In this document: positions 1 through 64,000 of the stretch, in pieces
Numbering within the stretch: position 1 is the stretch's first letter
Layout of the letters: the number at the start of each line of letters is the position of its first letter
Assembly: GCA_965648905.1 (NCBI GenBank)
Contig: CBFGIT010000010.1
Location: 1 to 64,000, forward strand
Direction of reading: 5' to 3'
Length of the DNA: 64,000 nucleotides
Source of the DNA: a candidate division WOR-3 bacterium
GTDB taxonomy: Bacteria; Hydrothermota; Tepidihabitantia; Tepidihabitantales; Tepidihabitantaceae
The notes under the pieces: model-generated
The model's database searches: none
Told to the model about the DNA's origin: nothing
The model's input: only the letters and a program-made list of their open reading frames with translations
Translations under genes and position numbers: made by a program

Positions 1-520
1 CATCGTGGCCAAACTGCCGCGGGACGCAGCGCCGGAGGTGCTTGCCGACATCTACACGATCCGGGACGCGGCGACCTATGAACAGGGCGAGGCGCGGCTG
101 CGGGAAGTGCTGGCGCAGTACCGGGAGCTCTATCCGAGTGCGATGGCCTGTCTGGCCGACGATGGCGAGGCGTCATTGAACCACCTGAAGCTGCCGGTGC
201 GACTGCGGCCGCTGGTGCGCTCGACGAATCTACTGGAGCGGACCTTTGAAGAAGGCCGGCGTCGGACCAAGGTGATACCGCGGTTCTTTGCCGAGAAGCC
301 CTGCTTGAAGCTGGTGTTTGCGGCACTGATCCGAGCCTGTGAGAAGTGGGCGTGGGTGAAATTCAGCTTGGCCGAGCTCGAGCAGTTGGACACGCTGGGC
401 CGGACGCTGGGGCTCGCCGTGGAATCGAAGACAGAGCCCAGCCCTCAGACAACCGGTCAGAAACCCGCTGCCTGAGATGGCATTTTACAGGAGATTCCGG
501 ACTTGACCCTGTTTTTCAGG
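1..520 (+). mobile_element. IS256-family (mutator-type) insertion sequence, 3' portion only; left part lies outside the window
   Basis: ORF 5..475 encodes the C-terminal 156 aa of a transposase with the STNLLERTFEEGRRRTKVIPRFF region typical of IS256/Transposase_mut family; truncated by window edge. Confidence 0.65.
5..475 (+). CDS. IS256 family transposase, C-terminal fragment (5' end outside window)
   Basis: Translation matches conserved C-terminal region of IS256-type transposases (NLLERxxxExxRRT..IPRFF). Confidence 0.7.
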   Translation: MAKLPRDAAPEVLADIYTIRDAATYEQGEARLREVLAQYRELYPSAMACLADDGEASLNHLKLPVRLRPLVRSTNLLERTFEEGRRRTKVIPRFFAEKPCLKLVFAALIRACEKWAWVKFSLAELEQLDTLGRTLGLAVESKTEPSPQTTGQKPAA

Positions 521-534
521 CGGTCTTCAAGCCG

Positions 535-830
535 CCGGCGGGACTGGGAGGCCGACCGGTAGCCCGACCGGTAGCAGGGCCGGTGAGCGGAGCGCGGGCC
601 GGATTGGTGGCCGGATTCCTGACCCCAGTGTTGCCAGGACTGGTCGTAGAATTGGTGCGTGGTCTGGTCGCAGGATTGTTGCGGAGATTGGTCGCAGGAT
701 TGGTACGGGGGCTGGTCCCAGGGTTGTTGCACAGACTGTTCGCAGGATTGGTACGCGAACCGGTCGCAGGGTTGGTCCGGGAACTGGTGGCAGGACCGGT
801 AGCAGGACCGGAGGGCCCAGGGGGCCGGGA
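535..830. repeat. Degenerate tandem repeat array, about 9-12 copies of a 24-bp unit (consensus about ggtcgcaggattggtacgnnnnct)
   Basis: Direct reading: ggtcgcaggattgttgcggagatt / ggtcgcaggattggtacgggggct / ggtcccagggttgttgcacagact / gttcgcaggattggtacgcgaacc / ggtcgcagggttggtccgggaact ...; minus-strand translation gives reiterated NPATxxRT octapeptides. Confidence 0.7.
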
Positions 831-1270
831 TTTTGGGTGGGTGAAGAAAGGGTGCAACGTTTTGGGCTGTTCTTGCAGACTAGGTATAGGAGCACAAGGG
901 AACAGGCATGCACGACTCATCCGCAACCGCCTTTCTGGCCGAGGTCCGAACCAGCCGAAAGCCGGTGTGCAGTCGCTACGCTTCGCCCGCGGCCCTGCAG
1001 GCGGGGCTTGAGCGAGTGGTCCGATGATGATGAACCGGATGGGCGTGACCCGCCGGGTGGAGGCAGAAGACAGAATGCTGAATGCAGAGTGTAAGACAGC
1101 GGACAGCGGCAGGCGGACCGTGGTGCCTGGAACGGTCGAGCGCTTGACTGAGCGGTTGATGCTGGTAGACTGCTGAGTCAGCGCAGGACGCGCCAGTCAG
1201 AGTTCAGAATGCAAAGGCCAGAGGTCAAGACCACGAACGGCGAGCGAGAGATGTTCTCGAACAGTCGCAG

Positions 1271-2611
1271 ATGAGCATGAACCGGTCGACACGAGCAGCG
1301 CAGGACGCAGCATCCGGGCATGACCTGCGTTATGATAACGGCGCAGCACTCGTCGTGCTGGAGCTGCTGTTTCTGCTGCTCGTCATCGCTTTGCTCAGGT
1401 CGTGGCTCGTTCCGGGCTCGATTTCGGTCACGTCGGTTGTGGCGGTCTGGGGAATCATGGCGACCGCGAGTTATCTGGTCGGCGAGTTCGAGTCGAACGC
1501 CCGGGCCAATTTCGGTCTGACCGTGCGGACTCAGGCCGCGTTCGGCATGAGCTATGCCGGGTACGGCATCCTGCGGGCGCTGTGGCCCTGGTGCGAGCCG
1601 ATGACGATTCGGTTCTGGCTCGTGCTCTGGCTCTATCTGAGCGCGGCCGCGCCGTTCATCGGGCTGCTGCTGCGGTTCCTGATTCGCCAGCGGGTGCTGC
1701 TTGTCGCCGACCCGCACCAGCGGCGGCTCGGTCTGCTGCGCTGGTGGGGGTTCGAGTGCGTCGAGACGATCCTCTTGGAGGAGCTGGAAGAGTGGCTCAG
1801 GGCCAATTCCGACGACCGGGGACACGTGGCGCGATACAGCATGGTCGTGGTCGACACGAGCGACCCGCGGACCGAGCATGTCGTCGCCGGGCTTTCTGAG
1901 AAGTACTTTCTCGACTTCATCGGGATACCGTCATTCCGGATGGTGAGCTACCTGTTCGGTCCGCATCCGCGTCTGGTTGCATCTTATTCGCTGAACGGTA
2001 TGGCCCGGCGTCTGAAGCGTATCGTCGACCTGGTTGTCTCGGGCCTCGCGCTGGTCGTGCTTGGGCCGCTGCTGCTGGTCGTCGCCCTGGTCATCAAGCT
2101 CGACAGCCCGGGACCGGTGTTCTACCGGCACCGGAGGCTGGGCCGAAACATGAGGCCCTTCAATCTACTGAAGTTCCGCACCATGCACCGTGATGCTGCC
2201 GAGCGGCTCAAGGAGCTGCTCGCCTCGAACCCGGAGCTGGCGCGGGAGTATGAGGCGACGTTCAAGCTGAAGAATGACCCCAGGGTGACGCGGGTCGGGA
2301 AAGTACTTAGAAGACTGAGCATCGACGAACTGCCCCAGTTCTTCAACATCCTGGTCGGCGAGATGAGTTTTGTCGGCCCCCGGCCGATCGTCGATGACGA
2401 GGTGAAGTACTATCGGAATTTCTCGCTGCTGCTGTTCCGGGTGCGACCCGGGGCGACCGGGCTGTGGCAGGTGTCCGGTCGGTCGGACACGACGTACGAG
2501 AGCCGGGTCCGGCTTGATACGCGTTACGTTCAGGAGTGGACCTTCTGGGATGACCTGCGGATCATCGTTCGGACACTGCCGGCAGTGCTGGCGCGTCGCG
2601 GAGCCTACTAG
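1271..2611 (+). CDS. Polyprenyl-phosphate glycosyl-1-phosphate transferase (WbaP/ExoY-type priming bacterial sugar transferase for EPS/O-antigen)
   Basis: N-terminal multi-TM region plus C-terminal bacterial sugar transferase domain (KRIVDLVVSGLALVVLGPLLLVVALVIKLDSPGPVFYRHRRLG...FNLLKFRTM...DELPQFFNILVGEMSFVGPRP). Confidence 0.85.
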   Translation: MSMNRSTRAAQDAASGHDLRYDNGAALVVLELLFLLLVIALLRSWLVPGSISVTSVVAVWGIMATASYLVGEFESNARANFGLTVRTQAAFGMSYAGYGILRALWPWCEPMTIRFWLVLWLYLSAAAPFIGLLLRFLIRQRVLLVADPHQRRLGLLRWWGFECVETILLEELEEWLRANSDDRGHVARYSMVVVDTSDPRTEHVVAGLSEKYFLDFIGIPSFRMVSYLFGPHPRLVASYSLNGMARRLKRIVDLVVSGLALVVLGPLLLVVALVIKLDSPGPVFYRHRRLGRNMRPFNLLKFRTMHRDAAERLKELLASNPELAREYEATFKLKNDPRVTRVGKVLRRLSIDELPQFFNILVGEMSFVGPRPIVDDEVKYYRNFSLLLFRVRPGATGLWQVSGRSDTTYESRVRLDTRYVQEWTFWDDLRIIVRTLPAVLARRGAY

Positions 2612-2631
2612 CGGATACAAGGAGTGCAAGG

Positions 2632-3543
2632 ATGATTGTCGAGAAGGGTGATGTTGCCGCGGTGCGGCTGGCCGAGGTGCACGGGATGTTCCCGACCGAA
2701 GGCGAGCTGGCCGCAGTCGGACTCGGCGCCGCTGAGTTCCGAGAGCGGCTGGGACGGCTGGTGAGCGCGGGCGTTGTCAAGGGCGTGCGGGCGACCGTCT
2801 GCGTGCCGCCGCTGCTGGGCGGCGACTGGGTGTGGGCGATGGTGACCGGCACGAGCCCGCGGTCCCTGGGAGTGGCGAACGCGCTGGCGGCGAAGCTGCC
2901 GTTCGTGACCGAGGTGGTGCTGAACAGCGGCGTGCCTGAGGGGCTGGGACCGAACCTGGCCGTGCTGTTCTATTCGCGGGACTTTGAGAGCGAGGCCCGG
3001 TTCATTCAGAGCATGCCCGGGCTCGAGTATCGTGAGGTGCAGCGGGTAGCGGGGTACTCTTTCCCGATGGCGATGAAGCTCTCCCCGGATGAGCAGGAGC
3101 TGGTTCGGTTTCTCGTGCACCATCCGGGCGCGGATGCGGCCACGCTCGCGGCCGGTCTGGGAAAGGAAGAGCGCTGGGTGCGGGCCAAGCTGGAGCGGCT
3201 GGTCTGGCGGGAAGAGAACCGGTGCGGCGTGTTGCGGTTCCAGGTCGAGGTGGGCTGGGCAATGGTCGACAATTTCGGCCACTACCACTTTCTGCTCGAA
3301 ACCGGGCACCGACCCGAGCAGTTGAAGCGGCTGGTCGGCGAAGAGGGATTCGAGCTGGTGCTGGGCGGGGCGTTGTACCGGGGTCGGTATGTGCAGGTTG
3401 AGGCTGATGTCTGGGGCATGGGGCGGTTGATGGATGCAGTTGCGTTTCTTGAGCAGATTGAGGGAATCAAGGTGGCCGGTATCGTCTGGAACCGGGAGGT
3501 GGTGGCGTACAATCGGTGGGTGGCGGGGTTGTTAGGCGGGTGA
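2632..3543 (+). CDS. Hypothetical protein with two HTH-like segments, possibly a tandem Lrp/AsnC-like (NirDL/AhbAB-like) regulator
   Basis: Two HTH-like segments (e.g. LSPDEQELVRFLVHHPGADAATLAAGLGKEERWVRAKLERLV) each followed by about 80-aa domains; coding-like codon usage; assignment weak. Confidence 0.4.
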   Translation: MIVEKGDVAAVRLAEVHGMFPTEGELAAVGLGAAEFRERLGRLVSAGVVKGVRATVCVPPLLGGDWVWAMVTGTSPRSLGVANALAAKLPFVTEVVLNSGVPEGLGPNLAVLFYSRDFESEARFIQSMPGLEYREVQRVAGYSFPMAMKLSPDEQELVRFLVHHPGADAATLAAGLGKEERWVRAKLERLVWREENRCGVLRFQVEVGWAMVDNFGHYHFLLETGHRPEQLKRLVGEEGFELVLGGALYRGRYVQVEADVWGMGRLMDAVAFLEQIEGIKVAGIVWNREVVAYNRWVAGLLGG

Positions 3544-3628
3544 AAGCGGAAGGCAGAATGCAGAGTGCCGAGTGCAGAATCCAGAACGGCGATGAGGCGG
3601 ATAGCGGAGAACGCGGGGCGAGAGAGTA

Positions 3629-4792
3629 ATGGAACTGGTGTTGTGTCTTCTGTTGCTGAGTGCAGAGCCGAAGACCGAGACCGGGTCAGGAGAGGACACG
3701 GTCTCAGTCGGAGAGCAGATTCGACAGAGCGAGGCAAGACTGGAGCAGACCCGGCAGGAGTTGACGAAGGTGCGGGCCGAACTGGAAAAGCTGGGAGGGC
3801 AGGAGGCCGCGGTGCTGGCCAAGGTGAGTTCTTATGAGCAGGAGATTGGTCTGGTTCGGCGGTACCTGAGGGAGCTGGCCGTTCAATCACGGACTCGGAC
3901 TGCCCAGGTCGCCACGCTTGCGACCGAGGCGCAGGGGCTGGCCGGTGAGATAGACGCGCGGCGTCGGGTGCTGGGTCGGCGGTTGGTGGCGATGTACAAG
4001 TACGGCCGGACCCTGCCGTTGGAGGCGTTGCTTTCGACCAGGAGTCTGCCCGAGGTGTATCGGCGGATGACGTATCTGCGTTGGTTCGTGCGTCAGGATG
4101 AGCAACTGGCGCGCGAGCTCGGACGGCTGGCCGAAGAACTGGAGAAGAAGCAGGTCGAGGTGACGGAAGCACGGGAGGAACTGGTCCGACTGGAGGAGGA
4201 GCAGCGGCAGCAGGAGGGCGTGCTGGAGACGGCCCGCCTGCGCGCGGCGGCGCTGCTCAAGGAGGTGAGAGCTCAGAAGTCCGAGCGCGAGCGGCTGGCC
4301 GCAGAGCTGGAGCGGTCGGCACAGGAGCTGAGGGCGCTGCTCGGCGAGCTGGAACGACGGCGCGAGCAGGCGCGGGTGCCGGCGGGTCAGCATCCTTTTG
4401 AGCTGAACAAGGGACGGTTGCCCTGGCCATTGGCCGGCCGGGTCGTGTGCGGATTTGGCGCAAAGGTGCATCCGCGCTACGGGACGCGGACGACGAGTCT
4501 CGGGATTGACATCGGTCCTGGGGCCGGGGCCGGAGCGGGTGTCGGGGTTGGCTCAATCGGGGTCGGTCGGGTGGTCTATGCTGACCAGTTCATGGGCTAC
4601 GGGAATCTGGTCATCGTTGACCATGATGGCGGTTTCTTCACTCTGTACGCCAATCTGAGCGAGATGATAGTGAAAGTTGGCGACGGGGTTGTGCCGGGGA
4701 CGGTGGTCGGGAAAGTTGATGACTATCTGCATTTTGAGCTGCGGCGTGATGGCAAGCCGCTGGACCCGGTTCCCTGGCTGGCACGGCGATGA
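3629..4792 (+). CDS. M23 family metallopeptidase with long N-terminal coiled coil (EnvC/NlpD-like murein hydrolase activator)
   Basis: Coiled-coil region rich in E/L/R/A then C-terminal M23 domain (GIDIG...GYGNLVIVDHDGGFFTLYANLS...HFELRRDGKPLDP). Confidence 0.8.
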   Translation: MELVLCLLLLSAEPKTETGSGEDTVSVGEQIRQSEARLEQTRQELTKVRAELEKLGGQEAAVLAKVSSYEQEIGLVRRYLRELAVQSRTRTAQVATLATEAQGLAGEIDARRRVLGRRLVAMYKYGRTLPLEALLSTRSLPEVYRRMTYLRWFVRQDEQLARELGRLAEELEKKQVEVTEAREELVRLEEEQRQQEGVLETARLRAAALLKEVRAQKSERERLAAELERSAQELRALLGELERRREQARVPAGQHPFELNKGRLPWPLAGRVVCGFGAKVHPRYGTRTTSLGIDIGPGAGAGAGVGVGSIGVGRVVYADQFMGYGNLVIVDHDGGFFTLYANLSEMIVKVGDGVVPGTVVGKVDDYLHFELRRDGKPLDPVPWLARR

Positions 4793-5937
4793 AAGAGAGC
4801 CGAGCCGGCGTTAGAACAGGGCAGAGCGCGGGTGGTGCCGGGCTGGTCGGGCAGGAACATGCGCTCGGCGTGCTTGAGTCGTATCTGGTGCGGGAGCAGG
4901 TGCCGGCGTTATTGTTTGTCGGTCTGCCCGGTGTGGGCAAGCGGACGGCCGGGATTGGATTTGCTCAGGCCTTGAACTGCACAGCCCGGGTGCAGTCGTG
5001 GGGATGCGGCCAGTGCCGTTCGTGTCGGACGATCGCGCTGCTGCGCCATCCGGACGTGAAGGTGGTATTTCCGGTCGGGGCGCGGCGGTACCGCCCGGAA
5101 CAGGATGACATGACCGATGACGCCGTTGCTGCGACCCTTGACCGTTACGGCGAGTACGCACTGGGACAGGCCCAGCCGGCGCTCGACCCGAAGCATCGAA
5201 TCCGCATCGAGCTGGTCCGATGGCTGCGAGCCGAGATGGCCCGTCCGGCCGTGCTCGCCCGCCGGCGCGTGGTGCTGATACTTTCGGCCCACCGGATGAC
5301 CGATGAGGCGGCCAATGCCCTGCTCAAGACACTGGAAGAACCGCACGAGCAGACGGCGTTCATCTTGACGTCGGATGTGCCGAGTGCTCTGCCCGATACG
5401 ATTCGTTCACGCTGTCGCACGGTGAGATTCGCGGCGCTTTCGTCCCAGACCATTGCCGGGTGGCTGGAGCGGCACCACTCGTGCCCACCCGACCAGGCAC
5501 AGGCAGCCGCGGCAGTGGCCCAGGGCTCGATGGCTCGCGCTCTGCGCTACATCGCAGAACCGGCCGAGCTGTTGCCCGAGCCGGTCCTTTCTTTTCTCTC
5601 AAAGCCCGGAACTGAGGCCGCGCTGCTTGCGGCCGTGGCAGAGCTGACCAACATGTCCCAGTCGTCGCTGACCGACGTCTTGCTAACGGTCTTCCGTGAG
5701 ATGTTGCGGTCTCGACTGGGCTTTGACTCATTGCTGCTCCGGCAGAATCCGGACCTGGCCGCGCGCGCCGGCCGGTCCGAGCCTGACTATCTCAGACGGG
5801 CGGTCAAGTACCTGCTCGAGCGCGACGAGGAATCCTCGCTCTACACCAACCCCCGACTGGCGACCTACACCCTGTTGACTGCGCTGCGGTTCCCGCAAGC
5901 GGCGGCTACGGCTCGCCGACCGTCACGAGGTCCCTAA
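4789..5937 (+). CDS. holB: DNA polymerase III delta prime subunit
   Basis: AAA+ Walker A-like GLPGVGKRT, zinc module CGQCRSCR, SRC motif region (TIRSRCRTVRF); ATGA overlap with upstream gene. Confidence 0.8.
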   Translation: MKESRAGVRTGQSAGGAGLVGQEHALGVLESYLVREQVPALLFVGLPGVGKRTAGIGFAQALNCTARVQSWGCGQCRSCRTIALLRHPDVKVVFPVGARRYRPEQDDMTDDAVAATLDRYGEYALGQAQPALDPKHRIRIELVRWLRAEMARPAVLARRRVVLILSAHRMTDEAANALLKTLEEPHEQTAFILTSDVPSALPDTIRSRCRTVRFAALSSQTIAGWLERHHSCPPDQAQAAAAVAQGSMARALRYIAEPAELLPEPVLSFLSKPGTEAALLAAVAELTNMSQSSLTDVLLTVFREMLRSRLGFDSLLLRQNPDLAARAGRSEPDYLRRAVKYLLERDEESSLYTNPRLATYTLLTALRFPQAAATARRPSRGP

Positions 5938-6280
5938 GCGCGGCCAGGCGCTTGGGCCCGATGCCCGGTACCCGGCGCAGTTCGTTCAGACTGCCGAACC
6001 GACCGTGCTGTTCCCGATACTCGACAATCCGCTGCGCCAGCTTGGGTCCGATGCCGGGAAGTGCTTCCAGTTCGTTGGTACTGGCGTGGTTGAGGTTGAG
6101 CGGCATATGGATTGAGTCGCGGACCGAAGGCAGGGGAGCAGGCTGGCGAGTTTCCAGCGCGGGCCGGCTGCGTACAAGCCGGGCATGGCGGAGCTGGCTC
6201 ACGCCGGCTCCGACCAGGAACGTTGCGGTCAGGAATACCAGGACCACGACTTCGCGCCGGGACAGGCCCAGTTGCCGCAT
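5906..6280 (-). CDS. comEA: ComEA family helix-hairpin-helix DNA-binding protein
   Basis: N-terminal TM segment then tandem HhH motifs (NHASTNELEALPGIGPKLAQRIVEYREQHGRFGSLNELRRVPGIGPKRL). Confidence 0.8.
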   Translation of the reverse strand: MRQLGLSRREVVVLVFLTATFLVGAGVSQLRHARLVRSRPALETRQPAPLPSVRDSIHMPLNLNHASTNELEALPGIGPKLAQRIVEYREQHGRFGSLNELRRVPGIGPKRLAALRDLVTVGEP

Positions 6281-6291
6281 AACCTTGTCGG

Positions 6292-9200
6292 CTAGAACCG
6301 GAACAGAACCCAGACGTCCAGGTTGGCGCTCTCGGTTGTCGTCGGACTGAGCCCACGACTGCGGCTGTAGCCGGTGTTCAGCCCGGCTTCGATGCTGCGC
6401 GAGAAGCGGTATGAGGCAGCAAGCGTGGTGCCGAACGAGTTGTCACGTTGCAGGTCGGTCGTTCGACCCGGGCCGGTTGCGTCCCATGGGGTCTGGGCGC
6501 GCGTGGACTGGGAGAAACGGAGGGTCCAGGTCAGGGTCAGGTCTGACGAGAAACGGAGCCGGCGCAGGAACGGCAGTTTGACTCCCTGGGGCGCGGCAAA
6601 GGCATACGACAGACTTAAGTCGGCCGAGCGACTCTGCCCATCGGTGACGCTTCGGACCAAGCCGTCTTCACTCAGGTAGTTGACGCCGCGCGAGAAAGTG
6701 TAGTTCGCGGCCAGGGTAGTGGTGATGCGCCGTTTCCAAGTGGTCTGCCAGGAGAGCAGCGGCGAGAATTCATTGTTGGCGTTCGCGTTTCGGCCGAAGG
6801 TTCCGAGCCGTTCACCAGCGCTGTCACGCAGGAGCTCACCGGTCAGGGTCGAACGGCGGCGGAATCGGCTTGAGAGCCGGGAGTCGGTAGCGTAGTTCTT
6901 GAAGATGGTGTGGACGCGCGTCAGGCTCAGGTCGAGGTCAGGCCAGGTTATGTTCCGGTCGTAGGCAGCAGAACTGACCGCGCTGTTGTAGGTTCGACCG
7001 TCGGCCCAGTCGTAGCCGACCCGGACCGTCAGTTCTTTGACCCGTGCTCCGGACGAGAGACGGAGGGTCCGGTCCCGGTCGCGGACTGCGCTGGTCGGGA
7101 GCCGCGTCGAATCGCGCTTGAAGGTGAAGACGTCGGTGAACCCAAGTCGGTAGTACCAGGGTGAGACATCGTAGACCGAAACGAGATTGGAGGAGCGCGA
7201 AAACGAGTAGCTGAAGTCGACCGGTTCGATGATGCGACTGAGCGCACCCAGGTTGAGCCTGAGTCCGGGCCGGGGTGGAGGTTGTGCGGTTGTGTCCGAA
7301 CCGGCTGAGTCCCGGGTCGTTGGACCGCGGCGGCTCGGTCGGCGCGGGGGCCGGGTCGGGTCGCGGTCGAATCGGCCAAGCAACTCGGGCAGGTCAAGGT
7401 TGACCGAGACGTCGATGTCGCCGGAGTTGTTCATGTTGCGGACGTCAGCATAGTCCGTCCCCTGTTTGGGCCGCTCGTCCGAGTAGTCGCCGGAGAAGTC
7501 GATTGAGGGCGAGAGCCAGTCACCCAGGTCGATGGAGTAGCCGGCATTGAAGCTGTGGTCGCGGCCGGACTCGTTGCCGAGCGCAAGGAAGAGGACGGTG
7601 TCGGGGCGGGCGACGAGAAGGTCCCGTTCGGTGTTGACCGAATAGTCGAAGTTGAGGTCGTCGAGCGGTGAGTATTCGATGCCTAAGTCGGTCGACAGTC
7701 CGTTGCCACGCAAAGTGTCGACCCTCATGGTGCTGTCCGGGTTGAGGCGTGAGCCACGGAAGTCGTTGCGTCGGGCGTTGGCGACGGCCAGTCGGATGCT
7801 CTGCGGGAAGTAGGAGAGTTCCTCTTCTCGGCCGACACGGAACTTGAGGTCGGGTGAGATGGCATATGACCAGGCTGCCGTGCTGGCCCAGGATGAGTCC
7901 TGGGCAAGGGCAGAGCGGGAGCGGGAGCGGCGCTGGCGCCACGAGGCTCCCATCGCTTCAAGAGTGTAGTTGAGCAGTCTGTTGTTCGAGCGGTTCTTGC
8001 GGATGTTGTCGAGCGCGATGTCCTCGCTGCGGCCGGCCGAAGCAGGGGCGGTGCCGCGCCCGATCCTGAGGTCAGGGTAGACCGGGTCGAACTTGGGCGA
8101 CTCGCGTTGCTCAGCAACCGAGTACGAGAGGGGCAGATTGAGGCCCCAGCCATAGGGGAGGAGTCTGTCGAGATTGGCGCGGAACCCAAGCCCGTTGCTG
8201 GTGCCGAAGCCGCCGGCTTTGACGCCGCGACCTTCACTGAACCGGCGGAAGTTGGGGTCGGAGTACCCGAAGTTGAGGCCGATGGTGGCGAAGTCGGACA
8301 GAACGAGGTTGGTCCGGGCCTGGATACCGTAGCCCGGCTCCTTGCGTGGAGCAGTCAGGCGCAAGTCGTTGAACCAGATGCCGCCGGCTGGGAGCTTGCG
8401 GTCGGAGTGGTTTTCAATGCCGAGCGCGGTGTAGCGGACGTCGGCCAGTGATGGCCGGCCGAGGACCGTGTACGGCCCTGATGTCCAGGCGGTGTCCGGC
8501 GTGGTGGCTGAGTCGCGGCGGAGCTTGAGCAACGGCAGCGAGTCGAGAGGGATGATGAACTCGTACCACCGGCCGTCGCGACCGGGCACAAGCTGGCCCG
8601 AGGTGACCGGGGCGGAGTACTGGTAGTAGTTGGCTGAGTCCGAGCCGAGACGGAGGAGGAAGTTGAGTCCGGCACCGTCATCGTGGACGTAGATTCGGAG
8701 GGTCGCGTAGTCACGGTAGTCTTCGCGCTCGGGGGCGAGCTTGGATGCAACCGCCCGGCGCCGGGCATGGAGGTTGCGGTAGCCCATGAGCATGGCGGCC
8801 TCCTGTTCAAGTTGTCCTTGGGCGTTGCTCTTCAGCTCGAAGGGCGAGTTGTAGGCGGTGTCGGTACGCCGGGAAATCTGGGTGACCCAGACTTTCTCCG
8901 CGGTGTCGGCCGGGATTGTGTTGGTGTCACGGAGCATGGCGATGACCGGAGTGGTCCAACGGGAACCGGTAAACTCGATTGAGTACAGGTCGAGGGTCTC
9001 GATGGTGGTGAAATTGTCAAGCCAGATACGGAAAAGCCGGATGTCCTCCCATCTGGGCTTGCCGACCGTCCGAAGGAGTGAGGTGTCCTTGAGCGGGATG
9101 CGGAGGAGCTGCCAGTTGTTGTAGAGGGGCGAGAGGTGATGCGAGTCGCCGAGCGAGACTGAGGTCTCGAAATAGTGGTTGTACATCGAGAAGCCGTTGC

Positions 9201-11847
9201 GGTCGAGGTCCTCGCCGTCAAGGCGGCCGTTGCGCTCGGTGCCCATCGGGTTGGTCGTCGCGTTGTAGTCGTCGTTGAAGTCGTCGGCGGTGTCGAGGCG
9301 GCCGAACAGGGTGTCGTCGGCATAGATGCCGTCAAGGCCGGTGTCTTCGATTCCTTCATCGAGCTGACCGTTGAAATTGGCGTCTTCAGAATTGAGACGT
9401 CCGTCCCGACCGACGATCCTGCCCGAGCGGGTGCGGCGGGGCGCGTCTTCGTCAATCGAGGTGCCGATGGAGAAGTGAATCGTGCCGGCCGCTGCCGTGG
9501 TCTTGAAGACGACGCGCAGGTCTTCCATGTCGGCGAGGTTCATGCCGATCTGAGCCGGGCTGGTGGTGATTCCGGCCCAGGAAGATTCCGCGTCGTCGGC
9601 GTCAGGAGTGAAGATGACTCTTAAGTAATCGCGGCGCTCGCGCCCCTCGACCCCGAGCGAAGGCCCGAAGATGGTGTCGAGGCGGACGCGGACGAGCGGG
9701 TTGGTCCAGAACAAGGGGGCAAGGGCGAAGTTGTGGGTGTCTTTGCCCTGGGGCGGTGAGGACCAGAACCAGAGGATTGAAGTTGTCGAGACGTCGCGAG
9801 TTATCTGAGTGGCCTCGAAGTCATCAAGGTAGGCGACGCCGCGGGTATTCGGGTCGGGAAGGGAAACGGCCGCTTCGGCCGCCGCGGTCAGGGTAGTCGG
9901 GGCTTGGGCACGAATCACCGGCAGGCGGTCGAGAAACGCGGTGACCGCGTTCGAGGAGACGGCGTAAGACGCATCGGCCTCGCAGATCATCCGGCGGAAA
10001 GGCTCGGACCCGAGGCTGGGCTTCTCCTCGCGCAGGCCTTCGTTGCGGTAGAACAGGCTGGTACCGACTTTGCTCTGTTCGTTGAGCTTGTACTCGGCTC
10101 GGGTTCCGACGAGAGATTTGTCGGCCAAGGAGAAGAGCGGCCGGTATTCGTAAGTGACCTGGATATTGGCATTGACCGGCAAAGGCTTGAGGAACGTGAC
10201 CACGCCGGTCTTGTAGTTGATTGAGTAGCCATCGTCTCTGGTCCATTGTTCGCCGTTGACCGTGACGCGCTCTGAGCCATCGGTGATGTCAGGCTGGCCG
10301 AGGTAGTACGATTCGGTTGCGCTTGAGTATTCGGCGACCATGTAGTACCGGCGGCCCTCGCCGGCCAGATACTCATAAGGGTCTTTGCGGTAGATGATCC
10401 GCTCGCGAACCGACAGAGCTGACGAGTCGAACGGCTTTGGGCCCGGGAAGATGATGAGCCCAGTCTTCTTCTCGAACTGAGGGTACTCGGGCCGGTCGTC
10501 GCCGTTAGGGTCGAGCCCGAGAATTTCGGTGAACTTGCGGCCCTGGTTGGCGCCGCCGGTTTCACGGTCCGGGTGCTGACCTTCGGGGTCATAGCGGAAC
10601 AGGCGCAGGGAGTTGAGCGTCACCTCACCCTGGGGTAGCGAGTAGACGTTGCGCATCTGGTAGTCCCAGGTGAGCGAGGAAGTGTCATTGCGCTGGGGCT
10701 TGAGGAGCGCGAGGATAATGGTGTCGCCGTGCCAGTAATAACCGCCGAGCGAGTCGTTGTCGGTGGTGATAATGGAAAGCCCGACGACCTCGTTGGGATT
10801 GAGCGGGTTCGCGAACTCGAGCACGTTGTTCGGCCGGACGTAGTAGTCCTGGCCAAAGGTCTTCAGGTCGAAGTCACCGGGCTGGCGGTCCTCGTCAATT
10901 GTGCCGGGTATCGATTCGGGGAAATCGGGGAAGACCGTGGCGATGCCTTTGAGCGCCGACTGGTTGTTGTTCGGGTTGCGGTCGTCGACATAGACCCGGA
11001 GACTTCTGACCGCGCCGGTCGTGGGAATCCGGTAGAACCGACGGGGAACGTACTGGCCGCAGTAGATTGTGTCGATGCTGGTCTTACGCTGCCCCTGAAA
11101 GGTCTGGGTCTGGCTCTGTGACTGCTCGCGCGAGGCAACGGCGTAAAGGTCAACTCCGCCGAGTTTGCCCCGGGCCGATGCGCCGAACAGGCCGCGACGG
11201 GCAGGCAGGTCTCCGGTGTAGGCGGTGCCGGGAATCGCAAGCCTGGTGTCGCCCAATTCGACCGACTGCACGACCTCGTCCTCGGTGCCGGTGTAGGAGA
11301 GCATCACTTTGTTCTGGGCCTCGCTGCGCTCGGAGTCGTGGTCGATGTTTACTTTGGTGCGCTCGCCGACCGTGCCGTTGAGCACGACCGAAAGCTGCTG
11401 TTCCATCTTGAGCTCGGGGAACAGGCCACGTTGGCGGCCTGGAGTCTCGACGCCGCCGCGCACGACCGTCTGCCGACCGCCGAGGGTTATCCGGTCCCGG
11501 CCCGAGATGTCAATCTTGCTCCCTTCACCGAATATCGGCAGGCGCGGGAGTTCGATGTCCGGAATCAGTCCGCTCGCATCGGCAACCAGGTCGCGCTGCT
11601 GCTGGCTACGTCGCGCTTTCTCCTGCCACTTGTCGGTGACCGACTGGGCAAGCTGATAGTCGAGGTACTCGTCGAGCATCAGCACCCGGTCTACGCCGAG
11701 GAGCCGGTTGCCGCGCCATCGCTCCATGAAGACCATGCCCAGGGTGTAGTCCACCCGCGGGATGATGCGCTCGGGTTCGTAGAGCGAAGGAATCTGGGCC
11801 GAGGCAATCGAGGTCGCGATGAGGATGGTGATGACGCCGGGTTTCAT
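6292..11847 (-). CDS. sprA: Giant (1851 aa) outer-membrane beta-barrel protein, probable T9SS translocon SprA/Sov homolog
   Basis: Signal peptide; very long beta-rich sequence ending in C-terminal aromatic (..VWVLFRF) typical of OMP barrels; size and N-terminal region resemble cell surface protein SprA; genome encodes several T9SS CTD cargo proteins. Confidence 0.55.
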   Translation of the reverse strand: MKPGVITILIATSIASAQIPSLYEPERIIPRVDYTLGMVFMERWRGNRLLGVDRVLMLDEYLDYQLAQSVTDKWQEKARRSQQQRDLVADASGLIPDIELPRLPIFGEGSKIDISGRDRITLGGRQTVVRGGVETPGRQRGLFPELKMEQQLSVVLNGTVGERTKVNIDHDSERSEAQNKVMLSYTGTEDEVVQSVELGDTRLAIPGTAYTGDLPARRGLFGASARGKLGGVDLYAVASREQSQSQTQTFQGQRKTSIDTIYCGQYVPRRFYRIPTTGAVRSLRVYVDDRNPNNNQSALKGIATVFPDFPESIPGTIDEDRQPGDFDLKTFGQDYYVRPNNVLEFANPLNPNEVVGLSIITTDNDSLGGYYWHGDTIILALLKPQRNDTSSLTWDYQMRNVYSLPQGEVTLNSLRLFRYDPEGQHPDRETGGANQGRKFTEILGLDPNGDDRPEYPQFEKKTGLIIFPGPKPFDSSALSVRERIIYRKDPYEYLAGEGRRYYMVAEYSSATESYYLGQPDITDGSERVTVNGEQWTRDDGYSINYKTGVVTFLKPLPVNANIQVTYEYRPLFSLADKSLVGTRAEYKLNEQSKVGTSLFYRNEGLREEKPSLGSEPFRRMICEADASYAVSSNAVTAFLDRLPVIRAQAPTTLTAAAEAAVSLPDPNTRGVAYLDDFEATQITRDVSTTSILWFWSSPPQGKDTHNFALAPLFWTNPLVRVRLDTIFGPSLGVEGRERRDYLRVIFTPDADDAESSWAGITTSPAQIGMNLADMEDLRVVFKTTAAAGTIHFSIGTSIDEDAPRRTRSGRIVGRDGRLNSEDANFNGQLDEGIEDTGLDGIYADDTLFGRLDTADDFNDDYNATTNPMGTERNGRLDGEDLDRNGFSMYNHYFETSVSLGDSHHLSPLYNNWQLLRIPLKDTSLLRTVGKPRWEDIRLFRIWLDNFTTIETLDLYSIEFTGSRWTTPVIAMLRDTNTIPADTAEKVWVTQISRRTDTAYNSPFELKSNAQGQLEQEAAMLMGYRNLHARRRAVASKLAPEREDYRDYATLRIYVHDDGAGLNFLLRLGSDSANYYQYSAPVTSGQLVPGRDGRWYEFIIPLDSLPLLKLRRDSATTPDTAWTSGPYTVLGRPSLADVRYTALGIENHSDRKLPAGGIWFNDLRLTAPRKEPGYGIQARTNLVLSDFATIGLNFGYSDPNFRRFSEGRGVKAGGFGTSNGLGFRANLDRLLPYGWGLNLPLSYSVAEQRESPKFDPVYPDLRIGRGTAPASAGRSEDIALDNIRKNRSNNRLLNYTLEAMGASWRQRRSRSRSALAQDSSWASTAAWSYAISPDLKFRVGREEELSYFPQSIRLAVANARRNDFRGSRLNPDSTMRVDTLRGNGLSTDLGIEYSPLDDLNFDYSVNTERDLLVARPDTVLFLALGNESGRDHSFNAGYSIDLGDWLSPSIDFSGDYSDERPKQGTDYADVRNMNNSGDIDVSVNLDLPELLGRFDRDPTRPPRRPSRRGPTTRDSAGSDTTAQPPPRPGLRLNLGALSRIIEPVDFSYSFSRSSNLVSVYDVSPWYYRLGFTDVFTFKRDSTRLPTSAVRDRDRTLRLSSGARVKELTVRVGYDWADGRTYNSAVSSAAYDRNITWPDLDLSLTRVHTIFKNYATDSRLSSRFRRRSTLTGELLRDSAGERLGTFGRNANANNEFSPLLSWQTTWKRRITTTLAANYTFSRGVNYLSEDGLVRSVTDGQSRSADLSLSYAFAAPQGVKLPFLRRLRFSSDLTLTWTLRFSQSTRAQTPWDATGPGRTTDLQRDNSFGTTLAASYRFSRSIEAGLNTGYSRSRGLSPTTTESANLDVWVLFRF

Positions 11848-13736
11848 GACTGCGAGGTCGAAGAATCGTGCGGGCCGAAGAACCGGCCGAGCTGCCGGAC
11901 AAGTGCTTGGGGCGACAGCCCGACTGCTTCGAGCAACTGACTCCGGCTGCCATGCTCGATGAACTGGTCGGGCAGGCCAATGAGCAGGGTCTTTGGTCTT
12001 GGTTCAATTGCATCAAGGACAAGGCTGACTGCAGCGCCGAAGCCGCCGGCAATGACGTTCTCTTCTATGACCGCAAGCCGGGGATAGCGGCGGGCCGCGG
12101 CCAGGATTGCGGTCGTGTCAATGGGCTTGGCAAAGCGGGCGTTGATGACCGCGAGGTCGATTCCCTGGTCGGCCAGTTGCTGCGCTGCGAGGAGCGCGGT
12201 GTGCGCGGTCGGGCCCAGGGCAATAACACCGCCGTCCGTACCGTCGCGGAGAGGAGTCGAGCGGCCCGGCTCAATTGGAGGACGCTCGGCAAGGCCGAGC
12301 GGCGGGACCGAGCCGCGCGGATAGCGAAGCGCGGTCGGGCCGGTCGAGCTGGTCAGGGCGAACTGAAGCATCGCCTCGAGCTCGGGCAGGTCCATCGGCG
12401 CCATGACCGTCATCCCGGGCAGCATCGTGAGGTAGGAGATATCGAATGCGCCGTGGTGAGTCGGGCCATCCTCGCCGACCAGGCCGGCCCGGTCGACGGC
12501 GACGACGACCGGCAGGTTCTGAAGGCAGACGTCCTGCAGGAGCTGGTCCAGGGCCCGGGCGAGAAACGTCGAGTAGACTGCCACGACCGGCTTGAGTCCG
12601 GCAAGGGCCAGACCGGCAGCAAGAGTGACAGCATGTTGCTCGCAGATGCCGACATCAAAGAAGCGGTTCGGGAACTGGTCCCGGAACCGGGCCAGTCCGG
12701 TCCCAAGGCACATGCCGGCGGTAATTGCGACAATTCGGTCGTCCTGGGCCGCGAGTTCTGCCAGTCGAGTTCCAAAGCATGAAGTGAACGACGGCCCGTC
12801 CGCTCCGGTCACCCGGCCGGTCTCAGGGTCGAACGGGCCGGTGCCGTGGAACGTCTCGGGTCGTTCGACCGCAGGCCGATAGCCTTCGCCTTTGCGCGTG
12901 ACAACGTGGACAAGCACCGGGCCGCGCAGTGTCCGGACGCGGCGCAGGGTGTCGACTAACTCGGGCAGGCTGTGGCCGTCAACCGGTCCGATGTAGCGGA
13001 AACCGAGTTCCTCAAACAGGATGCTCGGGACAACGAGGTTCTTAAGACCCTCTTCGAGCTTGCGGGCAGCAAGGCGCGACTTCTCGCTCAGGTCTTCAGG
13101 AAGGTGACCAAGCAGGTTCCAGACATCGGCGCGGAGCCGGTTGTACATCCGGCCGGTAATCATCCGGTTGAGATAGCCGGCCATCGCCCCAGTGCTGCGG
13201 GCGATGCTCATCTCGTTGTCGTTCAGAATCACTACCAGGTCCTGTCTGAGGCAGCCGCCGTGGTTCAGTGCCTCAAATGCCATGCCGGCGACGACCGAGC
13301 CATCACCAATCACCGCGATTGAGCGGCGGTCCTGACCTTGGAGCCGGTCGCCGACCGCAGCGCCGAGCGCGACCGATATCGAGTTACCCGAGTGGCCGGT
13401 GTCGAACACATCGTATTCGCTCTCGGCCCGCTTGGGGAAACCGGCAATCCCCTTGTACTGGCGGAGAGTATGGAATCGGGCGCGGCGGCCGGTGACGATC
13501 TTGTGGGCGTAGCACTGGTGTCCGACATCCCAGACAACCCGGTCCTTGGGCGTGTCGAACACATAGTGGATTGCCAGGGTCAGCTCGACCACGCCCAGGC
13601 TCGGGGCAAGGTGTCCGCCGGTCCGGGCCGTGGTCTCGATGATAAGTGCGCGAATCTCCTGTGCCAGAGTCCTGAGTTCGGCAAGCGTCATCTGCCGCAG
13701 GTCGAGCGGCGACGAGACCCGGTCAAGAAGCGCCAT
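11844..13736 (-). CDS. dxs: 1-deoxy-D-xylulose-5-phosphate synthase
   Basis: Full-length match to DXS signature regions (GGHLAPSLGVVELTLAIHYVFDTPKDRVVWDVGHQCYAHKIVTGRR...GDGSVVAGMAFEALNHGG). Confidence 0.95.
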   Translation of the reverse strand: MALLDRVSSPLDLRQMTLAELRTLAQEIRALIIETTARTGGHLAPSLGVVELTLAIHYVFDTPKDRVVWDVGHQCYAHKIVTGRRARFHTLRQYKGIAGFPKRAESEYDVFDTGHSGNSISVALGAAVGDRLQGQDRRSIAVIGDGSVVAGMAFEALNHGGCLRQDLVVILNDNEMSIARSTGAMAGYLNRMITGRMYNRLRADVWNLLGHLPEDLSEKSRLAARKLEEGLKNLVVPSILFEELGFRYIGPVDGHSLPELVDTLRRVRTLRGPVLVHVVTRKGEGYRPAVERPETFHGTGPFDPETGRVTGADGPSFTSCFGTRLAELAAQDDRIVAITAGMCLGTGLARFRDQFPNRFFDVGICEQHAVTLAAGLALAGLKPVVAVYSTFLARALDQLLQDVCLQNLPVVVAVDRAGLVGEDGPTHHGAFDISYLTMLPGMTVMAPMDLPELEAMLQFALTSSTGPTALRYPRGSVPPLGLAERPPIEPGRSTPLRDGTDGGVIALGPTAHTALLAAQQLADQGIDLAVINARFAKPIDTTAILAAARRYPRLAVIEENVIAGGFGAAVSLVLDAIEPRPKTLLIGLPDQFIEHGSRSQLLEAVGLSPQALVRQLGRFFGPHDSSTSQS

Positions 13737-13739
13737 CAG

Positions 13740-14594
13740 CTATGAACTGCGGTGCAGGATAAGCCGGGGCAGGCCGGCGAGGAAGGAGTATCCTGGCCCA
13801 AGCCGGGAGAATGTCTTTTCGGCCAGCGTTGCTTTGGCCGTGGCGCGGTGCTGCATGGCTGCCCGTTGTCGAACGGAGAGCGGCTCTCTGTCCGGTGAGT
13901 CGGCGCGGACGTCAAGCAGGTCGTCAGTTATCTGGAACAACTCGCCCAGCTCCAGCCCGGCGCGTCGGAGCCGGGCACAGACCAGACGACCGGCACCGGC
14001 GAGCAACGCGCCTGACTCAAGCGCCGCGGCAATGAACTGAGCCGTCTTTTGCCGGTGGACGAGCGCGGTGCGCTGCCTGCTCGTCTGCTTTCGGCTTTTG
14101 TCGGCCATGTCCATTATCTGTCCGCCGGTCATGCCGGCCGGGCCCACGGCCCGACAGACCAGACCGATTGCGCTAAGAACGAATTCAGCCCTGACCTGTG
14201 TCTGGGTGAAAAGCTCGAAGGCTCGGGCAAAGAGCGCGTCGGCCGCCAGTATCGCAGTCGCCTCGTCGAAACGACGATGGAGACTAGGGCGGCCACGGCG
14301 GAAGTCGTCGTCGTCCATGCTCGGCAGGTCGTCATGCACCAGTGAAAAGGCATGGATGAACTCAATTCCACAGCAGAACGGCAGCACGGCGCGGTCCGGG
14401 TATCCGGCGGCAGCGCGAAACGCCTCAAGACACAATGTCGGCCTAAGCCGTTTGCCCGGGCCGAGCACGGCATAGCGCATGGCGTCGTTCAGCCGCCGGG
14501 GAACGCCAGGCGTGATTCGCAGAGCCTGCTGCAGGGCGCGGTCAATCAGGTTTCGGTCCTGAGCCAGCCTGGTTCGGAGTTGTGCTTCGTTCAT
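13740..14594 (-). CDS. ispA: Polyprenyl synthetase (farnesyl/geranylgeranyl diphosphate synthase)
   Basis: First and second aspartate-rich motifs (LVHDDLPSMDDDDFRRGRP ... ITDDLLD). Confidence 0.85.
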   Translation of the reverse strand: MNEAQLRTRLAQDRNLIDRALQQALRITPGVPRRLNDAMRYAVLGPGKRLRPTLCLEAFRAAAGYPDRAVLPFCCGIEFIHAFSLVHDDLPSMDDDDFRRGRPSLHRRFDEATAILAADALFARAFELFTQTQVRAEFVLSAIGLVCRAVGPAGMTGGQIMDMADKSRKQTSRQRTALVHRQKTAQFIAAALESGALLAGAGRLVCARLRRAGLELGELFQITDDLLDVRADSPDREPLSVRQRAAMQHRATAKATLAEKTFSRLGPGYSFLAGLPRLILHRSS

Positions 14595-15460
14595 CTTCCG
14601 GCGGCACGCTCGGCTGCCTTGACCACATTGGCCAGAAGCATCGCCACAGTCATCGGCCCGACACCACCGGGCACGGGCGTAATCGCTGCGGCTTTGGGTG
14701 CCACGGTGGCAAAGTCAACGTCGCCGACCAGCTTACCGCCGACGCTGTTCGTGCCCGCATCGACCACGACCACACCGTCACTCACCATGTCACCTTTGAC
14801 CAGCCCGGGCCGGCCTACCGCCACAACAAGAATCTCAGCGTTCCGGCACGTCGCGGCCAGGTCGGTTGTTGCTGAGTGGCAGACCGTGACCGTTGCGTCC
14901 CCGCCGTCGCCGCGTAAGAGCAGCAGGTTGGCCAGGGGCTTACCGACCAGATTGCCTCGGCCGACAATTACAACCCGGCGGCCGGCAATCGCGATGCGGT
15001 TGCGACGGAGCAGCTCGATAATTCCCGAAGGAGTGGCAGGGGTAAGATATGGCCGGCCCGCCATCAACCTGCCCAGGCTCTCGGGGCTGAGACCATCGGC
15101 ATCCTTGTCCGGCCGCAAGGACCCAAGCAGCTCAGCTTCGTCCAGGCCCGAGGGCAGAGGCAGTTGCAGGATGATGCCGTGTACGGCCGGGTCCTGGTTC
15201 CATTCGTCAACCCGATGGCGCAGTTCGTCCTGAGTCACGTCGGCCTTGACCCGGAGTACGGCAACGTCGATACCAACTTCCTGTCCGGCTCGTTCCTTGT
15301 TCCGGACGTACACCTGGGAAGGAGCGAAGTCTCCGGCCAGGAGGATGCGCAGTGACGGCACGATGCCGCGGTTACGCAGCGCCTGGACACGTCCGGCCAG
15401 CTCGGCCATTACCTGCCGACTGCAGGCCCGACCGTCGAGAATCAGGGGAGTAGTGCTCAA
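14591..15460 (-). CDS. folD: Bifunctional methylenetetrahydrofolate dehydrogenase/cyclohydrolase
   Basis: LILDGRA..., VGRGNLVGKPLANLLL, PVPGGVGPMTVAMLLANVV motifs; TTG start; ATGA overlap with ispA. Confidence 0.9.
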   Translation of the reverse strand: MSTTPLILDGRACSRQVMAELAGRVQALRNRGIVPSLRILLAGDFAPSQVYVRNKERAGQEVGIDVAVLRVKADVTQDELRHRVDEWNQDPAVHGIILQLPLPSGLDEAELLGSLRPDKDADGLSPESLGRLMAGRPYLTPATPSGIIELLRRNRIAIAGRRVVIVGRGNLVGKPLANLLLLRGDGGDATVTVCHSATTDLAATCRNAEILVVAVGRPGLVKGDMVSDGVVVVDAGTNSVGGKLVGDVDFATVAPKAAAITPVPGGVGPMTVAMLLANVVKAAERAAGR

Positions 15461-15747
15461 GAGAGTGCGAGCCGAAGCCCGGCGTCTCCTGAGGAGTACG
15501 CCGCCTGTTCTGTCCTGGTTCTTGACGCGGTCAGGGTAGAAGAAAAAAGTGCCTTGACTGCGCGGTCAGTTGATGTCGAAGACATTCAGCACAGAATGGA
15601 CGCTACAGGGCTCCTTTCGCAAGCGCCTCATTCTCGCCAAAAAAAGGCTGCTGGTCAACATCGGAGCCACAGGCCGGCGATGGGTTGGATGACAATCGTA
15701 CCTGCTGCCGAGCTTGATTGACCGCGAGTTTCTCTTACTGTTAGGTC

Positions 15748-17700
15748 GTGATTAGTTTGGCCGGAGTTGCGGTCGAATTCGGAACCCAGGAACTTTACAG
15801 CGACGTGAATCTGTTCGTGGGCCCGAATGACCGAATCGGGCTTGTCGGTGCAAACGGCAGCGGCAAGTCGACCATCCTGAAGATGATTGCCGGCATGCAG
15901 GAGCCGACCCGTGGGCAGATTGACATCCGCAAAGGCACACGCATCGCCTATCTTGCCCAGACTGGGGCCGTGGTCGGGGACCGGACCGTACTTGAGGAGG
16001 CTCTGTCCGCATTCTCTCATCTTGATGAGATTCACTCAGAGATGGTCGAGCTTGAACACCGGATGCACGATGCCAGCATGCCCGAGCAGGAGTTGAACGC
16101 GATTCTCGCCCGGTATGCCGTGCTGCAAGGGTATTACAGCGCCGATGCCTATGACCGTGAATCGCGGGCCGAGAAGACACTCATGAGCTTGGGCTTCGCC
16201 GAGGAGGACTTTGCCAAGCCGGTTCGCCAGCAGTCGGGCGGGTTCCAGGTGCGCCTGGCCCTGGCGCGCGAGTTGCTGGAAGAGCCGGACGTGCTGCTGC
16301 TGGACGAGCCGACCAACTACCTTGACATCCGCTCGATCGAGTGGCTCCAGAGCTATCTGGCCGAGTTCTCCGGCGCGGTAGTGATGATCGCCCATGACCG
16401 ATATCTCCTGGACGCACTGGTCCAGAAGATCTGGGGCATCGAGTCGCGCAAGGTGCTCATCTACCCGGGCAACTACTCTGATTACCTGAAGGACAAAGAA
16501 CTGCGCGACGAGCGTCAGGCCAAGGACTACGAAGAGCAGCAGCAGTTCATCAAGCGCACCGAGCACTTCATCGCCAAGTTCAAGGGACGAAAGGACACGG
16601 CCAAGCGGGCAATGAGCCGACAGAAGATGCTTGACCGGCTTGAGCTGGTTGAAGCGCCCCAGACCGCGCCCGTCATCAGGATTCGCTTCCCCGAGGCCGA
16701 AGAAGTCTACGGCAAGGCATTCGAACTGAAGGGCGTGTCCAAGTCCTTTGGCCCGAAGCAGGTGCTTTCTAACGTTGACCTGGTGGTGGGCGGGGGCGAA
16801 AGAATCGGCCTGTTCGGCGCAAACGGCCAGGGCAAAACGACCCTGCTCCGGATGATTGCCGGGCAGCTTGAGCCTGATTCGGGTTCGGTCTGGTTGAGCC
16901 AGAAGAGCCAGATTGCCTACTACGAGCAGGGCGCAGAAGAGAAGATTGCCCCGGACTTGACCGTGCTTCAGGCCGCGGCCCAGTCCGGAGCCGGATTCAC
17001 CGAAAACGAGCTCAAAGGCATTCTCGGCACGTTCCTGTTCTCAGGCGATGCGGTGGAGAAGAAGGTCGGCGTGCTGTCGGGCGGTGAGCGGTCGCGCCTC
17101 GCGATTGTGCGGGCGCTGCTGACGCCGTCGAACCTGCTGATACTGGACGAGCCGACCAACCACTTGGACATCCAGTCGCGCGAGATTCTGTTCGAGGCGA
17201 TGAGCCGTTACCAGCGGACCATCGTCTTCGCCGCGCACGACCGATACATGCTCGACAAACTCGCCGACAAGACCGTGCGCGTGGAAGGCGGGCAGGCAGT
17301 GCTTTTCCCGGGCAACTACGCCTACGCATCATCGAGGGCGAAGAGCGCGAAGTCAACAGCCAACAGCCAACAGGCAGCAGCCAAGAGCCAGAAGCCAGGG
17401 GCCAAAAGTCAGGGGCCAAGAGCCAAGAGCCAAGAGCCGGAAGCCAAGGGCCAAAAGCCAAGAGCCAAGACCCCAGGTGCCAAGTCCGTGGCCCATGGTC
17501 TGAAGTCCACCGCTTCGCCTGTTGACCGCGTGGCAGAAGCGAGGCGCAGACTGGCAGAGATAGAGCGGGAGCTGCTTCAGGCCAAGGCAGCGTTCGACCT
17601 GAACCGGGCCCGGGCCCTGAACCAGGAGCGCAAGGAGCTTGAGCAGGAACTCGAGGCCCGCAAAGCCGATGAGGTCGAGTCTGGCAGGATATCCCCATGA
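15748..17700 (+). CDS. ABC-F family ATPase (tandem ABC domains, no TMD; Uup/YheS/EttA-like) with C-terminal Lys/Ser/Gln tandem-repeat linker and coiled coil
   Basis: Two Walker A (GANGSGKST; GANGQGKTT), two ABC signatures (LSGGFQ; LSGGERSRL), two Walker B (LLLDEPTN; LILDEPTN). Confidence 0.85.
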   Translation: MISLAGVAVEFGTQELYSDVNLFVGPNDRIGLVGANGSGKSTILKMIAGMQEPTRGQIDIRKGTRIAYLAQTGAVVGDRTVLEEALSAFSHLDEIHSEMVELEHRMHDASMPEQELNAILARYAVLQGYYSADAYDRESRAEKTLMSLGFAEEDFAKPVRQQSGGFQVRLALARELLEEPDVLLLDEPTNYLDIRSIEWLQSYLAEFSGAVVMIAHDRYLLDALVQKIWGIESRKVLIYPGNYSDYLKDKELRDERQAKDYEEQQQFIKRTEHFIAKFKGRKDTAKRAMSRQKMLDRLELVEAPQTAPVIRIRFPEAEEVYGKAFELKGVSKSFGPKQVLSNVDLVVGGGERIGLFGANGQGKTTLLRMIAGQLEPDSGSVWLSQKSQIAYYEQGAEEKIAPDLTVLQAAAQSGAGFTENELKGILGTFLFSGDAVEKKVGVLSGGERSRLAIVRALLTPSNLLILDEPTNHLDIQSREILFEAMSRYQRTIVFAAHDRYMLDKLADKTVRVEGGQAVLFPGNYAYASSRAKSAKSTANSQQAAAKSQKPGAKSQGPRAKSQEPEAKGQKPRAKTPGAKSVAHGLKSTASPVDRVAEARRRLAEIERELLQAKAAFDLNRARALNQERKELEQELEARKADEVESGRISP

Positions 17701-18107
17701 AGTTCGGGGTCAGCTCGGACAAAGAGGCGGCTCTGGCCGCGCGGCTTGCGGCACTGGGCGTTGATGAATCAGACATCATGGAGAAGTTCGTCCGGGCGCG
17801 CGGGCCGGGCGGACAGAACGTAAACAAGACCTCGACCGCGGTTTACCTGAAGCATCTCCCCTCAGGCATCGAAGTGAAGATGCAGCAGGAACGGTCTCAG
17901 GCATTGAACCGGTTCCTGGCCCGGCGTGTGCTGGCCGACAAACTCGAAGCTCTGACCAGGAAGCAGCAGACCGAAGAACAGGAACGCATCGCCCGAATCC
18001 GGCGTCAGAAGCGGAGGCGCTCAAGGCGCGCGCAGCAGAAAGTACTTGCGGCCAAACGCCACCGCAGCCAAGTCAAACACGCCCGCTCAGAACCCGAGCC
18101 GGACTAG
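17697..18107 (+). CDS. arfB: Alternative ribosome-rescue factor / peptidyl-tRNA hydrolase ArfB-like (RF-1 domain protein)
   Basis: GGQ motif (RGPGGQNVNKTSTAV) plus basic C-terminal tail; ATGA overlap with ABC-F. Confidence 0.8.
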   Translation: MKFGVSSDKEAALAARLAALGVDESDIMEKFVRARGPGGQNVNKTSTAVYLKHLPSGIEVKMQQERSQALNRFLARRVLADKLEALTRKQQTEEQERIARIRRQKRRRSRRAQQKVLAAKRHRSQVKHARSEPEPD

Positions 18108-18239
18108 CCCTTCCGCCAACTGCTTGGCGCCAGCCGCCTCGTTTCGTCTCTTGACTTCGCCCGGCGGTTGGGCATATTTACGATATGGTCAGACTACGGC
18201 TGGTCGCAGCTCAAGACCGCCTGACAGCGGAAGCACACG

Positions 18240-18674
18240 ATGTCCGCGAATAGCGCCGAAGCCGACAAGAGCCAGGAGCGTTTCTATGACGCCCTGAAGG
18301 AGCTGTTCGTCGGCGCGAAGGTCGAGGGCGAGTCGGGCTTCATCAACCTGATGCGCATCAAGTCGCGCTACTACACCGACGGCGTGTTCCCCAGGCTCCA
18401 GAAGGACATCGAGGCCGCGCTCAAGTCGCTGGGACATGACCCGAATGTCCGACATTCGGGATCGTGTCCCGAAAGCGCCTCATTCCGGCAGGAGCTGTTC
18501 GACAAGCTCTACGACTTCTTCCACCGCTACTTCAGCCCGAGCGGGTCAATCTACTTCCAGCACACGCCGTCCCACAAGAACATCTACGAGAAGGTCTACA
18601 CCGACGACCGGGACGTAGTGCTCTTCTGGAAGACCCACGAGCGAGACGCGAGGAGAGCCTCGGTCAGAGGGTAA
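18240..18674 (+). CDS. Hypothetical protein (144 aa) at island border; same frame as the next ORF, separated by a single TAA
   Basis: ORF with lower GC3 than backbone; no recognisable domain. Confidence 0.4.
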   Translation: MSANSAEADKSQERFYDALKELFVGAKVEGESGFINLMRIKSRYYTDGVFPRLQKDIEAALKSLGHDPNVRHSGSCPESASFRQELFDKLYDFFHRYFSPSGSIYFQHTPSHKNIYEKVYTDDRDVVLFWKTHERDARRASVRG

Positions 18675-18680
18675 GACCAA

Positions 18681-20147
18681 GTGATGAACCGTCGTTCGTT
18701 CAAGACCGACGAGAGTTTCCTGGAGAAACTGGTTATCGGTGCCACCGGAGCACGCGCGGTCAGGGAAGACCTTCGCCGTCAGGGTCACGATCCAATTGTG
18801 CTTGAGCGCGGCTCGATGGACTACAAGATCTGGAAAGACATCAAGATCAAGCGGGTCCGAGTACCCGACATCCTGTGCCTGCGTTGCGCGACCCGGTTCG
18901 AGGCAAGAGCCAAGACAAGGCTGGAGATCACCGCATCGCACTCAAAGGCCGACCCGGCGCGCGGCTGGGACCAGGGACTTTCCGACAACGACATGCTGGC
19001 TCTCGCTCTGTGCAGCAAGAGTGGCCCACGGCCGGTTGACTGCGTTGCCTCGGGGTCGGTGCAGTATGTCTCGGTGAAGGCGTTGCGCCGCGCCTACGCT
19101 GACGGGAAGGTCGTAGAAGAAAAACCCAAGGGCGCGGGAGAAGGATTCGAACTCCGCGTAACCTGGCCGAGCGCAGTCGCCAGCGCCGGTGGGAACGTCG
19201 TTGAGGTGTCATCGTCTCGATTGCAGTACCGGCGTTTGAGCGACGGTCGTACCATTTCACTCAAGCTCGCCCGAGACCCTATCCCCCTCAAGCCGCTGGT
19301 CAAGGTCGGTGACGATGTGCGGGCGAGCCAAGTCATTGCCTCGGTCGTTCCAGTGTCAACATCCTTTGTCTGCCCCGCGGGTGCAACTGCCGGCACCTTT
19401 GCGAAGATGCTCGCGTCGTCCTCTGTTGCCGAACGCTACGCCGCGGCAAAGGCACTCGGTCACTTCAAGGGCGACAAGACCATCGCCCTGCTCACCAGGC
19501 GCTTGAGCGACGACAAGGAACACATCTACGTCCGGCTAGAGGCTGCGGCCAGTCTTGTCGTACTCGGGCACGAGTCCGGGATGGACTTTATCCGCGCAGT
19601 CCTCCAGGGTGAGTACTTCGAGCACCGGCTTGAGGCCGTCATCATTCTTGGTGAGGTGAAGACCGAGCAGGCAAGAGCCTTGCTCGCTGACGTTCTATTG
19701 GATGCGGAACAGCCGCCGGAGATAAGAGCCGGCGCGGCTTGGGCGCTCGGGGAGTTGGGCCAGGCGAAAAGCACGGACGCTCTGGTGCAGGCGTTCACGG
19801 AAATCGCCGAACCCATCCGCATCGAGGCCGCCCGGGCACTGCGCAAGATAATCGCCGGCACGAAGCTGCAGGCGGCAGCCCTGCTGCCTGACAGCCTTGA
19901 GGACCAAAGGGCCGGAATCGCCTGGGCACTGAGCAGGTCGGGTCGAATTGACGTGGACGAACTCGTCGCCGCCCTGAAGAACGACGACACCCGCCGTTGG
20001 GTTGCCTACGTGCTCGGAACTCAGGACGAGAGAGCCTTCATCGGCAGGCTCGAACAACTGCGCCGAGTTGACCCGGAGGTCTACTTCGCGGTGACGGTTC
20101 TCTGGCGGGTGATGTCCAGTTGGGTGTACAAGCTTGAGGAGTACTGA
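18681..20147 (+). CDS. Two-domain protein: unassigned N-terminal domain (about 240 aa) plus C-terminal PBS-lyase-type HEAT repeats
   Basis: C-terminal repeated AAxALG..gd..a...L...L.D....VR..Aa.AL units (HEAT/PBS lyase-like); N-terminus has no obvious family; GTG-ATG start 6 nt after upstream TAA. Confidence 0.6.
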   Translation: MMNRRSFKTDESFLEKLVIGATGARAVREDLRRQGHDPIVLERGSMDYKIWKDIKIKRVRVPDILCLRCATRFEARAKTRLEITASHSKADPARGWDQGLSDNDMLALALCSKSGPRPVDCVASGSVQYVSVKALRRAYADGKVVEEKPKGAGEGFELRVTWPSAVASAGGNVVEVSSSRLQYRRLSDGRTISLKLARDPIPLKPLVKVGDDVRASQVIASVVPVSTSFVCPAGATAGTFAKMLASSSVAERYAAAKALGHFKGDKTIALLTRRLSDDKEHIYVRLEAAASLVVLGHESGMDFIRAVLQGEYFEHRLEAVIILGEVKTEQARALLADVLLDAEQPPEIRAGAAWALGELGQAKSTDALVQAFTEIAEPIRIEAARALRKIIAGTKLQAAALLPDSLEDQRAGIAWALSRSGRIDVDELVAALKNDDTRRWVAYVLGTQDERAFIGRLEQLRRVDPEVYFAVTVLWRVMSSWVYKLEEY

Positions 20148-20151
20148 GTCC

Positions 20152-21231
20152 GTGAGTCAATTGCCTGAGCCGCTCTATACAACTCAGTGGGGCAAGGCCT
20201 ACGTCGGTGACTCCCTGGCTCTACTTCCGGAACTCCCCGCGGAATCGGTGGACCTCATCGTAACCTCGCCGCCTTTCGCCCTGCAGAGAAAGAAGGAGTA
20301 CGGCAACGAAGACCAGGACGCCTACGTTGACTGGCTGCTTCAGTTCGCGGAACCTATCAAGCGCGTCCTGAAAACCACCGGCAGCTTCGTAATTGACTTG
20401 GGCGGCGCCTATCTCGCTGGACGCCCGACCCGGTCACTGCACAACTACCGTCTGCTGCTCCGATTCTGTGATGGGCATGACTTTCGCCTCGCCGAGGAGT
20501 TCTTCTGGCACAACCCGGCCAAGCTCCCGTCGCCCATCGAGTGGGTCAACAAACGCAAGCTGCGGGCCAAGGACTCAGTCGATACAATCTGGTGGCTGTC
20601 CAAGACCGACTACCCGAAGGCTGATGTCCGGAAAGTCCTTGCGCCCTATTCAGAGCGCATGAAACAACTGCTGGCCGACAGCGAGCGATTCTACACGCCC
20701 AAGAAACGTCCATCTGGGCATGACATCAGCAGCCGGTTTGCGGACAGCAACGGCGGTGCCATCCCGTCGAATCTTCTGCAGATTCCGAACACGGAAAGCA
20801 ACTCTCCCTACCTGCGCCGTTGCGCTTCCGTGGGCGCAAAGGGTCACCCTGCCCGTTTTCCTGAGAAGCTGCCAGCCTTCTTCATACAGTTCTTGACCGA
20901 CCCCGGCGACTTGGTCCTCGACATCTTCGCCGGCTCCAACACCACCGGCGCAGCGGCTGAGCACGCAGGCAGAAACTGGCTCGCCTTCGAGAAAGACCGG
21001 ACGTACCTGGCAGCGTCTGCGTTCCGATTCCTCGACACCGACGATCCTGACGAGCTTGCCGACCTCTGGCGAACGACGACATCACTGGATGAGACGGTTG
21101 AGATACGTCCGCGGCAAGCCGAGCTGCTGATGCGAGACGCAGCCAGTGACGGCGCTGCAACGCACGGCGAACTGAAGATGGCGCGCCGGAAGTCGCGCCC
21201 TTCTCATGATAGGCGAAGGAGCGTGCGCTGA
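20152..21231 (+). CDS. DNA methyltransferase, beta-class N4-cytosine/N6-adenine family (N6_N4_Mtase-like), orphan or partner of unknown restriction enzyme
   Basis: Motif IV DLIVTSPPF precedes motif I VLDIFAGSNTTGAAAE (circularly permuted beta-class order); RBS gaggag upstream of GTG 20152 (ORF track extends to TTG 20134); last about 60 aa Arg-rich and non-conserved-looking. Confidence 0.85.
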   Translation: MSQLPEPLYTTQWGKAYVGDSLALLPELPAESVDLIVTSPPFALQRKKEYGNEDQDAYVDWLLQFAEPIKRVLKTTGSFVIDLGGAYLAGRPTRSLHNYRLLLRFCDGHDFRLAEEFFWHNPAKLPSPIEWVNKRKLRAKDSVDTIWWLSKTDYPKADVRKVLAPYSERMKQLLADSERFYTPKKRPSGHDISSRFADSNGGAIPSNLLQIPNTESNSPYLRRCASVGAKGHPARFPEKLPAFFIQFLTDPGDLVLDIFAGSNTTGAAAEHAGRNWLAFEKDRTYLAASAFRFLDTDDPDELADLWRTTTSLDETVEIRPRQAELLMRDAASDGAATHGELKMARRKSRPSHDRRRSVR

Positions 21232-21465
21232 AGATCGACCTGCCCGAGACGCTCTCGAACCTGACCGGCAAGCGCATCCGCCGCATCCTGCCGGGATCGG
21301 TCGAGTTCGAAGACGGCACGGTCATCGACCTGACCAAACTAGGTTTCGAGTTCTTCAAGCTCATCAAGCCGATGGTGTGGTGGTGAAGGTGGTCGGCGCT
21401 GATCAGCCATCTAGCCCGCAGCACGGGCCATCGGTATCCCTGAAGGTTGACTGACAAAGGAGGAA

Positions 21466-22014
21466 GTGGCAATGCAGAAAGGCGAAAATGGCTTCGCGTG
21501 TTTCCTACTGAGCCTGCTGACGCTGGGAATAATCCGATTCTTCAGCGTCCCCCAAGGATACGTTAGATTCGTTACGGCCTTCGGCAAGTTTCGCAGGAAA
21601 TGCGAACCCGGCCTAGGCCACTGTGTTTCATTCTTGGGTCTATACCAGAAGCCCACACGGCTCGTGCCCATCATGGAGCAGGTACGCGACTATCCCAAGG
21701 AAAGCGTATTCACTCGCGATGGCGTTAAGTGCAGGATTGACTCGGTTGTGTTCTTCACCATCAAAGACTCCTTCAAGGCTGTCTTCGAGGTTGAGGACCA
21801 TGAGGCGGCGATCTTCAGCCTTGTACGCGCCACCCTGCGCAATGAGTGTGGGAACCTCGCGGCCCGTGAACTTCTGTCGGGTAGGGAGAGACTGGCAGAT
21901 AGACTTCGGAGTCAGCTCGACAAAGACACTGAGCCGTGGGGCATTTCCGTCAGGCTGGTTGAGATTACCGACATAGCCATGACGGTCAACGACAAAGAGG
22001 AGGTGCTAACATGA
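21466..22014 (+). CDS. SPFH/band-7 (stomatin/prohibitin-like) membrane protein
   Basis: N-terminal TM helix then SPFH domain (VPQGYVRFVTAFGKFRRKCEPGLGHCVSFLG...TRDGVKCRIDSVVFFTIKD...WGISVRLVEITDI). Confidence 0.75.
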   Translation: MAMQKGENGFACFLLSLLTLGIIRFFSVPQGYVRFVTAFGKFRRKCEPGLGHCVSFLGLYQKPTRLVPIMEQVRDYPKESVFTRDGVKCRIDSVVFFTIKDSFKAVFEVEDHEAAIFSLVRATLRNECGNLAARELLSGRERLADRLRSQLDKDTEPWGISVRLVEITDIAMTVNDKEEVLT

Positions 22015-22451
22015 TGTCCGTGAAAGCTCTTGATGAGGATGTCCGTCCCGTAGTAGACGAACGCGAGCTGCTGCAGTTCGAGGCCGAGAACGTACGGACC
22101 TTCTATTCCTTGACGGCCCCGGCCCGCAAGGAGTACACGATCCAGATGGCCGAGGCGGAGGCGGAGAGAATACGTATCGTGCGGAAAGCGCAAGCCGAGG
22201 GCATACTCGCCATCCGCAAGGCGGAGGCAGAAGGCTACAAGCTAATGGGCGAGGCCCTCGCGCAGTGCGGACAGGCCGAACAAGTGCTTAAGCTCGCAGG
22301 GCTCGTGGCACTGCAGGACGTCGCGCGGTCGCTGGCAAACGGCACAGCGACGAAGATACTGCTTCCTCACGGTATGGGTGACATTTTCTCGCTTGTTGCA
22401 GGTTGGAAGGAAATCCTGGCGTCGGCCTCACCCACTGCGAGTCCGGACTGA
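22011..22451 (+). CDS. Coiled-coil protein resembling the C-terminal AERE/AEGE helical region of band-7 proteins; ATGA-coupled to upstream SPFH gene
   Basis: QMAEAEAERIRIVRKAQAEGILAIRKAEAEGYKLMGEA resembles post-SPFH helical region; 4-nt ATGA overlap suggests translational coupling rather than random frameshift. Confidence 0.5.
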   Translation: MMSVKALDEDVRPVVDERELLQFEAENVRTFYSLTAPARKEYTIQMAEAEAERIRIVRKAQAEGILAIRKAEAEGYKLMGEALAQCGQAEQVLKLAGLVALQDVARSLANGTATKILLPHGMGDIFSLVAGWKEILASASPTASPD

Positions 22452-22524
22452 TGAGAACAGCGCCTCAACCCTGCGATAGCCCAGACCGGGGAGTTGTGCG
22501 TTTCACAGAGAGGAGGTGATCCCG

Positions 22525-22929
22525 ATGGCCACCAAGAAGTGTCCGACATGCCCATTCAGCTACGACACTGACAAGAAGGACTCCTACCAAGAGTGCTCTG
22601 AGTGCGGGGCTCGTTTCTGCAACAGCTGCGCCGGCAGACACGGCTGGAAGTGCCCCGTATGCAAGAGCCCATTTGGTCGACTCGAGCACCCGCCAGGCTG
22701 CTCTCGAAGGACGAACCGACTGCGAGGGTTACCCGTCTCCTCCGCTGAGGGGATAGAAGCTCATGGCCCTAACGCTCCTCCAAGACATGGTCGAGGGCAG
22801 GCCCTATCAGTCCCTTCCGGCCAACTGGAGTTCGTTCGACCTGAAGAGCTTCTCGCGGCAGAAGCAGCTTTGGGGCTATCAGCAGCAGGCCGTCGCGTCG
22901 GCAGTGGTCGCGTTGTGGAAGTACTATGA
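22525..22929 (+). CDS. Small 8-cysteine zinc-ribbon protein (functional part about first 55 aa; long 3' tail probably not real)
   Basis: AGGAGG RBS 7 nt upstream of ATG 22525; CPTC-x11-CSEC-x5-CNSC-x7-CPVC; tail is low-complexity and overlaps next ORF. Confidence 0.45.
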   Translation: MATKKCPTCPFSYDTDKKDSYQECSECGARFCNSCAGRHGWKCPVCKSPFGRLEHPPGCSRRTNRLRGLPVSSAEGIEAHGPNAPPRHGRGQALSVPSGQLEFVRPEELLAAEAALGLSAAGRRVGSGRVVEVL

Positions 22930-23452
22930 GGACTTCGGCGACTACCAGCGCGGCGAGAGCTTGGACGTGAACCTGGAGCGGAAGCGGCGGTTCTGTCTGT
23001 GGTATCAGGATAACGAACTGCCGCAGGGGATAAACCTGACGCTGTCGCGGCTCGGGCGGCACGTGCGGATGCTCGACGACTACTACGACACGGCGGCGGG
23101 CCTGCCTGCCGCGACGCGGAATGCGGCGCAGGCAGGCGAGATTCCGTTTGAGAGCATCGTCAATCGGATGTGCTTCTGGATGGCAACCGGTTCCGGCAAG
23201 ACGTTGGTGCTGGTCAAACTCGTCGAGGTTCTGCGCGGGTTGATTCTGGCCGGTGAGATTCCGCCGAATGACATCCTGGTGCTGACGCATCGGGAAGACC
23301 TGATTGAGCAGCTCAAGCGCCACGTTCAGGAGTTCAACTCCTCGCGCAATGACCTGTACATCCGACTGCGGGAACTGAAGGAATACGCCGAGGCGAAGTG
23401 GGAGAATCCAACCGCTTCGCGGCCAGGGCAAAGGTCAAGGCGAGAGGAATGA
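22763..23452 (+). pseudogene. Truncated SF2 helicase / type III res-like ATPase N-terminal fragment (motif I and Ia only)
   Basis: Q-motif-like GYQQQAV, Walker A MATGSGKTLVLV, motif Ia ILVLTHREDLIEQ; ORF ends before DEAH box; downstream about 700 bp lacks ORFs. Confidence 0.55.
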
Positions 23453-24102
23453 CCAATGACCAAGTCCTAATGTCCCGGCAAGGCCCAGGCGCCAATAGCG
23501 AGCAGCGGGCTGCGCCGCGAATGGCCGGGTTGCGGTGCGTCGGTTGCAGGCGGTGTCTGCAGGGACGGTCACTTTGGCAGGCTTCGGGTTTGGCCACGAG
23601 CATGGCTCTTGCCTGGGCTCTGAGCAATGCCGGTGGTTGGGCCTCTGGAAATGCCTATGGTCATGCCCTTTGAAGTGCCGGCGGTCGTGCCGGGCAGCGT
23701 GACGCCTGAAATCACGGCTGTCGTGCCGGTTCGCGCGACGAGGGTTGTGCCAGCCGCAATTGAGAGCGAGTCGCCACCTGGTTGTACGTCAGCAATCCCG
23801 CCCGACATGTCTTGGAGATTGCCGAGACAGTCGAAGTCGCCAGTAACGCTGGTCGCGCCAACAGAAGTGACAATAGGAATGCATCGGGGGACGGTGTACC
23901 GGGCGTGCCAGAGTCAGGTTTGTCGGCGACGGGTTGTGCGTGCAACTCTCTAAGGACAATGGCGTTAGCCGCAGTCTGTTGACCGGCTGGCGCTGGGTCG
24001 CTTGATTAAGCGACATGTCGGCTTCTGGGTCTTGGGCTGTACGCGCGGCTTTCACTTAGGTCGAATATGCTTGTCAGTCTGAACTCGAGCGGCCGCTTGT
24101 TC

Positions 24103-24130
24103 TTGACTTCGGGCCAGGGGGGGGTATTAT
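24103..24130 (+). promoter_or_regulatory. Sigma70-like promoter (ttgact-16-tattat) for lipoprotein gene
   Basis: ttgact at 24103-24108, 16-nt spacer, tattat at 24125-24130, about 45 nt upstream of ATG 24177. Confidence 0.45.
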
Positions 24131-24176
24131 CGGGCAAGTTCCTCAAGTACAAAGAGTCTTAAAAGGAGACGCATAG

Positions 24177-24830
24177 ATGTCGAGGAATGCAGTAGTTCTG
24201 GTCCTTGCCGTGGCTGCACTGGCAGTTATCGGGTGTGGTGGCCAGAAGCCGGCTGAGCCGCAGGTTCAGAAGCCTGCTGAGCCGGCGTTTGTTGCCGAGC
24301 TGGTGACGACCGATTCGATGGTCGTTGCCTCAATGTCCAAGATGGGACCGTATTCAGACGTGGGCAAGAGCGTTGCCGAGCTCCTGGCTTGGGCCGCCAG
24401 CGCCAAGGTTGGGCTGGCGCCAGGAGCAATGCCGTTCGGAGTGTATTTCGACAATCCAGCGAACGTGAAGCCGGAGAGCACGAGATACGAGGTCTGTGTT
24501 CCGGTTCCCAAGGGCACCAAGAGCGACAAGAAGGCAGGGGTCATCGTCAAGATGCTGCCGCCGATGCAGCTCGCTCAGACCAGCTATACCGGGTCTTATG
24601 AGAAGGTTGCGCCGGTGTATGCCGGGCTGTACAGGTGGATTGGCGAGAAGGGCTATACCCCGGGTGGACCGATGATTGAGTTCTACCTGAGTGACCCGGC
24701 CAAGGTCCCGGCAGAGTCGCTTCAGTCCAAGGTCTGCGTTGTGCTTGCGCCGGCTCCGCCGCCGGACACGACAAAGAAGCCTGTCCCGCCGGCAACCGAA
24801 ACCGGTAAGCCGGACAAGACCGGGCGCTAG
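24177..24830 (+). CDS. Lipoprotein with GyrI-like (AraC effector-binding-like) small-molecule binding domain and Pro-rich C-terminal tail
   Basis: Lipobox LAVIGCGG; GyrI-like segment (MGPYSDVGKSVAELLAWA...PFGVYFDNP...YEVCVPV...SYTGSYEKV...YRWIGEKGY..GPMIEFY). Confidence 0.65.
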   Translation: MSRNAVVLVLAVAALAVIGCGGQKPAEPQVQKPAEPAFVAELVTTDSMVVASMSKMGPYSDVGKSVAELLAWAASAKVGLAPGAMPFGVYFDNPANVKPESTRYEVCVPVPKGTKSDKKAGVIVKMLPPMQLAQTSYTGSYEKVAPVYAGLYRWIGEKGYTPGGPMIEFYLSDPAKVPAESLQSKVCVVLAPAPPPDTTKKPVPPATETGKPDKTGR

Positions 24831-24852
24831 AAGTCTGCCAGATTGCTCAAGA

Positions 24853-24883
24853 CCGGCCCTGCCAGTCAGGGCCGGTTGCTTTT
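24853..24883 (+). terminator. Rho-independent terminator hairpin
   Basis: ccggccctg-ccagt-cagggccgg perfect 9-bp stem followed by ttgctttt. Confidence 0.6.
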
Positions 24884-24916
24884 GACTTGGCCGGCGTAAG
24901 CACCTATAATCCGCCC

Positions 24917-26161
24917 GTGCGCAGGCTTTTCCTCGTTCTGTCTGGCGTTCTGGCTGTGGTCCTGGTTTCGGGCTGTGCCGGACGTCAGGTGAAGCCTGTG
25001 GGGCAGACCCTGACCGTGTTTCTGTCCCGGGCTGAGCCGGCGACGCTCGCCGGTCTGGCTGCGGCAGTGCGCGAGGCGCGGCAGACCGGGCCCGTGGTCT
25101 GGGTCGTGCCCGTGGATGCGTTCGAGCCCGGCCCGGCAACTTACCTGACCGATGGCGAGAGCGCGGTGAGGCTGCTCAATTCGGCTGGTGTTGACGCGGT
25201 GCTCTTGACACCAGAGTGGCTTGAGTTTGGGCCAGCCCGGCTTGGACAACTGGTGGATATGGCCCGGTTCTATCTGCTCAGTGCCAATGTTCTGGACAGT
25301 ACCGGGCAGCCGCTGGCACATCAGTTCATGGTCAGGCGCCAGGGTGACGTTGATGTTGGTCTGGCCGGGCTGTGGCTCGTTTCGCTTGGCCGCGGAGCGC
25401 AGGCGGGCGGTGTTCGGCTGGCTGAGCCGCGTCTTGCTGCGGCCAGGGTGGAGGCGTTGATGCGACAGCGGGCCGGTGTTGTGGGTGTTGTTGTCGGCGG
25501 GTCGGATTCTGCACCGGCGTGGGGTTTCGATTTTGTGGTCGGGGCTTCGGGCTCGGCCGCGGTTCGGCTTGTTCTGACCGGGGCGGTGGCGCGGTATGAT
25601 CTGCAGATCAATGACGGTGTGATTGTCTCGGCCAGGCCGTTGCGGGTGGACCTGGAACGCATGAACCCGGATTCGATGGTCAAGGCGGTGTGCGATTCGA
25701 TTGACCGGGAGGTAGAAGCAGTCGGCGCCATGACCGTGACCAAACAGCGCAGCCGGGCCTCGGCCGACGAGCTGGCCCGAAGGTTGGTCAGCGGGTTCCT
25801 TGCGACGAGAGAGGCAGAGGTGTGGCTTTCCGACGGGCCGTTGTTCCGGGCAGGGTGGGATGGAGCAGGCATCGTCCGGCGCGACCTGGTTACGTTGCTC
25901 TTTGAGCCTCAGCGTCCGGTTCTGTTCGAGCTATCCGGGGCAGAGCTCAAGCTGCTGGCGCGGCAGCAAGGGTTGAGACTGGCGTTTGGTTCCGGCATCA
26001 CGGTCGGTCGCCTGGCTGACAGCAGGAGCTACCGGGTTGCAGCAACCGCCGGACTGCTGGACCGGCATCCACAGTTGCAGGTTAGGGGTCTGGCACGCGC
26101 GGTTCAGCCGCTCTGGACAATTGCGGCTGATGTCTTAGAATCGGCTGCGGCTGTAAGATGA
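24917..26161 (+). CDS. Hypothetical lipoprotein (possible degenerate 5'-nucleotidase/metallophosphoesterase-like fold)
   Basis: GTG start then lipobox LVSGCAG; coding-like throughout; no confident domain. Confidence 0.55.
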   Translation: MRRLFLVLSGVLAVVLVSGCAGRQVKPVGQTLTVFLSRAEPATLAGLAAAVREARQTGPVVWVVPVDAFEPGPATYLTDGESAVRLLNSAGVDAVLLTPEWLEFGPARLGQLVDMARFYLLSANVLDSTGQPLAHQFMVRRQGDVDVGLAGLWLVSLGRGAQAGGVRLAEPRLAAARVEALMRQRAGVVGVVVGGSDSAPAWGFDFVVGASGSAAVRLVLTGAVARYDLQINDGVIVSARPLRVDLERMNPDSMVKAVCDSIDREVEAVGAMTVTKQRSRASADELARRLVSGFLATREAEVWLSDGPLFRAGWDGAGIVRRDLVTLLFEPQRPVLFELSGAELKLLARQQGLRLAFGSGITVGRLADSRSYRVAATAGLLDRHPQLQVRGLARAVQPLWTIAADVLESAAAVR

Positions 26162-26883
26162 GCACTCTTGTTACACGCTTTCGCCTCGGACGGTTCATCT
26201 GGACCGTGCTCGTGGCTTTCTATTTCCTGGTCTTCTTTCGCAACCTGCTTCAGGATGCGCTGCCCGGTGGTCAGGTTCTGCCGCTGGTTTTCGCCTGGTG
26301 TCTGGTCCTGTGGCTGGCCATCGAGTACTATTTCGGGTCGCCCTTTTTTCAGTCCGGAGTGGTCGAGCACTCGGCGTTCTGGCGCGGGGTCTTTGCTTTC
26401 TTTGCCTATCCGCTGCTCGGGTATGTGGCCGCGGATTTCATCTGGTGGCACTGGACCCAAATCCCGGTGCCGGCAGTGCTGGCCGGGGTTGTCGGACTGC
26501 TGGTGTTCGGGCTCGGTACTTACATAAGACTGGCAACGCTGTTTGACCTGCTTAGGATTGTTCGGGTCAAGCCGGGGTCCAAGGGCGGTGCGGTCGGGCA
26601 GGTGACGGTTCCGGAACGGCAGTTTGTTGCTCTTCGTTTTCAGCAACTGGTTCGACACCCACGCTATCTCGGGACTCTGGTGCAGTTGGTTGGTGCGGCC
26701 CTGGTATTCCGTTCCTGGGGAGGTCTGGTGCTGGTTCTGCTCCTGGGGCTGCCGATTGTCGTGCAGCAGGTACGCTACGAGGATGGGCAGCTTGAGCGTC
26801 TGCTCAAAGGCGAGGGCAAGGAGTACATGTCGAGGGTTGCCCGGCTCTGGCCCCAGGGGCTGGTCCGGGTGAGACGTACTTGA
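26158..26883 (+). CDS. Isoprenylcysteine carboxyl methyltransferase (ICMT)/phospholipid methyltransferase family membrane protein
   Basis: Multi-TM protein with C-terminal RHPRYLG...E..L...FG..Y..Y-type region characteristic of ICMT/PEMT family. Confidence 0.65.
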   Translation: MSTLVTRFRLGRFIWTVLVAFYFLVFFRNLLQDALPGGQVLPLVFAWCLVLWLAIEYYFGSPFFQSGVVEHSAFWRGVFAFFAYPLLGYVAADFIWWHWTQIPVPAVLAGVVGLLVFGLGTYIRLATLFDLLRIVRVKPGSKGGAVGQVTVPERQFVALRFQQLVRHPRYLGTLVQLVGAALVFRSWGGLVLVLLLGLPIVVQQVRYEDGQLERLLKGEGKEYMSRVARLWPQGLVRVRRT

Positions 26884-26908
26884 TAAGCGGCTGACATTCC
26901 TGTATAAT
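26880..26908 (+). promoter_or_regulatory. Strong sigma70-type promoter (ttgata-17-tataat with upstream tg)
   Basis: ttgata 26880-26885, 17-nt spacer, tataat 26903-26908; lies immediately after ICMT stop and about 350 nt upstream of histidine kinase start. Confidence 0.55.
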
Positions 26909-27259
26909 AGAGCCGGATGTCCCTTATCGCAGCACGTCCGGGGGACTGCGAAAGCCAGTCAGCGGTTTCCTTTGCCAATGCTTTGGCTCCGGCGCGGCAG
27001 CGACGAGGGCAGTCCACGCACAGAAACATGGAGGGATAAGTGCAGCAGTGTCAGAGCCTCAGTCTGAAGGACCGGGTCTATCTGCAGGTCCGGTACGGAC
27101 TCGATTCAACTACTCTCAGAAACATCAGACGGCTCGGACTGAACCGCGATCAGGCAGTCCGATTCCTGGAAGAGCGAAGCAAGCGCGGTCTGCCGCCGGT
27201 TCCGGTCTGGTCGAGTTCGACGAATCCGGCCTAGGAGAGACGATCGAGCCGACGGAATA

Positions 27260-28840
27260 GTGCCGATGCCGGCCAAGAGATCACCAGGCAGGAAGACTTC
27301 AACCCGCAAGCGTCCGGCAGCCCGGCGCAGTGTTCCTCCTCGGCCGGTTGAATCGGCCCGCCATTACCTTGACCTGGCGACCGTCATGTTTGTTACGCTG
27401 GACAAGGACGGGCGGGTGGTGCTGGCGAATAAGAAGACCTGTCAGGTGCTCGGTCGTTCTGAGGAGTCAGTCGTCGGCCGCGACTGGCTCAAGACCTGCG
27501 TGCCGGCCCGGGTTCAGCAACAGGTCAGGGACAAACTGCGCCGGGTAGTTGCCGGCGACTCGTCGGCCGAGGAGTTCGAGCATGAGGTGGTCACAAGTGG
27601 CGGCGAGGAGCGGCTCGTTGCCTGGCACGCAGTTACCTTGCGTGATGCGTGGGGAGAGGCAACCGGGGCGCTGATTTCGGGTGAGGACGTCACCGAACGC
27701 CGTCAGGCCGAGGAACGGATACAGGGTCTGCTTCAGAGTCTGCCCGATGCGGTGTTGTACCAGACCGGCGGCGGAGTCGAGTACGTGTCGGAGAACATCG
27801 AAGCCATCCTTGGCATCCCGGCTCATGAGTTCATTCGCAACCGGGCCAGGTTTCCGGAGCTGATTCACCCGGATGACCGGCCGCGACTGGTCGCGGCGTT
27901 CAAGCAGTGGCTGCAGGCCGGTGCGTCCGGAGTTCACGAGGCTGAGTTTCGGGTTCGACGCAGTGACGGGACCTACATCTGGCTGCTGGACCGGGCCCGG
28001 GCCGCGTTCCGGACCGGAGACGGAAGATACTCGACCATCGGCGTGATGCTTGATATCACCGCGCGCAAGCAGACCGAGCAGGAGCTGGAACGCTACCGAG
28101 ATGAGCTTGAGGAACTGGCCGAGGACCGGACGCGGGAGCTGAAGCGCACCCAGGTCGAGCTGCTGAAGCGCGAACGCCTGGCCACGCTGGGCCAGATTGC
28201 CGGGAGCATTGCTCATGAACTGCGGAATCCGCTGGGCGCGATTCGCAATGCGACCTATTTCCTGAACATGGTGCTTACCCGCGAACTGAAGGACAAGGCC
28301 AGCCGTCACCTGCAGATCATCAACGAGGAGATTGAACGATCGGACAAGATTATCACTTCGCTCCTGGATTATGCCCGGGGCCGGCCGACAAATCCGGTTG
28401 CCTCGTCGGTGAAGGACATTATCGAGGACGCACTGGGGATGGCGCGGTTGCCGCACGGGGTCAGAGTTCAGACCCAGTTTGCCGAGAATCTGCCGTTGCT
28501 TGAGGTGGATGATGCCCAACTGACGCAGGTCTTTGCCAACTTGTTCACGAACGCGTCGCAGGCGATGGCCGGTCGGGGTCTCGTCATCGTCGCGGCTGAG
28601 CCGGTCAACGGTGGAGTCAGAATCAGCGTGGCCGACAACGGGCCGGGCATTGCTCCTGAGCACATGCCGAGAATGTTCGAACCGCTCTTCTCGACCAAGA
28701 CTTTCGGCGTGGGTCTGGGTCTGGCGGTGTGCAAGAGCTTTGTCGAGTCGAACCGGGGTGAGATTGCGGTTGAGTCGGCGCCGGGCAAAGGCGCGACCTT
28801 TGTCGTGACCCTGCCCGCGGTTCATTCCGAGGAAATCTAG
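27260..28840 (+). CDS. PAS-domain sensor histidine kinase
   Basis: PAS-like N-terminal repeats, HisKA H-box (AHELRNPLGAI) and HATPase_c N/G boxes (DNGPGI...GVGLGLAV). Confidence 0.85.
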   Translation: MPMPAKRSPGRKTSTRKRPAARRSVPPRPVESARHYLDLATVMFVTLDKDGRVVLANKKTCQVLGRSEESVVGRDWLKTCVPARVQQQVRDKLRRVVAGDSSAEEFEHEVVTSGGEERLVAWHAVTLRDAWGEATGALISGEDVTERRQAEERIQGLLQSLPDAVLYQTGGGVEYVSENIEAILGIPAHEFIRNRARFPELIHPDDRPRLVAAFKQWLQAGASGVHEAEFRVRRSDGTYIWLLDRARAAFRTGDGRYSTIGVMLDITARKQTEQELERYRDELEELAEDRTRELKRTQVELLKRERLATLGQIAGSIAHELRNPLGAIRNATYFLNMVLTRELKDKASRHLQIINEEIERSDKIITSLLDYARGRPTNPVASSVKDIIEDALGMARLPHGVRVQTQFAENLPLLEVDDAQLTQVFANLFTNASQAMAGRGLVIVAAEPVNGGVRISVADNGPGIAPEHMPRMFEPLFSTKTFGVGLGLAVCKSFVESNRGEIAVESAPGKGATFVVTLPAVHSEEI

Positions 28841-28875
28841 CCGTTTCGTTCGAGACGAACCGGTGCTGCGTTTGC

Positions 28876-28903
28876 TTGACCGGTCTTGTTTTCGTGGTAT
28901 ATT
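28876..28903 (+). promoter_or_regulatory. Sigma70-like promoter for tRNA-Thr/Tyr/Gly cluster (ttgacc-16-tatatt)
   Basis: ttgacc 28876-28881, 16-nt spacer, tatatt 28898-28903, about 40 nt upstream of tRNA. Confidence 0.5.
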
Positions 28904-28941
28904 GACCATGTTCGGCCGGCGTGATTCCATCGACCGGCAAT

Positions 28942-29014
28942 GCCGACATAGCTCAGTTGGTAGAGCAGTGGTTTTGTAAACCTCAGGTCGGGGGTTCGAA
29001 TCCCTCTGTCGGCT
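28942..29014 (+). tRNA. tRNA-Thr (anticodon TGT)
   Basis: Cloverleaf hand-folded: acceptor gccgaca/tgtcggc, D-arm gctc-agttggta-gagc, anticodon loop tttgtaa, T-arm ggggg-ttcgaat-ccctc. Confidence 0.85.
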
Positions 29015-29031
29015 GAGTTGTTCACTGGTTC

Positions 29032-29114
29032 GGACGGGTGACCGAGTGGCCAAAGGTGGCAGACTGTAAATCTGCTGGCATATGCCTACGGAGGTTCAAA
29101 TCCTTCCCCGTCCA
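29032..29114 (+). tRNA. tRNA-Tyr (anticodon GTA), long variable arm
   Basis: Acceptor ggacggg/cccgtcc, anticodon loop gactgtaaatc, long extra arm, T-loop ttcaaat. Confidence 0.85.
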
Positions 29115-29193
29115 TCGTCCTCCGTAGATTCACCGGCACCCCACGGCGGGTCGCGGCCGGTGAGTTTCGGAGCCGCCCGTACGTTGTCCGGCG

Positions 29194-29264
29194 CGGGCGT
29201 GGTGTAGTGGTAGCACAACAGCCTTCCAAGCTGTTTGCGAGGGTTCGACTCCCTTCGCCCGCTC
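29194..29264 (+). tRNA. tRNA-Gly (anticodon TCC)
   Basis: Acceptor gcgggcg/cgcccgc, anticodon stem-loop acagc-cttccaa-gctgt, T-loop ttcgact. Confidence 0.85.
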
Positions 29265-29401
29265 CTCGCCCTTGAGCCTGACCGGCAGCCGGTCAGGTCA
29301 AGTGCCGGTCAGTGCAGGAGTTGGACGGCGGCAGAGTCCGGCTGATTCTCGGCGTGCCTTTTCGGGCAGGCCGCCGCGTTCGTTTGTGTCGCAATTAGTC
29401 G

Positions 29402-29429
29402 TTGACATGGCGAGAGTTATTCCTATAAT
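29402..29429 (+). promoter_or_regulatory. Near-consensus sigma70 promoter (ttgaca-16-tataat) driving tRNA-Thr(GGT)-tuf
   Basis: ttgaca 29402-29407, tataat 29424-29429, about 18 nt upstream of tRNA 5' end. Confidence 0.6.
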
Positions 29430-29446
29430 TCAGAGCGCCCGCCAAC

Positions 29447-29519
29447 GCCCATGTAGCTCAGTCGGTAGAGCACTTCCTTGGTAAGGAAGTGGTCGCCGGT
29501 TCAATTCCGGCCGTGGGCT
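29447..29519 (+). tRNA. tRNA-Thr (anticodon GGT)
   Basis: Acceptor gcccatg/cgtgggc (one G-U), anticodon stem-loop cttcc-ttggtaa-ggaag, T-arm gccgg-ttcaatt-ccggc. Confidence 0.85.
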
Positions 29520-29595
29520 CTGTGCGTTTGGCCCGGAAAGAAGACAACCGACTTATTGACAACCCGCAGCCAGTTCTCTAAGGAGGAACGGTAAG

Positions 29596-30795
29596 ATGGC
29601 GAAGCAGAAGTTCGAACGTACCAAGCCGCACGTCAACGTCGGAACGATTGGTCACGTAGACCACGGCAAGACGACGCTGACCGCAGCCATGACCAAGGTC
29701 CTGGAAGCGAGAGGCTTGGCCAAGTACAAGAGCTACGACGAGGTAGCCAAGGCGTCCGAGGCTCACGGCCGGCGTGATGAGACCAAGATTCTGACGATCG
29801 CGGTCTCGCACGTCGAGTACCAGTCAGAGAAGCGGCACTACGCGCATATCGACTGCCCGGGCCATGCCGACTACATCAAGAACATGATTACCGGTGCGGC
29901 TCAGATGGACGGTGCGATTCTCGTCGTGTCCGCGGCCGACGGCCCGATGCCTCAGACGACCGAGCACGTGCTGCTCGCCCGTCAGGTCAATGTGCCGGCG
30001 ATGGTGGTCTATCTCAACAAGGTGGACCTGGTCGACGACCCGGAGTTGATTGATCTGGTTGAACTGGAGATTCGCGACATCCTGAACAAGTATGAGTTCC
30101 CGGGCGACAAGACGCCGATTATTCGGGGCAGCGCCCTGAAGGCGATTCAGGGTTCGGAGCCGGACGTCGAGTCGATTCTCAAGCTGGTTGACGCGCTGGA
30201 CGCGTTCATCCCCGAGCCGGTGCGCGAGACCGACAAACCGTTCCTGATGCCGATCGAAGACATCTTCTCGATCACCGGTCGTGGCACGGTGGTGACGGGC
30301 CGGGTCGAGCGTGGGGTACTCAAGGCGGGCGAGGAGATCGAAATCATCGGTTTCGGCAAGCACGACAAGGTCGTGGTGACGTCGGTCGAAATGTTCCGGA
30401 AGATCCTTGAGGACGCGCGCGCCGGCGACAACGTCGGACTGCTGCTGCGCGGCGTGGCCAAGGATGACGTCGAGCGCGGCATGTGCATCGCCAAACCCGG
30501 CTCAATCAAGCCGCACAAGAAGTTCAAGGGCGAAGTCTACATTCTGACCAAGGACGAAGGCGGACGTCATACGCCGTTCTTCCCGGGTTACCGGCCGCAG
30601 TTTTACATCCGGACAACCGACGTGACCGGCAGCGTGACGCTGCCCGCGGGCGTCGAGATGGTGATGCCCGGAGACCACGTGACGATGGACATCGAGCTGA
30701 TCAGCGAGGTCGCACTCGAACACAACTCGAAGTTCGCCATCCGTGAGGGCGGTCGGACGGTCGGTGCCGGAACCGTGGTTCAGATTGTCGACTGA
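29596..30795 (+). CDS. tuf: Translation elongation factor Tu
   Basis: [22 protein letters not shown] motifs; full-length 399 aa; AAGGAGG RBS. Confidence 0.97.
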
Positions 30796-30803
30796 GACCG
30801 ACG

Positions 30804-30950
30804 ATGCGCGTGTTCATTACCCTGGCATGCACGACGTGCAAGAACCGGAACTACCATGGGACCAAGAACAAGAAGCAGACTGAGCGCCTGGAACTCAAGA
30901 AGTTTTGCCCGGCGTGCCGTCGGCATACCGCGCACAAGGAGGTCAAGTAG
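30804..30950 (+). CDS. rpmG: 50S ribosomal protein L33 (48 aa; below ORF-track cutoff)
   Basis: Manual translation [48 protein letters not shown] with two CxxC pairs; canonical position after tuf. Confidence 0.85.
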
Positions 30951-31021
30951 GCCAGTAGCTCTAACGGCAGAGCGGCGGACTCCAAATCCGTAGGTTGGGG
31001 GTTCAAATCCCTCCTGGCCTG
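30949..31021 (+). tRNA. tRNA-Trp (anticodon CCA)
   Basis: Acceptor aggccag/ctggcct, anticodon loop ctccaaa, T-loop ttcaaat; overlaps rpmG stop by 2 nt. Confidence 0.85.
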
Positions 31022-31029
31022 TTAATACT

Positions 31030-31224
31030 GTGAAGAAACTGCTGAAGCGCATCGCGGAATATTTGGCCGACGTCTGGGCCGAGCTCAAGAAGGTCTCCTG
31101 GGTCAGGCGTAAGGAACTGCTGACCACAACGGTCGTGGTGATTGTCTTCTCGACCGTAATGGCGTTGTTCATTGCCGTCTTCGACCTCATTTTCTCGCAA
31201 CTGCTGCAGCTAGTGCTGCGGTAG
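31030..31224 (+). CDS. secE: Preprotein translocase subunit SecE
   Basis: 64-aa single-TM protein in canonical secE position; WAELKKVSWVRRKEL...TM helix. Confidence 0.85.
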   Translation: MKKLLKRIAEYLADVWAELKKVSWVRRKELLTTTVVVIVFSTVMALFIAVFDLIFSQLLQLVLR

Positions 31225-31238
31225 TGCCGGACCGGCGC

Positions 31239-31763
31239 ATGAAGTTCTTTGTCGTGCACACGATTACCGGACGCGAAAAGCGAGTCAAGGACCTGATTGA
31301 GAAGGCAATTGAGCGTCAGGGCTGCAAGGAGTTGTTCGGCCGGATAATCGTGCCGGCGGAGAAGGTCGCGCGGGTTCGGAAGTCGAAGATTGTCCCGGAA
31401 GAGCGGCAGTTGTATCCGGGCTACATCGTGGTTGAGTTCGAGCCGGTTGAGGCGGCCCTCGCGCTGGTGAATGCGATTCCGGGCGTAACCCATCTTCTAG
31501 GCACGAAGCAGGAGCCGACCCCGCTGTCCGAGGAAGAGGTCAGCTCGATGCTGGAGCAGATTGAGCGCGGCCGGGACCGGGCTGAGCCCGAGGCGCCTTA
31601 CGAGAAGGGCGAGAACATTAAGGTGACCAAAGGGCCGTTTGCCGGTTTCACCGGGACGGTTGATGAAATCTTCGCCGAACGCCGACGGGTGAAGGTCATC
31701 GTCACGATATTCGGTCGGCCAACACCAATCGACCTGGACTTTCTCGATGTCCAGCCGATCTAG
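31239..31763 (+). CDS. nusG: Transcription termination/antitermination factor NusG
   Basis: NGN domain (MKFFVVHTITGREKRV...) and KOW domain (GENIKVTKGPFAGFTGTVDEI); ORF track extends to GTG 31224. Confidence 0.9.
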   Translation: MKFFVVHTITGREKRVKDLIEKAIERQGCKELFGRIIVPAEKVARVRKSKIVPEERQLYPGYIVVEFEPVEAALALVNAIPGVTHLLGTKQEPTPLSEEEVSSMLEQIERGRDRAEPEAPYEKGENIKVTKGPFAGFTGTVDEIFAERRRVKVIVTIFGRPTPIDLDFLDVQPI

Positions 31764-31781
31764 TAGCAGGAGGAGCGAGTA

Positions 31782-32213
31782 ATGGTCAAGAAGGTTGCTG
31801 CGGTCGTGCGACTTCAGGTCCCGGCTGGTCAGGCAACGGCAGCTCCCCCGGTCGGCCCGGCCTTGGGCCAGCACGGCGTTAACATTGCGGAGTTCATCAA
31901 GGCAGTCAATGAGGCGACCCGCAAAGAGCCACCGGGGATGCTGATACCGGTTGTCCTGACGGTTTACGCGGACCGGAAGTTCACGTTCGTGACCAAGAGT
32001 CCACCCGCGTCGGTACTCCTGAAGCAGGCTGCGGGCCTGGCAAAAGGTTCGGGCGAGCCGAATCGGGTATCGGTCGGGATGGTCAGTCGTCGGGCGATTC
32101 GAGAAATCGCCGAGCGCAAGATGAAGGACCTGAACGCGGCCGATATCGAGGCCGCGGTGAGAATCGTTGAAGGCACGGCCCGTTCGATGGGGCTGGCGGT
32201 GGAGGGTGCATGA
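31782..32213 (+). CDS. rplK: 50S ribosomal protein L11
   Basis: [35 protein letters not shown]... canonical L11. Confidence 0.95.
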
Positions 32214-32920
32214 AGCGCCACTCGAAGAGGTTTCGGGCTGCCGCGGCCCGCACCGACCGGCTGAAGCTGCACCCGCTGGCTGATGCGGTTCGGGTAGTCA
32301 AAGAGAACGCGAACGCCCGCTTTGACGAGTCGGTTGACATTGCGATCAAGCTTGGAGTTGACCCCAAGAAGCAGGACCAGTTGGTCTCGGGTACGGTCTC
32401 CTTGCCTCATGGCACAGGCAAGACGGTTCGGGTGCTGGTCTTTGCCAAGGGTGACAAACAGGATGAGGCACGCGGTGCGGGCGCGGACTTTGTCGGCTTC
32501 GAGGACCTGGTCGAGAAGATCACCGGCGGCTGGCTCGACTTCGACGTCGTCGTGGCAACGCCGGATACGATGTCCGCGGTCGGCCGTCTCGGTAAGGTGC
32601 TGGGGCCGAAAGGGCTGATGCCGTCGCCCAAGACTCAGACGGTGACGTTCGACGTCGCGGCGACGGTCAAGAGCCTCAAAGCCGGCAGAATCAAGTACCG
32701 GACTGACAAGACCGGGAACGTCCACGCGCTGGTCGGCAAGGCCTCGTTTGGCCCTGAGCATCTGACCGAAAACATCCGGACGTTCGTGACCGAGGTGTTG
32801 CGGGCCAAACCCGCGACCGCGAAGGGGCAGTTTGTTCGGAGCGTGGTCGTATCTTCAACCATGGGCCCGGGCGTAAGGATCGACCCGCGCGAGTTTACCG
32901 AGGCGCGCAAGGAGGCCTGA
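32210..32920 (+). CDS. rplA: 50S ribosomal protein L1
   Basis: Canonical L1 sequence and position; ATGA overlap with rplK. Confidence 0.95.
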
Positions 32921-32921
32921 C

Positions 32922-33452
32922 ATGGCGAAGGTAGAGAAGATCCAGAGCGTTGCAGCACTGAAGCAGATGATGGCGCAGGCTTCGGCCCTGTACTTTGTTG
33001 ATTACACGCGCGTCGGAGCGAACGATTTTAACACGCTCCGCCGTCGGCTCGGCAGCCAGGGCGTCGCGGTTCAGGTGGTGAAGAACCGGCTGGCGCTGAT
33101 TGCTCTGGCCGAGCTGGGTTTCGCGGGTGAGTTTCGCGCCGTGCTGCGTGGGCCGACGTCGGTGATTCTGGCGGGCGAAGACCCGGTCGCGCCGGCGCGT
33201 ACCATTCGGGATACGATGCGCCGGCTCGAGGCGCTCAAGTTCAAGGGTGCATACCTTGACGGCAGACTGTACGGTGCGGACCAGTTTTCTTTCCTGGCCG
33301 GCCTGCCGACCAAGTTCGAGCTGCGCGGGCAGGTGGTCGGGGTGCTGGAGGGGCCGATCTGGCAACTGGTTACCGGACTTGACGGCCTGCTGGGTGAGTT
33401 TGTCTGGATATTGGAACAGGCGAAAGAGCGGGCGGCACCGGCCGCGGGCTAG
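32922..33452 (+). CDS. rplJ: 50S ribosomal protein L10
   Basis: Canonical L10 position/sequence (MAKVEKIQSVAALKQMM...). Confidence 0.9.
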   Translation: MAKVEKIQSVAALKQMMAQASALYFVDYTRVGANDFNTLRRRLGSQGVAVQVVKNRLALIALAELGFAGEFRAVLRGPTSVILAGEDPVAPARTIRDTMRRLEALKFKGAYLDGRLYGADQFSFLAGLPTKFELRGQVVGVLEGPIWQLVTGLDGLLGEFVWILEQAKERAAPAAG

Positions 33453-33558
33453 CGCCGCCCGGCATTCCCTGAAATGAGTCGCTTGATGATTGCTGCTTCA
33501 AATTCTGGTCATGACACAACTGCCGCACGCGCGGCGGTGAAAACCATCTGGAGGATCG

Positions 33559-33954
33559 ATGGCAGATAGCAAGATACCGCAGTTGATCGAGACGATTGAG
33601 AATCTGACCGTGACCGAGCTGGCCGAGCTGGTCAAGGCGCTGAAGGAGAAATTCGGCGTGTCCGGGCCGGCCTTCGTGGCAGCCGGACCGGCAGTCGGAG
33701 CCGCGGCCGCGGCGGCGTCGGACGAGGCCAAGGCCGAGGAAAAGACCGAGTTCACCGTGACGCTGGTCGCGGTCGGCGACAAGAAGATCCAGGTGTTGAA
33801 GGAACTACGCGCCGTCACCCAACTGGGTCTGAAAGAGGCCAAGGACATCATCGACAAGACACCGAGCGTGATCAAGGAGAACGCAACCAAGGAAGAGGCC
33901 GACAAGATCAAGGCGAAGCTGGAGGAAGTGGGCGCGAAGGTCGAGGTGAAGTGA
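33559..33954 (+). CDS. rplL: 50S ribosomal protein L7/L12
   Basis: N-terminal dimerisation helix, Ala-rich hinge, C-terminal domain ...[14 protein letters not shown]. Confidence 0.95.
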
Positions 33955-34116
33955 CGCGCCAACCGCCTCATGTTCGAGGGCCACTGACAGCGCTTGAGGC
34001 TTTCGGGTACGCCTAAGCCCGCGTGCGGCGTGATGATGATGCATCGGGCCAGCAGGCGGCGTCAGGTGTTGAACAGACCGTGGTCAGGATATCCGCCAAC
34101 CGGGGAGGCGTAGAGC

Positions 34117-37100
34117 ATGCAGCAGAAGAACTTCGCTAGGTCAGGAACCCATCTCGAGATTCCGAATCTGCTCTCGTTGCAGCTTGACTCGTTTGCCGAG
34201 TTCGTCCAGTTGGGCGTCGACCCGGCAAAGCGGGAGCCGAAGGGGCTCGAGGGCGTGCTGCGCGAGACGTTTCCGCTCGAAGACGTCCACAAGAACTTCC
34301 GGCTGGAGTACGTCGGGTACACGTTCGGTGAACCCAAGTACACGACCGAGGAGGCGATGGCCAAGGGCGTCAACTATTCGATGCCGCTCAAGGTTGTGTT
34401 CCGGCTGATTAAGAAGGAGTTCGGCGACGGGGCCGAGCGGGTCAAGGATATACTCGAACAGGAGGTTTTCTTCTGCGAGCTGCCGTGGATGACCGTCAAC
34501 GGCACCTTCATTATCAACGGGGTCGAGCGAGTCGTGGTGAGTCAGCTTCACCGGTCACCGGGCGTGTACTTCTCGCGCGAGGAGAACGAATTCTCGGCGC
34601 TGCTCGTGCCGTTGCGCGGGGCATGGTTCGAACTCGTGGTCGACAAGCACAACTCGATGGTCGTGCTGCTCGACCGCAAACGTCGAATATCGGCGGCGAC
34701 CTTTCTGCGGGCGATGAACTTCAGCCACGAGGATGTCGTCCGAAAGCTGCTGCCGGTCGAGCGCCGGAAGCTCGAGTTGGGCCAGATGCTGGCTCAGGAA
34801 CTGGCGGGTGAAGGCGGTGAGGTCTACGCCCGGACCGGCGATTTCGTCACCGAGGGGCTGCTTGACCTGTTGACCGCCAAGGGCATCACCGAAGCGGATG
34901 TCGTCGTCGGCAATCCGCCGGGCATGGATATCGTCGCCAACACGCTGCGGGCCGACCGGACCGGTTCCAAGGAAGAGGCGCTCAAGCGGATTTACTACCG
35001 ACTGCGTTCGATCGCTCCGCACTCCCTTGAAGTCGCGGAGCAGATGATTCTAGGAATGCTCTTCGACCGCAAGCGCTTCGACCTAGGCGCGGTGGGCCGG
35101 TACAAGCTCAACCAGCGGCTGCTGACCAAGGTGCCGCTTACCGAGACCGGCCTGCTTGAGGCCGACGTGCGCGCGATCATCTCCCATCTACTGCTCTTTG
35201 CCGGCGACGGTCGGCTGTATCTGCTGCGCGTTCCGGCGACAACTGCGGAAGAGCGCGATGCGGTTCTGGCCGAGCTCAAGAAGGCGGACCTGATGCCTGA
35301 GTCGCTGCACTGGTACGAACGGCGGGCCCTGCTCGAAATGACGTTCTACGATGAGGAACGGGGCCGGCAGGCCGAGAAGAGCCTGAAGGAATCGGGACGC
35401 AAGCCGGTTGGTGAGACGACGCGTTACCAAGCCGACGACGTCGACCATCTCTCGAGCCGGCGGGTGAAACGGGTAGGCGAACTGCTCGAGAACCAGTTCC
35501 GGGCAGCTCTGCTCCAGCTTTCTCAGAACATCCGGGAACGCGCCGCGTTCATTGACGACACGCAACTGGTACCACAGGAACTGGTCAATACCAGGGTCGT
35601 GGCCAATGCGATCATGCAGTTTTTCACTCAGAGCCAGCTCTGTCAGTTCATGGAGCAGACCAATCCACTGACCGAACTGACCCACAAACGTCGGGTCTCC
35701 ACGCTCGGGCCCGGCGGTCTGACCAAGGAGACGGCCGGGTTCGAAGTGCGCGACGTGCACTACTCGCACTACGGCCGAATCTGCCCGATTGAGACGCCTG
35801 AAGGCCCGAACATCGGTCTCATCTCAACGGTTTCGACCTATGCCCGGGTCGACCAGTACGGCTTCCTGACCACGCCTTACTGGCGGGTCAAGGACGGAAA
35901 GGTGCTGACCGGCAAGGGACGAGAGGTGTACATCAATCCGGACGAAGAGGACCGGTACGCCATCGCCCAGGCAACGAGTGAACTGACGAGCGACGGTCGG
36001 TTTGCCCGGGACGAGGTTATCTGCCGGCGCGGCGGCGACGTGGTTACGCTTGCCCCGGCCGAGGTTGATTTCATGGACGTCTCGCCGAAGCAGATCTTTG
36101 CGCCTTCGACTGTCATGGTTCCGTTCCTTGAGCATGACGATGCGGACCGGGCTTTGATGGGCGCCAACATGCAGCGCCAGGCGGTTCCGCTCCTGCTTCC
36201 CGAGCGGCCGCTGGTCGCCACCGGCGTCGAGGCGAAGTTCGCAGCCGAGTCCGGCGCGATACTGCTTTCGCCCGAGGACGGCGTGGTTACGAAGGTCGAT
36301 GCCCGAGCCGTGGTTGTGCGGAGCAGCAATGGACTGACCGAATACAAGCTGCGCAAGTATAAGAAGTCGAATCAGTACACCTGTCTTTCGCAACGGCCGA
36401 TGGTGCGTGCCGGCGACACGGTGAAGAAGGGTGATCTTCTGGCCGACGGGCCGGCGACGCACGAGGGGCAGTTGGCGTTGGGGCGAAACGTCCTCGTCGC
36501 CTTTCTGCCCTGGCGCGGCTACAACTACGAGGATGCGATTATCGTCTCGGAGGAGCTTATCAAGGACGACGGCTTCACGTCGATCCAGATCCTCGAGTTC
36601 GAAATCCAGGCGCGTGAGACGAAGCTCGGATCCGAGGAGATTACGCGCGATATCCCTGGTGCCACTGAAGAGGAATTGCGCAATCTTGACGAATTCGGGG
36701 TCATCCGGCTGGGCGCAGAAGTCGGGCCCGGCGATATCCTCGTCGGTCGGATTACGCCCAAGGGCGAAACCGAGTTCACTCCTGAGGAACGGCTGCTGCG
36801 GGCGATCTTCGGCGAGAAGGCGGCGAACGTCCGCGACACCTCGCTCCGGGTTGAGCCGGGTGTGTTCGGAGTCATTGTCGACCGACGCATTCTCTCGCGC
36901 AAGCTGACCGATGCAATGAACCGTCGGCTGGAGAAGGAGCGCGTTGCCGAAGCCAACCACCGCTATGACTTGAAGAAGGAGTTCTTTCAGATGCGGCGCG
37001 ACGAACGGGTCCGTGCCGTGCTCCGCGGGCAGAAGGCGGCCGCCAATGCCAAGGATTCCCGCGGCCGGGTGCTGCATAAGGCCGGTCAGCCGATGACCGA

Positions 37101-38073
37101 CGAGTTCCTGCGCTCGGACAGTTTCTCGAGCGTGGTGAACTTCGAGCAGCTCGTTTCCAACCCGAAGCTGCAGATGGAGCTGCGGGGCGCGACCAAGGAG
37201 TACGATGAAGCGCTCACTCAGGCGGACAAGGAGCGACGGCTTGAGATCGAGCGGGTCTCGCGCGGCGATGAGTTGCCGCACGGCGTGCTCAAGTGGATAA
37301 CGGTCTTCATCGCCCAGAAGCGCAGGTTGTCAGTTGGAGACAAGATGGCCGGGCGTCACGGCAATAAGGGCGTTGTCTCTAAGGTGTTGCCGGTCGAGGA
37401 CATGCCCTACGTTTCCGTCCGGGCCGACCAGGAGGATGCGCCGGAGACGATTCGCGGGATGCGCGGAGTCACGGTTGACATGGTGCTCAACCCTCTGGGC
37501 GTGCCGTCACGCATGAACCTCGGGCAAGTGCTTGAGACTCATCTCGGCTGGGCCGCCAAGGTGCTGGGCTACCAGGCTATCTGTCCGGTTTTCCAGAGCG
37601 CAACGCCGGAGGAGATCAAGGATGAGTTGAAACGGGCCGGTCTGCCCGAGAGCGGTAAGATCGTCCTGCACGACGGCCGCACCGGGCAGCCCTTTGACGG
37701 CAAAGTCACGGTGGGCATGATGTACATGGTCAAGCTGATTCACATGGTTGACGACAAAATCCATGCCCGTTCCACTGGCCGCTACTCGCTTATCACTCAG
37801 CAGCCGCTGGGGGGGAAGGCGCAGTTCGGCGGCCAGCGGTTCGGCGAAATGGAGGTCTGGGCACTTGAGGCCTACGGTGCGGCCCATGCCCTGCAGGAGA
37901 TGTTGACCATCAAGTCGGACGACGTCGAGGGCCGCAGCGCGCTTTACGAGTCGTTGATTCGCGGCAAGAACCCACCCAGGCCCAAGGCTCCGGCCTCCTT
38001 CTCGGTGCTCGTGAAGGAACTGCAGGGGCTGGGGCTGGAGTTGATACCGGAGCGTGGGGAGGTGACAGCATGA
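34117..38073 (+). CDS. rpoB: DNA-directed RNA polymerase subunit beta
   Basis: 1318 aa, canonical rpoB motifs throughout; TGA stop overlapping rpoC start. Confidence 0.98.
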   Translation: MQQKNFARSGTHLEIPNLLSLQLDSFAEFVQLGVDPAKREPKGLEGVLRETFPLEDVHKNFRLEYVGYTFGEPKYTTEEAMAKGVNYSMPLKVVFRLIKKEFGDGAERVKDILEQEVFFCELPWMTVNGTFIINGVERVVVSQLHRSPGVYFSREENEFSALLVPLRGAWFELVVDKHNSMVVLLDRKRRISAATFLRAMNFSHEDVVRKLLPVERRKLELGQMLAQELAGEGGEVYARTGDFVTEGLLDLLTAKGITEADVVVGNPPGMDIVANTLRADRTGSKEEALKRIYYRLRSIAPHSLEVAEQMILGMLFDRKRFDLGAVGRYKLNQRLLTKVPLTETGLLEADVRAIISHLLLFAGDGRLYLLRVPATTAEERDAVLAELKKADLMPESLHWYERRALLEMTFYDEERGRQAEKSLKESGRKPVGETTRYQADDVDHLSSRRVKRVGELLENQFRAALLQLSQNIRERAAFIDDTQLVPQELVNTRVVANAIMQFFTQSQLCQFMEQTNPLTELTHKRRVSTLGPGGLTKETAGFEVRDVHYSHYGRICPIETPEGPNIGLISTVSTYARVDQYGFLTTPYWRVKDGKVLTGKGREVYINPDEEDRYAIAQATSELTSDGRFARDEVICRRGGDVVTLAPAEVDFMDVSPKQIFAPSTVMVPFLEHDDADRALMGANMQRQAVPLLLPERPLVATGVEAKFAAESGAILLSPEDGVVTKVDARAVVVRSSNGLTEYKLRKYKKSNQYTCLSQRPMVRAGDTVKKGDLLADGPATHEGQLALGRNVLVAFLPWRGYNYEDAIIVSEELIKDDGFTSIQILEFEIQARETKLGSEEITRDIPGATEEELRNLDEFGVIRLGAEVGPGDILVGRITPKGETEFTPEERLLRAIFGEKAANVRDTSLRVEPGVFGVIVDRRILSRKLTDAMNRRLEKERVAEANHRYDLKKEFFQMRRDERVRAVLRGQKAAANAKDSRGRVLHKAGQPMTDEFLRSDSFSSVVNFEQLVSNPKLQMELRGATKEYDEALTQADKERRLEIERVSRGDELPHGVLKWITVFIAQKRRLSVGDKMAGRHGNKGVVSKVLPVEDMPYVSVRADQEDAPETIRGMRGVTVDMVLNPLGVPSRMNLGQVLETHLGWAAKVLGYQAICPVFQSATPEEIKDELKRAGLPESGKIVLHDGRTGQPFDGKVTVGMMYMVKLIHMVDDKIHARSTGRYSLITQQPLGGKAQFGGQRFGEMEVWALEAYGAAHALQEMLTIKSDDVEGRSALYESLIRGKNPPRPKAPASFSVLVKELQGLGLELIPERGEVTA

Positions 38074-41000
38074 TATCGGACCGTGATTTCTTTGACTTTG
38101 ATTCCTTGCGACTGAGGATTGCTTCGCCAGAGGCGATTCGCAGTTGGTCGTCGGGCGAGGTCATCAAGCCCGAGACGATCAACTACCGCACCCAGAAGCC
38201 GGAGCGCGACGGGCTGTTCTGCGAACGTGTGTTCGGACCGGTGAAGGACTTCGAGTGCAACTGCGGCAAGTACAAGAAGGTCCGCTACAAGGGCATTACC
38301 TGCGACCGGTGCGGCGTTGAGGTGACCAGTTCGTCGGTACGACGGTACCGGATGGGGCACGTCGAGCTGGTCGTCCCGGTGGCGCACACGCTCTTCTATC
38401 AGGTGCCGCCGTCCAAGGTCGGCATGATGCTGGCTCTGTCCATCAATCAGGTGGAGACGATCCTCAACTATGAGGCCTACGTGGTCATGGAGCCGGCCTC
38501 ATCCCCTTACAAGAAGATGGAGCTGATTTCCGAGGAGGAGCATCGAAAGTACGCCGGTCACATGGAAGGGTTTGAAGACGGCACCGGGGCCCCGGCGCTG
38601 AAAACCTTGCTCTCCCGGCTCGACCTAGACGACCTTGCGGCCGAGCTGCGGGCGCGGATTAAGCACGAGACTTCACGACGGTTTCAGCTCCTGCGGCGTC
38701 TGCGGGTGGTTGAGGCTTTCCGAACGTCGGGTGCGCGGCCGGAATGGATGATTCTTGATGTGCTGCCGGTCATCCCTCCGGACTTGCGGCCGCTCGTGCC
38801 GCTTGAGGGCGGTCGGTATGCGACTTCGGACTTGAACGACCTGTACAAGCGCGTGATCGTCCGGAACAACCGGCTCAAGCACCTGATGTCAATCAGGACG
38901 CCGGACATTATTCTCAAGAACGAGAAGCGCATGCTCCAGGATGCGGTTGATACGCTTTTCTCAAACGAAACCCGGCCGCGCCCGGTGCGAGGCCGGGGTA
39001 ACCGGCCGCTGAAGTCCCTGTGCGAGGCGCTGCGCGGCAAGCAGGGCAGGTTTCGACGCAACCTGCTGGGCAAGCGGGTCGACTACTCGGGTCGGTCGGT
39101 CATCGTCGTCGATCCGGCGCTGAAGCTCCATCAATGCAGCCTGCCCAAGGAGATGGCGCTGGAGTTGTTCAAGCCGATGATCCTGCGCCGACTGGAAGAG
39201 CGGCGACTGGCCGAGAGCGAGCGTGGGGCCAAGAGCATGTACCGGCGCGAGACGCCTGAGGTCTGGGAGGTTCTCGAGGAGGTGACGCACGACCACCCGG
39301 TGCTGCTTAACCGCGCCCCGACGTTGCACCGTGTCTCGGTCGAGGCGTTTTTCCCGATTCTGGCCGAACACCGGGCAATCGGCATTCACCCGCTGGTCTG
39401 CCCGCCGTTCAACGCCGACTTCGACGGCGATACGATGTCGGTGCACGTGCCGCTGACACCGGAGGCAATCCTTGAGTCCTCGGTGCTGATGCTGTCGTCC
39501 CACAACGTCCTGTCGCCGGCGCACGGGCGGCCACTGATGACTCCTTCCCAGGATATCGTCGCCGGGGTCTACTACATCACCAAGGCGCGGTTGACCAAGA
39601 CCGACCCGGTCGGCTACTTCGACGACTTTGCCACGGTCCACTCGGCCTACGAACTGGGTGAGTTGGGAATCCACGACCGGGTGACCTTCCGGTACGAGGG
39701 CAAGCAGTTCGATACGACCGTCGGTCGCGTGCTGTTCAATGAGGTTCTGCCAGTCCAGCTCCGATTCGTGAATGAGAATCTCCCGAAAGACAAGCTCGTG
39801 GCGCTGGTCGACTACTGCAGCCGAACCATGGGTGTCGAGGCGACGGCCAAGTTTCTTGATGATGTCAAGGACTTGGGATTCGAGATGGCGACGCGTTCGG
39901 GGTTGTCGATTGGTATTGACGACGTGCTGGTGCCGAAGGAGAAGTACGAGATTCTTGATCGGAGCGAGCGAGAGTTGCGCAAGGTGCACAAGGCCTATCA
40001 GCGGGGTCTGATGACCGATTCCGAGAAGTACAACCTTGTCGTCAATACCTGGACGTTGGCAACGGCCGAGGTCGAGGAGGCGTTGATGAAGCGTCTGAGC
40101 ACGGACCAGGACGGCTTCAACCCGGTCTTCATGCTGATTGACTCGTCGGCCCGCGGCTCGCGGACCCAGGCGGCGCAGATCGGCGGCATGCGCGGTCTGA
40201 TGGCCAAGCCCCAGCGTCGGTCCGTGGGCGAAGAGGTCATCGAGACGCCGATCAAGAGTTCATTCCGTGAGGGTCTCTCGGTCTGGGAGTATTTCATTTC
40301 AACCCACGGTGCGCGCAAGGGACTGACCGATACCGCGCTCAAGACCGCCGAGGCTGGATACCTGACGAGGCGGCTGGTAGACGTTGCCCAGGACGTCGTC
40401 ATCACGGTCGAGGACTGCGGGACGATTCTCGGTCAGGAGGTGACCGCCCTGCGCGAGGGTGCGGATATCGTCGAACCGCTGTCGGAGAGAATCGCCGGTC
40501 GGTTTGCCCTCGACGACATCGTCAATCCGGTCTCCAATGAGGTGATCGTTCACGCGGGCGAGGAAATCACCGACCAGGCAGCCGAGGAGATTGAGGACTA
40601 TGGCGTTGAGTCGGTGAGGGTGCGTTCGGTGCTGACCTGCGAGGCCCAGAGCGGCCTCTGTGTCAAGTGCTACGGCCGGAACATGGCGACCGGTCGGATT
40701 GTCGAAATCGGTGAGGCGGTTGGCATCGTCGGTGCTCAGTCAATCGGTGAGCCGGGAACGCAGTTGACCTTGAAGACGTTTCACATCGGTGGTGTCGCGT
40801 CGCGCGTCGCGGAACAGACCAAGGCAACCGCCCGTTTCCACGCCAAGGTCAAGTACGATGGCCTAGTCACGGTTCAGCGTACCGATGGCGAAGTCGTGGC
40901 ACCCGACTCGGGCCGGATGGTACTGGTGGCACCGGACCGGGCCGTGCCATTCAACGTTCCGGCCGGGGCGGTGGTTCGTGTCGCCGATGGTCAGGAAGTG

Positions 41001-42080
41001 AAGGAAGGCGACGTGCTCTTCGAGTGGGAGCCGTACTCAATCCCGATTCTCGCGCGAGCCAAGGGACAGGTTGTGTTCCACGACATTGAGGTCGGCGTGA
41101 CGGTGCGCGAGGACATCGACGAGCGAACCGAGCGCATGCAGCGCATTATCACCGAGGACCGGGAGAAGAAGCGTCATGCCCGGGTCACGGTGGTCAACGC
41201 TAAGGGCAAGGTGCTCGAAACACACGCCCTGCCGGCCGGTGCCTATCTCGTGGTCGAGGACAAGCAGGAAGTGTTGCCCGGCGACATGCTCGCCCGGCTG
41301 ATGCGGGAGATGGGCCGTACCAAGGACATCACCGGCGGTCTGCCCAAGGTCGCCGAGCTGTTCGAGGCCAAGCGGGTCAAGGACCCGGCGGTCATCTCGG
41401 AAATCGACGGGACGATTGTCGTCGGCGAACCCAAAGAGGGTGTGCGTGAGGTCAAGGTTGTCTCTGAGGGCGGTACCGAGAAGACATACGACATTCCCTA
41501 CGGCAAGTACCTGCTGGTTCAAACCGGAGACCGGGTGCACGCCGGTGACAAGCTGTGCGAGGGTTCGGTCGACCCGCACGACGTGCTGCGCGTGCGGGGC
41601 TGGCTGGCGGTTCAGGAGTTTCTGACCAACCAGATCCAGTCGGTCTACCGGCTGCAGAAGGTGAAGATCAACGACAAGCATATCTCGGTTATCGTGCGTC
41701 AGATGCTTCGCAAGGTCAAGATCGAGGACGCCGGTGACTCGAACTTCATCGAAGGCGAAATCGTCGAACGACGGCGGCTCTATGAGGAGAATGAGAAGTT
41801 GGTCCAGGAGAACATGCGGCCGGCAAGCTTCCAGCCGATTCTGCTGGGGATAACAAGGGCCGCACTCCTGACTGAGAGCTTCCTGTCCGCGGCGTCGTTC
41901 CAGGAGACTACACGGGTGCTTTCGGAGGCTTCGATTCAGGGACGTCAGGATCGTCTAAAAGGGCTGAAAGAGAACGTTATCGTGGGCCGGCTTGTGCCGG
42001 CCGGCACCGGCTTTCGGGAATTCAGTCGGATAAAACTCGTTGCGCCTGAGGCGCAGACCAAGACAGAGGAGGCAGTCTAG
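38070..42080 (+). CDS. rpoC: DNA-directed RNA polymerase subunit beta prime
   Basis: 1336 aa; zinc-binding [23 protein letters not shown], catalytic NADFDGD. Confidence 0.98.
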
Positions 42081-42081
42081 T

Positions 42082-42465
42082 ATGCCGACAATCAATCAAC
42101 TTGTTCGCAAAAGACGACTGGTCATTCATTCTCGGTCCAAGACGCCGGCGCTAAAGGGTAACCCTCAGAAACGCGGTGTCTGCACGCGCGTCTACACCAC
42201 TACGCCCAAGAAGCCGAACTCGGCACTGCGCAAGGTATGCAAGGTGCGGCTCTCGCACGGCCAGGAGATTACCGCCTACATCCCGGGTGAAGGCCACAAC
42301 TTGCAGGAACACTCGATCGTACTTGTGCGCGGCGGCCGCGTCAAGGACCTGCCGGGCGTACGCTATCATGTCGTGCGGGGCGTGCTCGATACGTCCGGGG
42401 TTGATGGCCGCAAGCAGGCCCGCAGCCAGTACGGCGTGAAACGGCCCAAAGCGTCGGCCGGGTAA
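42082..42465 (+). CDS. rpsL: 30S ribosomal protein S12
   Basis: [10 protein letters not shown]... canonical S12; ORF track has upstream in-frame extension from 42040 that is unlikely. Confidence 0.93.
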
Positions 42466-42473
42466 GGAGCGAC

Positions 42474-42944
42474 ATGTCGAGACGACGAAAACCAGCATTG
42501 CGCACGCCGGTCGCAGATCCGCGCTACAACTCCCAGTTCGTGACCAAGTTCATCAACACTCTGATGTGGCAGGGTAAGAAGACCACGGCCCAGCGAATAT
42601 TCTACGGGGCACTGGACTTAGTTCAGGAGAAGACAAGAGAAGACGGCTACGTGCTGTTTCAGAAGGCGATCAACAACATCAAGCCGGTACTTGAGGTCAG
42701 GCCGCGTCGGGTTGGCGGGGCAACCTATCAGATACCGATGGAGGTCCGACCTAAGCGGCGCGACCAGCTCGCCATCAAGTGGACGATTACTGCGGCCCGG
42801 GCGCGTAACGAACACACGATGATTGAGAGACTCGCCGCGGAACTGATTGATGCGAGTCGCAACCAAGGTGCCGCGGTCAAGAAGAAGGAAGACACGCACA
42901 AGATGGCCGAGGCCAACCGGGCCTTCGCTCACTATCGCTGGTAA
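42474..42944 (+). CDS. rpsG: 30S ribosomal protein S7
   Basis: [28 protein letters not shown]... canonical S7. Confidence 0.95.
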
Positions 42945-42988
42945 CGGCCGCTGGCCGATTCTCTAGAGCTCGGACGCCGACCCATCTG

Positions 42989-43016
42989 CTGACCGCGGGT
43001 TTCTCACCGCGGTCAG
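42989..43016 (+). terminator. Hairpin terminator downstream of rpsG (10-bp perfect stem, 8-nt loop)
   Basis: ctgaccgcgg-gtttctca-ccgcggtcag followed by ..tgtttgtgg. Confidence 0.6.
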
Positions 43017-43127
43017 CGCCTGTTTGTGGATGCAGGCTCATATGTGTTCGCATGTGCTGTTGCGCACGCTGGCGTGTTTGGGTTTCCGCCTGGTTTGCTC
43101 CTGTGTGGTTCGGTTGCGGTGACAGAC

Positions 43128-43156
43128 GCGGGCCGCACTGTGACAGTGCGGCCCGC
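43128..43156 (-). terminator. 13-bp perfect-stem hairpin immediately downstream of hcp (no clear U-tract)
   Basis: gcgggccgcactg-tga-cagtgcggcccgc. Confidence 0.45.
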
Positions 43157-43172
43157 AGGAGGCAGATGAGAA

Positions 43173-44825
43173 CTAGCCGAGAATGGACTTCAGGTCCTGT
43201 GTGGCAGTCGTTATTGGCATGATATTGAACTTGTCCACAAGAATCCGGACAAGGTTCGGTGTAAGGAAGGCGGGAAGAGATGGACCAAGGCGGATGTTCC
43301 TGACGCCGAGGTGGAGCAGGGTGAGAAGCACGGCAACTGCTTTCTGCTCGTACCAGGACAGAATGAACGACAGCGGCAGAGTGTTGATGTCCGTGTTGAA
43401 CTCCCGGGCCAATGCCGAGGCAATCTGAATTGCTGAGTAAGAGTCGTTGCACTGGCCGACGTCGAGAAGACGCGGAATGCCCTCGATCTCGCCGAACTCG
43501 AGTCGGTTGAACTTGAACTTGCCGCAGGCAAGCGTGAGGATGAGGGCGTCGTTGGGTACCAGGCGGGCAAACTCGGTGTAGTAGTTCCGGTCCGGCTTGG
43601 AGCCGTCGCAGCCGCCAATCAAGAAGAAGCGCTTGATCTTGCCGGCTTTGACCAGCGCGATTAGCTTGTCGGCGACAGACAGGACCGCGTTGTGGCCGAA
43701 CCCGACCGTAATGTACTTCGTTTCACCATCGGCAGCGTAGCCAGGAGCCTCAAGCGCAGCTTTGATGACCGGCGAGAAGTTCTTATCCGGGCCGATGTGG
43801 GGCACACCGGGGAACGCCACGAGTCCGGTGGTGAAGATACGGTCTTTGTAAGACTCGCGCGGGCGCTGGATGCAGTTAGTTGTCATCAGGATTGCGCCGG
43901 GGAATTCGGGAAACTCCCGCTGCTGGTTCTGCCAGGCAGTGCCGAAATGGCCGGCAAGGTGTTTGTAGGCTTTGAGTTTGGGATAGCCATGGCAGGGCAG
44001 CATCTCACCGTGGGTGTAGATATTGATGCCTTTGCCCTCGGTCTGCTTGAGCAGCAGTTCAAGGTCCCGAAGGTCATGGCCGGATACGACAATCGCTTTG
44101 CCTTTGAGCGGAGTGATGCGCACGCGGGTCGGCGCCGGGTGGCCGTAGGTCGTGGTGTTGGCCTTGTCGAGCAGCTCCATCACGCCGAGGTTGAGCTTGC
44201 CCACCTCGAGCGCAGTGGCAAGCAGGGTGTCAGCGTCCTGCGTATCTTGAGCGAGCAGGTCAAGGATGCGGTGGAATTCGGCGTAGAGTGCGTCGTTGTC
44301 GTGCCCAAGCACGTGTGCGTGGTCAGCATAAGCAGCCGCACCCTTCAGTCCGAACAGCACGAGGTCGTGCAGGTCGGCAACGTCATCGCCCCAGTTCTCG
44401 TGTCGGGCAAGGATGCCCACCGGCCGTCCCTGTCCGACAAGGCCGCCAATGTCTGGGGCTGGTTGCCAGGTTGCAGGGCCGGAGAGTTGTTTGACCGGTT
44501 GGCCGGCGTGAGCTGCGGCCCGTTCATAGAGCTGCCGGGACCGGTTTTTCAGCTCGCCGGCTTTGAGCAAGAGAGCACTGAGTCGCTCCGGGTCGAAGTC
44601 AACGTTCGTGATGGTCGCGAACAGCGCCTCGACCGTGAAGGCGTTGACCTCAGGGTCGGTTGCGCCCAGCGTTCGGGCCCGGTGGGCGTATTGACTGATA
44701 CCTTTGGCAGCATAGAGCAGCAGGTCCTGAAGCACCGCAGTCGTTTCGTCCTTACCGCAGACACCCTGAACCGTGCAGCCGGTTCCTTTGTTGGTCTGTT
44801 CACACTGATAGCAGAACATGCTCAA
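43173..44825 (-). CDS. hcp: Hydroxylamine reductase / hybrid cluster protein
   Basis: N-terminal Cys cluster MFCYQCEQTNKGTGCTVQGVCGK and full-length HCP similarity. Confidence 0.9.
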   Translation of the reverse strand: MSMFCYQCEQTNKGTGCTVQGVCGKDETTAVLQDLLLYAAKGISQYAHRARTLGATDPEVNAFTVEALFATITNVDFDPERLSALLLKAGELKNRSRQLYERAAAHAGQPVKQLSGPATWQPAPDIGGLVGQGRPVGILARHENWGDDVADLHDLVLFGLKGAAAYADHAHVLGHDNDALYAEFHRILDLLAQDTQDADTLLATALEVGKLNLGVMELLDKANTTTYGHPAPTRVRITPLKGKAIVVSGHDLRDLELLLKQTEGKGINIYTHGEMLPCHGYPKLKAYKHLAGHFGTAWQNQQREFPEFPGAILMTTNCIQRPRESYKDRIFTTGLVAFPGVPHIGPDKNFSPVIKAALEAPGYAADGETKYITVGFGHNAVLSVADKLIALVKAGKIKRFFLIGGCDGSKPDRNYYTEFARLVPNDALILTLACGKFKFNRLEFGEIEGIPRLLDVGQCNDSYSAIQIASALAREFNTDINTLPLSFILSWYEQKAVAVLLTLLHLGVRNIRLGPSLPAFLTPNLVRILVDKFNIMPITTATQDLKSILG

Positions 44826-44828
44826 TGG

Positions 44829-45662
44829 TCAGCTCCTGTTCTTGGTTGTTCCGTCCAGGTCAATTGTGATCTGGGCAAAGGGAATGGTCTTGCCTGAGGC
44901 TTTGATTGCCGCGCGGACAAGCTGGACCAGGCCGAAACAGCAGGGCACGGTCATATGGGCGACTGTGACCGATTTCGGTGTGTTGGTCCGAAATATCTCG
45001 GTCAGTTTCTCCTGGTAGGCCAGGGCATCGTCGAGCTTCGGGCAGCCGATGAGCAACACCTTACCTTGAACCAGTTCACGGTGGAAGTTGGGGTGGGCTG
45101 AGCCCACGCAGTCGGCGGATATGAGCAGGTCAGCACCGGCAAGATACGGGGCTGAAGGCGGGATCAGGGTAATCTGAATCGGCCAGTTGCGCAATGCCGA
45201 GGCGGCTCGGGGAACCGGTGAGTCAGACGGCTCAGGAGAAACGGAAGGGGAGATGTGGCGAACCGCAGAGCCTGGGCAGCCGCAGGGCAGGCGCGACGAG
45301 GCGGCCAGCGGGACCGGGATGCTGTGTTTCTTCAGGTAGGCGACGGCCTGGTTGTAGTACTCGGTTGCGCCGTGTTCTTTCAGATGGGCGAGGTGCGCAG
45401 CAATCGTGTTGGTACCGGCCTTGACGATATTCTCCATGACCCGGGTTTCATCGTAAGGTTCGGCGGGCCGCTCCTCAACGGTCATCGCTCCTTCGGGACA
45501 ATGGCCGACGCAGGCTCCGAGACCGTCGCAGAACAGGTCGGATACTAGTCGGGCCTTGCCGTCAATGACCTGGAGCGCACCTTCGGGACAATTCGGGATG
45601 CATTGGCCACAGCCGGTGCATTTCCCTTCGTCTATCCTGATTATCTTCCTTCGTGTTGTCAT
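44829..45662 (-). CDS. 4Fe-4S dicluster ferredoxin-domain protein with C-terminal extension (hcp-associated)
   Basis: CTGCGQCIPNCP and CDGLGACVGHCP ferredoxin motifs at N-terminus. Confidence 0.7.
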   Translation of the reverse strand: MTTRRKIIRIDEGKCTGCGQCIPNCPEGALQVIDGKARLVSDLFCDGLGACVGHCPEGAMTVEERPAEPYDETRVMENIVKAGTNTIAAHLAHLKEHGATEYYNQAVAYLKKHSIPVPLAASSRLPCGCPGSAVRHISPSVSPEPSDSPVPRAASALRNWPIQITLIPPSAPYLAGADLLISADCVGSAHPNFHRELVQGKVLLIGCPKLDDALAYQEKLTEIFRTNTPKSVTVAHMTVPCCFGLVQLVRAAIKASGKTIPFAQITIDLDGTTKNRS

Positions 45663-45663
45663 G

Positions 45664-46098
45664 TCAGGCTCCTGGAGTTAGGGTAATGTCAGACACAGTT
45701 GTGCGACGGAGCTTGTCGGCCGCCTGCTGGGTCAGGTGATTGAAGAAACTGCCGAGCACGCAGCGCGTACCGTCACAGACCGGGATGGCGAACGGACAAC
45801 CGGTTGATCCGAGCCGACCTTCGAGCGCCTCGTATACTTCCAGCACACTGACTTGGTCTGGTGGCCGGGTAAGCTGGTACCCGCCGGCCGGGCCGCGTGT
45901 GCCGGAGACGATTCCTGCGTGTTCAAGCGAGACCAAGACCTTGGCCAGATGAGCGGCCGAGGCTCTGAGCTCCTGGGCGAGTTCGCGTACGGTCATTCGA
46001 TCAGAGCCGCCCCGGGCAAGGGCCGCTACGGCGTGAAGACCAAGACTCGCTGCCTCGGAGGCACGGAACAGCCGGGAAGGTTGGACGATATTACTCAT
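45664..46098 (-). CDS. Rrf2 family transcriptional regulator (NsrR/IscR-like)
   Basis: wHTH (MTVRELAQELRASAAHLAKVLVSLEHAGIVSGTRGPAGGYQL) and Cys-x6-Cys-x5-Cys cluster ligands (CPFAIPVCDGTRC). Confidence 0.8.
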   Translation of the reverse strand: MSNIVQPSRLFRASEAASLGLHAVAALARGGSDRMTVRELAQELRASAAHLAKVLVSLEHAGIVSGTRGPAGGYQLTRPPDQVSVLEVYEALEGRLGSTGCPFAIPVCDGTRCVLGSFFNHLTQQAADKLRRTTVSDITLTPGA

Positions 46099-46209
46099 TA
46101 CTGTACCAGATTACCAGATTTAGACTCTGAGTCAAGCGGAAGGATGCTTCTGTTGACAGCCGAGGTTTTTGTATCATCATCTCTTGGCGAACTAAGCCAA
46201 GGAGTGTTC

Positions 46210-47469
46210 ATGAGAACGTTGCTGTTTGTCTTGACCGCTGTCGGACTGTGCTTTGCCCAGCCGCGCTGGGTGCAGATGGACCCGGTGCCGCCGCTGCCGT
46301 CGGGCCGGGCAGTGAGCGATGGTGCCTGGCTCGAGCCGGTCATCCGGCCGAGCGGACTTGCCGTCTACGCGGCAAAGGGCAACCGGACCAGTGACTTCTA
46401 CGCTTATATGGTTGCCGATGACTCGTGGCGAACCATGCCGGGAGTGCCGCTTGGTACCGAGAACAAGACCGTGGACGAAGGTTCGAAAGGGGTCTCCGAC
46501 GGAGCCGACGCAATCTATGTAACCAAGGGCAACAACTCGTTCGGGTTCCACCGATTCAACGTGACGAGCGGGGAATGGGTGCAACTGCCTGATGTACCGT
46601 CGGGGCCGGACTCAAGCCGACTCCGAGGTGGAACCGATCTGGTGCACGTGGAGCGCGGTGGGTCAGGCTATGTCTATCTGCTGAAGGGGCAGTCAGGCGA
46701 GTTCTGTCGCTTCGACATTTCGGACCAGAGTTGGGCTTTCTTGCCGCACGCACCGGTCGGCAGTGAGCCGCTCTGGGGCTTCGGTTCCTGGCTGGCCTAC
46801 GATGGTGCCAGGTACATCCTTGCGCACAAGGCGCGGGCGAACGAGCTCTGGGTGTTTGACGTGACCGCCGACTCATGGCTTGCTTCGCCGAAGACCGGCA
46901 TGCCCTTCGTCGGCCGGGGCGGGCAGGCAATGCAGTCCGGACCTGGTGGCTGTGCTGAGTGGTTCGGGGGTAGCGTCTACGCGCTCAAAGGGAACGGCTC
47001 TCCTGAACTCTGGCGGTACTTTTCGTCCGGCGACAGTTGGCGCCAGTTGGAGGATATTCCGGTTGCCGTCGGTGGTGGTGGCGCGCTTGCGCTCGGCGAC
47101 TCGGGCCCGGGCGGTTCGAGATACTTCTACGCACTGGTCGGCAGCAGCCGGTACGATCTCTGGCGCTATCGTGCCGGCGGAGTTCCGGCAGTGGGGGAAA
47201 AAGGACTTGGTCGACTGGGCCGGGTATCGGTAGTGCCATCACCGCTCAGAGATGGTAGAGGCATGCTAAGATACAACCTGTCCGGCGCGGGCGTCGCGCG
47301 GCTGAGTCTCTGCGACCTCACTGGCAGACGGCGTTGGTATCACCGGGTGGTCTTGCCGGACAGCGGCCAGGTGCCGCTGTCACTGAGCGGGCTTGCTCCG
47401 GGCACTTACTTCCTGTTCGTTGAGACTGGTTCCTACAGCGGTGTGCTGCGGGTCGTGCTGGCGCGCTAG
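46210..47469 (+). CDS. Secreted beta-propeller (Kelch-like repeat) protein with T9SS C-terminal sorting domain
   Basis: Signal peptide MRTLLFVLTAVGLCFAQP; repeated W/GG-containing blades; C-terminal CTD (GTYFLFVETGSYSGVLRVVLAR); ORF-track N-terminal extension overlaps rrf2 and is rejected. Confidence 0.65.
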   Translation: MRTLLFVLTAVGLCFAQPRWVQMDPVPPLPSGRAVSDGAWLEPVIRPSGLAVYAAKGNRTSDFYAYMVADDSWRTMPGVPLGTENKTVDEGSKGVSDGADAIYVTKGNNSFGFHRFNVTSGEWVQLPDVPSGPDSSRLRGGTDLVHVERGGSGYVYLLKGQSGEFCRFDISDQSWAFLPHAPVGSEPLWGFGSWLAYDGARYILAHKARANELWVFDVTADSWLASPKTGMPFVGRGGQAMQSGPGGCAEWFGGSVYALKGNGSPELWRYFSSGDSWRQLEDIPVAVGGGGALALGDSGPGGSRYFYALVGSSRYDLWRYRAGGVPAVGEKGLGRLGRVSVVPSPLRDGRGMLRYNLSGAGVARLSLCDLTGRRRWYHRVVLPDSGQVPLSLSGLAPGTYFLFVETGSYSGVLRVVLAR

Positions 47470-48597
47470 TCACGAGCCGGCTGCCAACAGGCAGCGGGCT
47501 GCGGTGTCGGCACCAGTAAGAGAGAAACGGCCAAACCCGAGTTCTGCCATTCGGACCAACTGGCCTGACTGCCTGAGTTGGGTCAATGTCTGGGCAAGTC
47601 CATGCGCTTCGGCCATGGTACGCACTGGTTGACATACTCCCTGTCCCATGGCAAACGCCATGTTCTCCGGTGCGAATGGACCGATGTTGGGCAGCAGTGC
47701 AAACATGGGCAGGCCGAGTCCGACTGCCCAGTTGGTGCGTTCGTGCGCCGCAGCGACCATCACGTCGAGATTGGGCAGCAGCCTGACCGTGCGTGCGGTC
47801 TCAGTCTGCGGGCTGTCAGCCCAGACGATTTGCGAACCGTCTTCAGCAACTCCGAGCCGGCTCAGAATTGCCCGTAGTCTGGCCGCACGCAGCCAGCCGC
47901 TGCCCCAGAACAGAATCGTCTTGTGCCCGGCACGGGTCAACGAGACGGTGGCGGCGATGATGCGGTTGACATGGGGACGCGGGTATGCACCAGAGGAGAA
48001 GAGACCAACGGTCAACGGAGCTTCTGACCGCAGGCGCGCGACCCGGGCCAGAAATGCAGCCTCGGCACCGGGCAGCAGGTCAGGCTCGACCACGAGTCCG
48101 GTGACCGTCATGTTCTCGCGTCTGACCCCGTGTGCTGTAAGACGCGAAGCGGTGTGTTCAAGCGGCACGAATGTCTGCCACGCCTCGGGTACGGCTGCGC
48201 TTGCCGGTGTGGCAATCTCGCCGTGCAGGTAGGCGACCCTGCAGGTTCGGCACAGGATGTGGGCGAGAAGAGGATGGTCAACCAGACAGACACCACTGTA
48301 GCCAGTCAGCTCTTGTCTGAGTTGTGAGCCGAGCGCGGCGAGCGACAGCCCGGATGGGTTTGCACCAGACCGGCGCAAGAGGTTGTACAGCCAGGTTGCC
48401 GGGCCGCCGAGGCCTCCAAGCCGATAGCCCGCGCGCAGTGCCTGCCAAGCCAGGTTATCCAATCTTCTGCTGACTCGACGGATCGAGCAGGCAGGGTTGA
48501 CTGCTGCCAGCGCCCGGAGTACCGCGTCCAAGTAGCCCGGGTGCCCCCGGCCGATGCCAGAGCAGGCCACAGTGAGTTCGGGAGCCTGCGTCGGCAT
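47470..48597 (-). CDS. Putative glycosyltransferase (GT28/MurG-MGDG-synthase-like fold)
   Basis: Weak similarity to GT-B C-terminal domain (..PNLDVMVAAAHERTNWAVGLGLPM..); function uncertain. Confidence 0.4.
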   Translation of the reverse strand: MPTQAPELTVACSGIGRGHPGYLDAVLRALAAVNPACSIRRVSRRLDNLAWQALRAGYRLGGLGGPATWLYNLLRRSGANPSGLSLAALGSQLRQELTGYSGVCLVDHPLLAHILCRTCRVAYLHGEIATPASAAVPEAWQTFVPLEHTASRLTAHGVRRENMTVTGLVVEPDLLPGAEAAFLARVARLRSEAPLTVGLFSSGAYPRPHVNRIIAATVSLTRAGHKTILFWGSGWLRAARLRAILSRLGVAEDGSQIVWADSPQTETARTVRLLPNLDVMVAAAHERTNWAVGLGLPMFALLPNIGPFAPENMAFAMGQGVCQPVRTMAEAHGLAQTLTQLRQSGQLVRMAELGFGRFSLTGADTAARCLLAAGS

Positions 48598-48600
48598 CGG

Positions 48601-49461
48601 CTACGAACCGTTGGCCAGGGTAGTCGGAGGATTGCGGTCAGCCAGTGCTTGGCCCTGAGTTTGACAGCCTGGGCAGTAGCTGGTCAGCATCCGTCCGTCG
48701 TGCACGACTCTGACGACCGAACCGCAGCGCGAACAAGGTTCTCCCTGCCGGCGATGGATCTTGAGAAACGGCCGGTCTGACTCACTTGGCAGGCGGTCTG
48801 GAGGCAGGGATCGGTGGTGGACGACGGCTATCCCGAGGACCTTCTTCAGAGCAGAGTGCAGTCGGATGACCGCCTCGCGCTTCAATTCGAGTGTGGTCTG
48901 GAACGGCGACAACCGGGCTTCAAACAGGACTTCGTCCGCATACGCGCTGCCGACACCGGCCAGGATGCGCTTGTCGGTCAGCACGTGCCGGATTGGGCGA
49001 TTCCGCCGGCTGAGCACGGTAGTGAAACGGTTGAGGGTGAAGGCCGGACTAAGTGGGTCAAGACCTGGCTCGGTACGGTGTGGAATTGTGTCCAAGTTCT
49101 GTACCAGGTACGCGGCAAGTCGAGGCGGTCGGCCTGGGTCGGTTGCGCCTACACCGGCATGGCCTTCAAAGTGGATGACGATGCAGCTTGAGCCCGGGCG
49201 GGTGGAGCCGGACCGAACTAGCTCCAGCCGGCCGCCGCGGGTGAAATCAAGGTCCAGGTGTAGGCCGGTGCCGAAGTCAAAGGTGAGATGCTGACCCTGA
49301 CGGGTGATGTTACTCACGTGAGCCGAGCACAGGGATTCAAGCGGTGCTGTCTGTCTCTTCATCACCGAACGTTGGAGCAATAGTGCGCCACTGACTTTGC
49401 GGCCGACAAGAGCTGGTCGCAGTCGCTCGCGAATGATGTCGAGTTCGGGCAACTCAAGCAT
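48601..49461 (-). CDS. Formamidopyrimidine-DNA glycosylase / endonuclease VIII family (Fpg/Nei)
   Basis: N-terminal MLELPEL.. (Fpg-type), H2TH region, C-terminal zinc finger CSRCGSVVRVVHDGRMLTSYCPGC. Confidence 0.8.
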   Translation of the reverse strand: MLELPELDIIRERLRPALVGRKVSGALLLQRSVMKRQTAPLESLCSAHVSNITRQGQHLTFDFGTGLHLDLDFTRGGRLELVRSGSTRPGSSCIVIHFEGHAGVGATDPGRPPRLAAYLVQNLDTIPHRTEPGLDPLSPAFTLNRFTTVLSRRNRPIRHVLTDKRILAGVGSAYADEVLFEARLSPFQTTLELKREAVIRLHSALKKVLGIAVVHHRSLPPDRLPSESDRPFLKIHRRQGEPCSRCGSVVRVVHDGRMLTSYCPGCQTQGQALADRNPPTTLANGS

Positions 49462-49631
49462 GTATGAAGATAGAGCCGAATCGCAAGTGAGTCAAACCGG
49501 GACGGCTTCAGATTGTCGCGCTTGACTTCGGCTCGGCGCTCGCTATCCTGTATATGTCCTCGGTCATGAACGAGGACTCAAAGCAAGAGAGCCGCAGGGC
49601 GGCTCCTTCTGTTTTTCCTGAGCGCGTTGGT

Positions 49632-50384
49632 CTAGTACTCGCCGCGGTTGAAGAAATAGACCGCGGCTCCAGTTGCGACCGCGCCAAACACCACCAGGAA
49701 CCCAAGGTCGAACCACACCGGATAGAACCCGAATCCAAGTACCAGCCGTCTGACCAGGTCCACGCCGTAGGTTAGTGGGTTCAGGCGCACGAGCACATCG
49801 AGCCAGGAAGGCAGGCCGCGCATCGGGAAAAGTGCGCCCGAAAGGAACCACATCGGCATGATGACGAAGTTCATGATTGTACCGAATCCCTGGAACGAAG
49901 TCATGCGGGCGGCGATGACGATGCCGATGCCGGTGAGGGAGAATGACATCAGGGCCATCACCAGCATCAGCGGCACGATGTTCGGAAGCGGCAGGCGGAC
50001 GTGGACGAGCGGGGCGAGGAGCATGATGATGCTGCCTTGGATGAGCGAAAGCGTGGTGCCGGCAAGGCCCTTGCCGATTACGATTGACGTGCGCGGAACC
50101 GGCGCAACCAGAATCTCCTTGAGAAAGCCGAACTCTCGGTCCCAGATGATACTGATGGCCGACTGAATCGACGTGAAGATTGTGGTCATTGCGATGATGC
50201 CCGGGAAGATGAATTGGGTATAGTTGACGTTCTCAACCCGGCCGTACGAGCCACGCAGGCCCATGCCGAGGATGAAGAGCCAGAGGGCGGGTCGGGCGAG
50301 CGAGCCGTAGAGTTGGCTCCTTTCTCGGAAGTAGCGAATGAAGTCCCGTAACCAGATCATGTAGATGCAGGCAAAGTCAATCAT
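49632..50384 (-). CDS. ABC-2 type transporter permease
   Basis: Six-TM ABC-2 permease; start trimmed to MIDFACIY.. because longer ORF-track N-terminus overlaps ATPase gene. Confidence 0.7.
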   Translation of the reverse strand: MIDFACIYMIWLRDFIRYFRERSQLYGSLARPALWLFILGMGLRGSYGRVENVNYTQFIFPGIIAMTTIFTSIQSAISIIWDREFGFLKEILVAPVPRTSIVIGKGLAGTTLSLIQGSIIMLLAPLVHVRLPLPNIVPLMLVMALMSFSLTGIGIVIAARMTSFQGFGTIMNFVIMPMWFLSGALFPMRGLPSWLDVLVRLNPLTYGVDLVRRLVLGFGFYPVWFDLGFLVVFGAVATGAAVYFFNRGEY

Positions 50385-50463
50385 ACGCGGACGACCCCGG
50401 AAGTGAACTTCGAGGATGCAGGGAACGGAACGAATGAAGGCCCTGGATTCCGACTTCGCTCGG

Positions 50464-51474
50464 TCATCGCCACGCCCTTCCCATACGACGCAAGCGAGTC
50501 TTGAGTTTCTCACGACCCGAAGCTTCGTCGTCGCGGATTTCCCGGCCGGTGAGTCTGAGGAAGACGTCGTCCAGAGTCGGCGGGTGAACCGACACCGCAA
50601 ACACCGGCACCGACAGTTCGTGTATGAGCTTCGGCACGAACTCGGCTCCGTTCTTGACCTCAAAGCGCACGCCTTCGTTGTCCACCATTACCGGTGTGGG
50701 ATGTGCTCTGTCGACAAGTCCTGTGTTGAGCAGTTGGCGTACTTCGGCCGCGGCCTTCTCATTATCGCTGGTCGACAGGCGAATGCGGTCACCCTGCACC
50801 TGCTCTTTGAGGCGCGCCGGCGTATCCAAGGCGACTATCCGACCGTGGTCAATGATGGCAATCCGGTCGCAGTATTCGGCTTCATCCATGTAGTGGGTCG
50901 TCAGGAAGAGGGTCATGTTCCGCTCACGGCGGAGCGTCATCAGTCGCTCCCAGATACGGTTGCGCGTCTGCGGGTCAAGGCCCAGTGTCGGTTCGTCGAG
51001 GAAGAACACCCGCGGTTCATGCAGCAGTCCACGGCCGATTTCCAACCGGCGTTTCATCCCGCCCGAGTAGTTCCGCACTAGGTCATCAGCCCGGTCTTCA
51101 AGTTTCATCCAATTGAGTGCGTCAGCGATTCGCTGTCTAAGTTCGGATTTCGGCACCCGGTAGACCATGGCGTGGAACCGCAGGTTTTCACGTGCGGTCA
51201 GTCGGTCGTCGAGCGACGGGTCCTGGAAGATGATACCGATCGACTTCCGCACCTGGTTGTGCTCGCGGACAACGTCGTGTCCGGCTACCTCTGCCTGACC
51301 CGCACTCGGACGGGTGAGGGTACAGAGCATGCGCACGGTTGTGGTCTTGCCTGCGCCGTTTGGTCCGAGAAACCCGAATACCTCGCCGGGCTGTACAGCG
51401 AACGATATGTGGTCAACAGCCAGCAAGCCCTTGAATTCCTTGGTCAGACTGTCGACTCGGATGATCGGTGGCAT
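50464..51474 (-). CDS. ABC transporter ATP-binding protein (ABC-2/DrrA-like exporter ATPase)
   Basis: Walker A GPNGAGKTT, signature YSGGMKRRL, Walker B VFFLDEPT. Confidence 0.85.
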   Translation of the reverse strand: MPPIIRVDSLTKEFKGLLAVDHISFAVQPGEVFGFLGPNGAGKTTTVRMLCTLTRPSAGQAEVAGHDVVREHNQVRKSIGIIFQDPSLDDRLTARENLRFHAMVYRVPKSELRQRIADALNWMKLEDRADDLVRNYSGGMKRRLEIGRGLLHEPRVFFLDEPTLGLDPQTRNRIWERLMTLRRERNMTLFLTTHYMDEAEYCDRIAIIDHGRIVALDTPARLKEQVQGDRIRLSTSDNEKAAAEVRQLLNTGLVDRAHPTPVMVDNEGVRFEVKNGAEFVPKLIHELSVPVFAVSVHPPTLDDVFLRLTGREIRDDEASGREKLKTRLRRMGRAWR

Positions 51475-51480
51475 CGTCCG

Positions 51481-52362
51481 TTATCCGGCCGGTTCAACCT
51501 TCTTCTGCACGTCTACTGCCGCCAGGTAGATGCCGGCACAGATGACCGCACCGCCCACGGCTTCGTATGGTGTCGGTGCCTGTCTGAGCAGAGCCCAGGC
51601 GAGCAGCGTTGTTCCGACCGGCTCGCCGAGCACAGCCATGGCCACGGTCGGCGCCGATACGTACCTGAGCGCCCAGTTGAAGCTCGTGTGTCCGAGCAAC
51701 TGAGGACCGAGGCCGAGCAGGATGATGAAGAGCCACGCTTTCGGGTCGGATACCCGGACGCCTCTTGTGAGCATCGCCACGACCAGCAGTGCCGCCGCGA
51801 TACTGTAGACAACGTAGATGTATGAGACGAGCGACAGATTCGGCCGTACGCGTCTGCCAGCCATGAGATAGCCGCCGGCACAGGCCGCACCGGCCAAAGC
51901 CAACAGGTTGCCGACAGTAGTGCCGGGTGACTTGAGCGCGGGCCCGGCAATGACCGCAGCGCCGAGCAGACCGAGCACCACTGCAAGCACGATGCGCCAC
52001 GATATCCTCTCCTCGAGCGCCAGCGGTGACAGGGCCGCGACAAAGATCGGGTTCATGGCCACGAGTACAACCGACGAGGCGACCGAGGTTCGATTCAGAG
52101 ACTCTATCCAAAATGCGAAGTGGGCGGCGAGCAGTAGCCCGGCGAGAGCCATCGGCCCCAGCGGTACCCTGCGCAGCTCGGACCGGCGCTCGGTCGGCCG
52201 GGTCCAGAAGAACGGTGAGAGTACCAGCGCGGCAACGACCATACGTCCGGCGGCAATCACGATGCTCGGCGCGGGCGTGACTTTGATGATGATGGACGCG
52301 AATGACAAGACCACGATACCGGCGCCCAGACCGGCGAGTACACGCATGCGAGACACAGCCAA
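51481..52362 (-). CDS. EamA/DMT superfamily transporter
   Basis: Ten predicted TM helices in two EamA-like repeats. Confidence 0.75.
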   Translation of the reverse strand: MAVSRMRVLAGLGAGIVVLSFASIIIKVTPAPSIVIAAGRMVVAALVLSPFFWTRPTERRSELRRVPLGPMALAGLLLAAHFAFWIESLNRTSVASSVVLVAMNPIFVAALSPLALEERISWRIVLAVVLGLLGAAVIAGPALKSPGTTVGNLLALAGAACAGGYLMAGRRVRPNLSLVSYIYVVYSIAAALLVVAMLTRGVRVSDPKAWLFIILLGLGPQLLGHTSFNWALRYVSAPTVAMAVLGEPVGTTLLAWALLRQAPTPYEAVGGAVICAGIYLAAVDVQKKVEPAG

Positions 52363-52443
52363 GGAGTAACTTTGTCCGGCATCCGTGCAAAGTCAAGGAC
52401 AACCTGTGGCTTGACCGTCGAGGCTGCTGCCCTATACTCGGAC

Positions 52444-53403
52444 ATGATTCGTTGCTCCCTGGTTGTTCTGCTCGTTGCGCCGGCATGGGCGTGGTTTGGC
52501 TCGTCAGCAACCGGCTACACGTTCATGAAGATTGGGGTCGGTGCCCGGCCGGTCGCGATGGGCGGCGCATACACCGCGGTGGCAGACGATGCCAACGCCA
52601 TGTTCTGGAATGCGGCCGGGCTCGCCTTCGGACAGGACCTCTCAGCCAGTGCCACCATCATGGGGCTGTTCCAGTCGGTCACGTACACCTCGGCCGGACT
52701 TGCGGCATCGCCTGTGAGGAACGTTGGCATCGGCGCGGCAGGCGCATACCTGAATGCGACCGATACCCGCCGCGACGAGCACGGTGAAGAGACTGGCACG
52801 TTCGGCGTGTCGGATTTCGTCGTCGGTCCGGCCGCGGCCTGGATGCCGGTCAGAAACCTGGGCATGGGCCTGGGGGCACGCTATGTCGCCAGCCGGATAG
52901 ACAGCTTCGCGGCCTACTCAGCGTCACTTGACGCCGGAGTCATCTACCGGCCGGTCGGCTTTCTGACATTCGGAGCAAGCCTGCTTCATGTCGGCCCGCC
53001 CCGTAAGTTCATCGCCGACTGGGAGCACCAGCCGACGAACCTGCGTACCGGCGTCGCGCTGAAGTTCCCGTTCTCCCGAAACCACATCATTGTGGCCTCT
53101 GACCTGTCCGTGTTGCCGGACTACGGGCCGACCATCTCGGTAGGCGGCGAGCTACACATCACTATGCAGACCAAGGGCCGCGAGGCGACCGGGGAACATG
53201 GGTTCGCCATCAGAGCCGGCTATCAATCCGGCGCACACGTTGGCACCTGGTCGGGGTTCTCACTTGGCATGGGCTATGAGTACCCGATTGCGCCCGGTCT
53301 CTCACTCGGCGTGGACCTCGTCTATCTCTCCTACGGTCTGCTTGGTTCATCCGAACGCGCTTCGGTCGGTCTCAAGTACGCCCGGCCCAAACGTCGGCGT
53401 TAG
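52444..53403 (+). CDS. FadL-like outer-membrane beta-barrel protein (PorV/PorQ-like)
   Basis: Signal peptide MIRCSLVVLLVAPAWA; N-terminal hatch motif GARPVAMGGAYTAVADDANAMFWNAAGLA resembling FadL [26 protein letters not shown]. Confidence 0.55.
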   Translation: MIRCSLVVLLVAPAWAWFGSSATGYTFMKIGVGARPVAMGGAYTAVADDANAMFWNAAGLAFGQDLSASATIMGLFQSVTYTSAGLAASPVRNVGIGAAGAYLNATDTRRDEHGEETGTFGVSDFVVGPAAAWMPVRNLGMGLGARYVASRIDSFAAYSASLDAGVIYRPVGFLTFGASLLHVGPPRKFIADWEHQPTNLRTGVALKFPFSRNHIIVASDLSVLPDYGPTISVGGELHITMQTKGREATGEHGFAIRAGYQSGAHVGTWSGFSLGMGYEYPIAPGLSLGVDLVYLSYGLLGSSERASVGLKYARPKRRR

Positions 53404-53645
53404 GCTGACGCAAACGGCAGAAGCCCAGGCAAAGGTGTTTTCTCTTGTCCGTCTCTCGCCTGACGTCGCTGGCTGGGAGACAGCCATGCATGCGTGAGTG
53501 CCACTTCCGCGGTCGCGCCTGCCCGGTGAATCTGTCATCGACGTTTCAAGTGACCGGCGACTGAGCATGGGAGGCCGACCCGGCCAGCGCTCTTGCTCAG
53601 TACTCGGTTCGGGTGCGGACGGTCACACCGCGCCGAGCGGGTCTG

Positions 53646-54659
53646 CTACTTCTTCTTGTACCCGTCAGGTACTTCGAATTCCGTCACGGATACGTCGGTG
53701 ACAACAACGGACTTGACCTCGTGGTAGGACGAGAAGAGGACGTCCGACTTGTCCTTGGGCGGCTCTTTGACAATTGCCTTGGCAATCTTGCCGGCGAGCA
53801 TGCCGCCGAGCCCGCCTGAAGGAGCCGGCTCCTCTTCATCTTCGTGGGCCTTGGTTCGAGCGGCTGAGTCCGCTTTCACCCGCCAGGTGACTTCGGTGAC
53901 AATCGGGTAACCTTCGACCTTGGCGAGCTCTCGGGCCGCCTTCTCAAAGCTCCGCGCCGCATCCTGTGAGCTAACACCGTAGGTCATGGTCAGAAGACCA
54001 AGACCCATCTGCTGCATCTGTTCAGTTGTAACCTCAAGGCCCATCTTCCTGGCAAGCTTCCGGCTGAACTCGGCCTCGACCGCCTGTGCTTTCTTGAGAT
54101 TCTCGGTCGAGGGCGTGTTCCACATATCCGTGGTCATTACTTGGCCGACTCTCTCTCTGCTGACCGTGTCTTCAAGTTCCAGTTCCCAGGTCATCAGGTA
54201 CTCGGTGCAAGGGAACCCATTGATATCTTTCGTCTTGCCGGTCTTCTCGACCTTGAACTCCGACTTGGTGACACGGTGGCGCGAGGCAGGCACGCTGCCT
54301 TCGGTTGTCGCCTCGGCCTTCGTGTTCGAGAGCTCTTCCTCGGTCGGGGGCTTGATAGGTCGTTCGGTGTAGCTCTTGCTTCCGTGGTCGACATCCCAGA
54401 TGAGGTCTTTGTCCAGCCGGGTTATCTCAGTCTGTTTTCGCGGCTTGCCGGCCAGCGCGCCGACTACGCCGCCGACCATCTTGACGGTCTGGGCAGCGGC
54501 TTTCATGTCGCCATGGAAGGCGTTCTGGGACGTAATTTCGACGTTGCCGATGCCGGCCAAGAGCGACGTGCGGGTGAACGTCTCGGTCTTGAGGTCAGCC
54601 CAGGCTGTGCCGGCGAGAATCACGAGCAGGGCTGCTGCGGTCGTAATGGTCTTCTTCAA
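53646..54659 (-). CDS. Secreted hypothetical protein (DUF4412-like periplasmic protein)
   Basis: Signal peptide MKKTITTAAALLVILAGTAWA; charged, K/E-rich; no catalytic motifs. Confidence 0.5.
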   Translation of the reverse strand: MKKTITTAAALLVILAGTAWADLKTETFTRTSLLAGIGNVEITSQNAFHGDMKAAAQTVKMVGGVVGALAGKPRKQTEITRLDKDLIWDVDHGSKSYTERPIKPPTEEELSNTKAEATTEGSVPASRHRVTKSEFKVEKTGKTKDINGFPCTEYLMTWELELEDTVSRERVGQVMTTDMWNTPSTENLKKAQAVEAEFSRKLARKMGLEVTTEQMQQMGLGLLTMTYGVSSQDAARSFEKAARELAKVEGYPIVTEVTWRVKADSAARTKAHEDEEEPAPSGGLGGMLAGKIAKAIVKEPPKDKSDVLFSSYHEVKSVVVTDVSVTEFEVPDGYKKK

Positions 54660-54789
54660 AGTGGTTCTCCTTGGCAGGGATTATAGACGCTTGGCCGGCT
54701 CGGTCAACCTCACAGGTGCGGCTGCGCCGGCCGCTGTCCGTCTGACACGAGTCGTCACGCCCGGCCCTGGCTGCGACCGACCCGACGCA

Positions 54790-55050
54790 TCCGCTTGACG
54801 TAAAGCCGCACCGCGGCCCCGAACTTGCGCCAGCTCGCCCGCTGGAACAGCTTGCCGAGCAGCGCTTGCACTCCGGCCCATCATCTGAACCGGTGGCGGA
54901 TGATGCGCAGTCTGATGGCCGAGAGTTCATCGACGCCAAGCCCGGGCTGCAGGAGCAGAGGAATCGATGGGTCCTGACTCAGGTCGACAAGGCGCGGGCC
55001 AGAGTACTCCTCGCTCCACGAGAAGCCGGCAGGCAGCAGGCCGCGTTCAG
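54790..55050. repeat. Direct repeat copy A (degenerate duplicate of 3' end of rSAM gene at 59068-59335)
   Basis: About 260 bp, roughly 90% identical to 59068-59335 by eye (ccgaacttgcgccagctcgcccgctggaacagcttgccgagcagcg...ggcagcaggccg). Confidence 0.8.
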
Positions 55051-56810
55051 CGCTGGATGACAAGCTTCTGTGCGGCCTGGTGGCCTTGCGCCTCCAGCCG
55101 CACGAAGTAGACACCGTCAGGGAGTGCCGCGCCCAGCGGGACGGAGTACCGACCCGGCGTGTGCCTACCTGACGCCAGTTCGGCCACAACCCGTCCCGCC
55201 GCGTCGAACAGGCATAGCCTGACCTCTGCCGACTTCGGCACATCGTAGCAGGCCATCGCTCTGCCAGGAGCCGGGCTTGGACTGACGGACAAGGCCCAGT
55301 CGGCCGGAGCCGCGACCGGAGCCTCGCAAGCCCCCACTGGCGCAATCTGGAAAGCCTGATGTGACTCGTCAAACTGCCAGCCAGGCCCGTAGGCGATGGC
55401 CAGAATCTTGGCCCAGGCGAGCGTCGTTTCCGGCACGACCCAGACGTAGCTTGATTCGCTCGGTGCAAGTCCGGTCGCAATCGTATCCAGCCGCCAGAAC
55501 CACTCACCAGTCGGCACGATTGTATCGGTCAACAGGAACAACGACACCGAATCGCACCTCGGGGGCTGAAACAGCCGCCAGCGAATCTCGCACGTGTCGC
55601 CCGAGCGAAGGAAGTGGTTCGTGTCCGGGCTGAGCACCCGGATGCACTCGACCTCCAGCACGAAGCTCTGCCCGTGCCCGCCGACCAATATCTCCTTGTA
55701 TCCGTTCCGGTTGAAGTCGGCCGCATTGCACATGCTGAAGATCCCCTGGCCAAATCCGCCATCGCAGACTCTCTCATACTGGTGCGGCCCGGTGGCCTTC
55801 AAGATGATGATCCGGTATCCACAGCCCCAGATGACCTCGTCCAGGCTGTCTCCGTCCACGTCGGCACACAGACTCTGGCCGCAGTAAGGCTCGTAGACGC
55901 TTGACGCTGTATCGACTGTGTCGCAGAAGTACTGATGCTCGAAAGGAGCCTCGACCTGGCAGAGGGTTTGTGAGTACCTCAGGCCACCCAGATTTCCGCT
56001 AACCACGTCGAAGTACTCAGGTCTTCCGTTGTGGTCCACGTCGCGCCCGGAAAACCTGTCGTTGTCTCCCCAGGAGCCGGTATACACTGAGCAGACCCGT
56101 TCGTACCGATTGTCGCCAATGCACTCAACTACATGGTCCCCGCGGAAATTCCCGTTGCCGAACGCATAGTCGGTTCGGCCATTCTGGTCGAAGTCGCCTA
56201 TCACCGGCAGCGACCATACATAAGAGCGCGGGGCTGTACAGACCAGGCTTTCGCGGTCGTTGCCCACGTTCTCGAAGACCGCAGTGGATTCCACTCCCCA
56301 AGGGGTTACGATGTCCCAGGCCGAGTCTCCATCAAGATTCGAGCAGAGCGCCGGACAGGCGGCGGCGCTGTTTGGGGTCGGAATCCACCAAACCAGGGAG
56401 TCGGGGTGGGAGCGAGCGTCCCGACTCTCGAATATGCAGAGCGCCATCCTGTACCCGCTTCCACTGTCATATCCTGCCTCGCCTACGACTTCGAGCAGGC
56501 CGTCCCGGTCTACATCACAGACATCGTAGGGCCTCAAGTTCCCGAGCAGAATGCTCTCGCCAGAAGGGTAATGCCCCGTATCCGAGATGACGAGGTCGTA
56601 CCGGTTGACCGGCCTATACTCGGCCATCTGGAAGAGCCGACCGGGGTTGTGGATGACCTCTCCCAGACTATCGTGGTCTGTGTCGGTGGTCAGCAGCCTA
56701 TCAAGGGGATTGCTGGCGGCCAGGGGCAGGTCCGCAATCCGAACTAGAGCGAGTTCTGTCGCGGAGGCAACGGTGATGCCCGACAGGACGATGCCTAGGA
56801 GGGTTTTCAT
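55047..56810 (-). CDS. FG-GAP/VCBS repeat protein with T9SS C-terminal sorting domain
   Basis: Signal peptide; repeated DxDxDG/FG-GAP-like units (DVDGDS, DFDQNGRTDYAFGN, DVDHNGRPEY); CTD ...GVYFVRLEAQGHQAAQKLVIQR. Confidence 0.65.
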   Translation of the reverse strand: MKTLLGIVLSGITVASATELALVRIADLPLAASNPLDRLLTTDTDHDSLGEVIHNPGRLFQMAEYRPVNRYDLVISDTGHYPSGESILLGNLRPYDVCDVDRDGLLEVVGEAGYDSGSGYRMALCIFESRDARSHPDSLVWWIPTPNSAAACPALCSNLDGDSAWDIVTPWGVESTAVFENVGNDRESLVCTAPRSYVWSLPVIGDFDQNGRTDYAFGNGNFRGDHVVECIGDNRYERVCSVYTGSWGDNDRFSGRDVDHNGRPEYFDVVSGNLGGLRYSQTLCQVEAPFEHQYFCDTVDTASSVYEPYCGQSLCADVDGDSLDEVIWGCGYRIIILKATGPHQYERVCDGGFGQGIFSMCNAADFNRNGYKEILVGGHGQSFVLEVECIRVLSPDTNHFLRSGDTCEIRWRLFQPPRCDSVSLFLLTDTIVPTGEWFWRLDTIATGLAPSESSYVWVVPETTLAWAKILAIAYGPGWQFDESHQAFQIAPVGACEAPVAAPADWALSVSPSPAPGRAMACYDVPKSAEVRLCLFDAAGRVVAELASGRHTPGRYSVPLGAALPDGVYFVRLEAQGHQAAQKLVIQR

Positions 56811-56858
56811 GTCGGCGCGGGGCGGGGAGGATCCCTCCCCGCCCCAGACCTTGACTAC

Positions 56859-58802
56859 CTACCGGGTCAGTACGACCTTGCGGGTCTGGCTGAAGCCCGA
56901 GGATTCGACACGGAGCAGGTAAGCGCCGGGCCTCACGGCACGCCCATTGGCATCCAGCCCGTTCCAGGTTGCGCTGTACGTACCCCGCCCACGGAATCCC
57001 GTGGCCACGCGCCGGACCACCCGACCAAGCGCGTCGTAGACACCGACGTCCACATAGCCCGGCTGCGAAACCGCGTAGTCGATGCGCGTTGCGGCACCGA
57101 TGATGGCTGGCCCGAGTTCGACAAGCTCCACTGGTTGGACACATCTGTCGGCCAGCACGGCGTCTCGGCTGCCGTCGTCCGATTTCCGCTTGTACGGATA
57201 GCACTGATATAGCTTCAGCTCGGCCAGCACGGCGTAGTCGCCCACAAGCCTCGTGATATCAAGGTCCACCCTGGAGTCCCCAACGTACTTCTCGCGCGGG
57301 ATGTACACGAGAACCGTCTCAAGAACGCCTGGCTCGAACCGAACCCTCGCGACCTGCACGCTGTCAAGAGAGAAACTCTGCTCCCACGTGTCCTGGCTAG
57401 CCTGGTACAGGACCGCCTCTACCCGGTAGTCGTAGTTCGGGTTCAGATACCAGAGACGGTACTTCAGTCCCTCGCGGCCATAGTCAACTGAATGGCCACG
57501 CCAGCGCCTGAAACCATCTCGGGCCAGGCAGTACCGCGAACGTACAGAGTCGCCAGCTTGGACGTCGTAGTACACGAACCCCCTGAAACCGTCGTGCGGT
57601 GGCGGCGTGAACACGTCGCGCCGGAACAGCACCTCATAGGGCGTCGGCGAGCCCGGTGCGGCTTCGCTGGTCCAGGCCGTGTGGAGCACGAGGTACTCTT
57701 CTGGGAGCGTGGACACTTCAGCAGCGATGTTCGGATACAGGGATTGAGGTTCGTCCACCTGGAGTGGAAACGTCGGCGGAAGCATGAACAGGTTCAACCA
57801 GATATCCTCGTCCACGGTGACATCCGCGCGCTGGTGCCACGCATGCGCCCACGGAGTGGACTGCTGCGGGCAATTGGCGTACTCCGTGGCCGCGTCGAGG
57901 ACAGGCTGAATGGGGAACCACACGCTAGGTGGGTCTTCCACGTACCGCTGTGCTCGCCATATCATGCCATCGTCACCTTGCTCCTTGCTTCGCCAGACGA
58001 CATAGACTGACTCTGCGAAGCTCTCGATCGAGGGATTGAACGCAGGTTTGTACAGGTCCGGCCGGGCTTGGGATACTTCCCATTGCCCGTCCCACCAGCC
58101 CGGCGCGATTCTCATCCTGTACCAGAGCTGGCGGTCGAACTGCGGGGGCAGCTGCTCACACCAAGACACATGGACGTACTCGCCTGGACCCCTCTCGCCA
58201 CCTGTGACAGCTACGCTGGGTTCCCAGAGATGCGCGTCGGCCGGGGCGGCCCAGGCGGCATCCGGCGGCTCCACTGGACCGGACGAGAGGGTGACCGTGT
58301 GCAAGCGTATGATGTGGTAAGACCATTCGGGGTCAAACCAGCCGTACGCGACACATACTGCTGGTCCGGTGCTTGCGACGGGAGGCTTGTGGCACACCGC
58401 CATCGACGGCGGGGTAAACACGTTGTCTTTGCACACCTCGAATGCCTGCCATATGCCAGAAGCCAGCCGCGCGGCCGTGAAGAGCTTCTGTGGGGCCCAT
58501 TTCCAGTAGCTGACCCAAGGCTGGCCTCCCTCACATACAATGCAGGGCTCTCTGCCTTCTCCGACGACCTCAACCGGCGACCAAGTGCTTCCCTGGTCGG
58601 TCGAGTACGAGTAGTGTATGGGTGAGTCGTCAGTTTCGCCGTAGGCGAAGACCAGGTGAAGCCATCCGGTCACAGGGTCCAGGGCCAGGTGGCGGCCCTG
58701 GTTGTACGCCGTAGCGTACTGGGTCTCGGTCGGGAACGACTGTCCAGCTACCGCAGACAGAAGCCCGACCACTGCGAACATGAAACAGATGCTTCTGACC
58801 AT
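56859..58802 (-). CDS. BNR/sialidase-like repeat protein with T9SS C-terminal sorting domain
   Basis: Start set to MVRSICFMFAVVGLLSAVAG (AAGGAGG RBS); BNR motif SYSTDQGSTW; CTD ..GAYLLRVESSGFSQTRKVVLTR. Confidence 0.6.
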   Translation of the reverse strand: MVRSICFMFAVVGLLSAVAGQSFPTETQYATAYNQGRHLALDPVTGWLHLVFAYGETDDSPIHYSYSTDQGSTWSPVEVVGEGREPCIVCEGGQPWVSYWKWAPQKLFTAARLASGIWQAFEVCKDNVFTPPSMAVCHKPPVASTGPAVCVAYGWFDPEWSYHIIRLHTVTLSSGPVEPPDAAWAAPADAHLWEPSVAVTGGERGPGEYVHVSWCEQLPPQFDRQLWYRMRIAPGWWDGQWEVSQARPDLYKPAFNPSIESFAESVYVVWRSKEQGDDGMIWRAQRYVEDPPSVWFPIQPVLDAATEYANCPQQSTPWAHAWHQRADVTVDEDIWLNLFMLPPTFPLQVDEPQSLYPNIAAEVSTLPEEYLVLHTAWTSEAAPGSPTPYEVLFRRDVFTPPPHDGFRGFVYYDVQAGDSVRSRYCLARDGFRRWRGHSVDYGREGLKYRLWYLNPNYDYRVEAVLYQASQDTWEQSFSLDSVQVARVRFEPGVLETVLVYIPREKYVGDSRVDLDITRLVGDYAVLAELKLYQCYPYKRKSDDGSRDAVLADRCVQPVELVELGPAIIGAATRIDYAVSQPGYVDVGVYDALGRVVRRVATGFRGRGTYSATWNGLDANGRAVRPGAYLLRVESSGFSQTRKVVLTR

Positions 58803-59042
58803 GAGAGAACCTCCTTGATGGTCACGAGAACATCTCTTTGGGAGTACGGCGAGTTCGTGCAACGGAGCTTCCCAAGGAAGCGCGCATACCGGCGGTCGGG
58901 AGCGGTCCCGTGCCAGCTTGCCCACCGTCATCCCGCCAAGAGTCTAGGCCAAGTCAGTCCGAAGTCAATGCCGCGCAGATTCGATCTCTGTGCAAGCCGG
59001 CCCCAAATGGCGCGGCACGGGCACTTGGTGCGCAAGACCGCG

Positions 59043-60482
59043 CTACCGCGCTGAGCCGGGCGCGAACAGCCGCCTCAAGTACAGCCTGACCGCGGCCCCG
59101 AACTTGCGCCAGCTCGCCCGCTGGAACAGCTTGCCGAGCAGCGTCTTGACTCCGGCCCAGCCTCCGAATCGCTGGCGGATGATGCGCAGCCTGATGGCCG
59201 AGAGTTCATCGACGCCAAGCTCGGGCTGCAGGAGCAGAGGAATCGATGGGTCCTGGCTCAGGTCGACAAGGCGCGGGTCAGAGTACTCCTCGCTCCACGA
59301 GAAGCCGGCAGGCAGCAGGCCGTGTTCTCGGGCATAGGTCTCAAGGTGCGTTCCCGGGTAGATGCGGACGCCCGCGCCACAGGCAAGGGTGGAGATGCGC
59401 TTGCGGTGTTTCTCGACGAACCGGAACGTCTGCTCGACATCGGCCATGGTCTCTGCAATGTGGCCCATGGAGAAAAAGACCTTGGTCTTGAGTCCCAGGT
59501 CGGCGCACCAGCCGAGCAGTTCTTCGGCTCGCTCTAGACGGAACCCCTTACACATCGCGTCGAGCACGCGCTGACTGGCTGACTCGATGCCGAAGTCGAC
59601 GTAGTAGCAGCCTGCCCGCTGCATCCTCTCAAGCAGGGGCAGGTCAACCGTGCCGACCCTGATTTCGCACTCCCAGGGGAAACTGAGGCCCCGGCGTTCG
59701 ATTTCGGCACAGATGCCTTCGATGTGGGGCCGGCGCAGGGTGATGGTCGAGTCAAAGAACCTGATGCCCTCGTAGCCGTACTTATCCATGAGCAGTTGGA
59801 CCTGGTCGAGCACATACCCGGCCGAGTGGCAGGTAACGTCATGTCCGTACATCGCGCTGGCCGAGCAGAAGGTGCACTGCATGGTGCAGCCGCGCGAGGA
59901 GATGAACGCGATGCCGCGCTTGTTCAGGAATTCCATCCTGAGTGCGTAGCGGTTCATCGCCAGCAGGTCCCAGGCCGGGCCGGGCAGCGAGTCGAGGTGC
60001 TGGATGCGCACCGGCGGCCCGGTTTCGACGATGCCGCGGTTCTGCCGGAACAGCAGACCCGGGACGCGGGTGAGCTCAGCCGGTCCTGTCCTCAACGTAC
60101 GCAGAATGACGGTCATGCTCTCTTCGCCTTCTCCCCGCACCACGATGTCGATGTCGGGCACGTGAGCGAGCGTGTCGCGGCCGGTGAACGAGGCATGGAC
60201 GCCTCCGAAGACCGTCCTGATTTCGGAGCTGAAACACTTGACCCGGCGGGCGATGTCGAAGCTCTGGTAGCGCGTGTGGGTTGTGCCGGAGATCCCGACC
60301 ACGCGCGGCTGGAGTTCGGCAAGGTGTTTCTCCAGGGGCTGTTGTTCGACTTCGTAGTCGAGGAGTTTCACCGAGAATCCCCCTGCCCGGGCGTGGGCCG
60401 CAATGTAGGCCAGGCCGAGCGGCGGTATCAGCTCGAACGGAGTTCCCCGTTCCTTGGGGTTTACCAGCAACAGGTCAATCAT
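59043..60482 (-). CDS. B12-binding domain radical SAM protein
   Basis: N-terminal cobalamin-binding region then CTMQCTFCSA (CxxxCxxC) radical SAM motif. Confidence 0.8.
   Translation of the reverse strand: MIDLLLVNPKERGTPFELIPPLGLAYIAAHARAGGFSVKLLDYEVEQQPLEKHLAELQPRVVGISGTTHTRYQSFDIARRVKCFSSEIRTVFGGVHASFTGRDTLAHVPDIDIVVRGEGEESMTVILRTLRTGPAELTRVPGLLFRQNRGIVETGPPVRIQHLDSLPGPAWDLLAMNRYALRMEFLNKRGIAFISSRGCTMQCTFCSASAMYGHDVTCHSAGYVLDQVQLLMDKYGYEGIRFFDSTITLRRPHIEGICAEIERRGLSFPWECEIRVGTVDLPLLERMQRAGCYYVDFGIESASQRVLDAMCKGFRLERAEELLGWCADLGLKTKVFFSMGHIAETMADVEQTFRFVEKHRKRISTLACGAGVRIYPGTHLETYAREHGLLPAGFSWSEEYSDPRLVDLSQDPSIPLLLQPELGVDELSAIRLRIIRQRFGGWAGVKTLLGKLFQRASWRKFGAAVRLYLRRLFAPGSAR
59068..59335. 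repeat. Direct repeat copy B (intact 3' end of rSAM gene)
   Basis: Matches 54790-55050. Confidence 0.8.
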
Positions 60483-60569
60483 GCGAAGTCTGGCGAATGA
60501 TAGGAGGGCACGGGCCGGCTGTCAAAGGAACCGGCCGGGTCCAAGACCCGGCGGGCTTGATTCGGCACG

Positions 60570-61067
60570 TTGCTCTGCTATAGTCCGACCGTGGATAGCA
60601 CTCACATCCTCGAAGCCGCGGGTCGGTTTCACGGCCATATCGGGCCCTGGCTTGCTCTTGGCGTTCGGGCCGGTCTGCTGGCCATGGAACGGCTCGGAGC
60701 CTCCCACTTTGGCCTTGGGGCCGACGTGCGCTGCCCGGAGCGCACTCCCTACACGTGTTTCCTTGACGGCATTCAATTCAGCACCGGCTGTACCATGGGC
60801 AAGGGTAACATCCGCCATCTTGTTGCTGAAGGCTGCTCGGTCGTTTTCTCGACCAGCGGAAAAGGTCTGCCGGGTCGCACGTTGGAACTGGGGGTTGCGC
60901 CGGACCTGTGGGCCGAGTTACACGAAGACCGTCAACTGAACGATCGGCAGGTGACTTTGCTCGGCTATGACGTGTTCGAGAGGCCGACTGAGTCTCTGTT
61001 CCGGGAATACCCACCCGATACGAATTCCGAAACCAGCAGCACCGGACCGGAGTCTAACGAGCCGTAA
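60570..61067 (+). CDS. FmdE/FwdE-domain protein (formylmethanofuran dehydrogenase subunit E-like)
   Basis: RFHGHIGPWLALGVRAG motif typical of FmdE domain; divergent from rSAM gene. Confidence 0.6.
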   Translation: MLCYSPTVDSTHILEAAGRFHGHIGPWLALGVRAGLLAMERLGASHFGLGADVRCPERTPYTCFLDGIQFSTGCTMGKGNIRHLVAEGCSVVFSTSGKGLPGRTLELGVAPDLWAELHEDRQLNDRQVTLLGYDVFERPTESLFREYPPDTNSETSSTGPESNEP

Positions 61068-61088
61068 CCCAATCAGGAGGTGAGCAAT

Positions 61089-61538
61089 ATGGCTCGTAAT
61101 CTAGTTACCTGGGACCCGTTCCGTGAGATGACTTCGATGCGGGACGAAATGGAACGGCTCTTTGATAACATGCTCGGTCGCTATCCGCGCGAGCGGGCTG
61201 ATGCATTCTGGGTGCCGTCGGTTGACGTCGAAGAGAGCAACGAGGCGGTGACGGTTCGTGCCGAGATTCCCGGCATGAAGAAGGACGACATCAAAGTGAC
61301 GGTGTCGGATGACCTGGTCACCATCAGCGGCGAACGCAAGCATGAAGTCGAGCAGAAGGACAAGACCTTTCACCGCATCGAGCGCGTCTACGGCAAGTTC
61401 CAGCGCACGATCGGCCTGCCGGCTGATGTCGAGGGCGACAAGGCCAAGGCCAGCTACAAGGCCGGAGTACTTGAGCTGGTTCTGCCCAAGTCGGCCAAAG
61501 CCCGGGCCCACGAAGTACAGATAAAGGCCGAGGAATAG
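61089..61538 (+). CDS. Hsp20/alpha-crystallin family small heat-shock protein
   Basis: Alpha-crystallin domain (AFWVPSVDVEESNEAVTVRAEIPGMKKDDIKV...GVLELVLPK). Confidence 0.85.
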   Translation: MARNLVTWDPFREMTSMRDEMERLFDNMLGRYPRERADAFWVPSVDVEESNEAVTVRAEIPGMKKDDIKVTVSDDLVTISGERKHEVEQKDKTFHRIERVYGKFQRTIGLPADVEGDKAKASYKAGVLELVLPKSAKARAHEVQIKAEE

Positions 61539-61561
61539 CGCCTCATTCCTCTGGTCTTGCC

Positions 61562-61590
61562 GGACCCGCCTTCGGGCGGGTCCTTCTGTT
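61562..61590 (+). terminator. Rho-independent terminator after hsp20
   Basis: ggacccgcc-ttcg-ggcgggtcc then ttctgtt. Confidence 0.7.
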
Positions 61591-61692
61591 GGTGCGTGAC
61601 CCGCCCCGAGCCTACGGTCAAGGAGAGGGACCGGGCAGAGCTTGACAGGCGCAGTTGAGCCGCGAGACTATTGAGGCCCGAAAGGAGTATCG

Positions 61693-63891
61693 ATGATGAA
61701 GTTCTGCTTACTGGCAGTCTGGGTCGGTGTTGCCCAGGCCGCCTGGATTTCAGTTGGTCCGGATGGCGGGTACGTCCAGGCGTTTGGCGTTGACCCGCAG
61801 GCACACGAGCATCTCTACGCGGCCTGCTATGACTACCCGGAGAACTCAAGGCTGTTTCGTTCGACCGATGCCGGCGCATCCTGGGCGCTGCTGGGTACGA
61901 TTCCTTATCCGTCGGTTACAGCTCTGGCGGTTGACCCGTTTGATGCGCGTTTCATCTACGTTGCCGCACGCGGGTCAGGACTGTACCGCTCGGACGACGG
62001 CGGTGCGAGCTGGCGCATGTATAGTCTGCCCGGTCAAGCCAATGCATTCGACTGGAGCACGGGCGTGGCCGGTCGGATCGTTGCTGGCGGCTACTACCTG
62101 TCAGGCGGCAGCTACCGGGCGGCACTGTTCGTTTCGACCGACCGTGGGGCAACGTGGTCGGTGTCAATGCCGCGGCCGGATACGGTGTTCTACGCCTATG
62201 CCTGTGCCGCAGACCCATCCCGGCCTGGGACCGTGTATCTGGGCAGCAGCTCAGGTTACCTGCATCTTACCACTAATGGCGGCAGCACGTGGACTCTTGT
62301 TAACTCGGGCCTGCCGTCGACCGCGACGACCATGAGTCTGGCGGTCAACTCGGACGGCAGCGCAGTGCTGGCCGGGACCAGCGCCGGCATATACCGCAGC
62401 ACAAACCAGGGTGCAAGCTGGACACTGGGTACGGGCTCGCCCGGCTCGGTGACGAGCGTCACTTTCTCGCCGGCAGACGCGCGGTACGCCTGGACCCTGG
62501 GCCGGACTGATTCGATGCGGGTCATGGTTTCGACCGACGCGGGCAGTCGCTGGACCGTACCGGTGCCGGGCTTTGTGACGCTCAAGACCGCAACCCTCGT
62601 GCCCGACCCGGCGACCCCAACCTGCGCTTACCTCGGTACCCAGACCGGGGTCTTTCGTTCGACCGACATGGGCGCAATCTGGAACCCGGCGCATACCGGT
62701 TTGCGTATCGCCAAGATTTCGACGATCGCGGCCGGGCCCTGGAACAGCGAACGGGCCTACCTTGAAGTATCTGAAAACGGTGTCTTCAAGACTCTGAACC
62801 GGGGCTCGAACTGGACCCGGTGCAACGACTTCCTTTCCTGCGGTAACATCTGTGGAATCGGGGTACTGACCGAATCCGGCGGCGACGTCTTGTACGCGCT
62901 TGAGGGCTCGGGCTGAGGCAACGCCGAGCTCTTCAAGAGCACGGACGGCGGTGCCGTCTGGATAGAAATCGAAAGCTACTACGGTGAGGGCGGGGCCTGC
63001 ATCGGTCATCCGGATTCGCTCAGGACCCTGCTTACCGGGGGGCAGGGCGCGGCAGCAGACAGCTACGGGTTCGTCGTTTCAACTTCCTTCAATGCCGGAC
63101 AGAGCTGGCTGAGGAGGCGCATGGCTTATCCGTGTCGCGGCTACTGCAATGCGCTGGCCGTACGTACCGGGACAGACCGGGCCGTGTACGCAGGCGGGTG
63201 GGTTAACTTCCCGACTGGAACGTCTGGTGCGGTCCTGAAGTCTACCGACTTTGGCGCGACGTGGGAATCGTTGCCCGGTCCTCTGCCTGATACGGTGTTC
63301 GGCATTGTGGCCGACGACCAGGACGGGCCTTTGGTCTTCTGCGCGACGACGAGCGGTGTCTATCGCACGACCAACGAAGGGCAGAGCTGGACCAGAGTGC
63401 TGGGTCAGCGCGGAATGCGGGCATTGGCTCGGGCTGGAACGCGCTGTGCCGCGGCCGGAGATTCCGGGGTCTGGGTGACCACGGACCAGGGCGCAAGCTG
63501 GGTCAAACTCGATTCCGGCCTTGGTTCGACCAGGGTGAACTGCCTTGAGTTCATGGCCGGAGCTGATGACTGGCTCTGGCTATTGGCCGGCACTCACGGC
63601 AGGGCAGTGTTCTACTGGGACTTCGGGCCGACCGCGGCCGCGGGGCCTTGCGTTCCGGTCGGGTGCAGGATACCAGCGTCGGTGCTGCGCGCCCGGCTGG
63701 TTCTGGATCTGGAGCAGGGGTCAAGGGTTCGGTTACTTGATGCTGCGGGCCGGACCGTGCTCAGCAGGCGTCTGCACCGGGGTCGGGCAGAGCTGGATGT
63801 TTCGTATCTGCCTGCCGGTCTCTACTTTGTGCAGCGGACCGACGTAGAGTCCGGCAAGTCGGTTACGACCAAGGTCGTGGTCGAGCGCTAG
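61693..63891 (+). pseudogene. BNR (xxDxGxTW) repeat T9SS cargo gene interrupted by in-frame TGA at 62914-62916 (ORFs 61693..62916 and 63121..63891 share one frame)
   Basis: Signal peptide; at least 8 BNR repeats (STDAGASW, DDGGASW, STDRGATW, TNGGSTW, STNQGASW, STDAGSRW, STDMGAIW); the supposedly intergenic 62917-63120 continues in frame with another BNR unit (KSTDGGAVW); C-terminal T9SS CTD. Confidence 0.6.
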
Positions 63892-64000
63892 CGCGGTCTC
63901 GATGCAGTGGCCAGGCCGACTGAGGCGATGATGGCCATCAGCGGCTCGACTGGTGCACGGAACCGGGCATCGCCGACCGGCCCGACCGAAAGCGTGAAGT

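Follow-up and report, generated by a model that had tools for sequence, protein, structure and literature searches.

A HEAT-repeat protein as the probable restriction endonuclease partner of an M.PvuII-like methyltransferase in an acquired genomic island

The PvuII restriction-modification (R-M) system of plasmid pPvu1 comprises the endonuclease R.PvuII, a one-domain protein of 157 aa, the methyltransferase (MTase) M.PvuII and the protein C.PvuII, with the HTH (C) and R genes divergent from M. More elaborate architectures are found among the Type IIE/IIF enzymes EcoRII, NaeI and SgrAI, in which a PD-(D/E)xK catalytic domain is accompanied by regulating or oligomerising extra domains and the MTase is a separate protein. 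To our knowledge, no multi-domain Type II enzyme possesses a HEAT/PBS-lyase-type solenoid or a barrel-sandwich hybrid domain, and none was found in the literature searched. The PBS-lyase-type HEAT proteins (E. coli YibA, CpcE/F and the alphaRep designs) are without a nuclease domain or R-M association, and the anti-phage defence protein DSR2 is a Sir2 effector joined to a HEAT-like sensor (PMC11263360).

In the window, the 64,000-nucleotide stretch of DNA from a candidate division WOR-3 bacterium analysed here, a gene pair at 18681-21231 likely constitutes a Type II-like R-M cassette whose HEAT protein would cut CAGCTG. The MTase of this pair is homologous to M.PvuII, whereas in its 488-aa, three-domain partner no relation to the sequence of R.PvuII can be detected (hhalign probability 0.15%), and the two genes are co-directional, R then M, without a C protein. 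Such an order without a controller is workable, though it sits less easily with the preferred explanation in leaving the establishment in a new host unexplained. Like the Type IIE/IIF enzymes, the partner combines a predicted PD-(D/E)xK domain with accessory domains and leaves methylation to a separate protein. It resembles DSR2 in that an enzymatic effector is fused to HEAT repeats within a defence setting, but the effector of DSR2 is an NADase instead of a nuclease and has no MTase partner; the analogy concerns only what a HEAT domain is capable of.

The pair lies in an island (Table 1) for which a preliminary description had proposed an acquired and partly decayed origin, and all the ORFs listed there are present on the + strand with the coordinates given. 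In three more distant relatives (loci L088, L089 and L090) arfB is followed directly by the lipoprotein gene after a gap of ~130-160 bp, in L090 also with ABC-F upstream of arfB, and in an intergenic alignment all three share the lipoprotein promoter (TTGACT..TATTAT, 24103-24130) with the window. On account of this adjacency and the retained promoter, there is support for reading the region between arfB and the lipoprotein gene as an insertion that was acquired horizontally and has partly decayed. Flanking repeats, an integrase, a tRNA and an Rfam match were looked for in the island and not found. The compositional argument made earlier is weak. A shift in codon usage with A/T-ending codons had been claimed for the MTase, but the GC3 of the MTase (0.72) and HEAT (0.74) genes equals that of the flanks (0.70-0.77), and values for the 144-aa ORF and the helicase stump are 0.87 and 0.80; only the SPFH gene (0.67) and the Zn-ribbon ORF (0.58) fall below. 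GC in 1-kb steps dips only to 0.58-0.60 versus 0.60-0.65, and the tetranucleotide deviation at 17001-23000 is mild (z = 2.2, rank 2 of 59 windows).

Table 1. Positions of the island and its features in the window.
Feature	Position	Strand	Basis
Inserted island, arfB stop codon to conserved GyrI-like lipoprotein promoter	18108-24090	.	Synteny and intergenic alignment
Type III Mod MTase remnant, N-terminal ~134 aa only (144-aa ORF)	18240-18674	+	PADLOC MTase_III
Candidate restriction endonuclease, 488 aa, three predicted domains	18681-20147	+	AF2, Pfam, conservation
Predicted PD-(D/E)xK nuclease domain, aa ~1-145	18681-19115	+	AF2 model, fold search
Predicted barrel-sandwich hybrid domain (SBHM), aa ~146-235	19116-19385	+	AF2 model
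HEAT-repeat solenoid, aa ~236-488	19386-20147	+	Pfam HEAT_2, AF2 model
M.PvuII-like N4-cytosine DNA MTase, beta class	20134-21231	+	PDB 1boo, PADLOC, Pfam
SPFH/Band_7 short protein	21466-22014	+	Pfam Band_7 1.1e-23
Coiled-coil/flotillin-C-like partner, 146 aa	22011-22451	+	ATGA overlap with SPFH gene
ORF with 8-Cys zinc ribbon in first ~55 codons	22516-22929	+	Weak IBR_1 similarity
ResIII/SF2 helicase N-terminal stump, Type III Res/DEAD-box family, ~213 aa homology	22763-23452	+	Pfam
Unrecognisable DNA (debris), helicase stump to lipoprotein promoter	23453-24090	.	No similarity

The MTase matches M.PvuII (PDB 1boo, 3.6e-129); the two are 60% identical over 303 aa, a figure that rises to 67% in the middle third. 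It also matches PADLOC MTase_II (PDLC03323, 5e-147) and Pfam N6_N4_Mtase (5.8e-41). Its translation contains the SAM-binding motif I (DIFAGSNTTG) and the catalytic motif IV (TSPPF) of a DNA MTase in beta-class order, and the likely true start is the GTG at 20152, with the Shine-Dalgarno sequence GAGGAG 9 nt upstream, giving 359 aa. The earlier assignment to the beta-class N4/N6 MTases stands; judged by sequence, however, the enzyme is a close homolog of M.PvuII and not an anonymous member of that class, and because of this close homology its target can be predicted as CAGCTG.

Directly downstream of the HEAT gene, with an overlap or a gap of <30 bp, an M.PvuII-like MTase gene was present in 78 of the 83 fetched loci; in the remaining five, contig ends cut off the downstream DNA. 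The same order is seen in L100, with a 33%-identical HEAT protein, and in two IMG/VR contigs, and the pairing holds in 81 of 81 related loci that include downstream DNA and come from many phyla of bacteria and archaea. Pairwise distances of the HEAT proteins and MTases co-vary (Mantel r = 0.83, p = 0.001; 69 loci), the flanking genes differ everywhere, and a search of 78 loci for a third conserved ORF up to 3 kb away found none. This distribution is typical of R-M cassettes, and the two genes of the cassette would be transferred together in its horizontal spread among bacteria and archaea. Within the island only this pair is a system, conserved, R-M-like and made of two genes, which upholds the earlier choice of the same intact core as an undescribed R-M-like system; a literature search for a previous description of the pair found none.

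The 488-aa protein, whose family is labelled by NCBI and JGI only as ‘HEAT repeat domain-containing protein’, is intact, and its HEAT_2 repeats are confined to the C-terminal half (Pfam, 5.9e-21), as first observed. The AF2 model has a pLDDT of 89 for the full-length protein and 84 for the N-terminal domain. In the fold search the HEAT part resembles YibA, alphaRep and CpcE/F, and the first ~140 aa, which had been left unassigned, resemble a PD-(D/E)xK nuclease. In the N-terminal model, both the fold and the succession of its elements fit the alpha-beta-beta-beta-alpha-beta core, with P-D63 preceding strand 64-66 and E74-A-R76-A-K78 on strand 72-78. Among 205 homologs (26-91% identity) D63, E74 and K78 are 100% invariant and residue 42 is E or D, while residue 76, the ‘K’ position of the (D/E)xK motif, is R in 197 and K in eight, with the invariant K78 two residues on. 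That the canonical Lys is an Arg in most members is at odds with the reading that we prefer. A search for a sequence-level match to any nuclease family found none, and identity to the minimal PD-(D/E)xK nucleases Hjc (the archaeal Holliday-junction resolvase), I-Ssp6803I and D212 is only 7-17%. Unlike these, the HEAT protein carries SBHM and HEAT domains besides the predicted nuclease domain and has an MTase encoded next to it; the equivalent of the Hjc helix-1 Glu (E15) is not conserved in the family, whereas E40 and E42 after strand 1 are. As in a Type II R-M system, the MTase gene has beside it a co-inherited gene with a predicted endonuclease fold and conserved putative catalytic residues.

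CAGCTG occurs twice in the window (one site, at 22623, lies inside the Zn-ribbon ORF) against 22.4 expected (Poisson P = 5e-8), a ratio of 0.09 and the strongest depletion seen, and its one-mismatch neighbours are not depleted. When 62 carrier loci are pooled (1.0 Mb; 66 sites versus 265 expected), no other of the 64 hexamer palindromes is as depleted as CAGCTG, which is absent from 41 of these loci; in 28 of 49 loci it is among the three most depleted palindromes. Three carriers (L039, L062 and L080) showed no depletion, and a small control set of other loci was also somewhat depleted (11 observed, 22 expected). We count the avoidance, as a selection footprint of a CAGCTG-specific endonuclease, in favour of a restriction cassette.

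We propose that the MTase most likely places N4-methylcytosine in CAGCTG, so protecting the host chromosome, and that the 488-aa protein would be its cognate endonuclease. The PD-(D/E)xK domain, with D63 and E74-x-R76-x-K78 as putative catalytic residues and E42 as a further conserved acidic residue, would bind and cut unmethylated CAGCTG together with the barrel-sandwich hybrid domain; both are basic (pI ~9.4 family-wide). Since the site is palindromic, the protein presumably acts as a homodimer. For the acidic HEAT solenoid (pI ~5.1) DNA binding is unlikely, and oligomerisation or regulation of the nuclease is more probable; such regulation could replace the timing circuit that the C protein provides in classical PvuII systems and that is missing here. 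The HEAT protein is probably a Type II restriction enzyme of new architecture and a non-homologous isoschizomer of PvuII, and the HEAT-fused candidate nucleases most likely form a new family of restriction enzymes that is widespread in bacteria and archaea.

Could the HEAT solenoid instead be a sensor? It would then recognise a phage protein, as in DSR2, where HEAT-repeat sensor domains are known (PMC11263360), and free an inhibited nuclease that degrades DNA in an abortive-infection-like manner, with the MTase merely limiting self-damage and restriction being conditional rather than constitutive. The large, strongly conserved and acidic HEAT domain does look more like a protein-binding or autoinhibitory module than a DNA binder, and a C protein or other timing device is absent. 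We nevertheless consider this arrangement unlikely, because the strict pairing with one MTase family (26-91% identity) and the strong CAGCTG-specific avoidance are what constitutive sequence-specific restriction predicts. Moreover, sensors of phage proteins are typically hypervariable, whereas the HEAT domain varies little (69% mean column identity), like a housekeeping interaction surface. Still less probable is that the HEAT protein is no nuclease but the scaffold or chaperone partner of an orphan or regulatory m4C MTase, its PD-(D/E)xK-like fold being catalytically dead or otherwise used, e.g. for DNA binding; the failure to match a nuclease family by sequence, the Arg at the catalytic Lys position and the bare database label would fit such a role. 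A stronger contender, albeit one that we think less probable than an active cassette, is that the family is genuine R-M and that the window copy is restriction-negative, kept as a methylase with a dead partner. Position 40, next to E42, is E in 93% of the family and V in the window copy; this E40V is its sole departure from residues that at least 93% of 204 homologs share, relatives 85-91% identical to it retain E40, and the neighbouring island genes are wrecks, in keeping with a decayed neighbourhood. Owing to V40 the window copy may be attenuated or dead. On the other hand, its ORF is full length with every other conserved residue kept, E40 lies outside the canonical catalytic positions, and depletion of CAGCTG is strongest in this window, though depletion would outlast a recent inactivation.

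It is very improbable that the whole 6-kb island is one decaying multi-gene defence system, the extended form of the earlier proposal. Its genes are co-directional and tightly packed, and SPFH and helicase genes occur in some defence islands. Yet the SPFH gene, its partner, the Zn ribbon and the helicase stump accompany the HEAT-MTase pair in none of the 83 related loci, where the pair alone is conserved, and the SPFH pair is found by itself elsewhere. PADLOC-DB v2 gave no several-gene match to one catalogued system; its matches were MTase_II, an MTase_III fragment, generic HEAT profiles (HEAT-ARM_XIII, repeat region only) and, weakly, helicases. Rather than one system decaying, the island is a mosaic made up of three pieces without relation to one another: the Type III Mod N-terminal remnant with the HEAT-MTase pair, a split SPFH gene pair whose pairing is also conserved elsewhere, and the Zn-ribbon ORF with the helicase stump and unrecognisable DNA. 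The latter two pieces would be unrelated cargo and wreckage gathered at one insertion point.

The 144-aa ORF, in frame with the HEAT gene and with a single stop codon between them, had been marked out for a search for nuclease folds. As a nuclease candidate it was rejected, as it is the N-terminus of a Type III Mod (PADLOC MTase_III PDLC03638, 1.1e-36), its residues 11-134 covering profile positions 4-115 of 816; Pfam and NCBIfam searches gave no match and no MTase domain, and the full-length Mod of a Type III (mod-res) system is absent here. The closest relatives (L001-L004) carry a shorter Mod remnant (52-63 codons) directly 5' of the HEAT gene, with nucleotide divergence similar to that of the R and M genes, and a promoter-like site lies upstream of the ORF at 18151-18178. 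The remnant is now possibly a promoter or leader for the downstream operon; in our model the cassette of this lineage bears a type III mod stump at its 5' side that would probably supply one or the other.

The SPFH pair is intact and ATGA-coupled, as described before, but its suggested role in the HEAT-MTase core is not borne out by the related loci. The SPFH protein has many homologs of 180-182 aa, and the overlapping pair recurs, at 59-62% and 68-70% identity, in L097 and L099, where the surroundings are unrelated; the pair (21466-22451) is an independent conserved two-gene module outside the R-M cassette. The Zn-ribbon ORF resembles IBR_1 below the Pfam cut-off (3.1e-4), had no match in PADLOC or NCBIfam, and its 3' part, which overlaps the helicase stump, is probably not coding. 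The stump itself matches Pfam ResIII (2.7e-10) and SWI2_SNF2 (2.9e-6), with homologs named ‘type III restriction enzyme’ or ‘DEAD/DEAH box helicase’. Its similarity to homologs ends at nt ~23413-23431, and in tblastn with longer homologs at nt 23398-23431, which confirms a helicase cut off after motif Ia and followed by unrecognisable DNA; a full-length Res as in Type III systems, which would comprise two helicase lobes plus a nuclease domain, is absent. In the debris neither protein similarity to helicase homologs in any frame nor an Rfam match was found, and it holds a 34-nt imperfect direct repeat at 23671-23740.

We propose that the HEAT-repeat gene and the methyltransferase (MTase) gene of the island probably form a two-gene Type II restriction-modification (R-M) cassette, in which an M.PvuII-like m4C methylase is paired with a candidate endonuclease, built of PD-(D/E)xK, barrel-sandwich hybrid (SBHM) and HEAT domains, that would cut unmethylated CAGCTG. 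As a consequence, this endonuclease would be a non-homologous PvuII isoschizomer that works without a C protein. Every ORF listed in the preliminary description of the region, which had been made from the sequence alone, was confirmed on the + strand, and their positions are collected in the table.

Open reading frames of the island in window coordinates
Feature	Position	Strand	Remarks
Mod stump (144-aa ORF)	18240-18674	+	In frame with the 488-aa ORF; single stop codon between them (TAA, 18672-18674)
488-aa ORF (HEAT protein)	18681-20147	+	HEAT_2/HEAT_PBS repeats at residues ~240-460 only
N6_N4 methyltransferase (MTase)	20134-21231	+	Directly after the 488-aa ORF
Band_7/SPFH ORF	21466-22014	+	
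146-aa SPFH partner	22011-22451	+	ATGA overlap with the SPFH ORF
Zn-ribbon ORF	from 22516	+	Eight cysteines within the first ~55 codons
ResIII/SF2 helicase fragment	22763-23452	+	

The 488-aa protein belongs to a large family of conserved length with 1597 matches, the best 120 of which share 52-91% identity over 89-100% of the length. When the N-terminal 240 aa were searched against a library of 1.84 billion proteins, 347 representatives (one per 50%-identity cluster) matched, spread over many phyla of bacteria and archaea; among the matches listed the full-length ones mostly have ~470-530 aa. A genome scan for the whole protein gave 80 loci. Bacterial carriers are found in Verrucomicrobiota, Nitrospirota, Chloroflexota, Cyanobacteria, Bacteroidota, Planctomycetota, Desulfobacterota, Bacillota and Actinomycetota, and archaeal carriers in Methanothrix, Methanophagales, Methanoperedens, Thermococci and Bathyarchaeota. 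In 78 of 83 loci the gene directly after the HEAT gene, with an overlap or a gap of <30 bp, encodes an MTase homolog 60-97% identical to that of the window; the remaining five are cut by contig ends. The same adjacency is seen at L100, whose HEAT protein is 33% identical. Clustering of all ORFs within 3 kb revealed no third conserved gene or controller, and the flanks differ everywhere. Moreover, the two proteins show correlated pairwise distances (Mantel r = 0.83, p = 0.001, 69 loci), with faster evolution in the HEAT protein (mean distance 0.46 vs 0.30 for the MTase). The HEAT protein had no match in plasmid and cultured-phage collections. Two IMG/VR contigs classed as viral carry the cassette (L101, 8001-10330, and L102, 8001-10348; HEAT-protein identity 42-47%).

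The MTase, METHYLTRANSFERASE, is 60% identical to M.PvuII (PDB-code: 1boo) over 303 aa (3.6e-129), and 67% identical in the central third. A PADLOC model for Type II MTases is also matched over its entire length (5e-147). At such levels of identity specificity is usually conserved, and the predicted product is N4-methylcytosine in CAGCTG. The probable start codon is the GTG at 20152, preceded by GAGGAG 9 nt upstream, which results in a protein of 359 aa, like that of the related locus L001. In classical M.PvuII relatives on plasmids, including pPvu1, M is divergent from a small R gene and an HTH controller, whereas the window cassette does not have this layout.

CAGCTG occurs twice in the window (22623 and 58149), compared to the 22.4 sites that a maximal-order Markov model predicts (ratio 0.09, Poisson P = 5e-8), while its one-mismatch neighbours are at or above expectation. 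In the pooled carrier loci of at least 8 kb (62 loci, 1.01 Mb), we counted 66 sites vs 265 expected (ratio 0.25), and none of the 64 hexamer palindromes is depleted more strongly than CAGCTG; 41 of the 62 loci have no site at all. In 28 of the 49 loci with sufficient expectation it belongs to the top three palindromes by depletion. A small and imperfect control set (96 kb, partly host relatives) gave a ratio of 0.5. Three carriers show no avoidance, namely L039 (Pleurocapsa minor, 18 observed vs 24.8 expected), L062 (Ktedonobacterales, 9 vs 9.9) and L080 (Bathyarchaeota, 6 vs 6.1), and these may be recent acquisitions or inactive copies. Other palindromes are also rare in the window (GGCGCC 18 vs 39, AGCGCT 11 vs 24.5, GAGCTC 19 vs 35 and TTGCAA 0 vs 3.6), which hints at other restriction systems, past or present, in this genome.

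The AlphaFold2 models of the 488-aa protein are confident, both at full length (pLDDT 89) and for the N-terminal domain (pLDDT 84). Across 205 homologs (26-91% identity), Pro-62 and Asp-63 at the start of strand 2, as well as Glu-74 and Lys-78 in strand 3, are 100% invariant; position 76 is Arg in 197 and Lys in 8, and position 42 is Glu or Asp. The nuclease part has no sequence-level match to Pfam or PDB families, and a diverged R.PvuII was ruled out at the same level (hhalign probability 0.15%). Residues ~146-225 give sub-threshold Pfam matches to RnfC_N and Biotin_lipoyl, which are of the barrel-sandwich type. Throughout the family, charge separates the basic nuclease and SBHM domains (median pI 9.4) from an acidic HEAT domain (pI 5.1, net charge -9). 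This charge distribution argues for DNA binding by the N-terminal half and for a protein-protein or regulatory role of the HEAT solenoid; a HEAT domain reading DNA in the manner of AlkD or TALE is disfavoured because of its acidity. Cleavage by the 488-aa protein, its specificity, its dimerisation and what its HEAT domain does are all inferred. Codon 40 (18798-18800) encodes Val in the window and Glu in 190 of 204 homologs, including those with 85-91% identity; the change (PIELERGS to PIVLERGS) adjoins the conserved Glu-42 and is the sole departure of the window protein from residues conserved in at least 93% of homologs. The window copy of the nuclease may thus be attenuated or inactive through E40V.

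Could the HEAT protein instead be a non-catalytic partner of an orphan methylase? Palindrome avoidance is a classical mark of a cognate endonuclease and is not expected from an orphan methylase, and we consider this explanation very unlikely. That the whole island works as one multi-gene system is most improbable, since no other island gene was ever seen beside the HEAT-MTase pair among the 83 related loci. The preliminary description had suggested an R-M-like core, possibly including the SPFH pair; the strict linkage bears out the HEAT-MTase part of this proposal, and the SPFH pair, which never stands alongside in the related loci, has to be left out of it. A conditional, sensor-type nuclease, to which a regulatory HEAT solenoid would be suited, is unlikely. 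Fairly unlikely, too, is a combination of both principles, namely a restriction enzyme of a new class whose PD-(D/E)xK nuclease is controlled by the HEAT solenoid, so that CAGCTG restriction is conditional and the system a hybrid of classical R-M and sensor-effector immunity. The solenoid could then act as an intramolecular DNA-mimicking autoinhibitor or as an oligomerisation switch in place of C-protein timing; alternatively, it could be a receptor linking restriction to a phage or cellular signal.

For the R-M cassette that we favour, the system logic is ordinary, and what is unusual is how the enzyme is built, how widely it is distributed and that it has no controller. Public annotation names the 488-aa family "HEAT repeat domain-containing protein", and PADLOC holds no model for it. 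In the literature (REBASE being outside this scope) we found no report of a PD-(D/E)xK, barrel-sandwich hybrid and HEAT architecture for restriction enzymes, nor anything relevant on HEAT repeats combined with restriction enzymes or PvuII-type systems, or on CAGCTG m4C methylomes. If our reading is true, it adds a new and widespread family of restriction endonucleases in bacteria and archaea and a second, unrelated way to cut the PvuII site. Entries annotated by their HEAT repeats would become R-M components, and many seemingly orphan M.PvuII-like methylases would be reassigned to complete systems. How does an R-M cassette establish itself without a controller, and does the HEAT domain handle this task? 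On the practical side, the family offers candidate PvuII isoschizomers from thermophiles and archaea.

For genome annotation, it is of note that this 6-kb "island" is not one system but a mosaic at an insertion hotspot. To find relatives of the site, metagenome contigs were scanned with the downstream lipoprotein. In three of them (L088, L089 and L090) arfB lies upstream of the lipoprotein gene at a distance of ~130-160 bp; the gene order in L090 is ABC-F, arfB, lipoprotein gene. Because of this adjacency, and because the -35/-10 promoter of the lipoprotein gene (24103-24130) is kept in all three, we regard ~18108-24090 as an insertion. In the closest relatives, L085 and L086 (82% identity), other, housekeeping genes lie upstream of the lipoprotein. 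No flanking repeats, integrase, tRNA or Rfam families were found at the island. The shift in composition noted before is weak overall: GC3 is lower in the SPFH (0.67) and Zn-ribbon (0.58) ORFs and not in the remaining genes (HEAT gene 0.74, MTase 0.72, 144-aa ORF 0.87, helicase stump 0.80; flanking housekeeping genes 0.70-0.77). GC in 1-kb steps dips only slightly across the island, and tetranucleotide usage deviates mildly (z = 2.2, rank 2 of 59).

The 144-aa ORF, considered earlier as a nuclease candidate, turned out to be a Type III Mod stump, ~134 residues of it representing the Mod N-terminus (PADLOC MTase_III, 1.1e-36, profile positions 4-115 of 816). It is common to the four closest loci only (L001-L004), where it is shortened to 52-63 codons; its positions are 2269-2460 in L001, 3286-3465 in L003 and 283-426 in L004, and with the window included its lengths vary (134, 63 and 52 codons). 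In these loci it has diverged in nucleotide sequence as much as the R and M genes, with unrelated DNA further upstream; therefore, the mobile unit of this sub-lineage comprises stump, R and M. The shared unit also reaches slightly past the MTase gene, since ~155 nt 3' of its stop codon (21234-21388) are 84% identical to L001 (5048-5097 and 5693-5848), where the counterpart is broken by ~600 bp with a 164-aa ORF. The Mod stump probably supplies a promoter or leader for the R-M genes, and a promoter-like site is present at 18151-18178. The stump ends in a stop codon that overlaps the start codon of R in both L003 and L004 (CCATGCTGA), an arrangement suggestive of translational coupling, with the stump serving as a leader ORF. 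The 91%-identical relative L004 (442-2059) has a second copy of the final ~66 nt of the HEAT gene ~100 nt further downstream, together with a longer R-M gap, pointing to a small duplication or an insertion at the junction.

The helicase fragment corresponds to ~213 aa from the N-terminus of a Type III Res/DEAD-like protein. In tblastn searches with longer homologs, similarity stops at nt ~23413-23431 with no recognisable sequence beyond in any frame, in agreement with the truncation and non-coding debris described earlier. That the Mod and Res stumps are the ends of one insertion-split Type III operon is unsupported, because in L001-L004 the Mod stump travels with the cassette and the Res stump is absent. 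Two proteins from other metagenomes (P0484 and P0487, 329 and 390 aa) have first 30-45 residues that are 87% identical to the end of the helicase stump (23279-23413), pointing to recombination of the breakpoint region into other genes elsewhere. The unrecognisable DNA 3' of the stump contains a 34-nt imperfect direct repeat (23671-23740, 76% identity, 36-nt spacing) and an ORF (23627-23953) whose translation is Pro/Val-rich and of low complexity.

We rejected the idea that the SPFH ORF and its partner are a single frameshifted gene, because 180-182 aa is the length of many SPFH homologs, and such short forms are common and conserved, each with a ~155-aa partner that overlaps it. The overlapping pair recurs in the unrelated contexts of L097 and L099, with neither Zn-ribbon ORF nor helicase. 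It is a conserved two-gene module of a ~180-aa SPFH/Band_7 protein and an ATGA-overlapping, ~150-aa coiled-coil partner (window 21466-22451, L097 6001-7019, L099 4072-5084). In L097 the surroundings are mobile-element-like genes (PDDEXK_1, DUF932 and a DUF927 primase), in L099 housekeeping genes. Remoter SPFH homologs (~33% identity) are one fused protein of 315-350 aa.

Follow-up and report, generated by a model that had tools for sequence, protein, structure and literature searches.

The open reading frame at positions 18,684-20,147 (+ strand) of the window (the whole stretch of DNA analyzed here, 64 kb in length) probably encodes a restriction endonuclease that forms, with an M.PvuII-like DNA methyltransferase as its partner, an autonomous two-gene Type II module directed at CAGCTG. 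We put the probability of this reading at about 0.8; what we infer within it is that the protein cleaves DNA and that it recognizes CAGCTG by itself. A preliminary description of the sequence had put forward the N-terminal region of this HEAT-repeat protein as the missing nuclease partner of the methyltransferase, and the proposal is supported by the fold seen in AF2 models, the invariance of the candidate catalytic residues, the strict pairing of the two genes (synteny), the R slot that relatives of the protein occupy in cassettes controlled by a C gene, and the depletion of CAGCTG in genomes that carry the module.

In the mechanism that we propose, the methyltransferase would N4-methylate CAGCTG in host DNA at its inner cytosine, and the 488-residue protein would cut unmethylated CAGCTG in incoming DNA. 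The PD-(D/E)xK core of the latter (residues 1-140) would hold the candidate catalytic residues E42, D63, E74, R/K76 and K78; the positively charged barrel domain that follows (residues 141-235), together with a loop at residues 46-61, would probably provide DNA contacts; and the HEAT solenoid (residues 236-488) would most likely serve as a dimerization or regulatory scaffold rather than as a DNA-binding surface. We classify the whole as ordinary Type II logic on a widespread endonuclease architecture that is undescribed in the literature searched.

The gene and its three-domain product

Two starts are available to the gene of the putative restriction endonuclease. A GTG at 18,681 gives a 488-residue open reading frame (18,681-20,147, +); the alternative ATG at 18,684, which is the start chosen by gene callers, gives 487 residues and is the more likely of the two, lying behind a GAGGG ribosome-binding site (18,668-18,672, +) that is read 5' of the gene start. 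(A public protein collection contains an identical 487-residue product, without a name.) Positions 18,681-19,400 (+) are the codons for residues 1-240, and the N-terminal peptide that the preliminary description had quoted agrees with the translation. A scan for promoters and terminators gives nothing beyond shuffled expectation.

Residues 1-240 have no sequence match in Pfam, NCBIfam, PADLOC or the PDB, and these collections provide no sequence-level link of the region to any characterized nuclease; the same searches return just HEAT repeats and a marginal match to a barrel of the RNA polymerase (RNAP) β subunit. Homologues of the region number 163 at E<=1e-3 in a word-indexed search and fall into 420 clusters at 50% identity, at the same threshold, in an exhaustive HMM search; relatives are present in 199 species genomes, bacterial and archaeal. 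Numbers of this size place the open reading frame far from chance. Full-length members are ~485-530 residues long in nearly all of the 420 clusters, and family members bear NCBI names that are either "HEAT repeat domain-containing" or hypothetical. Since PADLOC, Pfam and NCBIfam hold no model for the nuclease part, carriers are scored as having an orphan methyltransferase. (What this means in practice is that the protein, if it cuts as predicted, adds a widespread family of Type II restriction enzymes, with the 420 clusters and 199 species genomes just given, that annotation has missed.)

The preliminary description treated the N-terminal ~240 residues as one domain. A nuclease core is indeed there, at residues 1-140, and it is followed by a second domain, a barrel, at residues 141-235. 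In AF2 models residues 1-140 (18,681-19,100, +; net charge +10) contain the α-β-β-β-α-β core fold and match restriction-endonuclease-like, PD-(D/E)xK structures; the fold is not a continuation of the solenoid, and a solenoid is what had been named beforehand as speaking against a nuclease. The best structural matches of the core are archaeal Hjc resolvases and the homing endonuclease I-Ssp6803I, and these raise the thought of a structure-specific or homing nuclease of their kind, whose purpose would be to mobilize or maintain the module and not to defend the host. We regard this as extremely improbable: Hjc and I-Ssp6803I represent the fold in its minimal form, the scores of several Type II enzymes are almost as high, and a homing or resolving function leaves the obligatory methyltransferase, the control by C proteins and the genome-wide depletion of CAGCTG (all described below) without explanation.

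Residues 141-235 (19,101-19,385, +) have the barrel-sandwich hybrid fold and form a sandwich-barrel hybrid β domain that is biotinyl/lipoyl-, LytM- or RNAP-SBHM-like. Compared with known barrel domains, residues ~140-235 score 8.6 against RNAP β, 8.4 against the LytM domain of EnvC and 7.6 against biotinyl carriers, and a Foldseek search against the PDB gives a match for the barrel domain only. The domain has a net positive charge and bears a loop, K150-x3-E154-G-x-E157 ... W162, that is invariant in close homologues.

Residues 236-488 (19,386-20,147, +) are a HEAT-repeat solenoid of the PBS-lyase type. Pfam HEAT_2 is matched at 5.9e-21 (75 bits; cut-off 27.7), with repeats at residues ~240-470, and HEAT_PBS at 1.3e-9 (38 bits; cut-off 20.9); AlphaRep designed HEAT proteins match the domain at up to 3e-16. 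Its length, ~250 residues, is nearly constant across bacteria and archaea, and its net charge is negative throughout the homologues (mean -9.6, range -28 to -1). The nuclease and barrel domains each carry net positive charge. The net negative charge of the HEAT domain argues against its being a DNA-binding surface. It also invites a more specific and, in our judgment, unlikely interpretation, that the acidic solenoid is a regulatory module: either an intramolecular DNA mimic or latch that would hold the nuclease inactive until it is released by dimerization or by a cellular or phage cue, or a dock for the methyltransferase. Either form would explain the safe entry into new hosts of a cassette in which R comes before M and which has no controller, and the enzyme would then belong to a new class of Type II restriction enzyme, one that is regulated and has at least two types of methyltransferase partner. 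The family poses a concrete question for the study of restriction enzymes, namely the function of a barrel domain and of a HEAT solenoid that is acidic and rigidly conserved.

Conserved residues and the putative active site

Conservation is read from two sets of sequences. The close set comprises 74 intact genome homologues; the distant set comprises 86 sequences, namely the window protein and 85 representatives of 50%-identity clusters that are 25-54% identical to it. The putative catalytic motif is P62-D63-x10-E74-x-R76-x-K78 (18,864-18,914, +), with D63 on strand β2 and E74, R76 and K78 on strand β3. In the models these strands span residues 63-66 and 72-78, P62-D63 opens β2, and E74, R76 and K78 share one face of β3. 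The preliminary description had proposed a D-x12-E-x3-K pattern for this part of the protein; the acidic and basic cluster resembling PD-(D/E)xK stands, and the spacing has to be replaced with that given above.

Residues that are 100% conserved in the close set include P62, D63, E74, R76, K78, S86-H87-S88, R94, W96 and D104 and, in the barrel domain, K150, E154, E157 and W162. In the distant set D63, E74, K78, S86, R94, W96, D104, E157 and W162 are 100% invariant, and homologues lacking the D, E and K residues, which would have weakened the case for a nuclease, are thus not found. Judged from strand register only, the invariant residues are predicted to cluster in space. At position 76, where the canonical lysine would be, 77 of the 86 distant-set sequences have R and 9 have K, so that the residue is basic throughout; the invariant K78 falls two residues past the canonical lysine position, an unusual spacing that makes this a variant of the motif. 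A candidate for an extra metal-binding acidic residue, proposed on the basis of conservation, is E42 (18,804-18,806, +), in the LERGS motif right after β1. This position is E in 73 of the 74 close homologues, and in the distant set 83 of the 86 sequences have E and the other 3 have D.

Two further elements may contribute to DNA contact. A conserved insertion of 16 residues between β1 and β2 forms a basic loop, residues 46-61 (MDYKIWKDIKIKRVRV; 18,816-18,863, +), in which (KIWKDIKIKRVRV) K49, W51, K55, K57, R58 and R60 are conserved at >=97%. The loop is modelled at low pLDDT (47-56), as is expected of a loop that becomes ordered on a ligand, and it may be a DNA-contacting arm. The S86-H87-S88 loop (18,936-18,944, +), which lies past the catalytic strand, is on grounds of conservation a possible DNA-recognition element: all three residues are invariant in the close subfamily, and in more distant members S86 is invariant and position 87 is H or D. 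A role of H87 versus D87 as a specificity switch was considered and rejected, because members with D87 pair both with M.PvuII-like methyltransferases and with methyltransferases of ~595 residues.

Gene pairing, controller proteins and avoidance of CAGCTG

The adjacent gene (20,134-21,231, +) encodes an M.PvuII-like N4-cytosine DNA methyltransferase (PF01555, PADLOC MTase_II, PDB 1boo). Its assignment to the beta-class N4/N6 enzymes, already made in the preliminary description, stands (PF01555 at 5.8e-41, PADLOC MTase_II at 5e-147), and it is a close homologue of M.PvuII: the alignment with PDB 1boo has an E value of 3.6e-129 and is collinear and almost gapless over ~302 residues. The TTG start at 20,134 overlaps the HEAT-protein gene by 14 nt; a GTG at 20,152, with a GAGGAG site before it at 20,137, is more likely to be the start that is used. 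M.PvuII is an N4-cytosine methyltransferase for CAGCTG, and it is the close, collinear homology to M.PvuII that points to N4-methylation of the inner cytosine by the window's enzyme.

A scan of genomes (one per species; 80 loci kept, and 7 more fetched earlier) finds relatives in a wide range of bacteria and archaea. The 199 species include Nitrospirota, Verrucomicrobiota, Planctomycetota, Chloroflexota, cyanobacteria and Desulfobacterota, as well as Methanothrix, Methanophagales, Methanoperedens and Thermococci. In the 80 loci and the additional 7, where the flank suffices, a single frame encodes both the N-terminal region and the HEAT domain. The methyltransferase gene comes directly after that of the ~488-residue protein in ~75 of the 80 genomes, and in every locus that has enough flank. 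The protein is 484-495 residues long (mode 488) among 73 intact genome homologues, and the neighboring methyltransferases share 59-92% identity with that of the window, the value being 60-77% in most loci. All-against-all clustering of the locus flanks yields no third conserved gene, and in the window's subfamily C, Vsr and SPFH genes are not found as conserved neighbors; since no other flanking gene is common to the loci, the module is regarded as autonomous and mobile. Searches of plasmid and phage collections return no homologue.

More distant relatives are arranged differently. Seven distant members were looked up, and in five (P0251, P0268, P0164, P0183 and P0204) the HEAT protein holds the R position behind a controller in a divergent M / C-R cassette: the N6_N4 methyltransferase gene is divergent, and a gene for an HTH protein of 61-109 residues abuts or overlaps the HEAT-protein gene on its upstream side. 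The HTH protein at locus L092 has the controller proteins C.BclI (4e-15) and C.AhdI (2e-14) as its best matches in the PDB, and C.Esp1396I is matched too. The PvuII system has this same divergent M / C-R layout, and the slot right behind a controller protein is typical of toxic endonuclease genes. The other two members are P0269 (locus L090), with the methyltransferase downstream and two HTH genes upstream that do not abut, and P0151 (locus L093), whose contig is short and has a methyltransferase fragment on the downstream side. Members of the window's subfamily have no controller gene, and their R gene comes before the M gene and abuts it, an arrangement that makes safe establishment in a new host an awkward point. 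An M.PvuII-like methyltransferase is present in five of the seven distant loci and is 62-69% identical to the window's enzyme, whereas the HEAT proteins at these loci are just ~30-36% identical to the window protein in the N-terminal region; over the distant pairs the identity of the nuclease protein is 25-37%. At loci L088 and L096 the HEAT protein, its HEAT architecture kept, is paired with an unrelated methyltransferase of ~595 residues, so that the partners in the family are of at least two types.

The arrangement of the two genes bears on a different division of labor, in which the restriction subunit is blind to DNA sequence and its HEAT domain docks on the methyltransferase, which reads CAGCTG (loosely like Type III or IIG logic). 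In ~75 loci the two genes overlap or directly abut, an arrangement suggestive of translational coupling and of a fixed stoichiometry; every member has an acidic HEAT domain, more like a surface for protein-protein contact than one for binding DNA; and the methyltransferase is far better conserved than the nuclease protein in distant pairs. All the same, we consider docking of this kind very unlikely. Reports of strong site avoidance are confined to systems whose R and M act independently, and do not extend to Types I, IIG and III (PMC4687349); the five distant members with divergent cassettes have a separately transcribed M and C-protein control of R alone; and a ~595-residue partner in two members with the same HEAT architecture is hard to square with a specific docking interface.

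The HEAT-protein gene is frameshifted or truncated in ~10 of 84 loci, often beside an intact methyltransferase gene. Toxic endonuclease genes usually decay in this way, with a disrupted R gene next to an intact methyltransferase; some of the frameshifted or truncated copies may be due to assembly errors. These broken copies also bear on the proposal that the N-terminal domain is catalytically dead, or has a function other than restriction (as a regulator or a reader of methylation), with the methyltransferase an orphan and the avoidance of CAGCTG due to another endonuclease or to one since lost. This is highly improbable. D63, E74 and K78 are absolutely invariant over the range of 25-100% identity, the protein stands directly behind controller proteins, its broken copies follow the course of a toxic R gene, no other conserved neighbor is found, and a search with the R.PvuII sequence finds no R.PvuII-like gene in the window or at any locus.

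Evidence on the site itself comes from its frequency. With expected counts from a maximal-order Markov model and P values from the Poisson distribution, CAGCTG occurs 2 times in the window against 23.4 expected (O/E 0.09, P 2e-8), at 22,623 and 58,149. Its one-mismatch neighbors are not depleted (CAGCTC, for example, is found 87 times in the window against 58 expected). Over 84 host loci (808 kb) there are 34 CAGCTG sites against 202.5 expected (O/E 0.17, P 1e-48), which puts it first in depletion both among the 64 palindromes of six bases and among 2,078 strand-symmetrized hexamers; the second lowest hexamer, GAGCTC, has an O/E of 0.50. No CAGCTG site at all is present in 57 of the 74 intact loci. 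At one intact locus, L057, CAGCTG is not avoided. Loci with a disrupted gene or without the methyltransferase, in which avoidance had been expected to be absent, are equally depleted, on small numbers (5 sites against 27 expected), and so are uninformative as an internal control; recent decay or assembly errors may account for this.

The avoidance shows that there is restriction pressure at CAGCTG in carrier genomes, and it does so without identifying the protein that cuts. Avoidance of such a kind is caused only by orthodox Type II systems, in which R and M are independent, and not by Types I, IIG, III and IV (Rusinov et al. 2015, PMC4687349; the threshold for under-representation there, Kr<0.78, refers to a compositional ratio other than the O/E used here). 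Of the marks of an orthodox Type II system, a cognate M in the adjacent position, under-representation of the site in the host and, in five distant members, a C gene upstream of R are all seen. The preliminary description had likened the protein to the sensor-effector architectures of some defense proteins; this finds no support, since site avoidance and C-protein control are what characterizes orthodox Type II systems (PMC4687349). If the protein cuts as predicted, it is a candidate for a new family of CAGCTG-cutting enzymes, and the module is a likely barrier to transformation in lineages from the environment, among them Chloroflexus, Synechococcus, Methanothrix and ANME archaea.

Relation to known systems

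With NblB and CpcE, which match residues 236-488 weakly, and with the AlphaRep designs, which match them strongly, the protein has only the type of repeat in common. The NCBIfam equivalog for NblB is matched with 30.8 bits against a cut-off of 300, the HEAT-protein loci have no phycobiliprotein context, and the family is found in archaea and in non-phototrophs.

Hjc and I-Ssp6803I, the closest structural counterparts of the nuclease core, are minimal PD-(D/E)xK nucleases of ~120-150 residues, which stand alone and have no methyltransferase partner; sequence identity to them is just 6-20%. Unlike them, the HEAT protein has the 16-residue basic insertion between β1 and β2 and the E-x-R-x-K variant of the motif.

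Type IIE enzymes such as EcoRII and NaeI are built somewhat similarly, with a PD-(D/E)xK catalytic domain fused to extra domains that modulate either binding or activity. In Type IIE enzymes these accessory domains attach to a second site on the DNA; the acidity of the HEAT domain makes second-site binding in the Type IIE manner unlikely here. No restriction enzyme known to us has been described as having HEAT repeats or a sandwich-barrel hybrid domain, and full-text searches of the literature turned up none, nor any paper linking HEAT repeats to restriction enzymes (a "putative" listing in REBASE is possible).

The nearest comparison is with the PvuII system, which has in common with the HEAT-protein family the methyltransferase lineage, the site as inferred and, in some members, the layout of the cassette. 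The window's subfamily differs from it in the position of R, upstream of M, and in having no C gene. The endonucleases are also different: R.PvuII is a single-domain enzyme of 157 residues, and the HEAT protein, at 488 residues, has the barrel and HEAT domains in addition. A resemblance of motifs (LERGS..PD..ExRxK..SHS against PGREGND..ELK..STHHH) had led us to suspect a diverged R.PvuII, an idea that we have discarded. Comparison with R.PvuII by hhalign finds no sequence or profile similarity (probability 0.3), there is no Pfam hit, PvuII is not the top structural match, and the structural score to PvuII does not exceed the scores to other proteins of the fold. On the reading of the HEAT protein as a CAGCTG-specific endonuclease, one methyltransferase lineage would serve two unrelated-looking endonucleases, the 157-residue R.PvuII and the 488-residue enzyme.

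Probable type III remnants around the CAGCTG module

The module comprising the HEAT-endonuclease, a putative restriction enzyme with a HEAT-repeat C-terminal part, and its M.PvuII-like methyltransferase lies between two gene fragments on its own (forward) strand. Only 6 nt separate the start of the endonuclease gene from the end of the first (18240-18674), a 144-residue piece from the N-terminus of a type III-like Mod methyltransferase, which covers positions 4-115 of the 816-position profile (PADLOC PDLC03638, 1e-36). The second, 4 kb downstream, is a 229-residue ResIII helicase fragment retaining motif I (22763-23452). Together the two have the appearance of a type III system that has decayed and is split by the CAGCTG module along with its neighbours.

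Those neighbours, located past the methyltransferase and ahead of the Res fragment, are two SPFH/Band-7 and flotillin-like ORFs in succession and a small zinc-ribbon (IBR-like) ORF (21466-22451 and 22516-22929, forward strand). Comparison of the flanks of homologous loci found these ORFs adjoining the module in no other genome. The zinc-ribbon ORF contains the CAGCTG site at 22623, one of two in the window. Upstream of the Mod fragment, a 136-residue RF-1-domain protein (17697-18107, forward strand; Pfam RF-1, 5.4e-26), an ArfB or peptidyl-tRNA-hydrolase-like rescue factor, has an ORF that shares 4 nt with the stop of an ABC-F ATPase gene (15748-17700).

Disruption and rearrangement of homologous loci

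The HEAT-endonuclease ORF is frameshifted or truncated in about 10 of 84 homologous loci (L001, L003, L005, L007, L021, L030, L044, L049, L076 and L087), in several of which the methyltransferase is still intact. In L004 the truncated endonuclease gene is followed by an IS200-type Y1 transposase. The closest genome relative (L008, contig CAZAKP010000021.1) has both genes at 90-92% identity; its endonuclease ORF, of 522 residues, is rearranged at the C-terminus and separated from the methyltransferase by a gap of ~270 nt, and its flanks are unlike those of the window.

Site avoidance

An intact module is not invariably accompanied by avoidance of CAGCTG, its inferred target: the Pleurocapsa minor GSE-CHR-MK 17-07R locus (L057) has 9 sites in 12.7 kb, against 13.2 expected. 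This module could be a recent acquisition, or the copy could be inactive. Two other sites are under-represented over the whole window, GATC (106 observed against 282 expected, O/E 0.38) and TTGCAA (absent, against 3.7-13.9 expected), which hints at additional restriction pressure in the host genome.

Alternative methyltransferase partners

Two distant members of the endonuclease family are partnered by methyltransferases of ~595 residues (L088, 314-2110; L096, 1579-3363; both on the reverse strand). These are 45% identical to each other and of a different kind from the usual partner. Both carry FxGxG in the N-terminal part, several CxxC pairs and, late in the sequence, a DPPF motif.

Follow-up and report, generated by a model that had tools for sequence, protein, structure and literature searches.

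An orphan radical SAM gene end beyond a T9SS cargo operon in a WOR-3 bacterium, very probably a rearrangement scar

Why does the 3' end of a B12-binding radical SAM (rSAM) gene occur twice in the genome of a candidate division WOR-3 bacterium, once within the gene itself and once on the far side of two T9SS cargo genes? In this work we analysed a window of 64,000 nucleotides (64 kb) containing this locus, which comes from a single metagenome-derived contig of 107,913 bp. A sequence-only reading of the same DNA had offered several explanations, namely a segmental duplication, an insertion into the end of the rSAM gene or a recombination scar, and had suggested that the repeat might mark a gene cassette that moves. 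We examined the repeat, the genes on both sides of it and the corresponding loci in related genomes.

A repeat search of the window located a gapless direct repeat of 261 nt with 92% identity between positions 54788-55048 (copy A) and 59067-59327 (copy B), with a spacing of 4279 nt. The repeat of about 260 bp had first been noticed by eye, and alignment of the window with itself by blastn had been proposed as a check. This alignment covered 262 columns with 17 mismatches and 2 gaps (E 1.7e-105), and confirms the repeat. The original coordinates, 54790-55050 and 59068-59335, were correct to within a few bases except for the end of copy B, which lies at 59327 and not at 59335. The exact tracts common to the two copies reach 55 nt, another one measuring 44 nt. 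The only other self-match in the 64 kb was weak (112 nt, 70.5%, E 3e-7), and the pair is the sole significant repeat within the window. The copies do bracket the two cargo genes as described, both of which lie in the 4018 nt separating them (55049-59066). Neither the repeat search nor blastn found a second copy of the cargo genes in the window. A head-to-tail tandem duplication of the whole unit, comprising the repeat and the enclosed genes, was rejected, as the 261-nt piece alone is repeated. The features of the locus are listed in Table 1.

Table 1. Features of the rSAM-cargo locus, with positions in the 64,000-nucleotide window
Feature	Position	Strand	Description or basis
B12-binding radical SAM gene	59043..60482	-	intact, 479 codons (479 aa); Pfam B12-binding 1.7e-23, Radical_SAM 1.3e-18
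Repeat copy B	59067..59327	-	codons 386-472 of the functional rSAM gene
Native rSAM tail	59066-59043	-	last 24 nt and TAG stop
Promoter-like site of cargo operon	58941..58968	-	TTGACT-16-TAGACT
Conserved 5' leader of cargo operon, probably structured	58839..58935	-	covariance model R1
T9SS cargo gene 1	56859..58931	-	ORF of 690 aa; FlgD_ig/T9SS C-terminal domain, one Asp-box
T9SS cargo gene 2 (FG-GAP/VCBS, 587 aa)	55047..56810	-	Pfam and NCBIfam
Copy A, high-identity core	54810..55048	-	repeat positions 0-238; 14 differences from copy B
Copy A, divergent tail	54755..54809	-	positions 239-260 rSAM-homologous, then 10 in-frame codons (RRVGRSQGRA) and TGA at 54757-54755
Sigma70-like promoter of DUF4412-like gene	54680..54707	-	TTGACC-16-TATAAT, 11/12 consensus positions; kept in L026 and L025
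Downstream synteny block	49632..54659	.	DUF4412-like, PorV/PorQ-family, EamA, ABC ATPase, ABC-2 permease; Pfam and NCBIfam
DUF4412-like gene	54659-53646	minus	part of downstream block
PorV/PorQ-family gene	52372-53403	plus	part of downstream block
EamA, ABC ATPase and ABC-2 permease genes	within 49632..54659	minus	downstream block

Copy B had been taken for the 3' part of the rSAM gene, and rightly so, the gene being identified by Pfam and the copy lying within its last hundred codons. Its orthologs in the related loci L006 and L001 are 88% and 81% identical. The native tail that follows copy B aligned significantly with the tail of the L001 ortholog (score 34, 0 of 300 shuffles), which establishes copy B as the working gene end. 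Synteny with L001 and L006 extends over FmdE, Hsp20 and rSAM. The rSAM 3' end is a synteny breakpoint; in three related genomes the genes upstream of rSAM are common and the downstream neighbours are three different ones. Over about 20 related loci the 3' neighbours vary, and each rSAM gene has a single intact end with neither a remnant nor an adjoining cargo pair. This comparison of orthologous loci, in which the nearest relative has 88% protein identity, gave no footing to the idea that the segment is present in some strains and absent from others. At the 5' end of the rSAM locus a clear imported tract of 540 nt (60121-60660) is about 95% identical to L006, between flanks of 62-86%; recombination with relatives does occur at this locus.

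Copy A is an orphan fragment that spans the same rSAM codons and lies downstream of the intact gene in the same orientation. Its position just past the stop codon of the FG-GAP gene, already seen in the sequence-only reading, can now be given to the base: it begins at the G of the TGA stop (55049-55047), of which the GA forms its first two bases. Upstream of this GA/GAAC the FG-GAP stop and rSAM codon 386 share no sequence, and the junction looks illegitimate, with little or no homology. The frame damage that had been claimed is also real, and consists of an in-frame TGA at 54883-54881 (RFR*W, against RFGGW in copy B) and two 1-nt indels, a +1/-1 pair about 5 nt apart near 54869-54865. Nine of the 14 core differences are clustered at repeat positions 155-183; in this stretch it is copy A that departs from the other sequences, and most of the polarisable changes are derived in it. 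With L006 and L001 as outgroups, 9 derived changes were assigned to copy A and 3 to copy B. The dN/dS between the copies is 0.42, compared with 0.17-0.30 for ortholog pairs; since only about 19 changes were counted, this overall ratio does not separate the models.

On this evidence copy A is very probably a decaying rearrangement scar and no functional element. A selected function could be imagined as a silent donor cassette for the rSAM C-terminus, as a 3' UTR RNA of the cargo operon or as a recombination substrate in an excision switch. The first 155 nt are indeed unexpectedly well kept, with 5 differences, and the identical tracts of 55 and 44 nt are probably long enough for RecA-dependent recombination. 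Such a function is nevertheless scarcely credible: copy A shows no excess of RNA structure (z +0.64 and +0.72) and no Rfam match above noise, its nonsense codon and indels would make it a poor donor, and a cytoplasmic enzyme such as rSAM has no obvious reason to vary its C-terminus. Moreover, the conserved promoter of the downstream gene lies outside the repeat, and in none of the other genomes examined (about 20 loci) is such a copy kept. The repeat probably has no present role, except for a possible RecA-dependent deletion or amplification of the 4.3-kb unit.

The differences between the copies are not spread evenly. They amount to 5/210 in blocks 0-154 and 184-238 and to 7/22 in block 239-260 (Fisher p 1.5e-5). 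Most of the first 239 nt, outside the cluster at 155-183, diverges by about 2%; the high identity stops at repeat position 238, and the last 22 nt, still homologous, diverge as orthologs do. The step at position 239 is abrupt, from 0/55 to 7/22 (p 7e-5), and the latter figure is comparable to the 6-9 differences found between orthologs in the same 22 nt. In this block copy A matches copy B and L001 at 15/22 sites each (p 2e-4 versus chance), and its peptide RLYVKR is the same as in L001. The divergence jump points to two different gene-end alleles and not to one decayed copy; the duplication of a single sequence, as first suggested, fits it poorly. The frame of copy A then runs on for 10 codons through an Arg-rich peptide whose length and style are typical of rSAM-family tails. 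Past position 260, over its last 33 nt, copy A showed no significant nucleotide similarity to any rSAM tail. We take the tail of copy A to be the alternative allele that the displaced gene end carried, a reading that would extend conjecturally past position 260.

The DNA between and beyond the copies has relatives of its own. Cargo gene 2 ends at its native C-terminus, the stop of six orthologs being at the identical position (all TAG). The gene of 690 aa had been labelled BNR; Pfam recognised in its product only the FlgD_ig/T9SS C-terminal domain, and a single Asp-box (STDQGSTW, residue 110) was found by pattern. Its homologs align from residue 39, and translation probably begins at M44 (58802). 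With its own promoter and conserved leader the cargo pair forms a self-contained operon, and it occurs in other neighbourhoods in the WOR-3 loci L007, L008, L009 and L029. On the other side of copy A the promoter of the DUF4412-like gene marks the beginning of the downstream synteny block. The order of this block is identical in L026 (contig 46 of the assembly that also contains L001), and in the L001 genome the DUF4412-like-to-ABC block and rSAM are on different contigs. As judged by these comparisons, the rSAM block, the cargo operon and the downstream block are three independent synteny units joined here. Nucleotide composition does not differ across the region. Neither an rSAM/DUF4412-like nor an rSAM/cargo adjacency was found in the about 20 related loci, in which the neighbours differ, and both 'parental' arrangements are therefore hypothetical.

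The explanation that we favour, and to which we would give an even chance, is that copy A was left behind by a 3'-end displacement made up of one homologous crossover and one illegitimate join. The succession of steps, the arrival of a piece from outside and this combination of joins are what we infer. In the ancestor, an rSAM gene with an A-type tail would have been followed directly by the DUF4412-like/PorV/EamA/ABC block. Incoming DNA from a close relative or another haplotype would have carried an rSAM 3' end with a B-type tail followed by the cargo operon. A homologous crossover within the rSAM gene, and an illegitimate join linking codon 386 of the resident rSAM to the final base or bases of the FG-GAP stop, would then have produced an intact rSAM gene (copy B and native tail), the cargo operon and, beside its old downstream neighbours, the displaced copy A. 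The latter would afterwards have decayed, gaining the nonsense codon and the two indels. The earlier proposal of an insertion into the rSAM end or a recombination scar agrees with these results, copy A being a decaying orphan, copy B the native end with its L001-like tail, the cargo operon located elsewhere in other WOR-3 genomes and the downstream block separate.

Counted against displacement is the finding that copies A and B are closer to one another than to any ortholog; over the whole repeat they cluster together, with 92% identity compared with 81-83% to L006, in a comparison that has two outgroups only. Taken alone, this is equally what a duplication within the genome predicts. Such a purely intragenomic origin could have been a tandem duplication from rSAM codon 386 to the FG-GAP stop with later deletion of most of the second copy, or an MMBIR-like template switch that copied about 260 nt of rSAM into a new cargo/downstream junction. 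It would suit the sharp illegitimate junction at the left edge of copy A, where at most a few bases of microhomology are possible, as well as the uniform composition of the region, and the significant nucleotide similarity of copy A ends inside the ORF, about 24 nt before the expected stop, as in an arbitrary internal fragment. We nevertheless consider it unlikely. A once identical copy should decay uniformly, yet the differences rise sharply at position 239 in a sequence still recognisable as rSAM whose encoded peptide matches that of L001. The model would require two or three distinct events, with an additional replacement of one of the tails, and the rSAM/cargo and cargo/downstream adjacencies, shown by no relative, would each call for an explanation of their own.

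With a metagenome-derived contig an assembly artefact has also to be considered. Two strain haplotypes, one with rSAM and the cargo operon and the other with rSAM and the DUF4412-like block, could have been joined into a chimera via their shared rSAM sequence; the exact tracts of up to 55 nt and the tails resembling two alleles are in keeping with this. Against it, the sequence in which the FG-GAP stop meets rSAM codon 386 is unique and has no counterpart beside copy B. As graph assemblers join at shared k-mers, such a junction implies that the cargo operon and, after it, a truncated piece of rSAM are present together on some real molecule. A second live allele would also not be expected to carry the nonsense codon and indels of copy A, and we regard an artefact as very improbable.

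The layout recalls icd and icdC around the e14 element of E. coli K-12, where, according to PMC13626634 (citing Hill et al. 1989), a housekeeping enzyme gene has its 3' end in two copies, with the intact gene on one side of the insert and a C-terminal pseudogene fragment with scattered substitutions on the other, and where recombination between the copies would excise the insert and yield a chimeric gene. By analogy with e14, or with phage 21 in icd, the two rSAM copies might be attL and attR of a site-specific element that targets the gene end and supplies a replacement. Direct repeats of a protein gene's 3' end do flank the insert here, and copy B continues to a native stop. The e14 element is a prophage of 15 kb that encodes a site-specific integrase and is excised upon SOS induction (PMC13626634), whereas the 4-kb insert here contains only two T9SS cargo genes preceded by a promoter and a leader, with no integrase, excisionase, transposase, phage or plasmid gene in or beside it, and the fragment carries a nonsense codon in addition. 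Searches with Pfam and NCBIfam found no recombinase or transposase family among the enclosed and flanking genes or in about 30 more of the window's large ORFs, and blastn gave no match to 50,697 phage and 72,556 plasmid records. There is no second occupied site in the about 20 related loci, and in other WOR-3 genomes the cargo operon is an ordinary chromosomal one. A site-specific element is therefore very hard to credit.

For the same reasons (no recombinase or mobile-element gene among the ORFs scanned, no phage or plasmid match and no second example in about 20 loci) the cassette that moves or varies between strains, as first proposed, is not supported. A variant in which the rSAM end serves as a recurrent homologous landing pad for swapping self-contained T9SS cargo operons in this WOR-3 lineage seems to us quite improbable. 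If it were true, the operon would belong to a 4.3-kb unit that can be excised and re-inserted and is polymorphic in the population; RecA would excise a circle with one hybrid repeat, a single crossover would re-integrate this circle in other strains, and the secreted-protein repertoire would be served by a cassette system that needs no integrase. The scar seen here is an ordinary genome footprint of a rearrangement and does not reveal a new system.

Replacement of flexible genomic regions through homologous recombination in the flanking core genes is a general pattern in population genomics. The breakpoint at the rSAM 3' end, the divergence jump within a core-gene end and the imported tract at the 5' end resemble this pattern, the ordinary form of which involves two homologous crossovers and no duplicated fragment, whereas here one side is illegitimate and an orphan remains. 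[quoted passage not shown] As in those systems (PMC5361080), an orphan 3' fragment lies a few kb downstream of the intact gene in the same orientation. On the displacement reading it would still adjoin the genes that once followed rSAM, the new 3' end would have come with new downstream genes, and one homologous and one illegitimate junction would suffice in the absence of an integrase. Unlike there, the displaced gene encodes a cytoplasmic B12/radical SAM enzyme and no polymorphic toxin, the genes carried along form an independent T9SS cargo operon, and there is a single orphan instead of an array, with no recurrence seen in other genomes. At the protein level the two gene ends are nearly alike, differing only in the last ~15 residues, so that displacement gives no functional diversification of the rSAM gene.

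A better lead than the rearrangement scar is the conserved leader RNA of the cargo operon. The promoter-like site preceding it aligns with TTGAC..N..CATAAT promoters located 5' of the homologous operons in L008, L007 and L029, and the leader matched no Rfam family. Its probable structure is based on covariance model R1, RNAalifold and pair counts. After the leader come an AAGGAGG ribosome-binding site and the ATG at 58802. Model R1 scored 82.8 bits on the leader of this operon and 82.3 bits on that of L029, which was outside the seed.

The window contains a direct repeat of 261 nt derived from the end of the gene coding for a B12-binding radical SAM protein (rSAM), as the sequence-only reading had proposed. 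A repeat search in the window aligned its two copies, A and B, without gaps at 92% identity and with a spacing of 4279 nt, and blastn of the window against itself recovered them over 262 columns with 17 mismatches and 2 gaps (E 1.7e-105). The sole other self-match in the window was weak and covered 112 nt. No further copy or remnant of the repeat was found by this self-blastn or by a tblastn search of the window with the rSAM protein. The tblastn match of copy A stretched upstream into the neighbouring FG-GAP gene (to 55129-55153), and this part was rejected as an X-drop extension, since in a different frame this DNA encodes the conserved T9SS C-terminal domain of the FG-GAP protein. The rSAM gene, the two T9SS cargo genes, copy A and the DUF4412-like gene all lie on the minus strand, and the best homologs bear names of candidate division WOR-3.

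Features of the rSAM/cargo locus and differences between copies A and B along the repeat (counted from 0 to 260)
Feature	Position	Strand	Remarks
B12-binding radical SAM gene (rSAM)	60482 to 59043	minus	Pfam B12-binding 1.7e-23, Radical_SAM 1.3e-18
Copy B	59067-59327	minus	inside the intact rSAM gene
Promoter and leader of the cargo operon	58839-58968	minus	in WOR-3 loci with operon homologs: L008 877-1041, L009 5170-5334, L007 6438-6598, L029 538-700
690-aa ORF	58931 to 56859	minus	FlgD_ig/T9SS C-terminal domain
FG-GAP protein gene	56810 to 55047	minus	T9SS type A sorting domain
Copy A	54788-55048	minus	orphan rSAM 3' fragment
DUF4412-like gene	54659 to 53646	minus
PorV/PorQ-family gene	next after the DUF4412-like gene	plus
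Repeat block	repeat positions 0-154 and 184-238		A vs B 5/210 differences, near-identical
Repeat block	repeat positions 155-183		A vs B 9/29 differences, copy A outlier; contains the nonsense codon and the indels
Repeat block	repeat positions 239-260		A vs B 7/22 differences, equal to every ortholog pair (6-9/22)
A-type rSAM tail, copy A side			...VKRMRRVGRSQGRA

Copy B spans codons 386-472 of rSAM, which has 479 codons. Beyond it, the eight remaining codons and the TAG give a significant alignment to the end of the ortholog in L001 (score 34, 0/300 shuffles), one of the two loci with the closest rSAM orthologs, which identifies copy B as the native, contiguous gene end. The first base of copy A is the G of the TGA stop codon of the FG-GAP gene. 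The C-terminus of the FG-GAP protein has the same position as in all six of its orthologs, each of which ends with TAG, so that the junction lies in, or directly after, the native stop codon. In the window this stop (55047-55049) is TGA, versus TAG in the six orthologs and in two other cargo genes of the window; as its GA belongs to the start of copy A, the stop may have been re-formed by the illegitimate join.

The frame damage that had been claimed for copy A was found, in the form of an in-frame TGA (54883-54881) and two 1-nt indels, one +1 and one -1, approximately 5 nt apart. When the 21 gapless differences between the copies were polarised with the orthologs of L006 (88% amino acid identity) and L001 (81%), nine proved to be derived in A and three in B. 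The dN/dS ratio was 0.42 for A versus B and 0.17-0.30 for ortholog pairs; with only about 19 changes it did not separate duplication from import. Copy A is a pseudogene fragment undergoing decay. Folding of neither copy was unusual (z +0.64 and +0.72), and an Rfam search at the locus gave nothing beyond a noise-level match. The idea that either copy carries a downstream promoter was rejected, the conserved promoters being located outside both. A selected function for copy A is hardly credible, given that it shows no structure, is not conserved elsewhere and does not include the promoter.

The differences are unevenly distributed along the repeat (Table), with 5' SNPs of the A type at repeat positions 4 and 49. 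The 5/210 and 7/22 blocks differ significantly (Fisher p 1.5e-5), and divergence rises at position 239 in a single step, from 0/55 to 7/22 (Fisher p 7e-5). The last block of copy A is still clearly rSAM: identity is 15/22 with copy B and also with L001 (p 2e-4), and the RLYVKR peptide encoded there is exactly that of L001. Past position 260 the nucleotide similarity of copy A to rSAM tails is not significant. The frame stays open for ten more Arg-rich codons (RRVGRSQGRA) and then ends at a TGA (54757-54755), the probability being ~0.035 for four or more Arg among 10 residues and ~0.2 for a stop within that range. The tails of the rSAM family are short, basic and hypervariable. From these comparisons we read the last 15-20 codons of copies A and B as two different alleles of the rSAM gene end. 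The near-identity upstream of the divergent tails would reflect either close relatedness or later homogenisation by gene conversion.

Three synteny blocks meet at the locus, FmdE/Hsp20/rSAM, the cargo pair and the DUF4412-like block, with copy A exactly between the latter two. FmdE and Hsp20 adjoin rSAM in L001, and FmdE does so in L006, a short contig that ends within this gene. Downstream of rSAM lies a convergent peptidase-C1 T9SS cargo gene in L006 and a convergent large helicase, putatively Mfd-like as judged from its translation, in L001. In four distant WOR-3 loci (L002, L015, L019 and L020), rSAM is followed by co-directional homologs of polyprenyl synthetase, Dxs and SprA (of which the short L019 has just the first), in L002 after one small gene. 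The window homologs of these three genes are found on the minus strand at 6292-14594, 44 kb from rSAM and separated from it by the rpoBC, EF-Tu and tRNA cluster. This organisation suggests that the 3' flank of rSAM is an old synteny breakpoint. It also suggests that the enzyme acts on an isoprenoid lipid; its NCBIfam matches to HpnJ, HpnR and lipid rSAMs were all under the cut-off.

The cargo pair is a unit of its own, adjacent in L008 and L009 (59% and 64% amino acid identity) and in L007, in unrelated neighbourhoods. The downstream block has the same order, DUF4412-like, PorV/Q, EamA, ABC ATPase and ABC-2 permease, in L026, a separate contig of the assembly that also contains L001. The promoter of the DUF4412-like gene (TTGACC-16-TATAAT, 54707-54680) is conserved in three genomes; the region is almost base-for-base the same in the window, L026 and L025, another locus with this gene (TTGACCGnGCC...TCTATAATCC, 54660-54707). 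At the start of the gene the window has a 12-nt insertion with AAGGAG, followed by TTG, versus ATG in the two relatives.

C-terminal scans of the genome collection and of metagenomes revealed no relative with an rSAM remnant or with the cargo pair beside rSAM, every relative having a single intact end, in a thin sampling whose closest member shows 88% protein identity. Nor was a parental or empty arrangement found in the contexts of L006 and of the FG-GAP and DUF4412-like homologs, where rSAM adjoins neither the cargo genes nor the DUF4412-like gene. No integrase, transposase, phage or plasmid function is encoded in the 4-kb insert and its neighbours or in some 30 other window ORFs that were scanned, and phage and plasmid records gave no DNA similarity. 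A foreign composition of the insert was rejected, the GC content being flat (0.58-0.66). No tRNA target was found at the repeat, as there is none within 23 kb and the closest tRNA genes are about 24 kb off. The absence of a recombinase and of phage or plasmid similarity, together with the single gene ends in the thinly sampled relatives, thus gives no indication of either a site-specific element or a recurrent hot spot. A degraded integrative element, which would be without recombinase or mobile-element genes, is accordingly very improbable. The sequence-only reading of an insertion or recombination scar is supported by a decaying orphan fragment between independent synteny blocks, and its suggestion of a mobile or strain-variable cassette finds no support and looks unlikely, as there is no recombinase and the relatives have single rSAM ends with no cargo pair alongside.

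We favour, at roughly even odds, a displacement of the 3' end in a single event comprising one homologous crossover and one illegitimate join, which would yield an intact rSAM gene, a new downstream module and an orphaned old gene end still joined to its old neighbours. A single event suffices, the allele-like jump at position 239 is explained, and recombination with relatives is visible at the rSAM gene itself. There, 540 nt (60121-60660), running from the 5' end of the divergently oriented FmdE gene across the intergenic spacer into rSAM, of which they include the initial 360 nt, are ~95% identical to L006, with flanks at 62-86%, and look like a short import by homologous recombination between WOR-3 lineages. 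This tract was rejected as the displacement crossover, because it has a boundary on either side and the identity of copy A to L006 is no more than 81%. Duplication within the genome, by tandem duplication and deletion or by template switching, would fit the sister relationship of A and B, but it fits poorly with the non-uniform divergence, requires more events and is rather unlikely. An assembly chimera has very little probability, as the junction of the FG-GAP gene with codon 386 is unique sequence and copy A bears pseudogene lesions. Whatever the mechanism, copy A is very probably a non-functional scar, and as such a further case of an already known type of footprint. The C-terminal displacement loci of rhs, CDI and T6SS, ascribed to homology-facilitated illegitimate recombination with one homologous crossover and one illegitimate join, have the same layout (PMC5361080). 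That of icd, e14 and icdC is similar (PMC13626634), although an integrase is present there and none here.

The direct significance of the scar is modest. Recombination with its anchor in a conserved gene of housekeeping type appears to have rearranged the T9SS cargo repertoire of this uncultivated WOR-3 bacterium, with a break inside rSAM that did not destroy it. In the annotation, 54755-55048 should be a pseudogene fragment and the shadow ORF 54881-55507 be disregarded. The repeat could produce assembly or binning errors. Copies A and B are identical over tracts of 55, 44, 34 and 30 nt, lengths expected to suffice for RecA-dependent recombination, which could in principle delete or amplify the 4279-nt unit, cargo operon included. 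Crossing over on the 5' side of the TGA would shorten the rSAM protein by ~39 residues, and one within the 55-nt tract would yield an intact enzyme with an A-type tail.

A more useful by-product than the repeat itself is a promoter-like site (58968-58941) with a 5' leader of ~100-125 nt, which precedes the cargo operon in the window, L007, L008/L009 and L029, four distinct WOR-3 genomes with the promoter consensus TTGAC..N..(C)ATAAT/TAGACT. In L029 the leader immediately precedes the FG-GAP homolog, and a covariance model built from three leaders detected it with 82 bits (E 4e-15). RNAalifold gave three stems, one of which lacks its 24-nt tip in the window and keeps its base. Covariation in the four sequences is suggestive only (3 double changes, matched in 42/500 shuffles), and the leader belongs to no Rfam family. 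The module is a candidate for an unannotated cis-regulatory RNA. The true start of the 690-aa ORF is probably M44 (ATG at 58802), with AAGGAGG ahead of it and the signal-peptide-like MVRSICFMFAVVGLLSAVAG after it. Homologs of the protein have 649 aa, with alignments beginning at residue 39, and the 130 nt upstream of M44 (58802-58931) are conserved leader.

Elsewhere in the window, the plus-strand ORFs 61693-62916 and 63121-63891 share one frame, with a single TGA between them (62914-62916; ...EGSG*GNAELFKSTDGGAVW...). BNR/Asp-box sequence runs straight through this TGA, which makes them one BNR/sortilin-type T9SS cargo gene of ~730 aa, and the TGA could mean that the gene is a pseudogene or is recoded, or could be an error of sequencing. 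A short ORF of 229 aa (22763-23452) with only a partial ResIII/SWI2_SNF2 match is located close to a DNA methylase gene (N6_N4_Mtase, 20134-21231), and the region 20134-23452 may be a degraded restriction-modification system.

Follow-up and report, generated by a model that had tools for sequence, protein, structure and literature searches.

The window analysed here, positions 1 to 64,000 of contig CBFGIT010000010.1 from a candidate division WOR-3 bacterium, contains a gene for a BNR-repeat protein that is interrupted by a single in-frame TGA, which raises the question of whether this codon separates two genes, inactivates one or is decoded as an amino acid. Our analysis suggests, with a probability of about 0.7, that the region 61693-63891 encodes one exported protein of about 732 residues in which codon 408 is recoded, most likely as selenocysteine (Sec). 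The protein would most likely define a candidate new selenoprotein family of WOR-3, whose members are GH74-like double beta-propellers and cargo of the type IX secretion system (T9SS).

Organization of the interrupted gene

The called open reading frames 61693..62916 (407 aa) and 63121..63891 share the same frame and are split by a lone TGA at 62914-62916, as described in the first-pass annotation, and translation of the entire region runs through 732 sense codons and meets a single internal stop. The gene contains the following features:

61693..63891, forward strand: complete recoded gene, 732 sense codons and a TAG stop, with one internal UGA
61693..61740, forward strand: predicted N-terminal signal peptide MMKFCLLAVWVGVAQA, judged by eye
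62821..62853, forward strand: Cys-rich motif C377-x5-C383-G-N-I-C387 (CNDFLSCGNIC), defined in the orthologue alignment
62914..62916, forward strand: in-frame UGA at codon 408, the proposed selenocysteine codon, TGA in 45 of 45 homologues
62917..63120, forward strand: in-frame coding stretch of 68 codons previously called intergenic, defined by translation and orthologues
63703..63882, forward strand: T9SS type A C-terminal sorting domain (CTD), residues 671-730, defined by TIGR04183

The UGA resides in the residue context LEGSG-UGA-GNAELF. As anticipated, the 204 nucleotides between the called frames are coding and contain a BNR motif: they translate into GNAELFKSTDGGAVWIEIESYYGEGG..., with a canonical Asp-box, and cover most of propeller blade 10 as well as strand C and the Asp-box of blade 9. 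None of the orthologues has a stop in this stretch, and a conserved start codon is absent.

The product consists of a signal peptide, BNR/sortilin repeats and a T9SS C-terminal domain, an arrangement shared by its orthologues, and it is matched in Pfam by Sortilin-Vps10 (111 bits) and BNR. By eye, its N-terminus MMKFCLLAVWVGVAQA-AW resembles a signal peptide, and its C-terminus scores 23.8 bits against TIGR04183, a borderline value compared to the cutoff of 23 that classifies the protein as T9SS type A cargo. PF18962, which is also annotated on the called C-terminal frame P0121, reaches 20.7 bits in the full-length product and thus falls short of its cutoff of 27. With a signal peptide judged by eye and a borderline CTD, the initial description of a secreted BNR protein of about 730 residues, carrying these two elements on separate pieces, was thus upheld. 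Their combination leads us to expect that the protein would be exported by the Sec pathway and would reach the cell surface or the medium by way of the T9SS.

UGA is used as an ordinary stop codon in the window. The gene rpoB (TIGR02013, 1533 bits) terminates with TGA at 38071-38073 and tuf at 30793-30795, and TGA ends 24 of the 41 stop-to-stop frames of at least 300 codons. These features do not show the pattern of a genome-wide reassignment of UGA (code 4 or 25), in agreement with the previous exclusion of code 25.

Conservation of the UGA codon in relatives

Among the best 120 matches of an initial homology search, about 70 were proteins of 401-416 residues that end at the UGA codon. On the DNA level, TGA is found at the identical codon in all 45 distinct homologous sequences, where it is never replaced by TAA, TAG or a Cys codon. 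These relatives share 35-81% protein identity, originate from many samples and assemblies and, where they carry an organism name, belong to WOR-3, and the GC3 of the gene in its hosts ranges from 0.39 to 0.90. An alignment that included called C-terminal halves was discarded, since these fell onto the N-terminal repeats. The frame is open for 403-483 codons upstream of the UGA where the contig is complete (743 in L014) and for 309-329 codons, typically about 320, downstream of it (425 in L044). Two UGA-containing paralogues per genome are present in CP070680.1 (L081 and L082), L080 and L041.

The only sense variants at codon 408 are Gly (GGA, in L072 and L073) and Pro (CCG, in the paralogue P0076). 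A Cys aligned with the UGA was found neither among the matches listed in database searches nor in the fetched loci; nearly all selenoproteins possess a Cys homologue (PMC13188914), and this result counts against Sec. Within the upstream Cys motif, C383 is invariant among 19 aligned full-length UGA-containing orthologues. The motif is present in UGA-type copies as well as in the Gly variant, which is of recent origin, and the Pro paralogue is devoid of it.

The first in-frame ATG is located anywhere between 1 and 282 codons past the UGA or is absent, and the start is thus not conserved, with one outlier (L039) containing an ATG directly 3' of the TGA. The first-pass annotation had named orthologues that are split at the same place and provided with independent starts as evidence against an interrupted gene. 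The shared split was indeed found, whereas a conserved restart codon was not, and this combination argues for programmed recoding and against two genes.

A constrained RNA element downstream of the UGA

In the 45 nucleotides 3' of the UGA, synonymous sites are frozen and two hairpins show compensatory changes:

62928..62940, forward strand: hairpin 1, GCUC-UUCAA-GAGC, at +15..+27 from the U of the UGA
62944..62958, forward strand: hairpin 2, GACGGC-GGU-GCCGUC, at +31..+45, candidate apical stem-loop of a SECIS

Synonymous variability drops solely in codons +4..+16, where the normalised entropy amounts to 0.30 compared to 0.74 elsewhere and where 5 of 9 columns show zero entropy compared to 1 of 94 elsewhere. 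Entropy as low as this was obtained in none of 100,000 permutations. The GC3 of the motif is about 0.92 irrespective of genome composition. The combination of TGA and the 45-nt motif behind it is present at a single place in the window and in none of 100 shuffles. The constraint thus acts on the RNA, where it is accompanied by covariation and coupled to the UGA.

In hairpin 1, the synonymous sites are frozen as CTC for Leu, AGC for Ser and NNG, and 99% of the alignment cells are paired, with one compensatory change from G-C to A-U in L041. Hairpin 2 displays the loop pattern C-G-G-N-G and compensatory changes at three base pairs, and it is independently recovered by RNAalifold. In L042, three consecutive pairs of this hairpin are changed, which entails D-to-T and V-to-S replacements in the protein. 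For both hairpins together, 95.4% of cells are paired and four pairs are changed on both sides, a number that compares to 0 of 500 shuffles, with any slid register giving at most one such pair. The predicted energy of the 51 nucleotides from the UGA that encompass both hairpins ranges from -11.7 to -26.2 kcal/mol. Two further structures form in the window and were rejected for lack of conservation of their arms in orthologues, namely a long stem nesting hairpin 1 in CGCCG/CGGCG and an 8-bp stem around the UGA (GGGCUCGG/CCGAGCUC).

Bacterial SECIS elements (bSECIS) contain a stem of 4-16 bp and a loop of 3-9 nucleotides at a spacing of 16-37 nucleotides from the UGA, with a G within the first two loop positions, the pattern N1-G-[G|U]-N-N2 and a minimum free energy of -7.5 kcal/mol or below (PMC13188914). 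Hairpin 2 fits this description with a stem of 5-6 bp, a loop that reads GGN or CGGNN and a spacing of 32-33 nucleotides; on its own it reaches -8.3 kcal/mol in the window and is weaker than -7.5 kcal/mol (mean -6.9) in orthologues devoid of the sixth pair. The U at the third loop position is not conserved, which counts against the Sec interpretation. Covariance models of Rfam gave no match at the gathering threshold in the window, and in the region 62860-63030 only chance matches appeared at E up to 10, none of them to a SECIS or other credible family, which likewise weighs against Sec. In light of a covarying hairpin that fits the bSECIS at 32-33 nucleotides past the UGA, and of SGUG as known Sec context, the preliminary view that the surroundings of the codon are not selenocysteine-like and that no SECIS is evident has to be revised.

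A natural control is provided by locus L074, which contains two paralogues in tandem, one with UGA and one with CCG (Pro) at the site. The UGA copy contains both the frozen motif and the CGNIC sequence. In the CCG copy, the peptide GNAELFKTTDGG is retained, most of the frozen codon positions are altered, both hairpins are lost (0 and -1.1 kcal/mol), and the Cys motif and nearby conserved cysteines are absent.

Predicted fold and location of residue 408

As stand-in for the window protein, we used an AF2 model of the full-length Pro paralogue P0076, which is a single chain (pLDDT 88.7, pTM 0.80). In Foldseek comparisons, this model superimposes on GH74 double propellers with TM-scores of 0.62-0.65 (E of about 1e-28), and it shows the tandem seven-bladed fold. 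The site equivalent to codon 408 falls in a mid-blade turn, and the model places residue 408 in blade 9, which is blade two of the second propeller, at the tight turn that links strand B to strand C. Termination at a mid-blade site would leave a 407-residue product comprising one propeller and about 1.5 blades. C383 of the CGNIC motif is located on the same blade as residue 408 and, by propeller topology, on the same face, and the two residues are probably spatial partners. This arrangement suggests a Cys/Sec redox site or a metal(loid)-binding site. To our knowledge, a double propeller is an untypical scaffold for a thiol-oxidoreductase, which counts against Sec.

The proposed decoding would proceed from the two small hairpins formed by the mRNA directly 3' of the UGA. 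Hairpin 2 (stem GACGG(C)/(G)CCGUC, loop C-GGN-G), 32-33 nucleotides past the UGA, would act as bacterial SECIS that is read by SelB and that delivers Sec-tRNA(Sec), bound to SelB, to a ribosome that has paused at this codon, upon which translation would run on into the second half. In the resulting product, the signal peptide would be followed by a tandem of seven-bladed BNR propellers of the GH74/sortilin-like type and by the T9SS C-terminal domain, with residue 408 and C383 forming the presumed site.

Search for Sec machinery and further selenoproteins

Searches with phmmer, using approximate sequences of E. coli SelA, SelB and SelD as queries, and with ARAGORN for tRNA-Sec covered the window and fetched loci that amount to about 0.7 Mb of scattered DNA. 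They revealed no selA, selB, selD or tRNA-Sec gene there; the SelB query matched EF-Tu only. A survey of the window and the fetched loci for additional selenoprotein genes, based on same-frame TGA-bridged frames with hairpins and motifs of the C..U type, yielded nothing but Arg-rich noise that was out of frame. The single plausible pair of the window, on the reverse strand (44829-45662 and 43173-44825), was rejected as two separate genes, one for a 4Fe-4S protein and the other for a hybrid-cluster protein. The literature found on WOR-3 nowhere mentions Sec use by the phylum, which counts against Sec, the selenoprotein reviews consulted contain no BNR, sortilin or T9SS selenoprotein, and the recoded family is missing from the 119 prokaryotic selenoprotein families and subfamilies in a 2026 review.

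Comparison with known systems

The gene resembles bacterial selenoprotein genes with an intragenic SECIS of the E. coli fdhF type in its orthologue-conserved in-frame UGA, in a stem-loop within the coding sequence immediately 3' of this codon, in its truncated database annotation and in a conserved Cys nearby. The candidate element shares with the bSECIS consensus of Zhang and Gladyshev (summarised in PMC13188914) the G-G apical loop, the N1-G-[G|U]-N-N2 pattern and the distance of 32-33 nucleotides from the UGA. Unlike fdhF-type genes, it contains two short tandem hairpins instead of one long stem, its product is T9SS cargo built on a GH74/sortilin-like double propeller and not on a redox fold, and the family is without Cys homologue among the matches listed or the fetched loci. 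The local context S-G-U-G is identical to the SGUG motif tabulated for selenobacteriocin (TIGR04081) in the 2026 review, although the latter is an unrelated family of small peptides that carry two Sec residues, with no homology to the protein described here.

With GH74 xyloglucanases, the family shares the tandem seven-bladed BNR propeller, as seen in the paralogue model, and a profile match to GH74 chains at E = 2e-50, whereas sequence identity is only 14-19%, sequence alignments run out of register owing to the repeats, and GH74 enzymes contain neither a recoded codon nor the CGNIC motif. The F510_1955 family of BNR glycosylhydrolases (NF045728) is matched with 165.3 bits, below the cutoff of 175, and the protein is thus not assigned to it. 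PorZ (5m11) is a structural match of the P0076 model and, as T9SS type A propeller cargo, likewise combines two propellers with a C-terminal sorting domain; the PorZ model NF052228, however, matches the CTD alone (20.8 bits compared to a cutoff of 260), so that the recoded protein is no orthologue of PorZ.

Alternative interpretations

Readthrough or recoding, which was among the options considered at the outset, is the one that agrees with a UGA kept in 45 of 45 sequences and a frozen RNA element. Such readthrough could also be programmed without Sec, with the hairpins stimulating near-cognate decoding of the UGA at a fixed efficiency and the identity of residue 408 being immaterial. The gene would then give rise to a periplasmic 407-residue form with signal peptide and without CTD and to a full-length form secreted by the T9SS, in accordance with the location of the signal-peptide half and the CTD half on opposite sides of the UGA. 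The lack of Cys homologues among the matches listed or the fetched loci and of sel genes and tRNA-Sec in the window and the 0.7 Mb of scattered loci is consistent with this mechanism, as are the sense variants Gly and Pro, typical turn residues that fit a structural turn as well as an active site. Against it, a generic stimulator need not fit every constraint of a SelB-type SECIS, as this element does, and the Cys motif accompanies UGA-type copies and the recent Gly variant and is gone in the Pro paralogue. Moreover, the predicted break at the UGA falls within a blade, after strand B and ahead of strand C, and the short product would thus be unlikely to fold cleanly. We know of no hairpin-driven dedicated UGA readthrough established for bacterial chromosomal genes and consider this explanation unlikely.

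In a related scenario, WOR-3 would be devoid of Sec machinery and the UGA with its frozen hairpins would either constitute a Sec-independent signal that sets the ratio of periplasmic to secreted protein, or engage a SelB-like or allo-tRNA route that inserts an ordinary residue. Such a reading stays under consideration because neither the matches listed nor the fetched loci include a Cys homologue and only Gly and Pro occur as sense variants, and we regard it as doubtful, at odds about as low as those of generic readthrough or slightly lower.

It is far less probable that the region harbours two real genes, with termination at the UGA, translation of the downstream chain by coupling or reinitiation and assembly of both chains into the propeller pair. 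The callers annotate two frames everywhere and the outlier L039 offers an ATG right behind the TGA. Conversely, a start at variable distance or absent altogether disagrees with a second gene, the frame across the stop is always kept, the P0076 paralogue is one chain, and the codons just past the UGA, which specify the following beta-strand and the Asp-box of the same blade, are more conserved than any others in the gene.

Finally, a recent nonsense mutation, a sequencing error (both among the initial options) or a genome-wide reassignment of UGA, any of which would look just like the lone stop in an intact frame when viewed in a single genome, can be dismissed, since the TGA is common to 45 of 45 independent sequences down to 35% identity and to paralogues of the same genome, the downstream frame is intact throughout and rpoB, tuf and most long frames of the window end in TGA.

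Implications

All public copies of the gene are annotated as two 'hypothetical proteins', and surveys of T9SS cargo, carbohydrate-active and adhesin-like proteins would thus miscount it in these genomes. If the residue inserted at codon 408 is not Sec, the family would represent a rare case, deeply conserved and equipped with a defined cis element, in which a bacterial UGA is read through in a programmed manner. If it is Sec, as we favour, the family would constitute a new group of selenoproteins on the unusual scaffold of a GH74/sortilin-like double propeller, bound for the cell surface via the type IX secretion system and without Cys counterpart, and it would indicate the use of selenium in WOR-3, a phylum for which Sec is not mentioned in the literature we found.

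Conservation of an in-frame UGA in a family of secreted propeller proteins

When translated, the region 61693-63891 (+) contains 732 sense codons and a single internal stop, which separates two called ORFs:

61693..62916, +, ORF of 407 aa, terminated by TGA at 62914-62916 (codon 408)
63121..63891, +, ORF in the same frame

The intervening 204 nucleotides encode GNAELFKSTDGGAVW..., corresponding to a β-strand and an Asp-box. Domain matches in the fused protein are Sortilin-Vps10 (111 bits), BNR and, in residues 671-730, TIGR04183 (T9SS type A sorting domain, 23.8 bits at a cutoff of 23), and together with the translation these bear out the coding gap and the single TGA described in the first-pass annotation. 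Its view of TGA as an ordinary terminator in this DNA holds equally, as the codon ends tuf, 24 of the 41 long stop-to-stop ORFs in the window and rpoB, whose match (TIGR02013, 1533 bits) runs to the end of the model.

When the fused protein was used as query in a homology search, some 70 of the 120 best matches listed were proteins of 401-416 aa, which align to no more than the initial 53-56% of the query with identities of 35-81% and, where a source is named, originate from candidate division WOR-3. Three of these relatives were fetched (81%, 57% and 35% identical to the query; the 35% relative belongs to the complete genome CP070680.1), each with a downstream in-frame ORF of 235-271 aa and each yielding, when read through, one protein of about 730 aa with one stop at the identical position. 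This stop falls where the protein is most conserved (C-x-x-F-L-(S/A)-C-G-N-I-C-G-I-G ... Y-A-L-E-G-S-G-*-G-N-A-E-L-F-K-S-T-D-G-G-A-V-W). Scans of metagenomes and species-representative genomes brought the total to 54 sites with 45 distinct sequences, and in 45 of these 45 the codon is TGA, with no instance of TAA, TAG or a sense codon. In complete contigs, open frame extends over 403-483 codons on the 5' side of the UGA (743 in locus L014) and 309-329 codons on the 3' side (425 in locus L044), and the first in-frame ATG 3' of the UGA is located anywhere in codons 1-282 or is missing, hence there is no conserved restart. Orthologues thus share the split, which the first-pass annotation had taken as a sign of separate genes if accompanied by independent starts, but they do not share a restart codon. 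Two of its options, a nonsense mutation generating a pseudogene and a base-call error, are contradicted by the ubiquitous TGA with open downstream frames; taken together, these properties render a pseudogene, a sequencing error or two genes untenable or very unlikely.

Several genomes contain two UGA paralogues, as found in CP070680.1 (L081 and L082, with 51% and 42% identity to the query), in tandem in locus L080 (2161 and 4357) and in locus L041 (829 (+) and 2816-2849 (-)). Since each paralogue still has the UGA and the motif, the site has outlasted gene duplication and long divergence. The UGA is very probably a conserved, functional recoding site.

A conserved RNA element 3' of the UGA

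From the stop onward, the nucleotides TGA GGN NNN NCN GAG CTC TTY NNG AGC NCN GAC GGC GGN NCC GTC TGG are near-invariant. When 19 full-length orthologues were aligned by codon, codons +4..+16 had a normalised synonymous entropy of 0.30 compared to 0.74 in the remaining codons, with zero entropy in 5 of 9 columns inside this region and 1 of 94 outside, and a similarly low value was obtained in none of 100,000 permutations. Leu CTC, Ser AGC, Gly GGC and Val GTC are fixed in the motif, whose GC3 is about 0.92 while that of the host gene spans 0.39-0.90. This frozen pattern is explained by two predicted hairpins (numbered from the U of UGA as +1):

Hairpin 1, predicted stem G15CUC18/G24AGC27
Hairpin 2, predicted stem G31ACGG(C)/(G)CCGUC45

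The third bases of codons +1, +9 and +12, which are predicted to be unpaired, vary freely. Among 37 distinct sequences, 95.4% of cells in both hairpins are paired, and in four pairs both bases have changed, a number matched by 0 of 500 shuffles, with slid registers giving at most one such pair. In locus L042, three consecutive pairs of hairpin 2 are swapped (GAC...GUC to ACU...AGU) at the cost of altering two amino acids of the Asp-box, and in L041, G-C is replaced by A-U in both hairpins via synonymous changes found nowhere else. Hairpin 2 was also found independently by RNAalifold. In the window alone, GGGCUCGG (62904-62911) could pair with CCGAGCUC (62924-62931) to place the UGA within a loop of 12 nt (region 62904-62943), a stem that is probably incidental since orthologues do not conserve its 5' arm.

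The consensus of bacterial SECIS elements (bSECIS) comprises an apical loop of 3-9 nt on a stem of 4-16 bp, a G at the first or second position of the loop, usually in the arrangement N1-G-(G or U)-N-N2 in which N1 pairs with N2, a UGA-to-loop distance of 16-37 nt and an MFE not above -7.5 kcal/mol (PMC13188914). With a stem of 5-6 bp, the loop C36-G37-G38-N39-G40 placed 32-33 nt past the UGA and an energy of -8.3 kcal/mol on its own in the window sequence, hairpin 2 agrees with all four constraints, contrary to the initial impression that no SECIS was evident. In copies without the sixth pair it is weaker (mean -6.9 kcal/mol), and both hairpins together, in the 51 nt from the UGA, reach -11.7 to -26.2 kcal/mol. 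As the loop of hairpin 1 contains no G, SelB would bind to hairpin 2, with hairpin 1 presumably serving as spacer or helper. The latter starts at +15, where the minimal SECIS of E. coli fdhF also begins. An Rfam search returned no matching family for the element; lineage-specific bSECIS elements are expected to be missing from Rfam.

Sense codons at the UGA position

Sense variants were found in the following loci:

L074, 699-5229 of GCA_975967705.1, contig CDLTZO010000110.1 (46% GC), two paralogues in tandem
L072 (4202-6467) and L073, ENA ERZ27245794 and JGI Ga0212093_1006204, GGA variant

Copy A of L074 contains the frozen GC-rich motif along with the TGA and the CGNIC sequence. Copy B (P0076) is a single chain of 742 aa with CCG (Pro) at the site, which has the peptide GNAELFKTTDGG like copy A but encodes it as GAA CTT TTT AAA ACT ACT GAT GGA GGA ACC AGC, thereby abolishing hairpins 1 and 2 (0 and -1.1 kcal/mol vs -5.6 and about -6 to -8). 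The nucleotide constraint thus goes with the UGA rather than the amino-acid motif. P0076 furthermore lacks the cysteines of the upstream motif, so that the Cys motif is present in UGA-type copies and missing from this paralogue. The pair constitutes a natural control and possibly a snapshot of the gain or loss of a recoding site. The sole other variant, GGA (Gly) in L072 and L073, is one step from UGA and appears recent since the RNA motif is intact. In L072, the frame seems to shift between the called ORFs 4202-4993 and 5001-6467, some 140 codons ahead of the site, and the gene may be a decaying copy or an artefact common to two assemblies. In the divergent member L039 (2341-2418), which keeps both hairpins, an ATG directly follows the UGA (EGWT-UGA-MDAMLY), making stop-start coupling conceivable in this copy alone.

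Predicted fold

The AF2 model of P0076, standing in for the window protein (pLDDT 88.7, pTM 0.80), has GH74 xyloglucanases (TM 0.62-0.65, E about 1e-28) and PorZ as best structural matches, and at the sequence level the family profile hits GH74 chains at E = 2e-50. The protein is thus predicted to consist of two tandem seven-bladed propellers and a CTD. The equivalent position, P412, is located in a turn between strands 405-409 and 418-421 of what we count as blade 9, so termination at the UGA would yield one propeller and about one and a half blades, which argues for the full-length protein as functional product. In the window protein, an invariant Cys (C383) precedes residue 408 by 25 residues, and in standard propeller topology, the D-A loop with C383 and the B-C turn with residue 408 would share the same face of the same blade, making a Cys/Sec pair plausible.

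Genomic surroundings

The upstream neighbours, among which there are no selenium-related genes (55047-61538), are:

55047-56810, -, large protein with an FG-GAP repeat
56859-58931, -, large protein with FlgD-Ig-type C-terminal domain
59043-60482, -, B12-binding radical SAM enzyme
60570-61067, FmdE-domain protein
61080-61538, Hsp20

The first two are possibly further secreted cargo. Synteny is not conserved except for protein O-mannosyltransferase-like genes (PMT_2, TMEM260) adjoining the gene in two distant orthologous loci (L001 4163-5590, L003 1-2846), a possible hint that the secreted propeller is glycosylated or acts on glycans. Elsewhere in the window (43173-45662, -), the genes of a hybrid-cluster (prismane) protein (43173-44825) and of a 4Fe-4S protein (44829-45662) share one reading frame and are divided by a TGA. 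As the prismane match begins at profile position 1, these are two genes and not an interrupted one, and they point to an anaerobic lifestyle. Also on the minus strand, 6295-12003 is a stop-to-stop ORF with some 1900 codons.

Selenocysteine or readthrough

The locus behaves as a bacterial selenoprotein gene with respect to UGA, ORF, SECIS and covariation but deviates in the Cys homologue, which did not appear at the site among the matches listed in database searches, whereas one is known for nearly all selenoproteins (PMC13188914). Sense variants replace the UGA by Gly and Pro only, selA, selB, selC and selD are absent from the window and about 0.7 Mb of fetched loci, and a literature search found no report of Sec use in WOR-3. 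For these reasons, a hairpin-stimulated, Sec-independent readthrough has to be considered, although we regard it as rather unlikely. We favour selenocysteine as the residue encoded by the UGA, with a probability of roughly 0.7. An inventory from 2026 covering 119 prokaryotic selenoprotein families and subfamilies holds no BNR, sortilin, PF15902 or T9SS entries, and includes the selenobacteriocins, which have the local SGUG context in common with this gene (PMC13188914). The proteins would thus be candidates for a new selenoprotein family, unusual in its scaffold, its export route and the absence of a Cys form; Sec-independent readthrough, if true, would be the more novel outcome.
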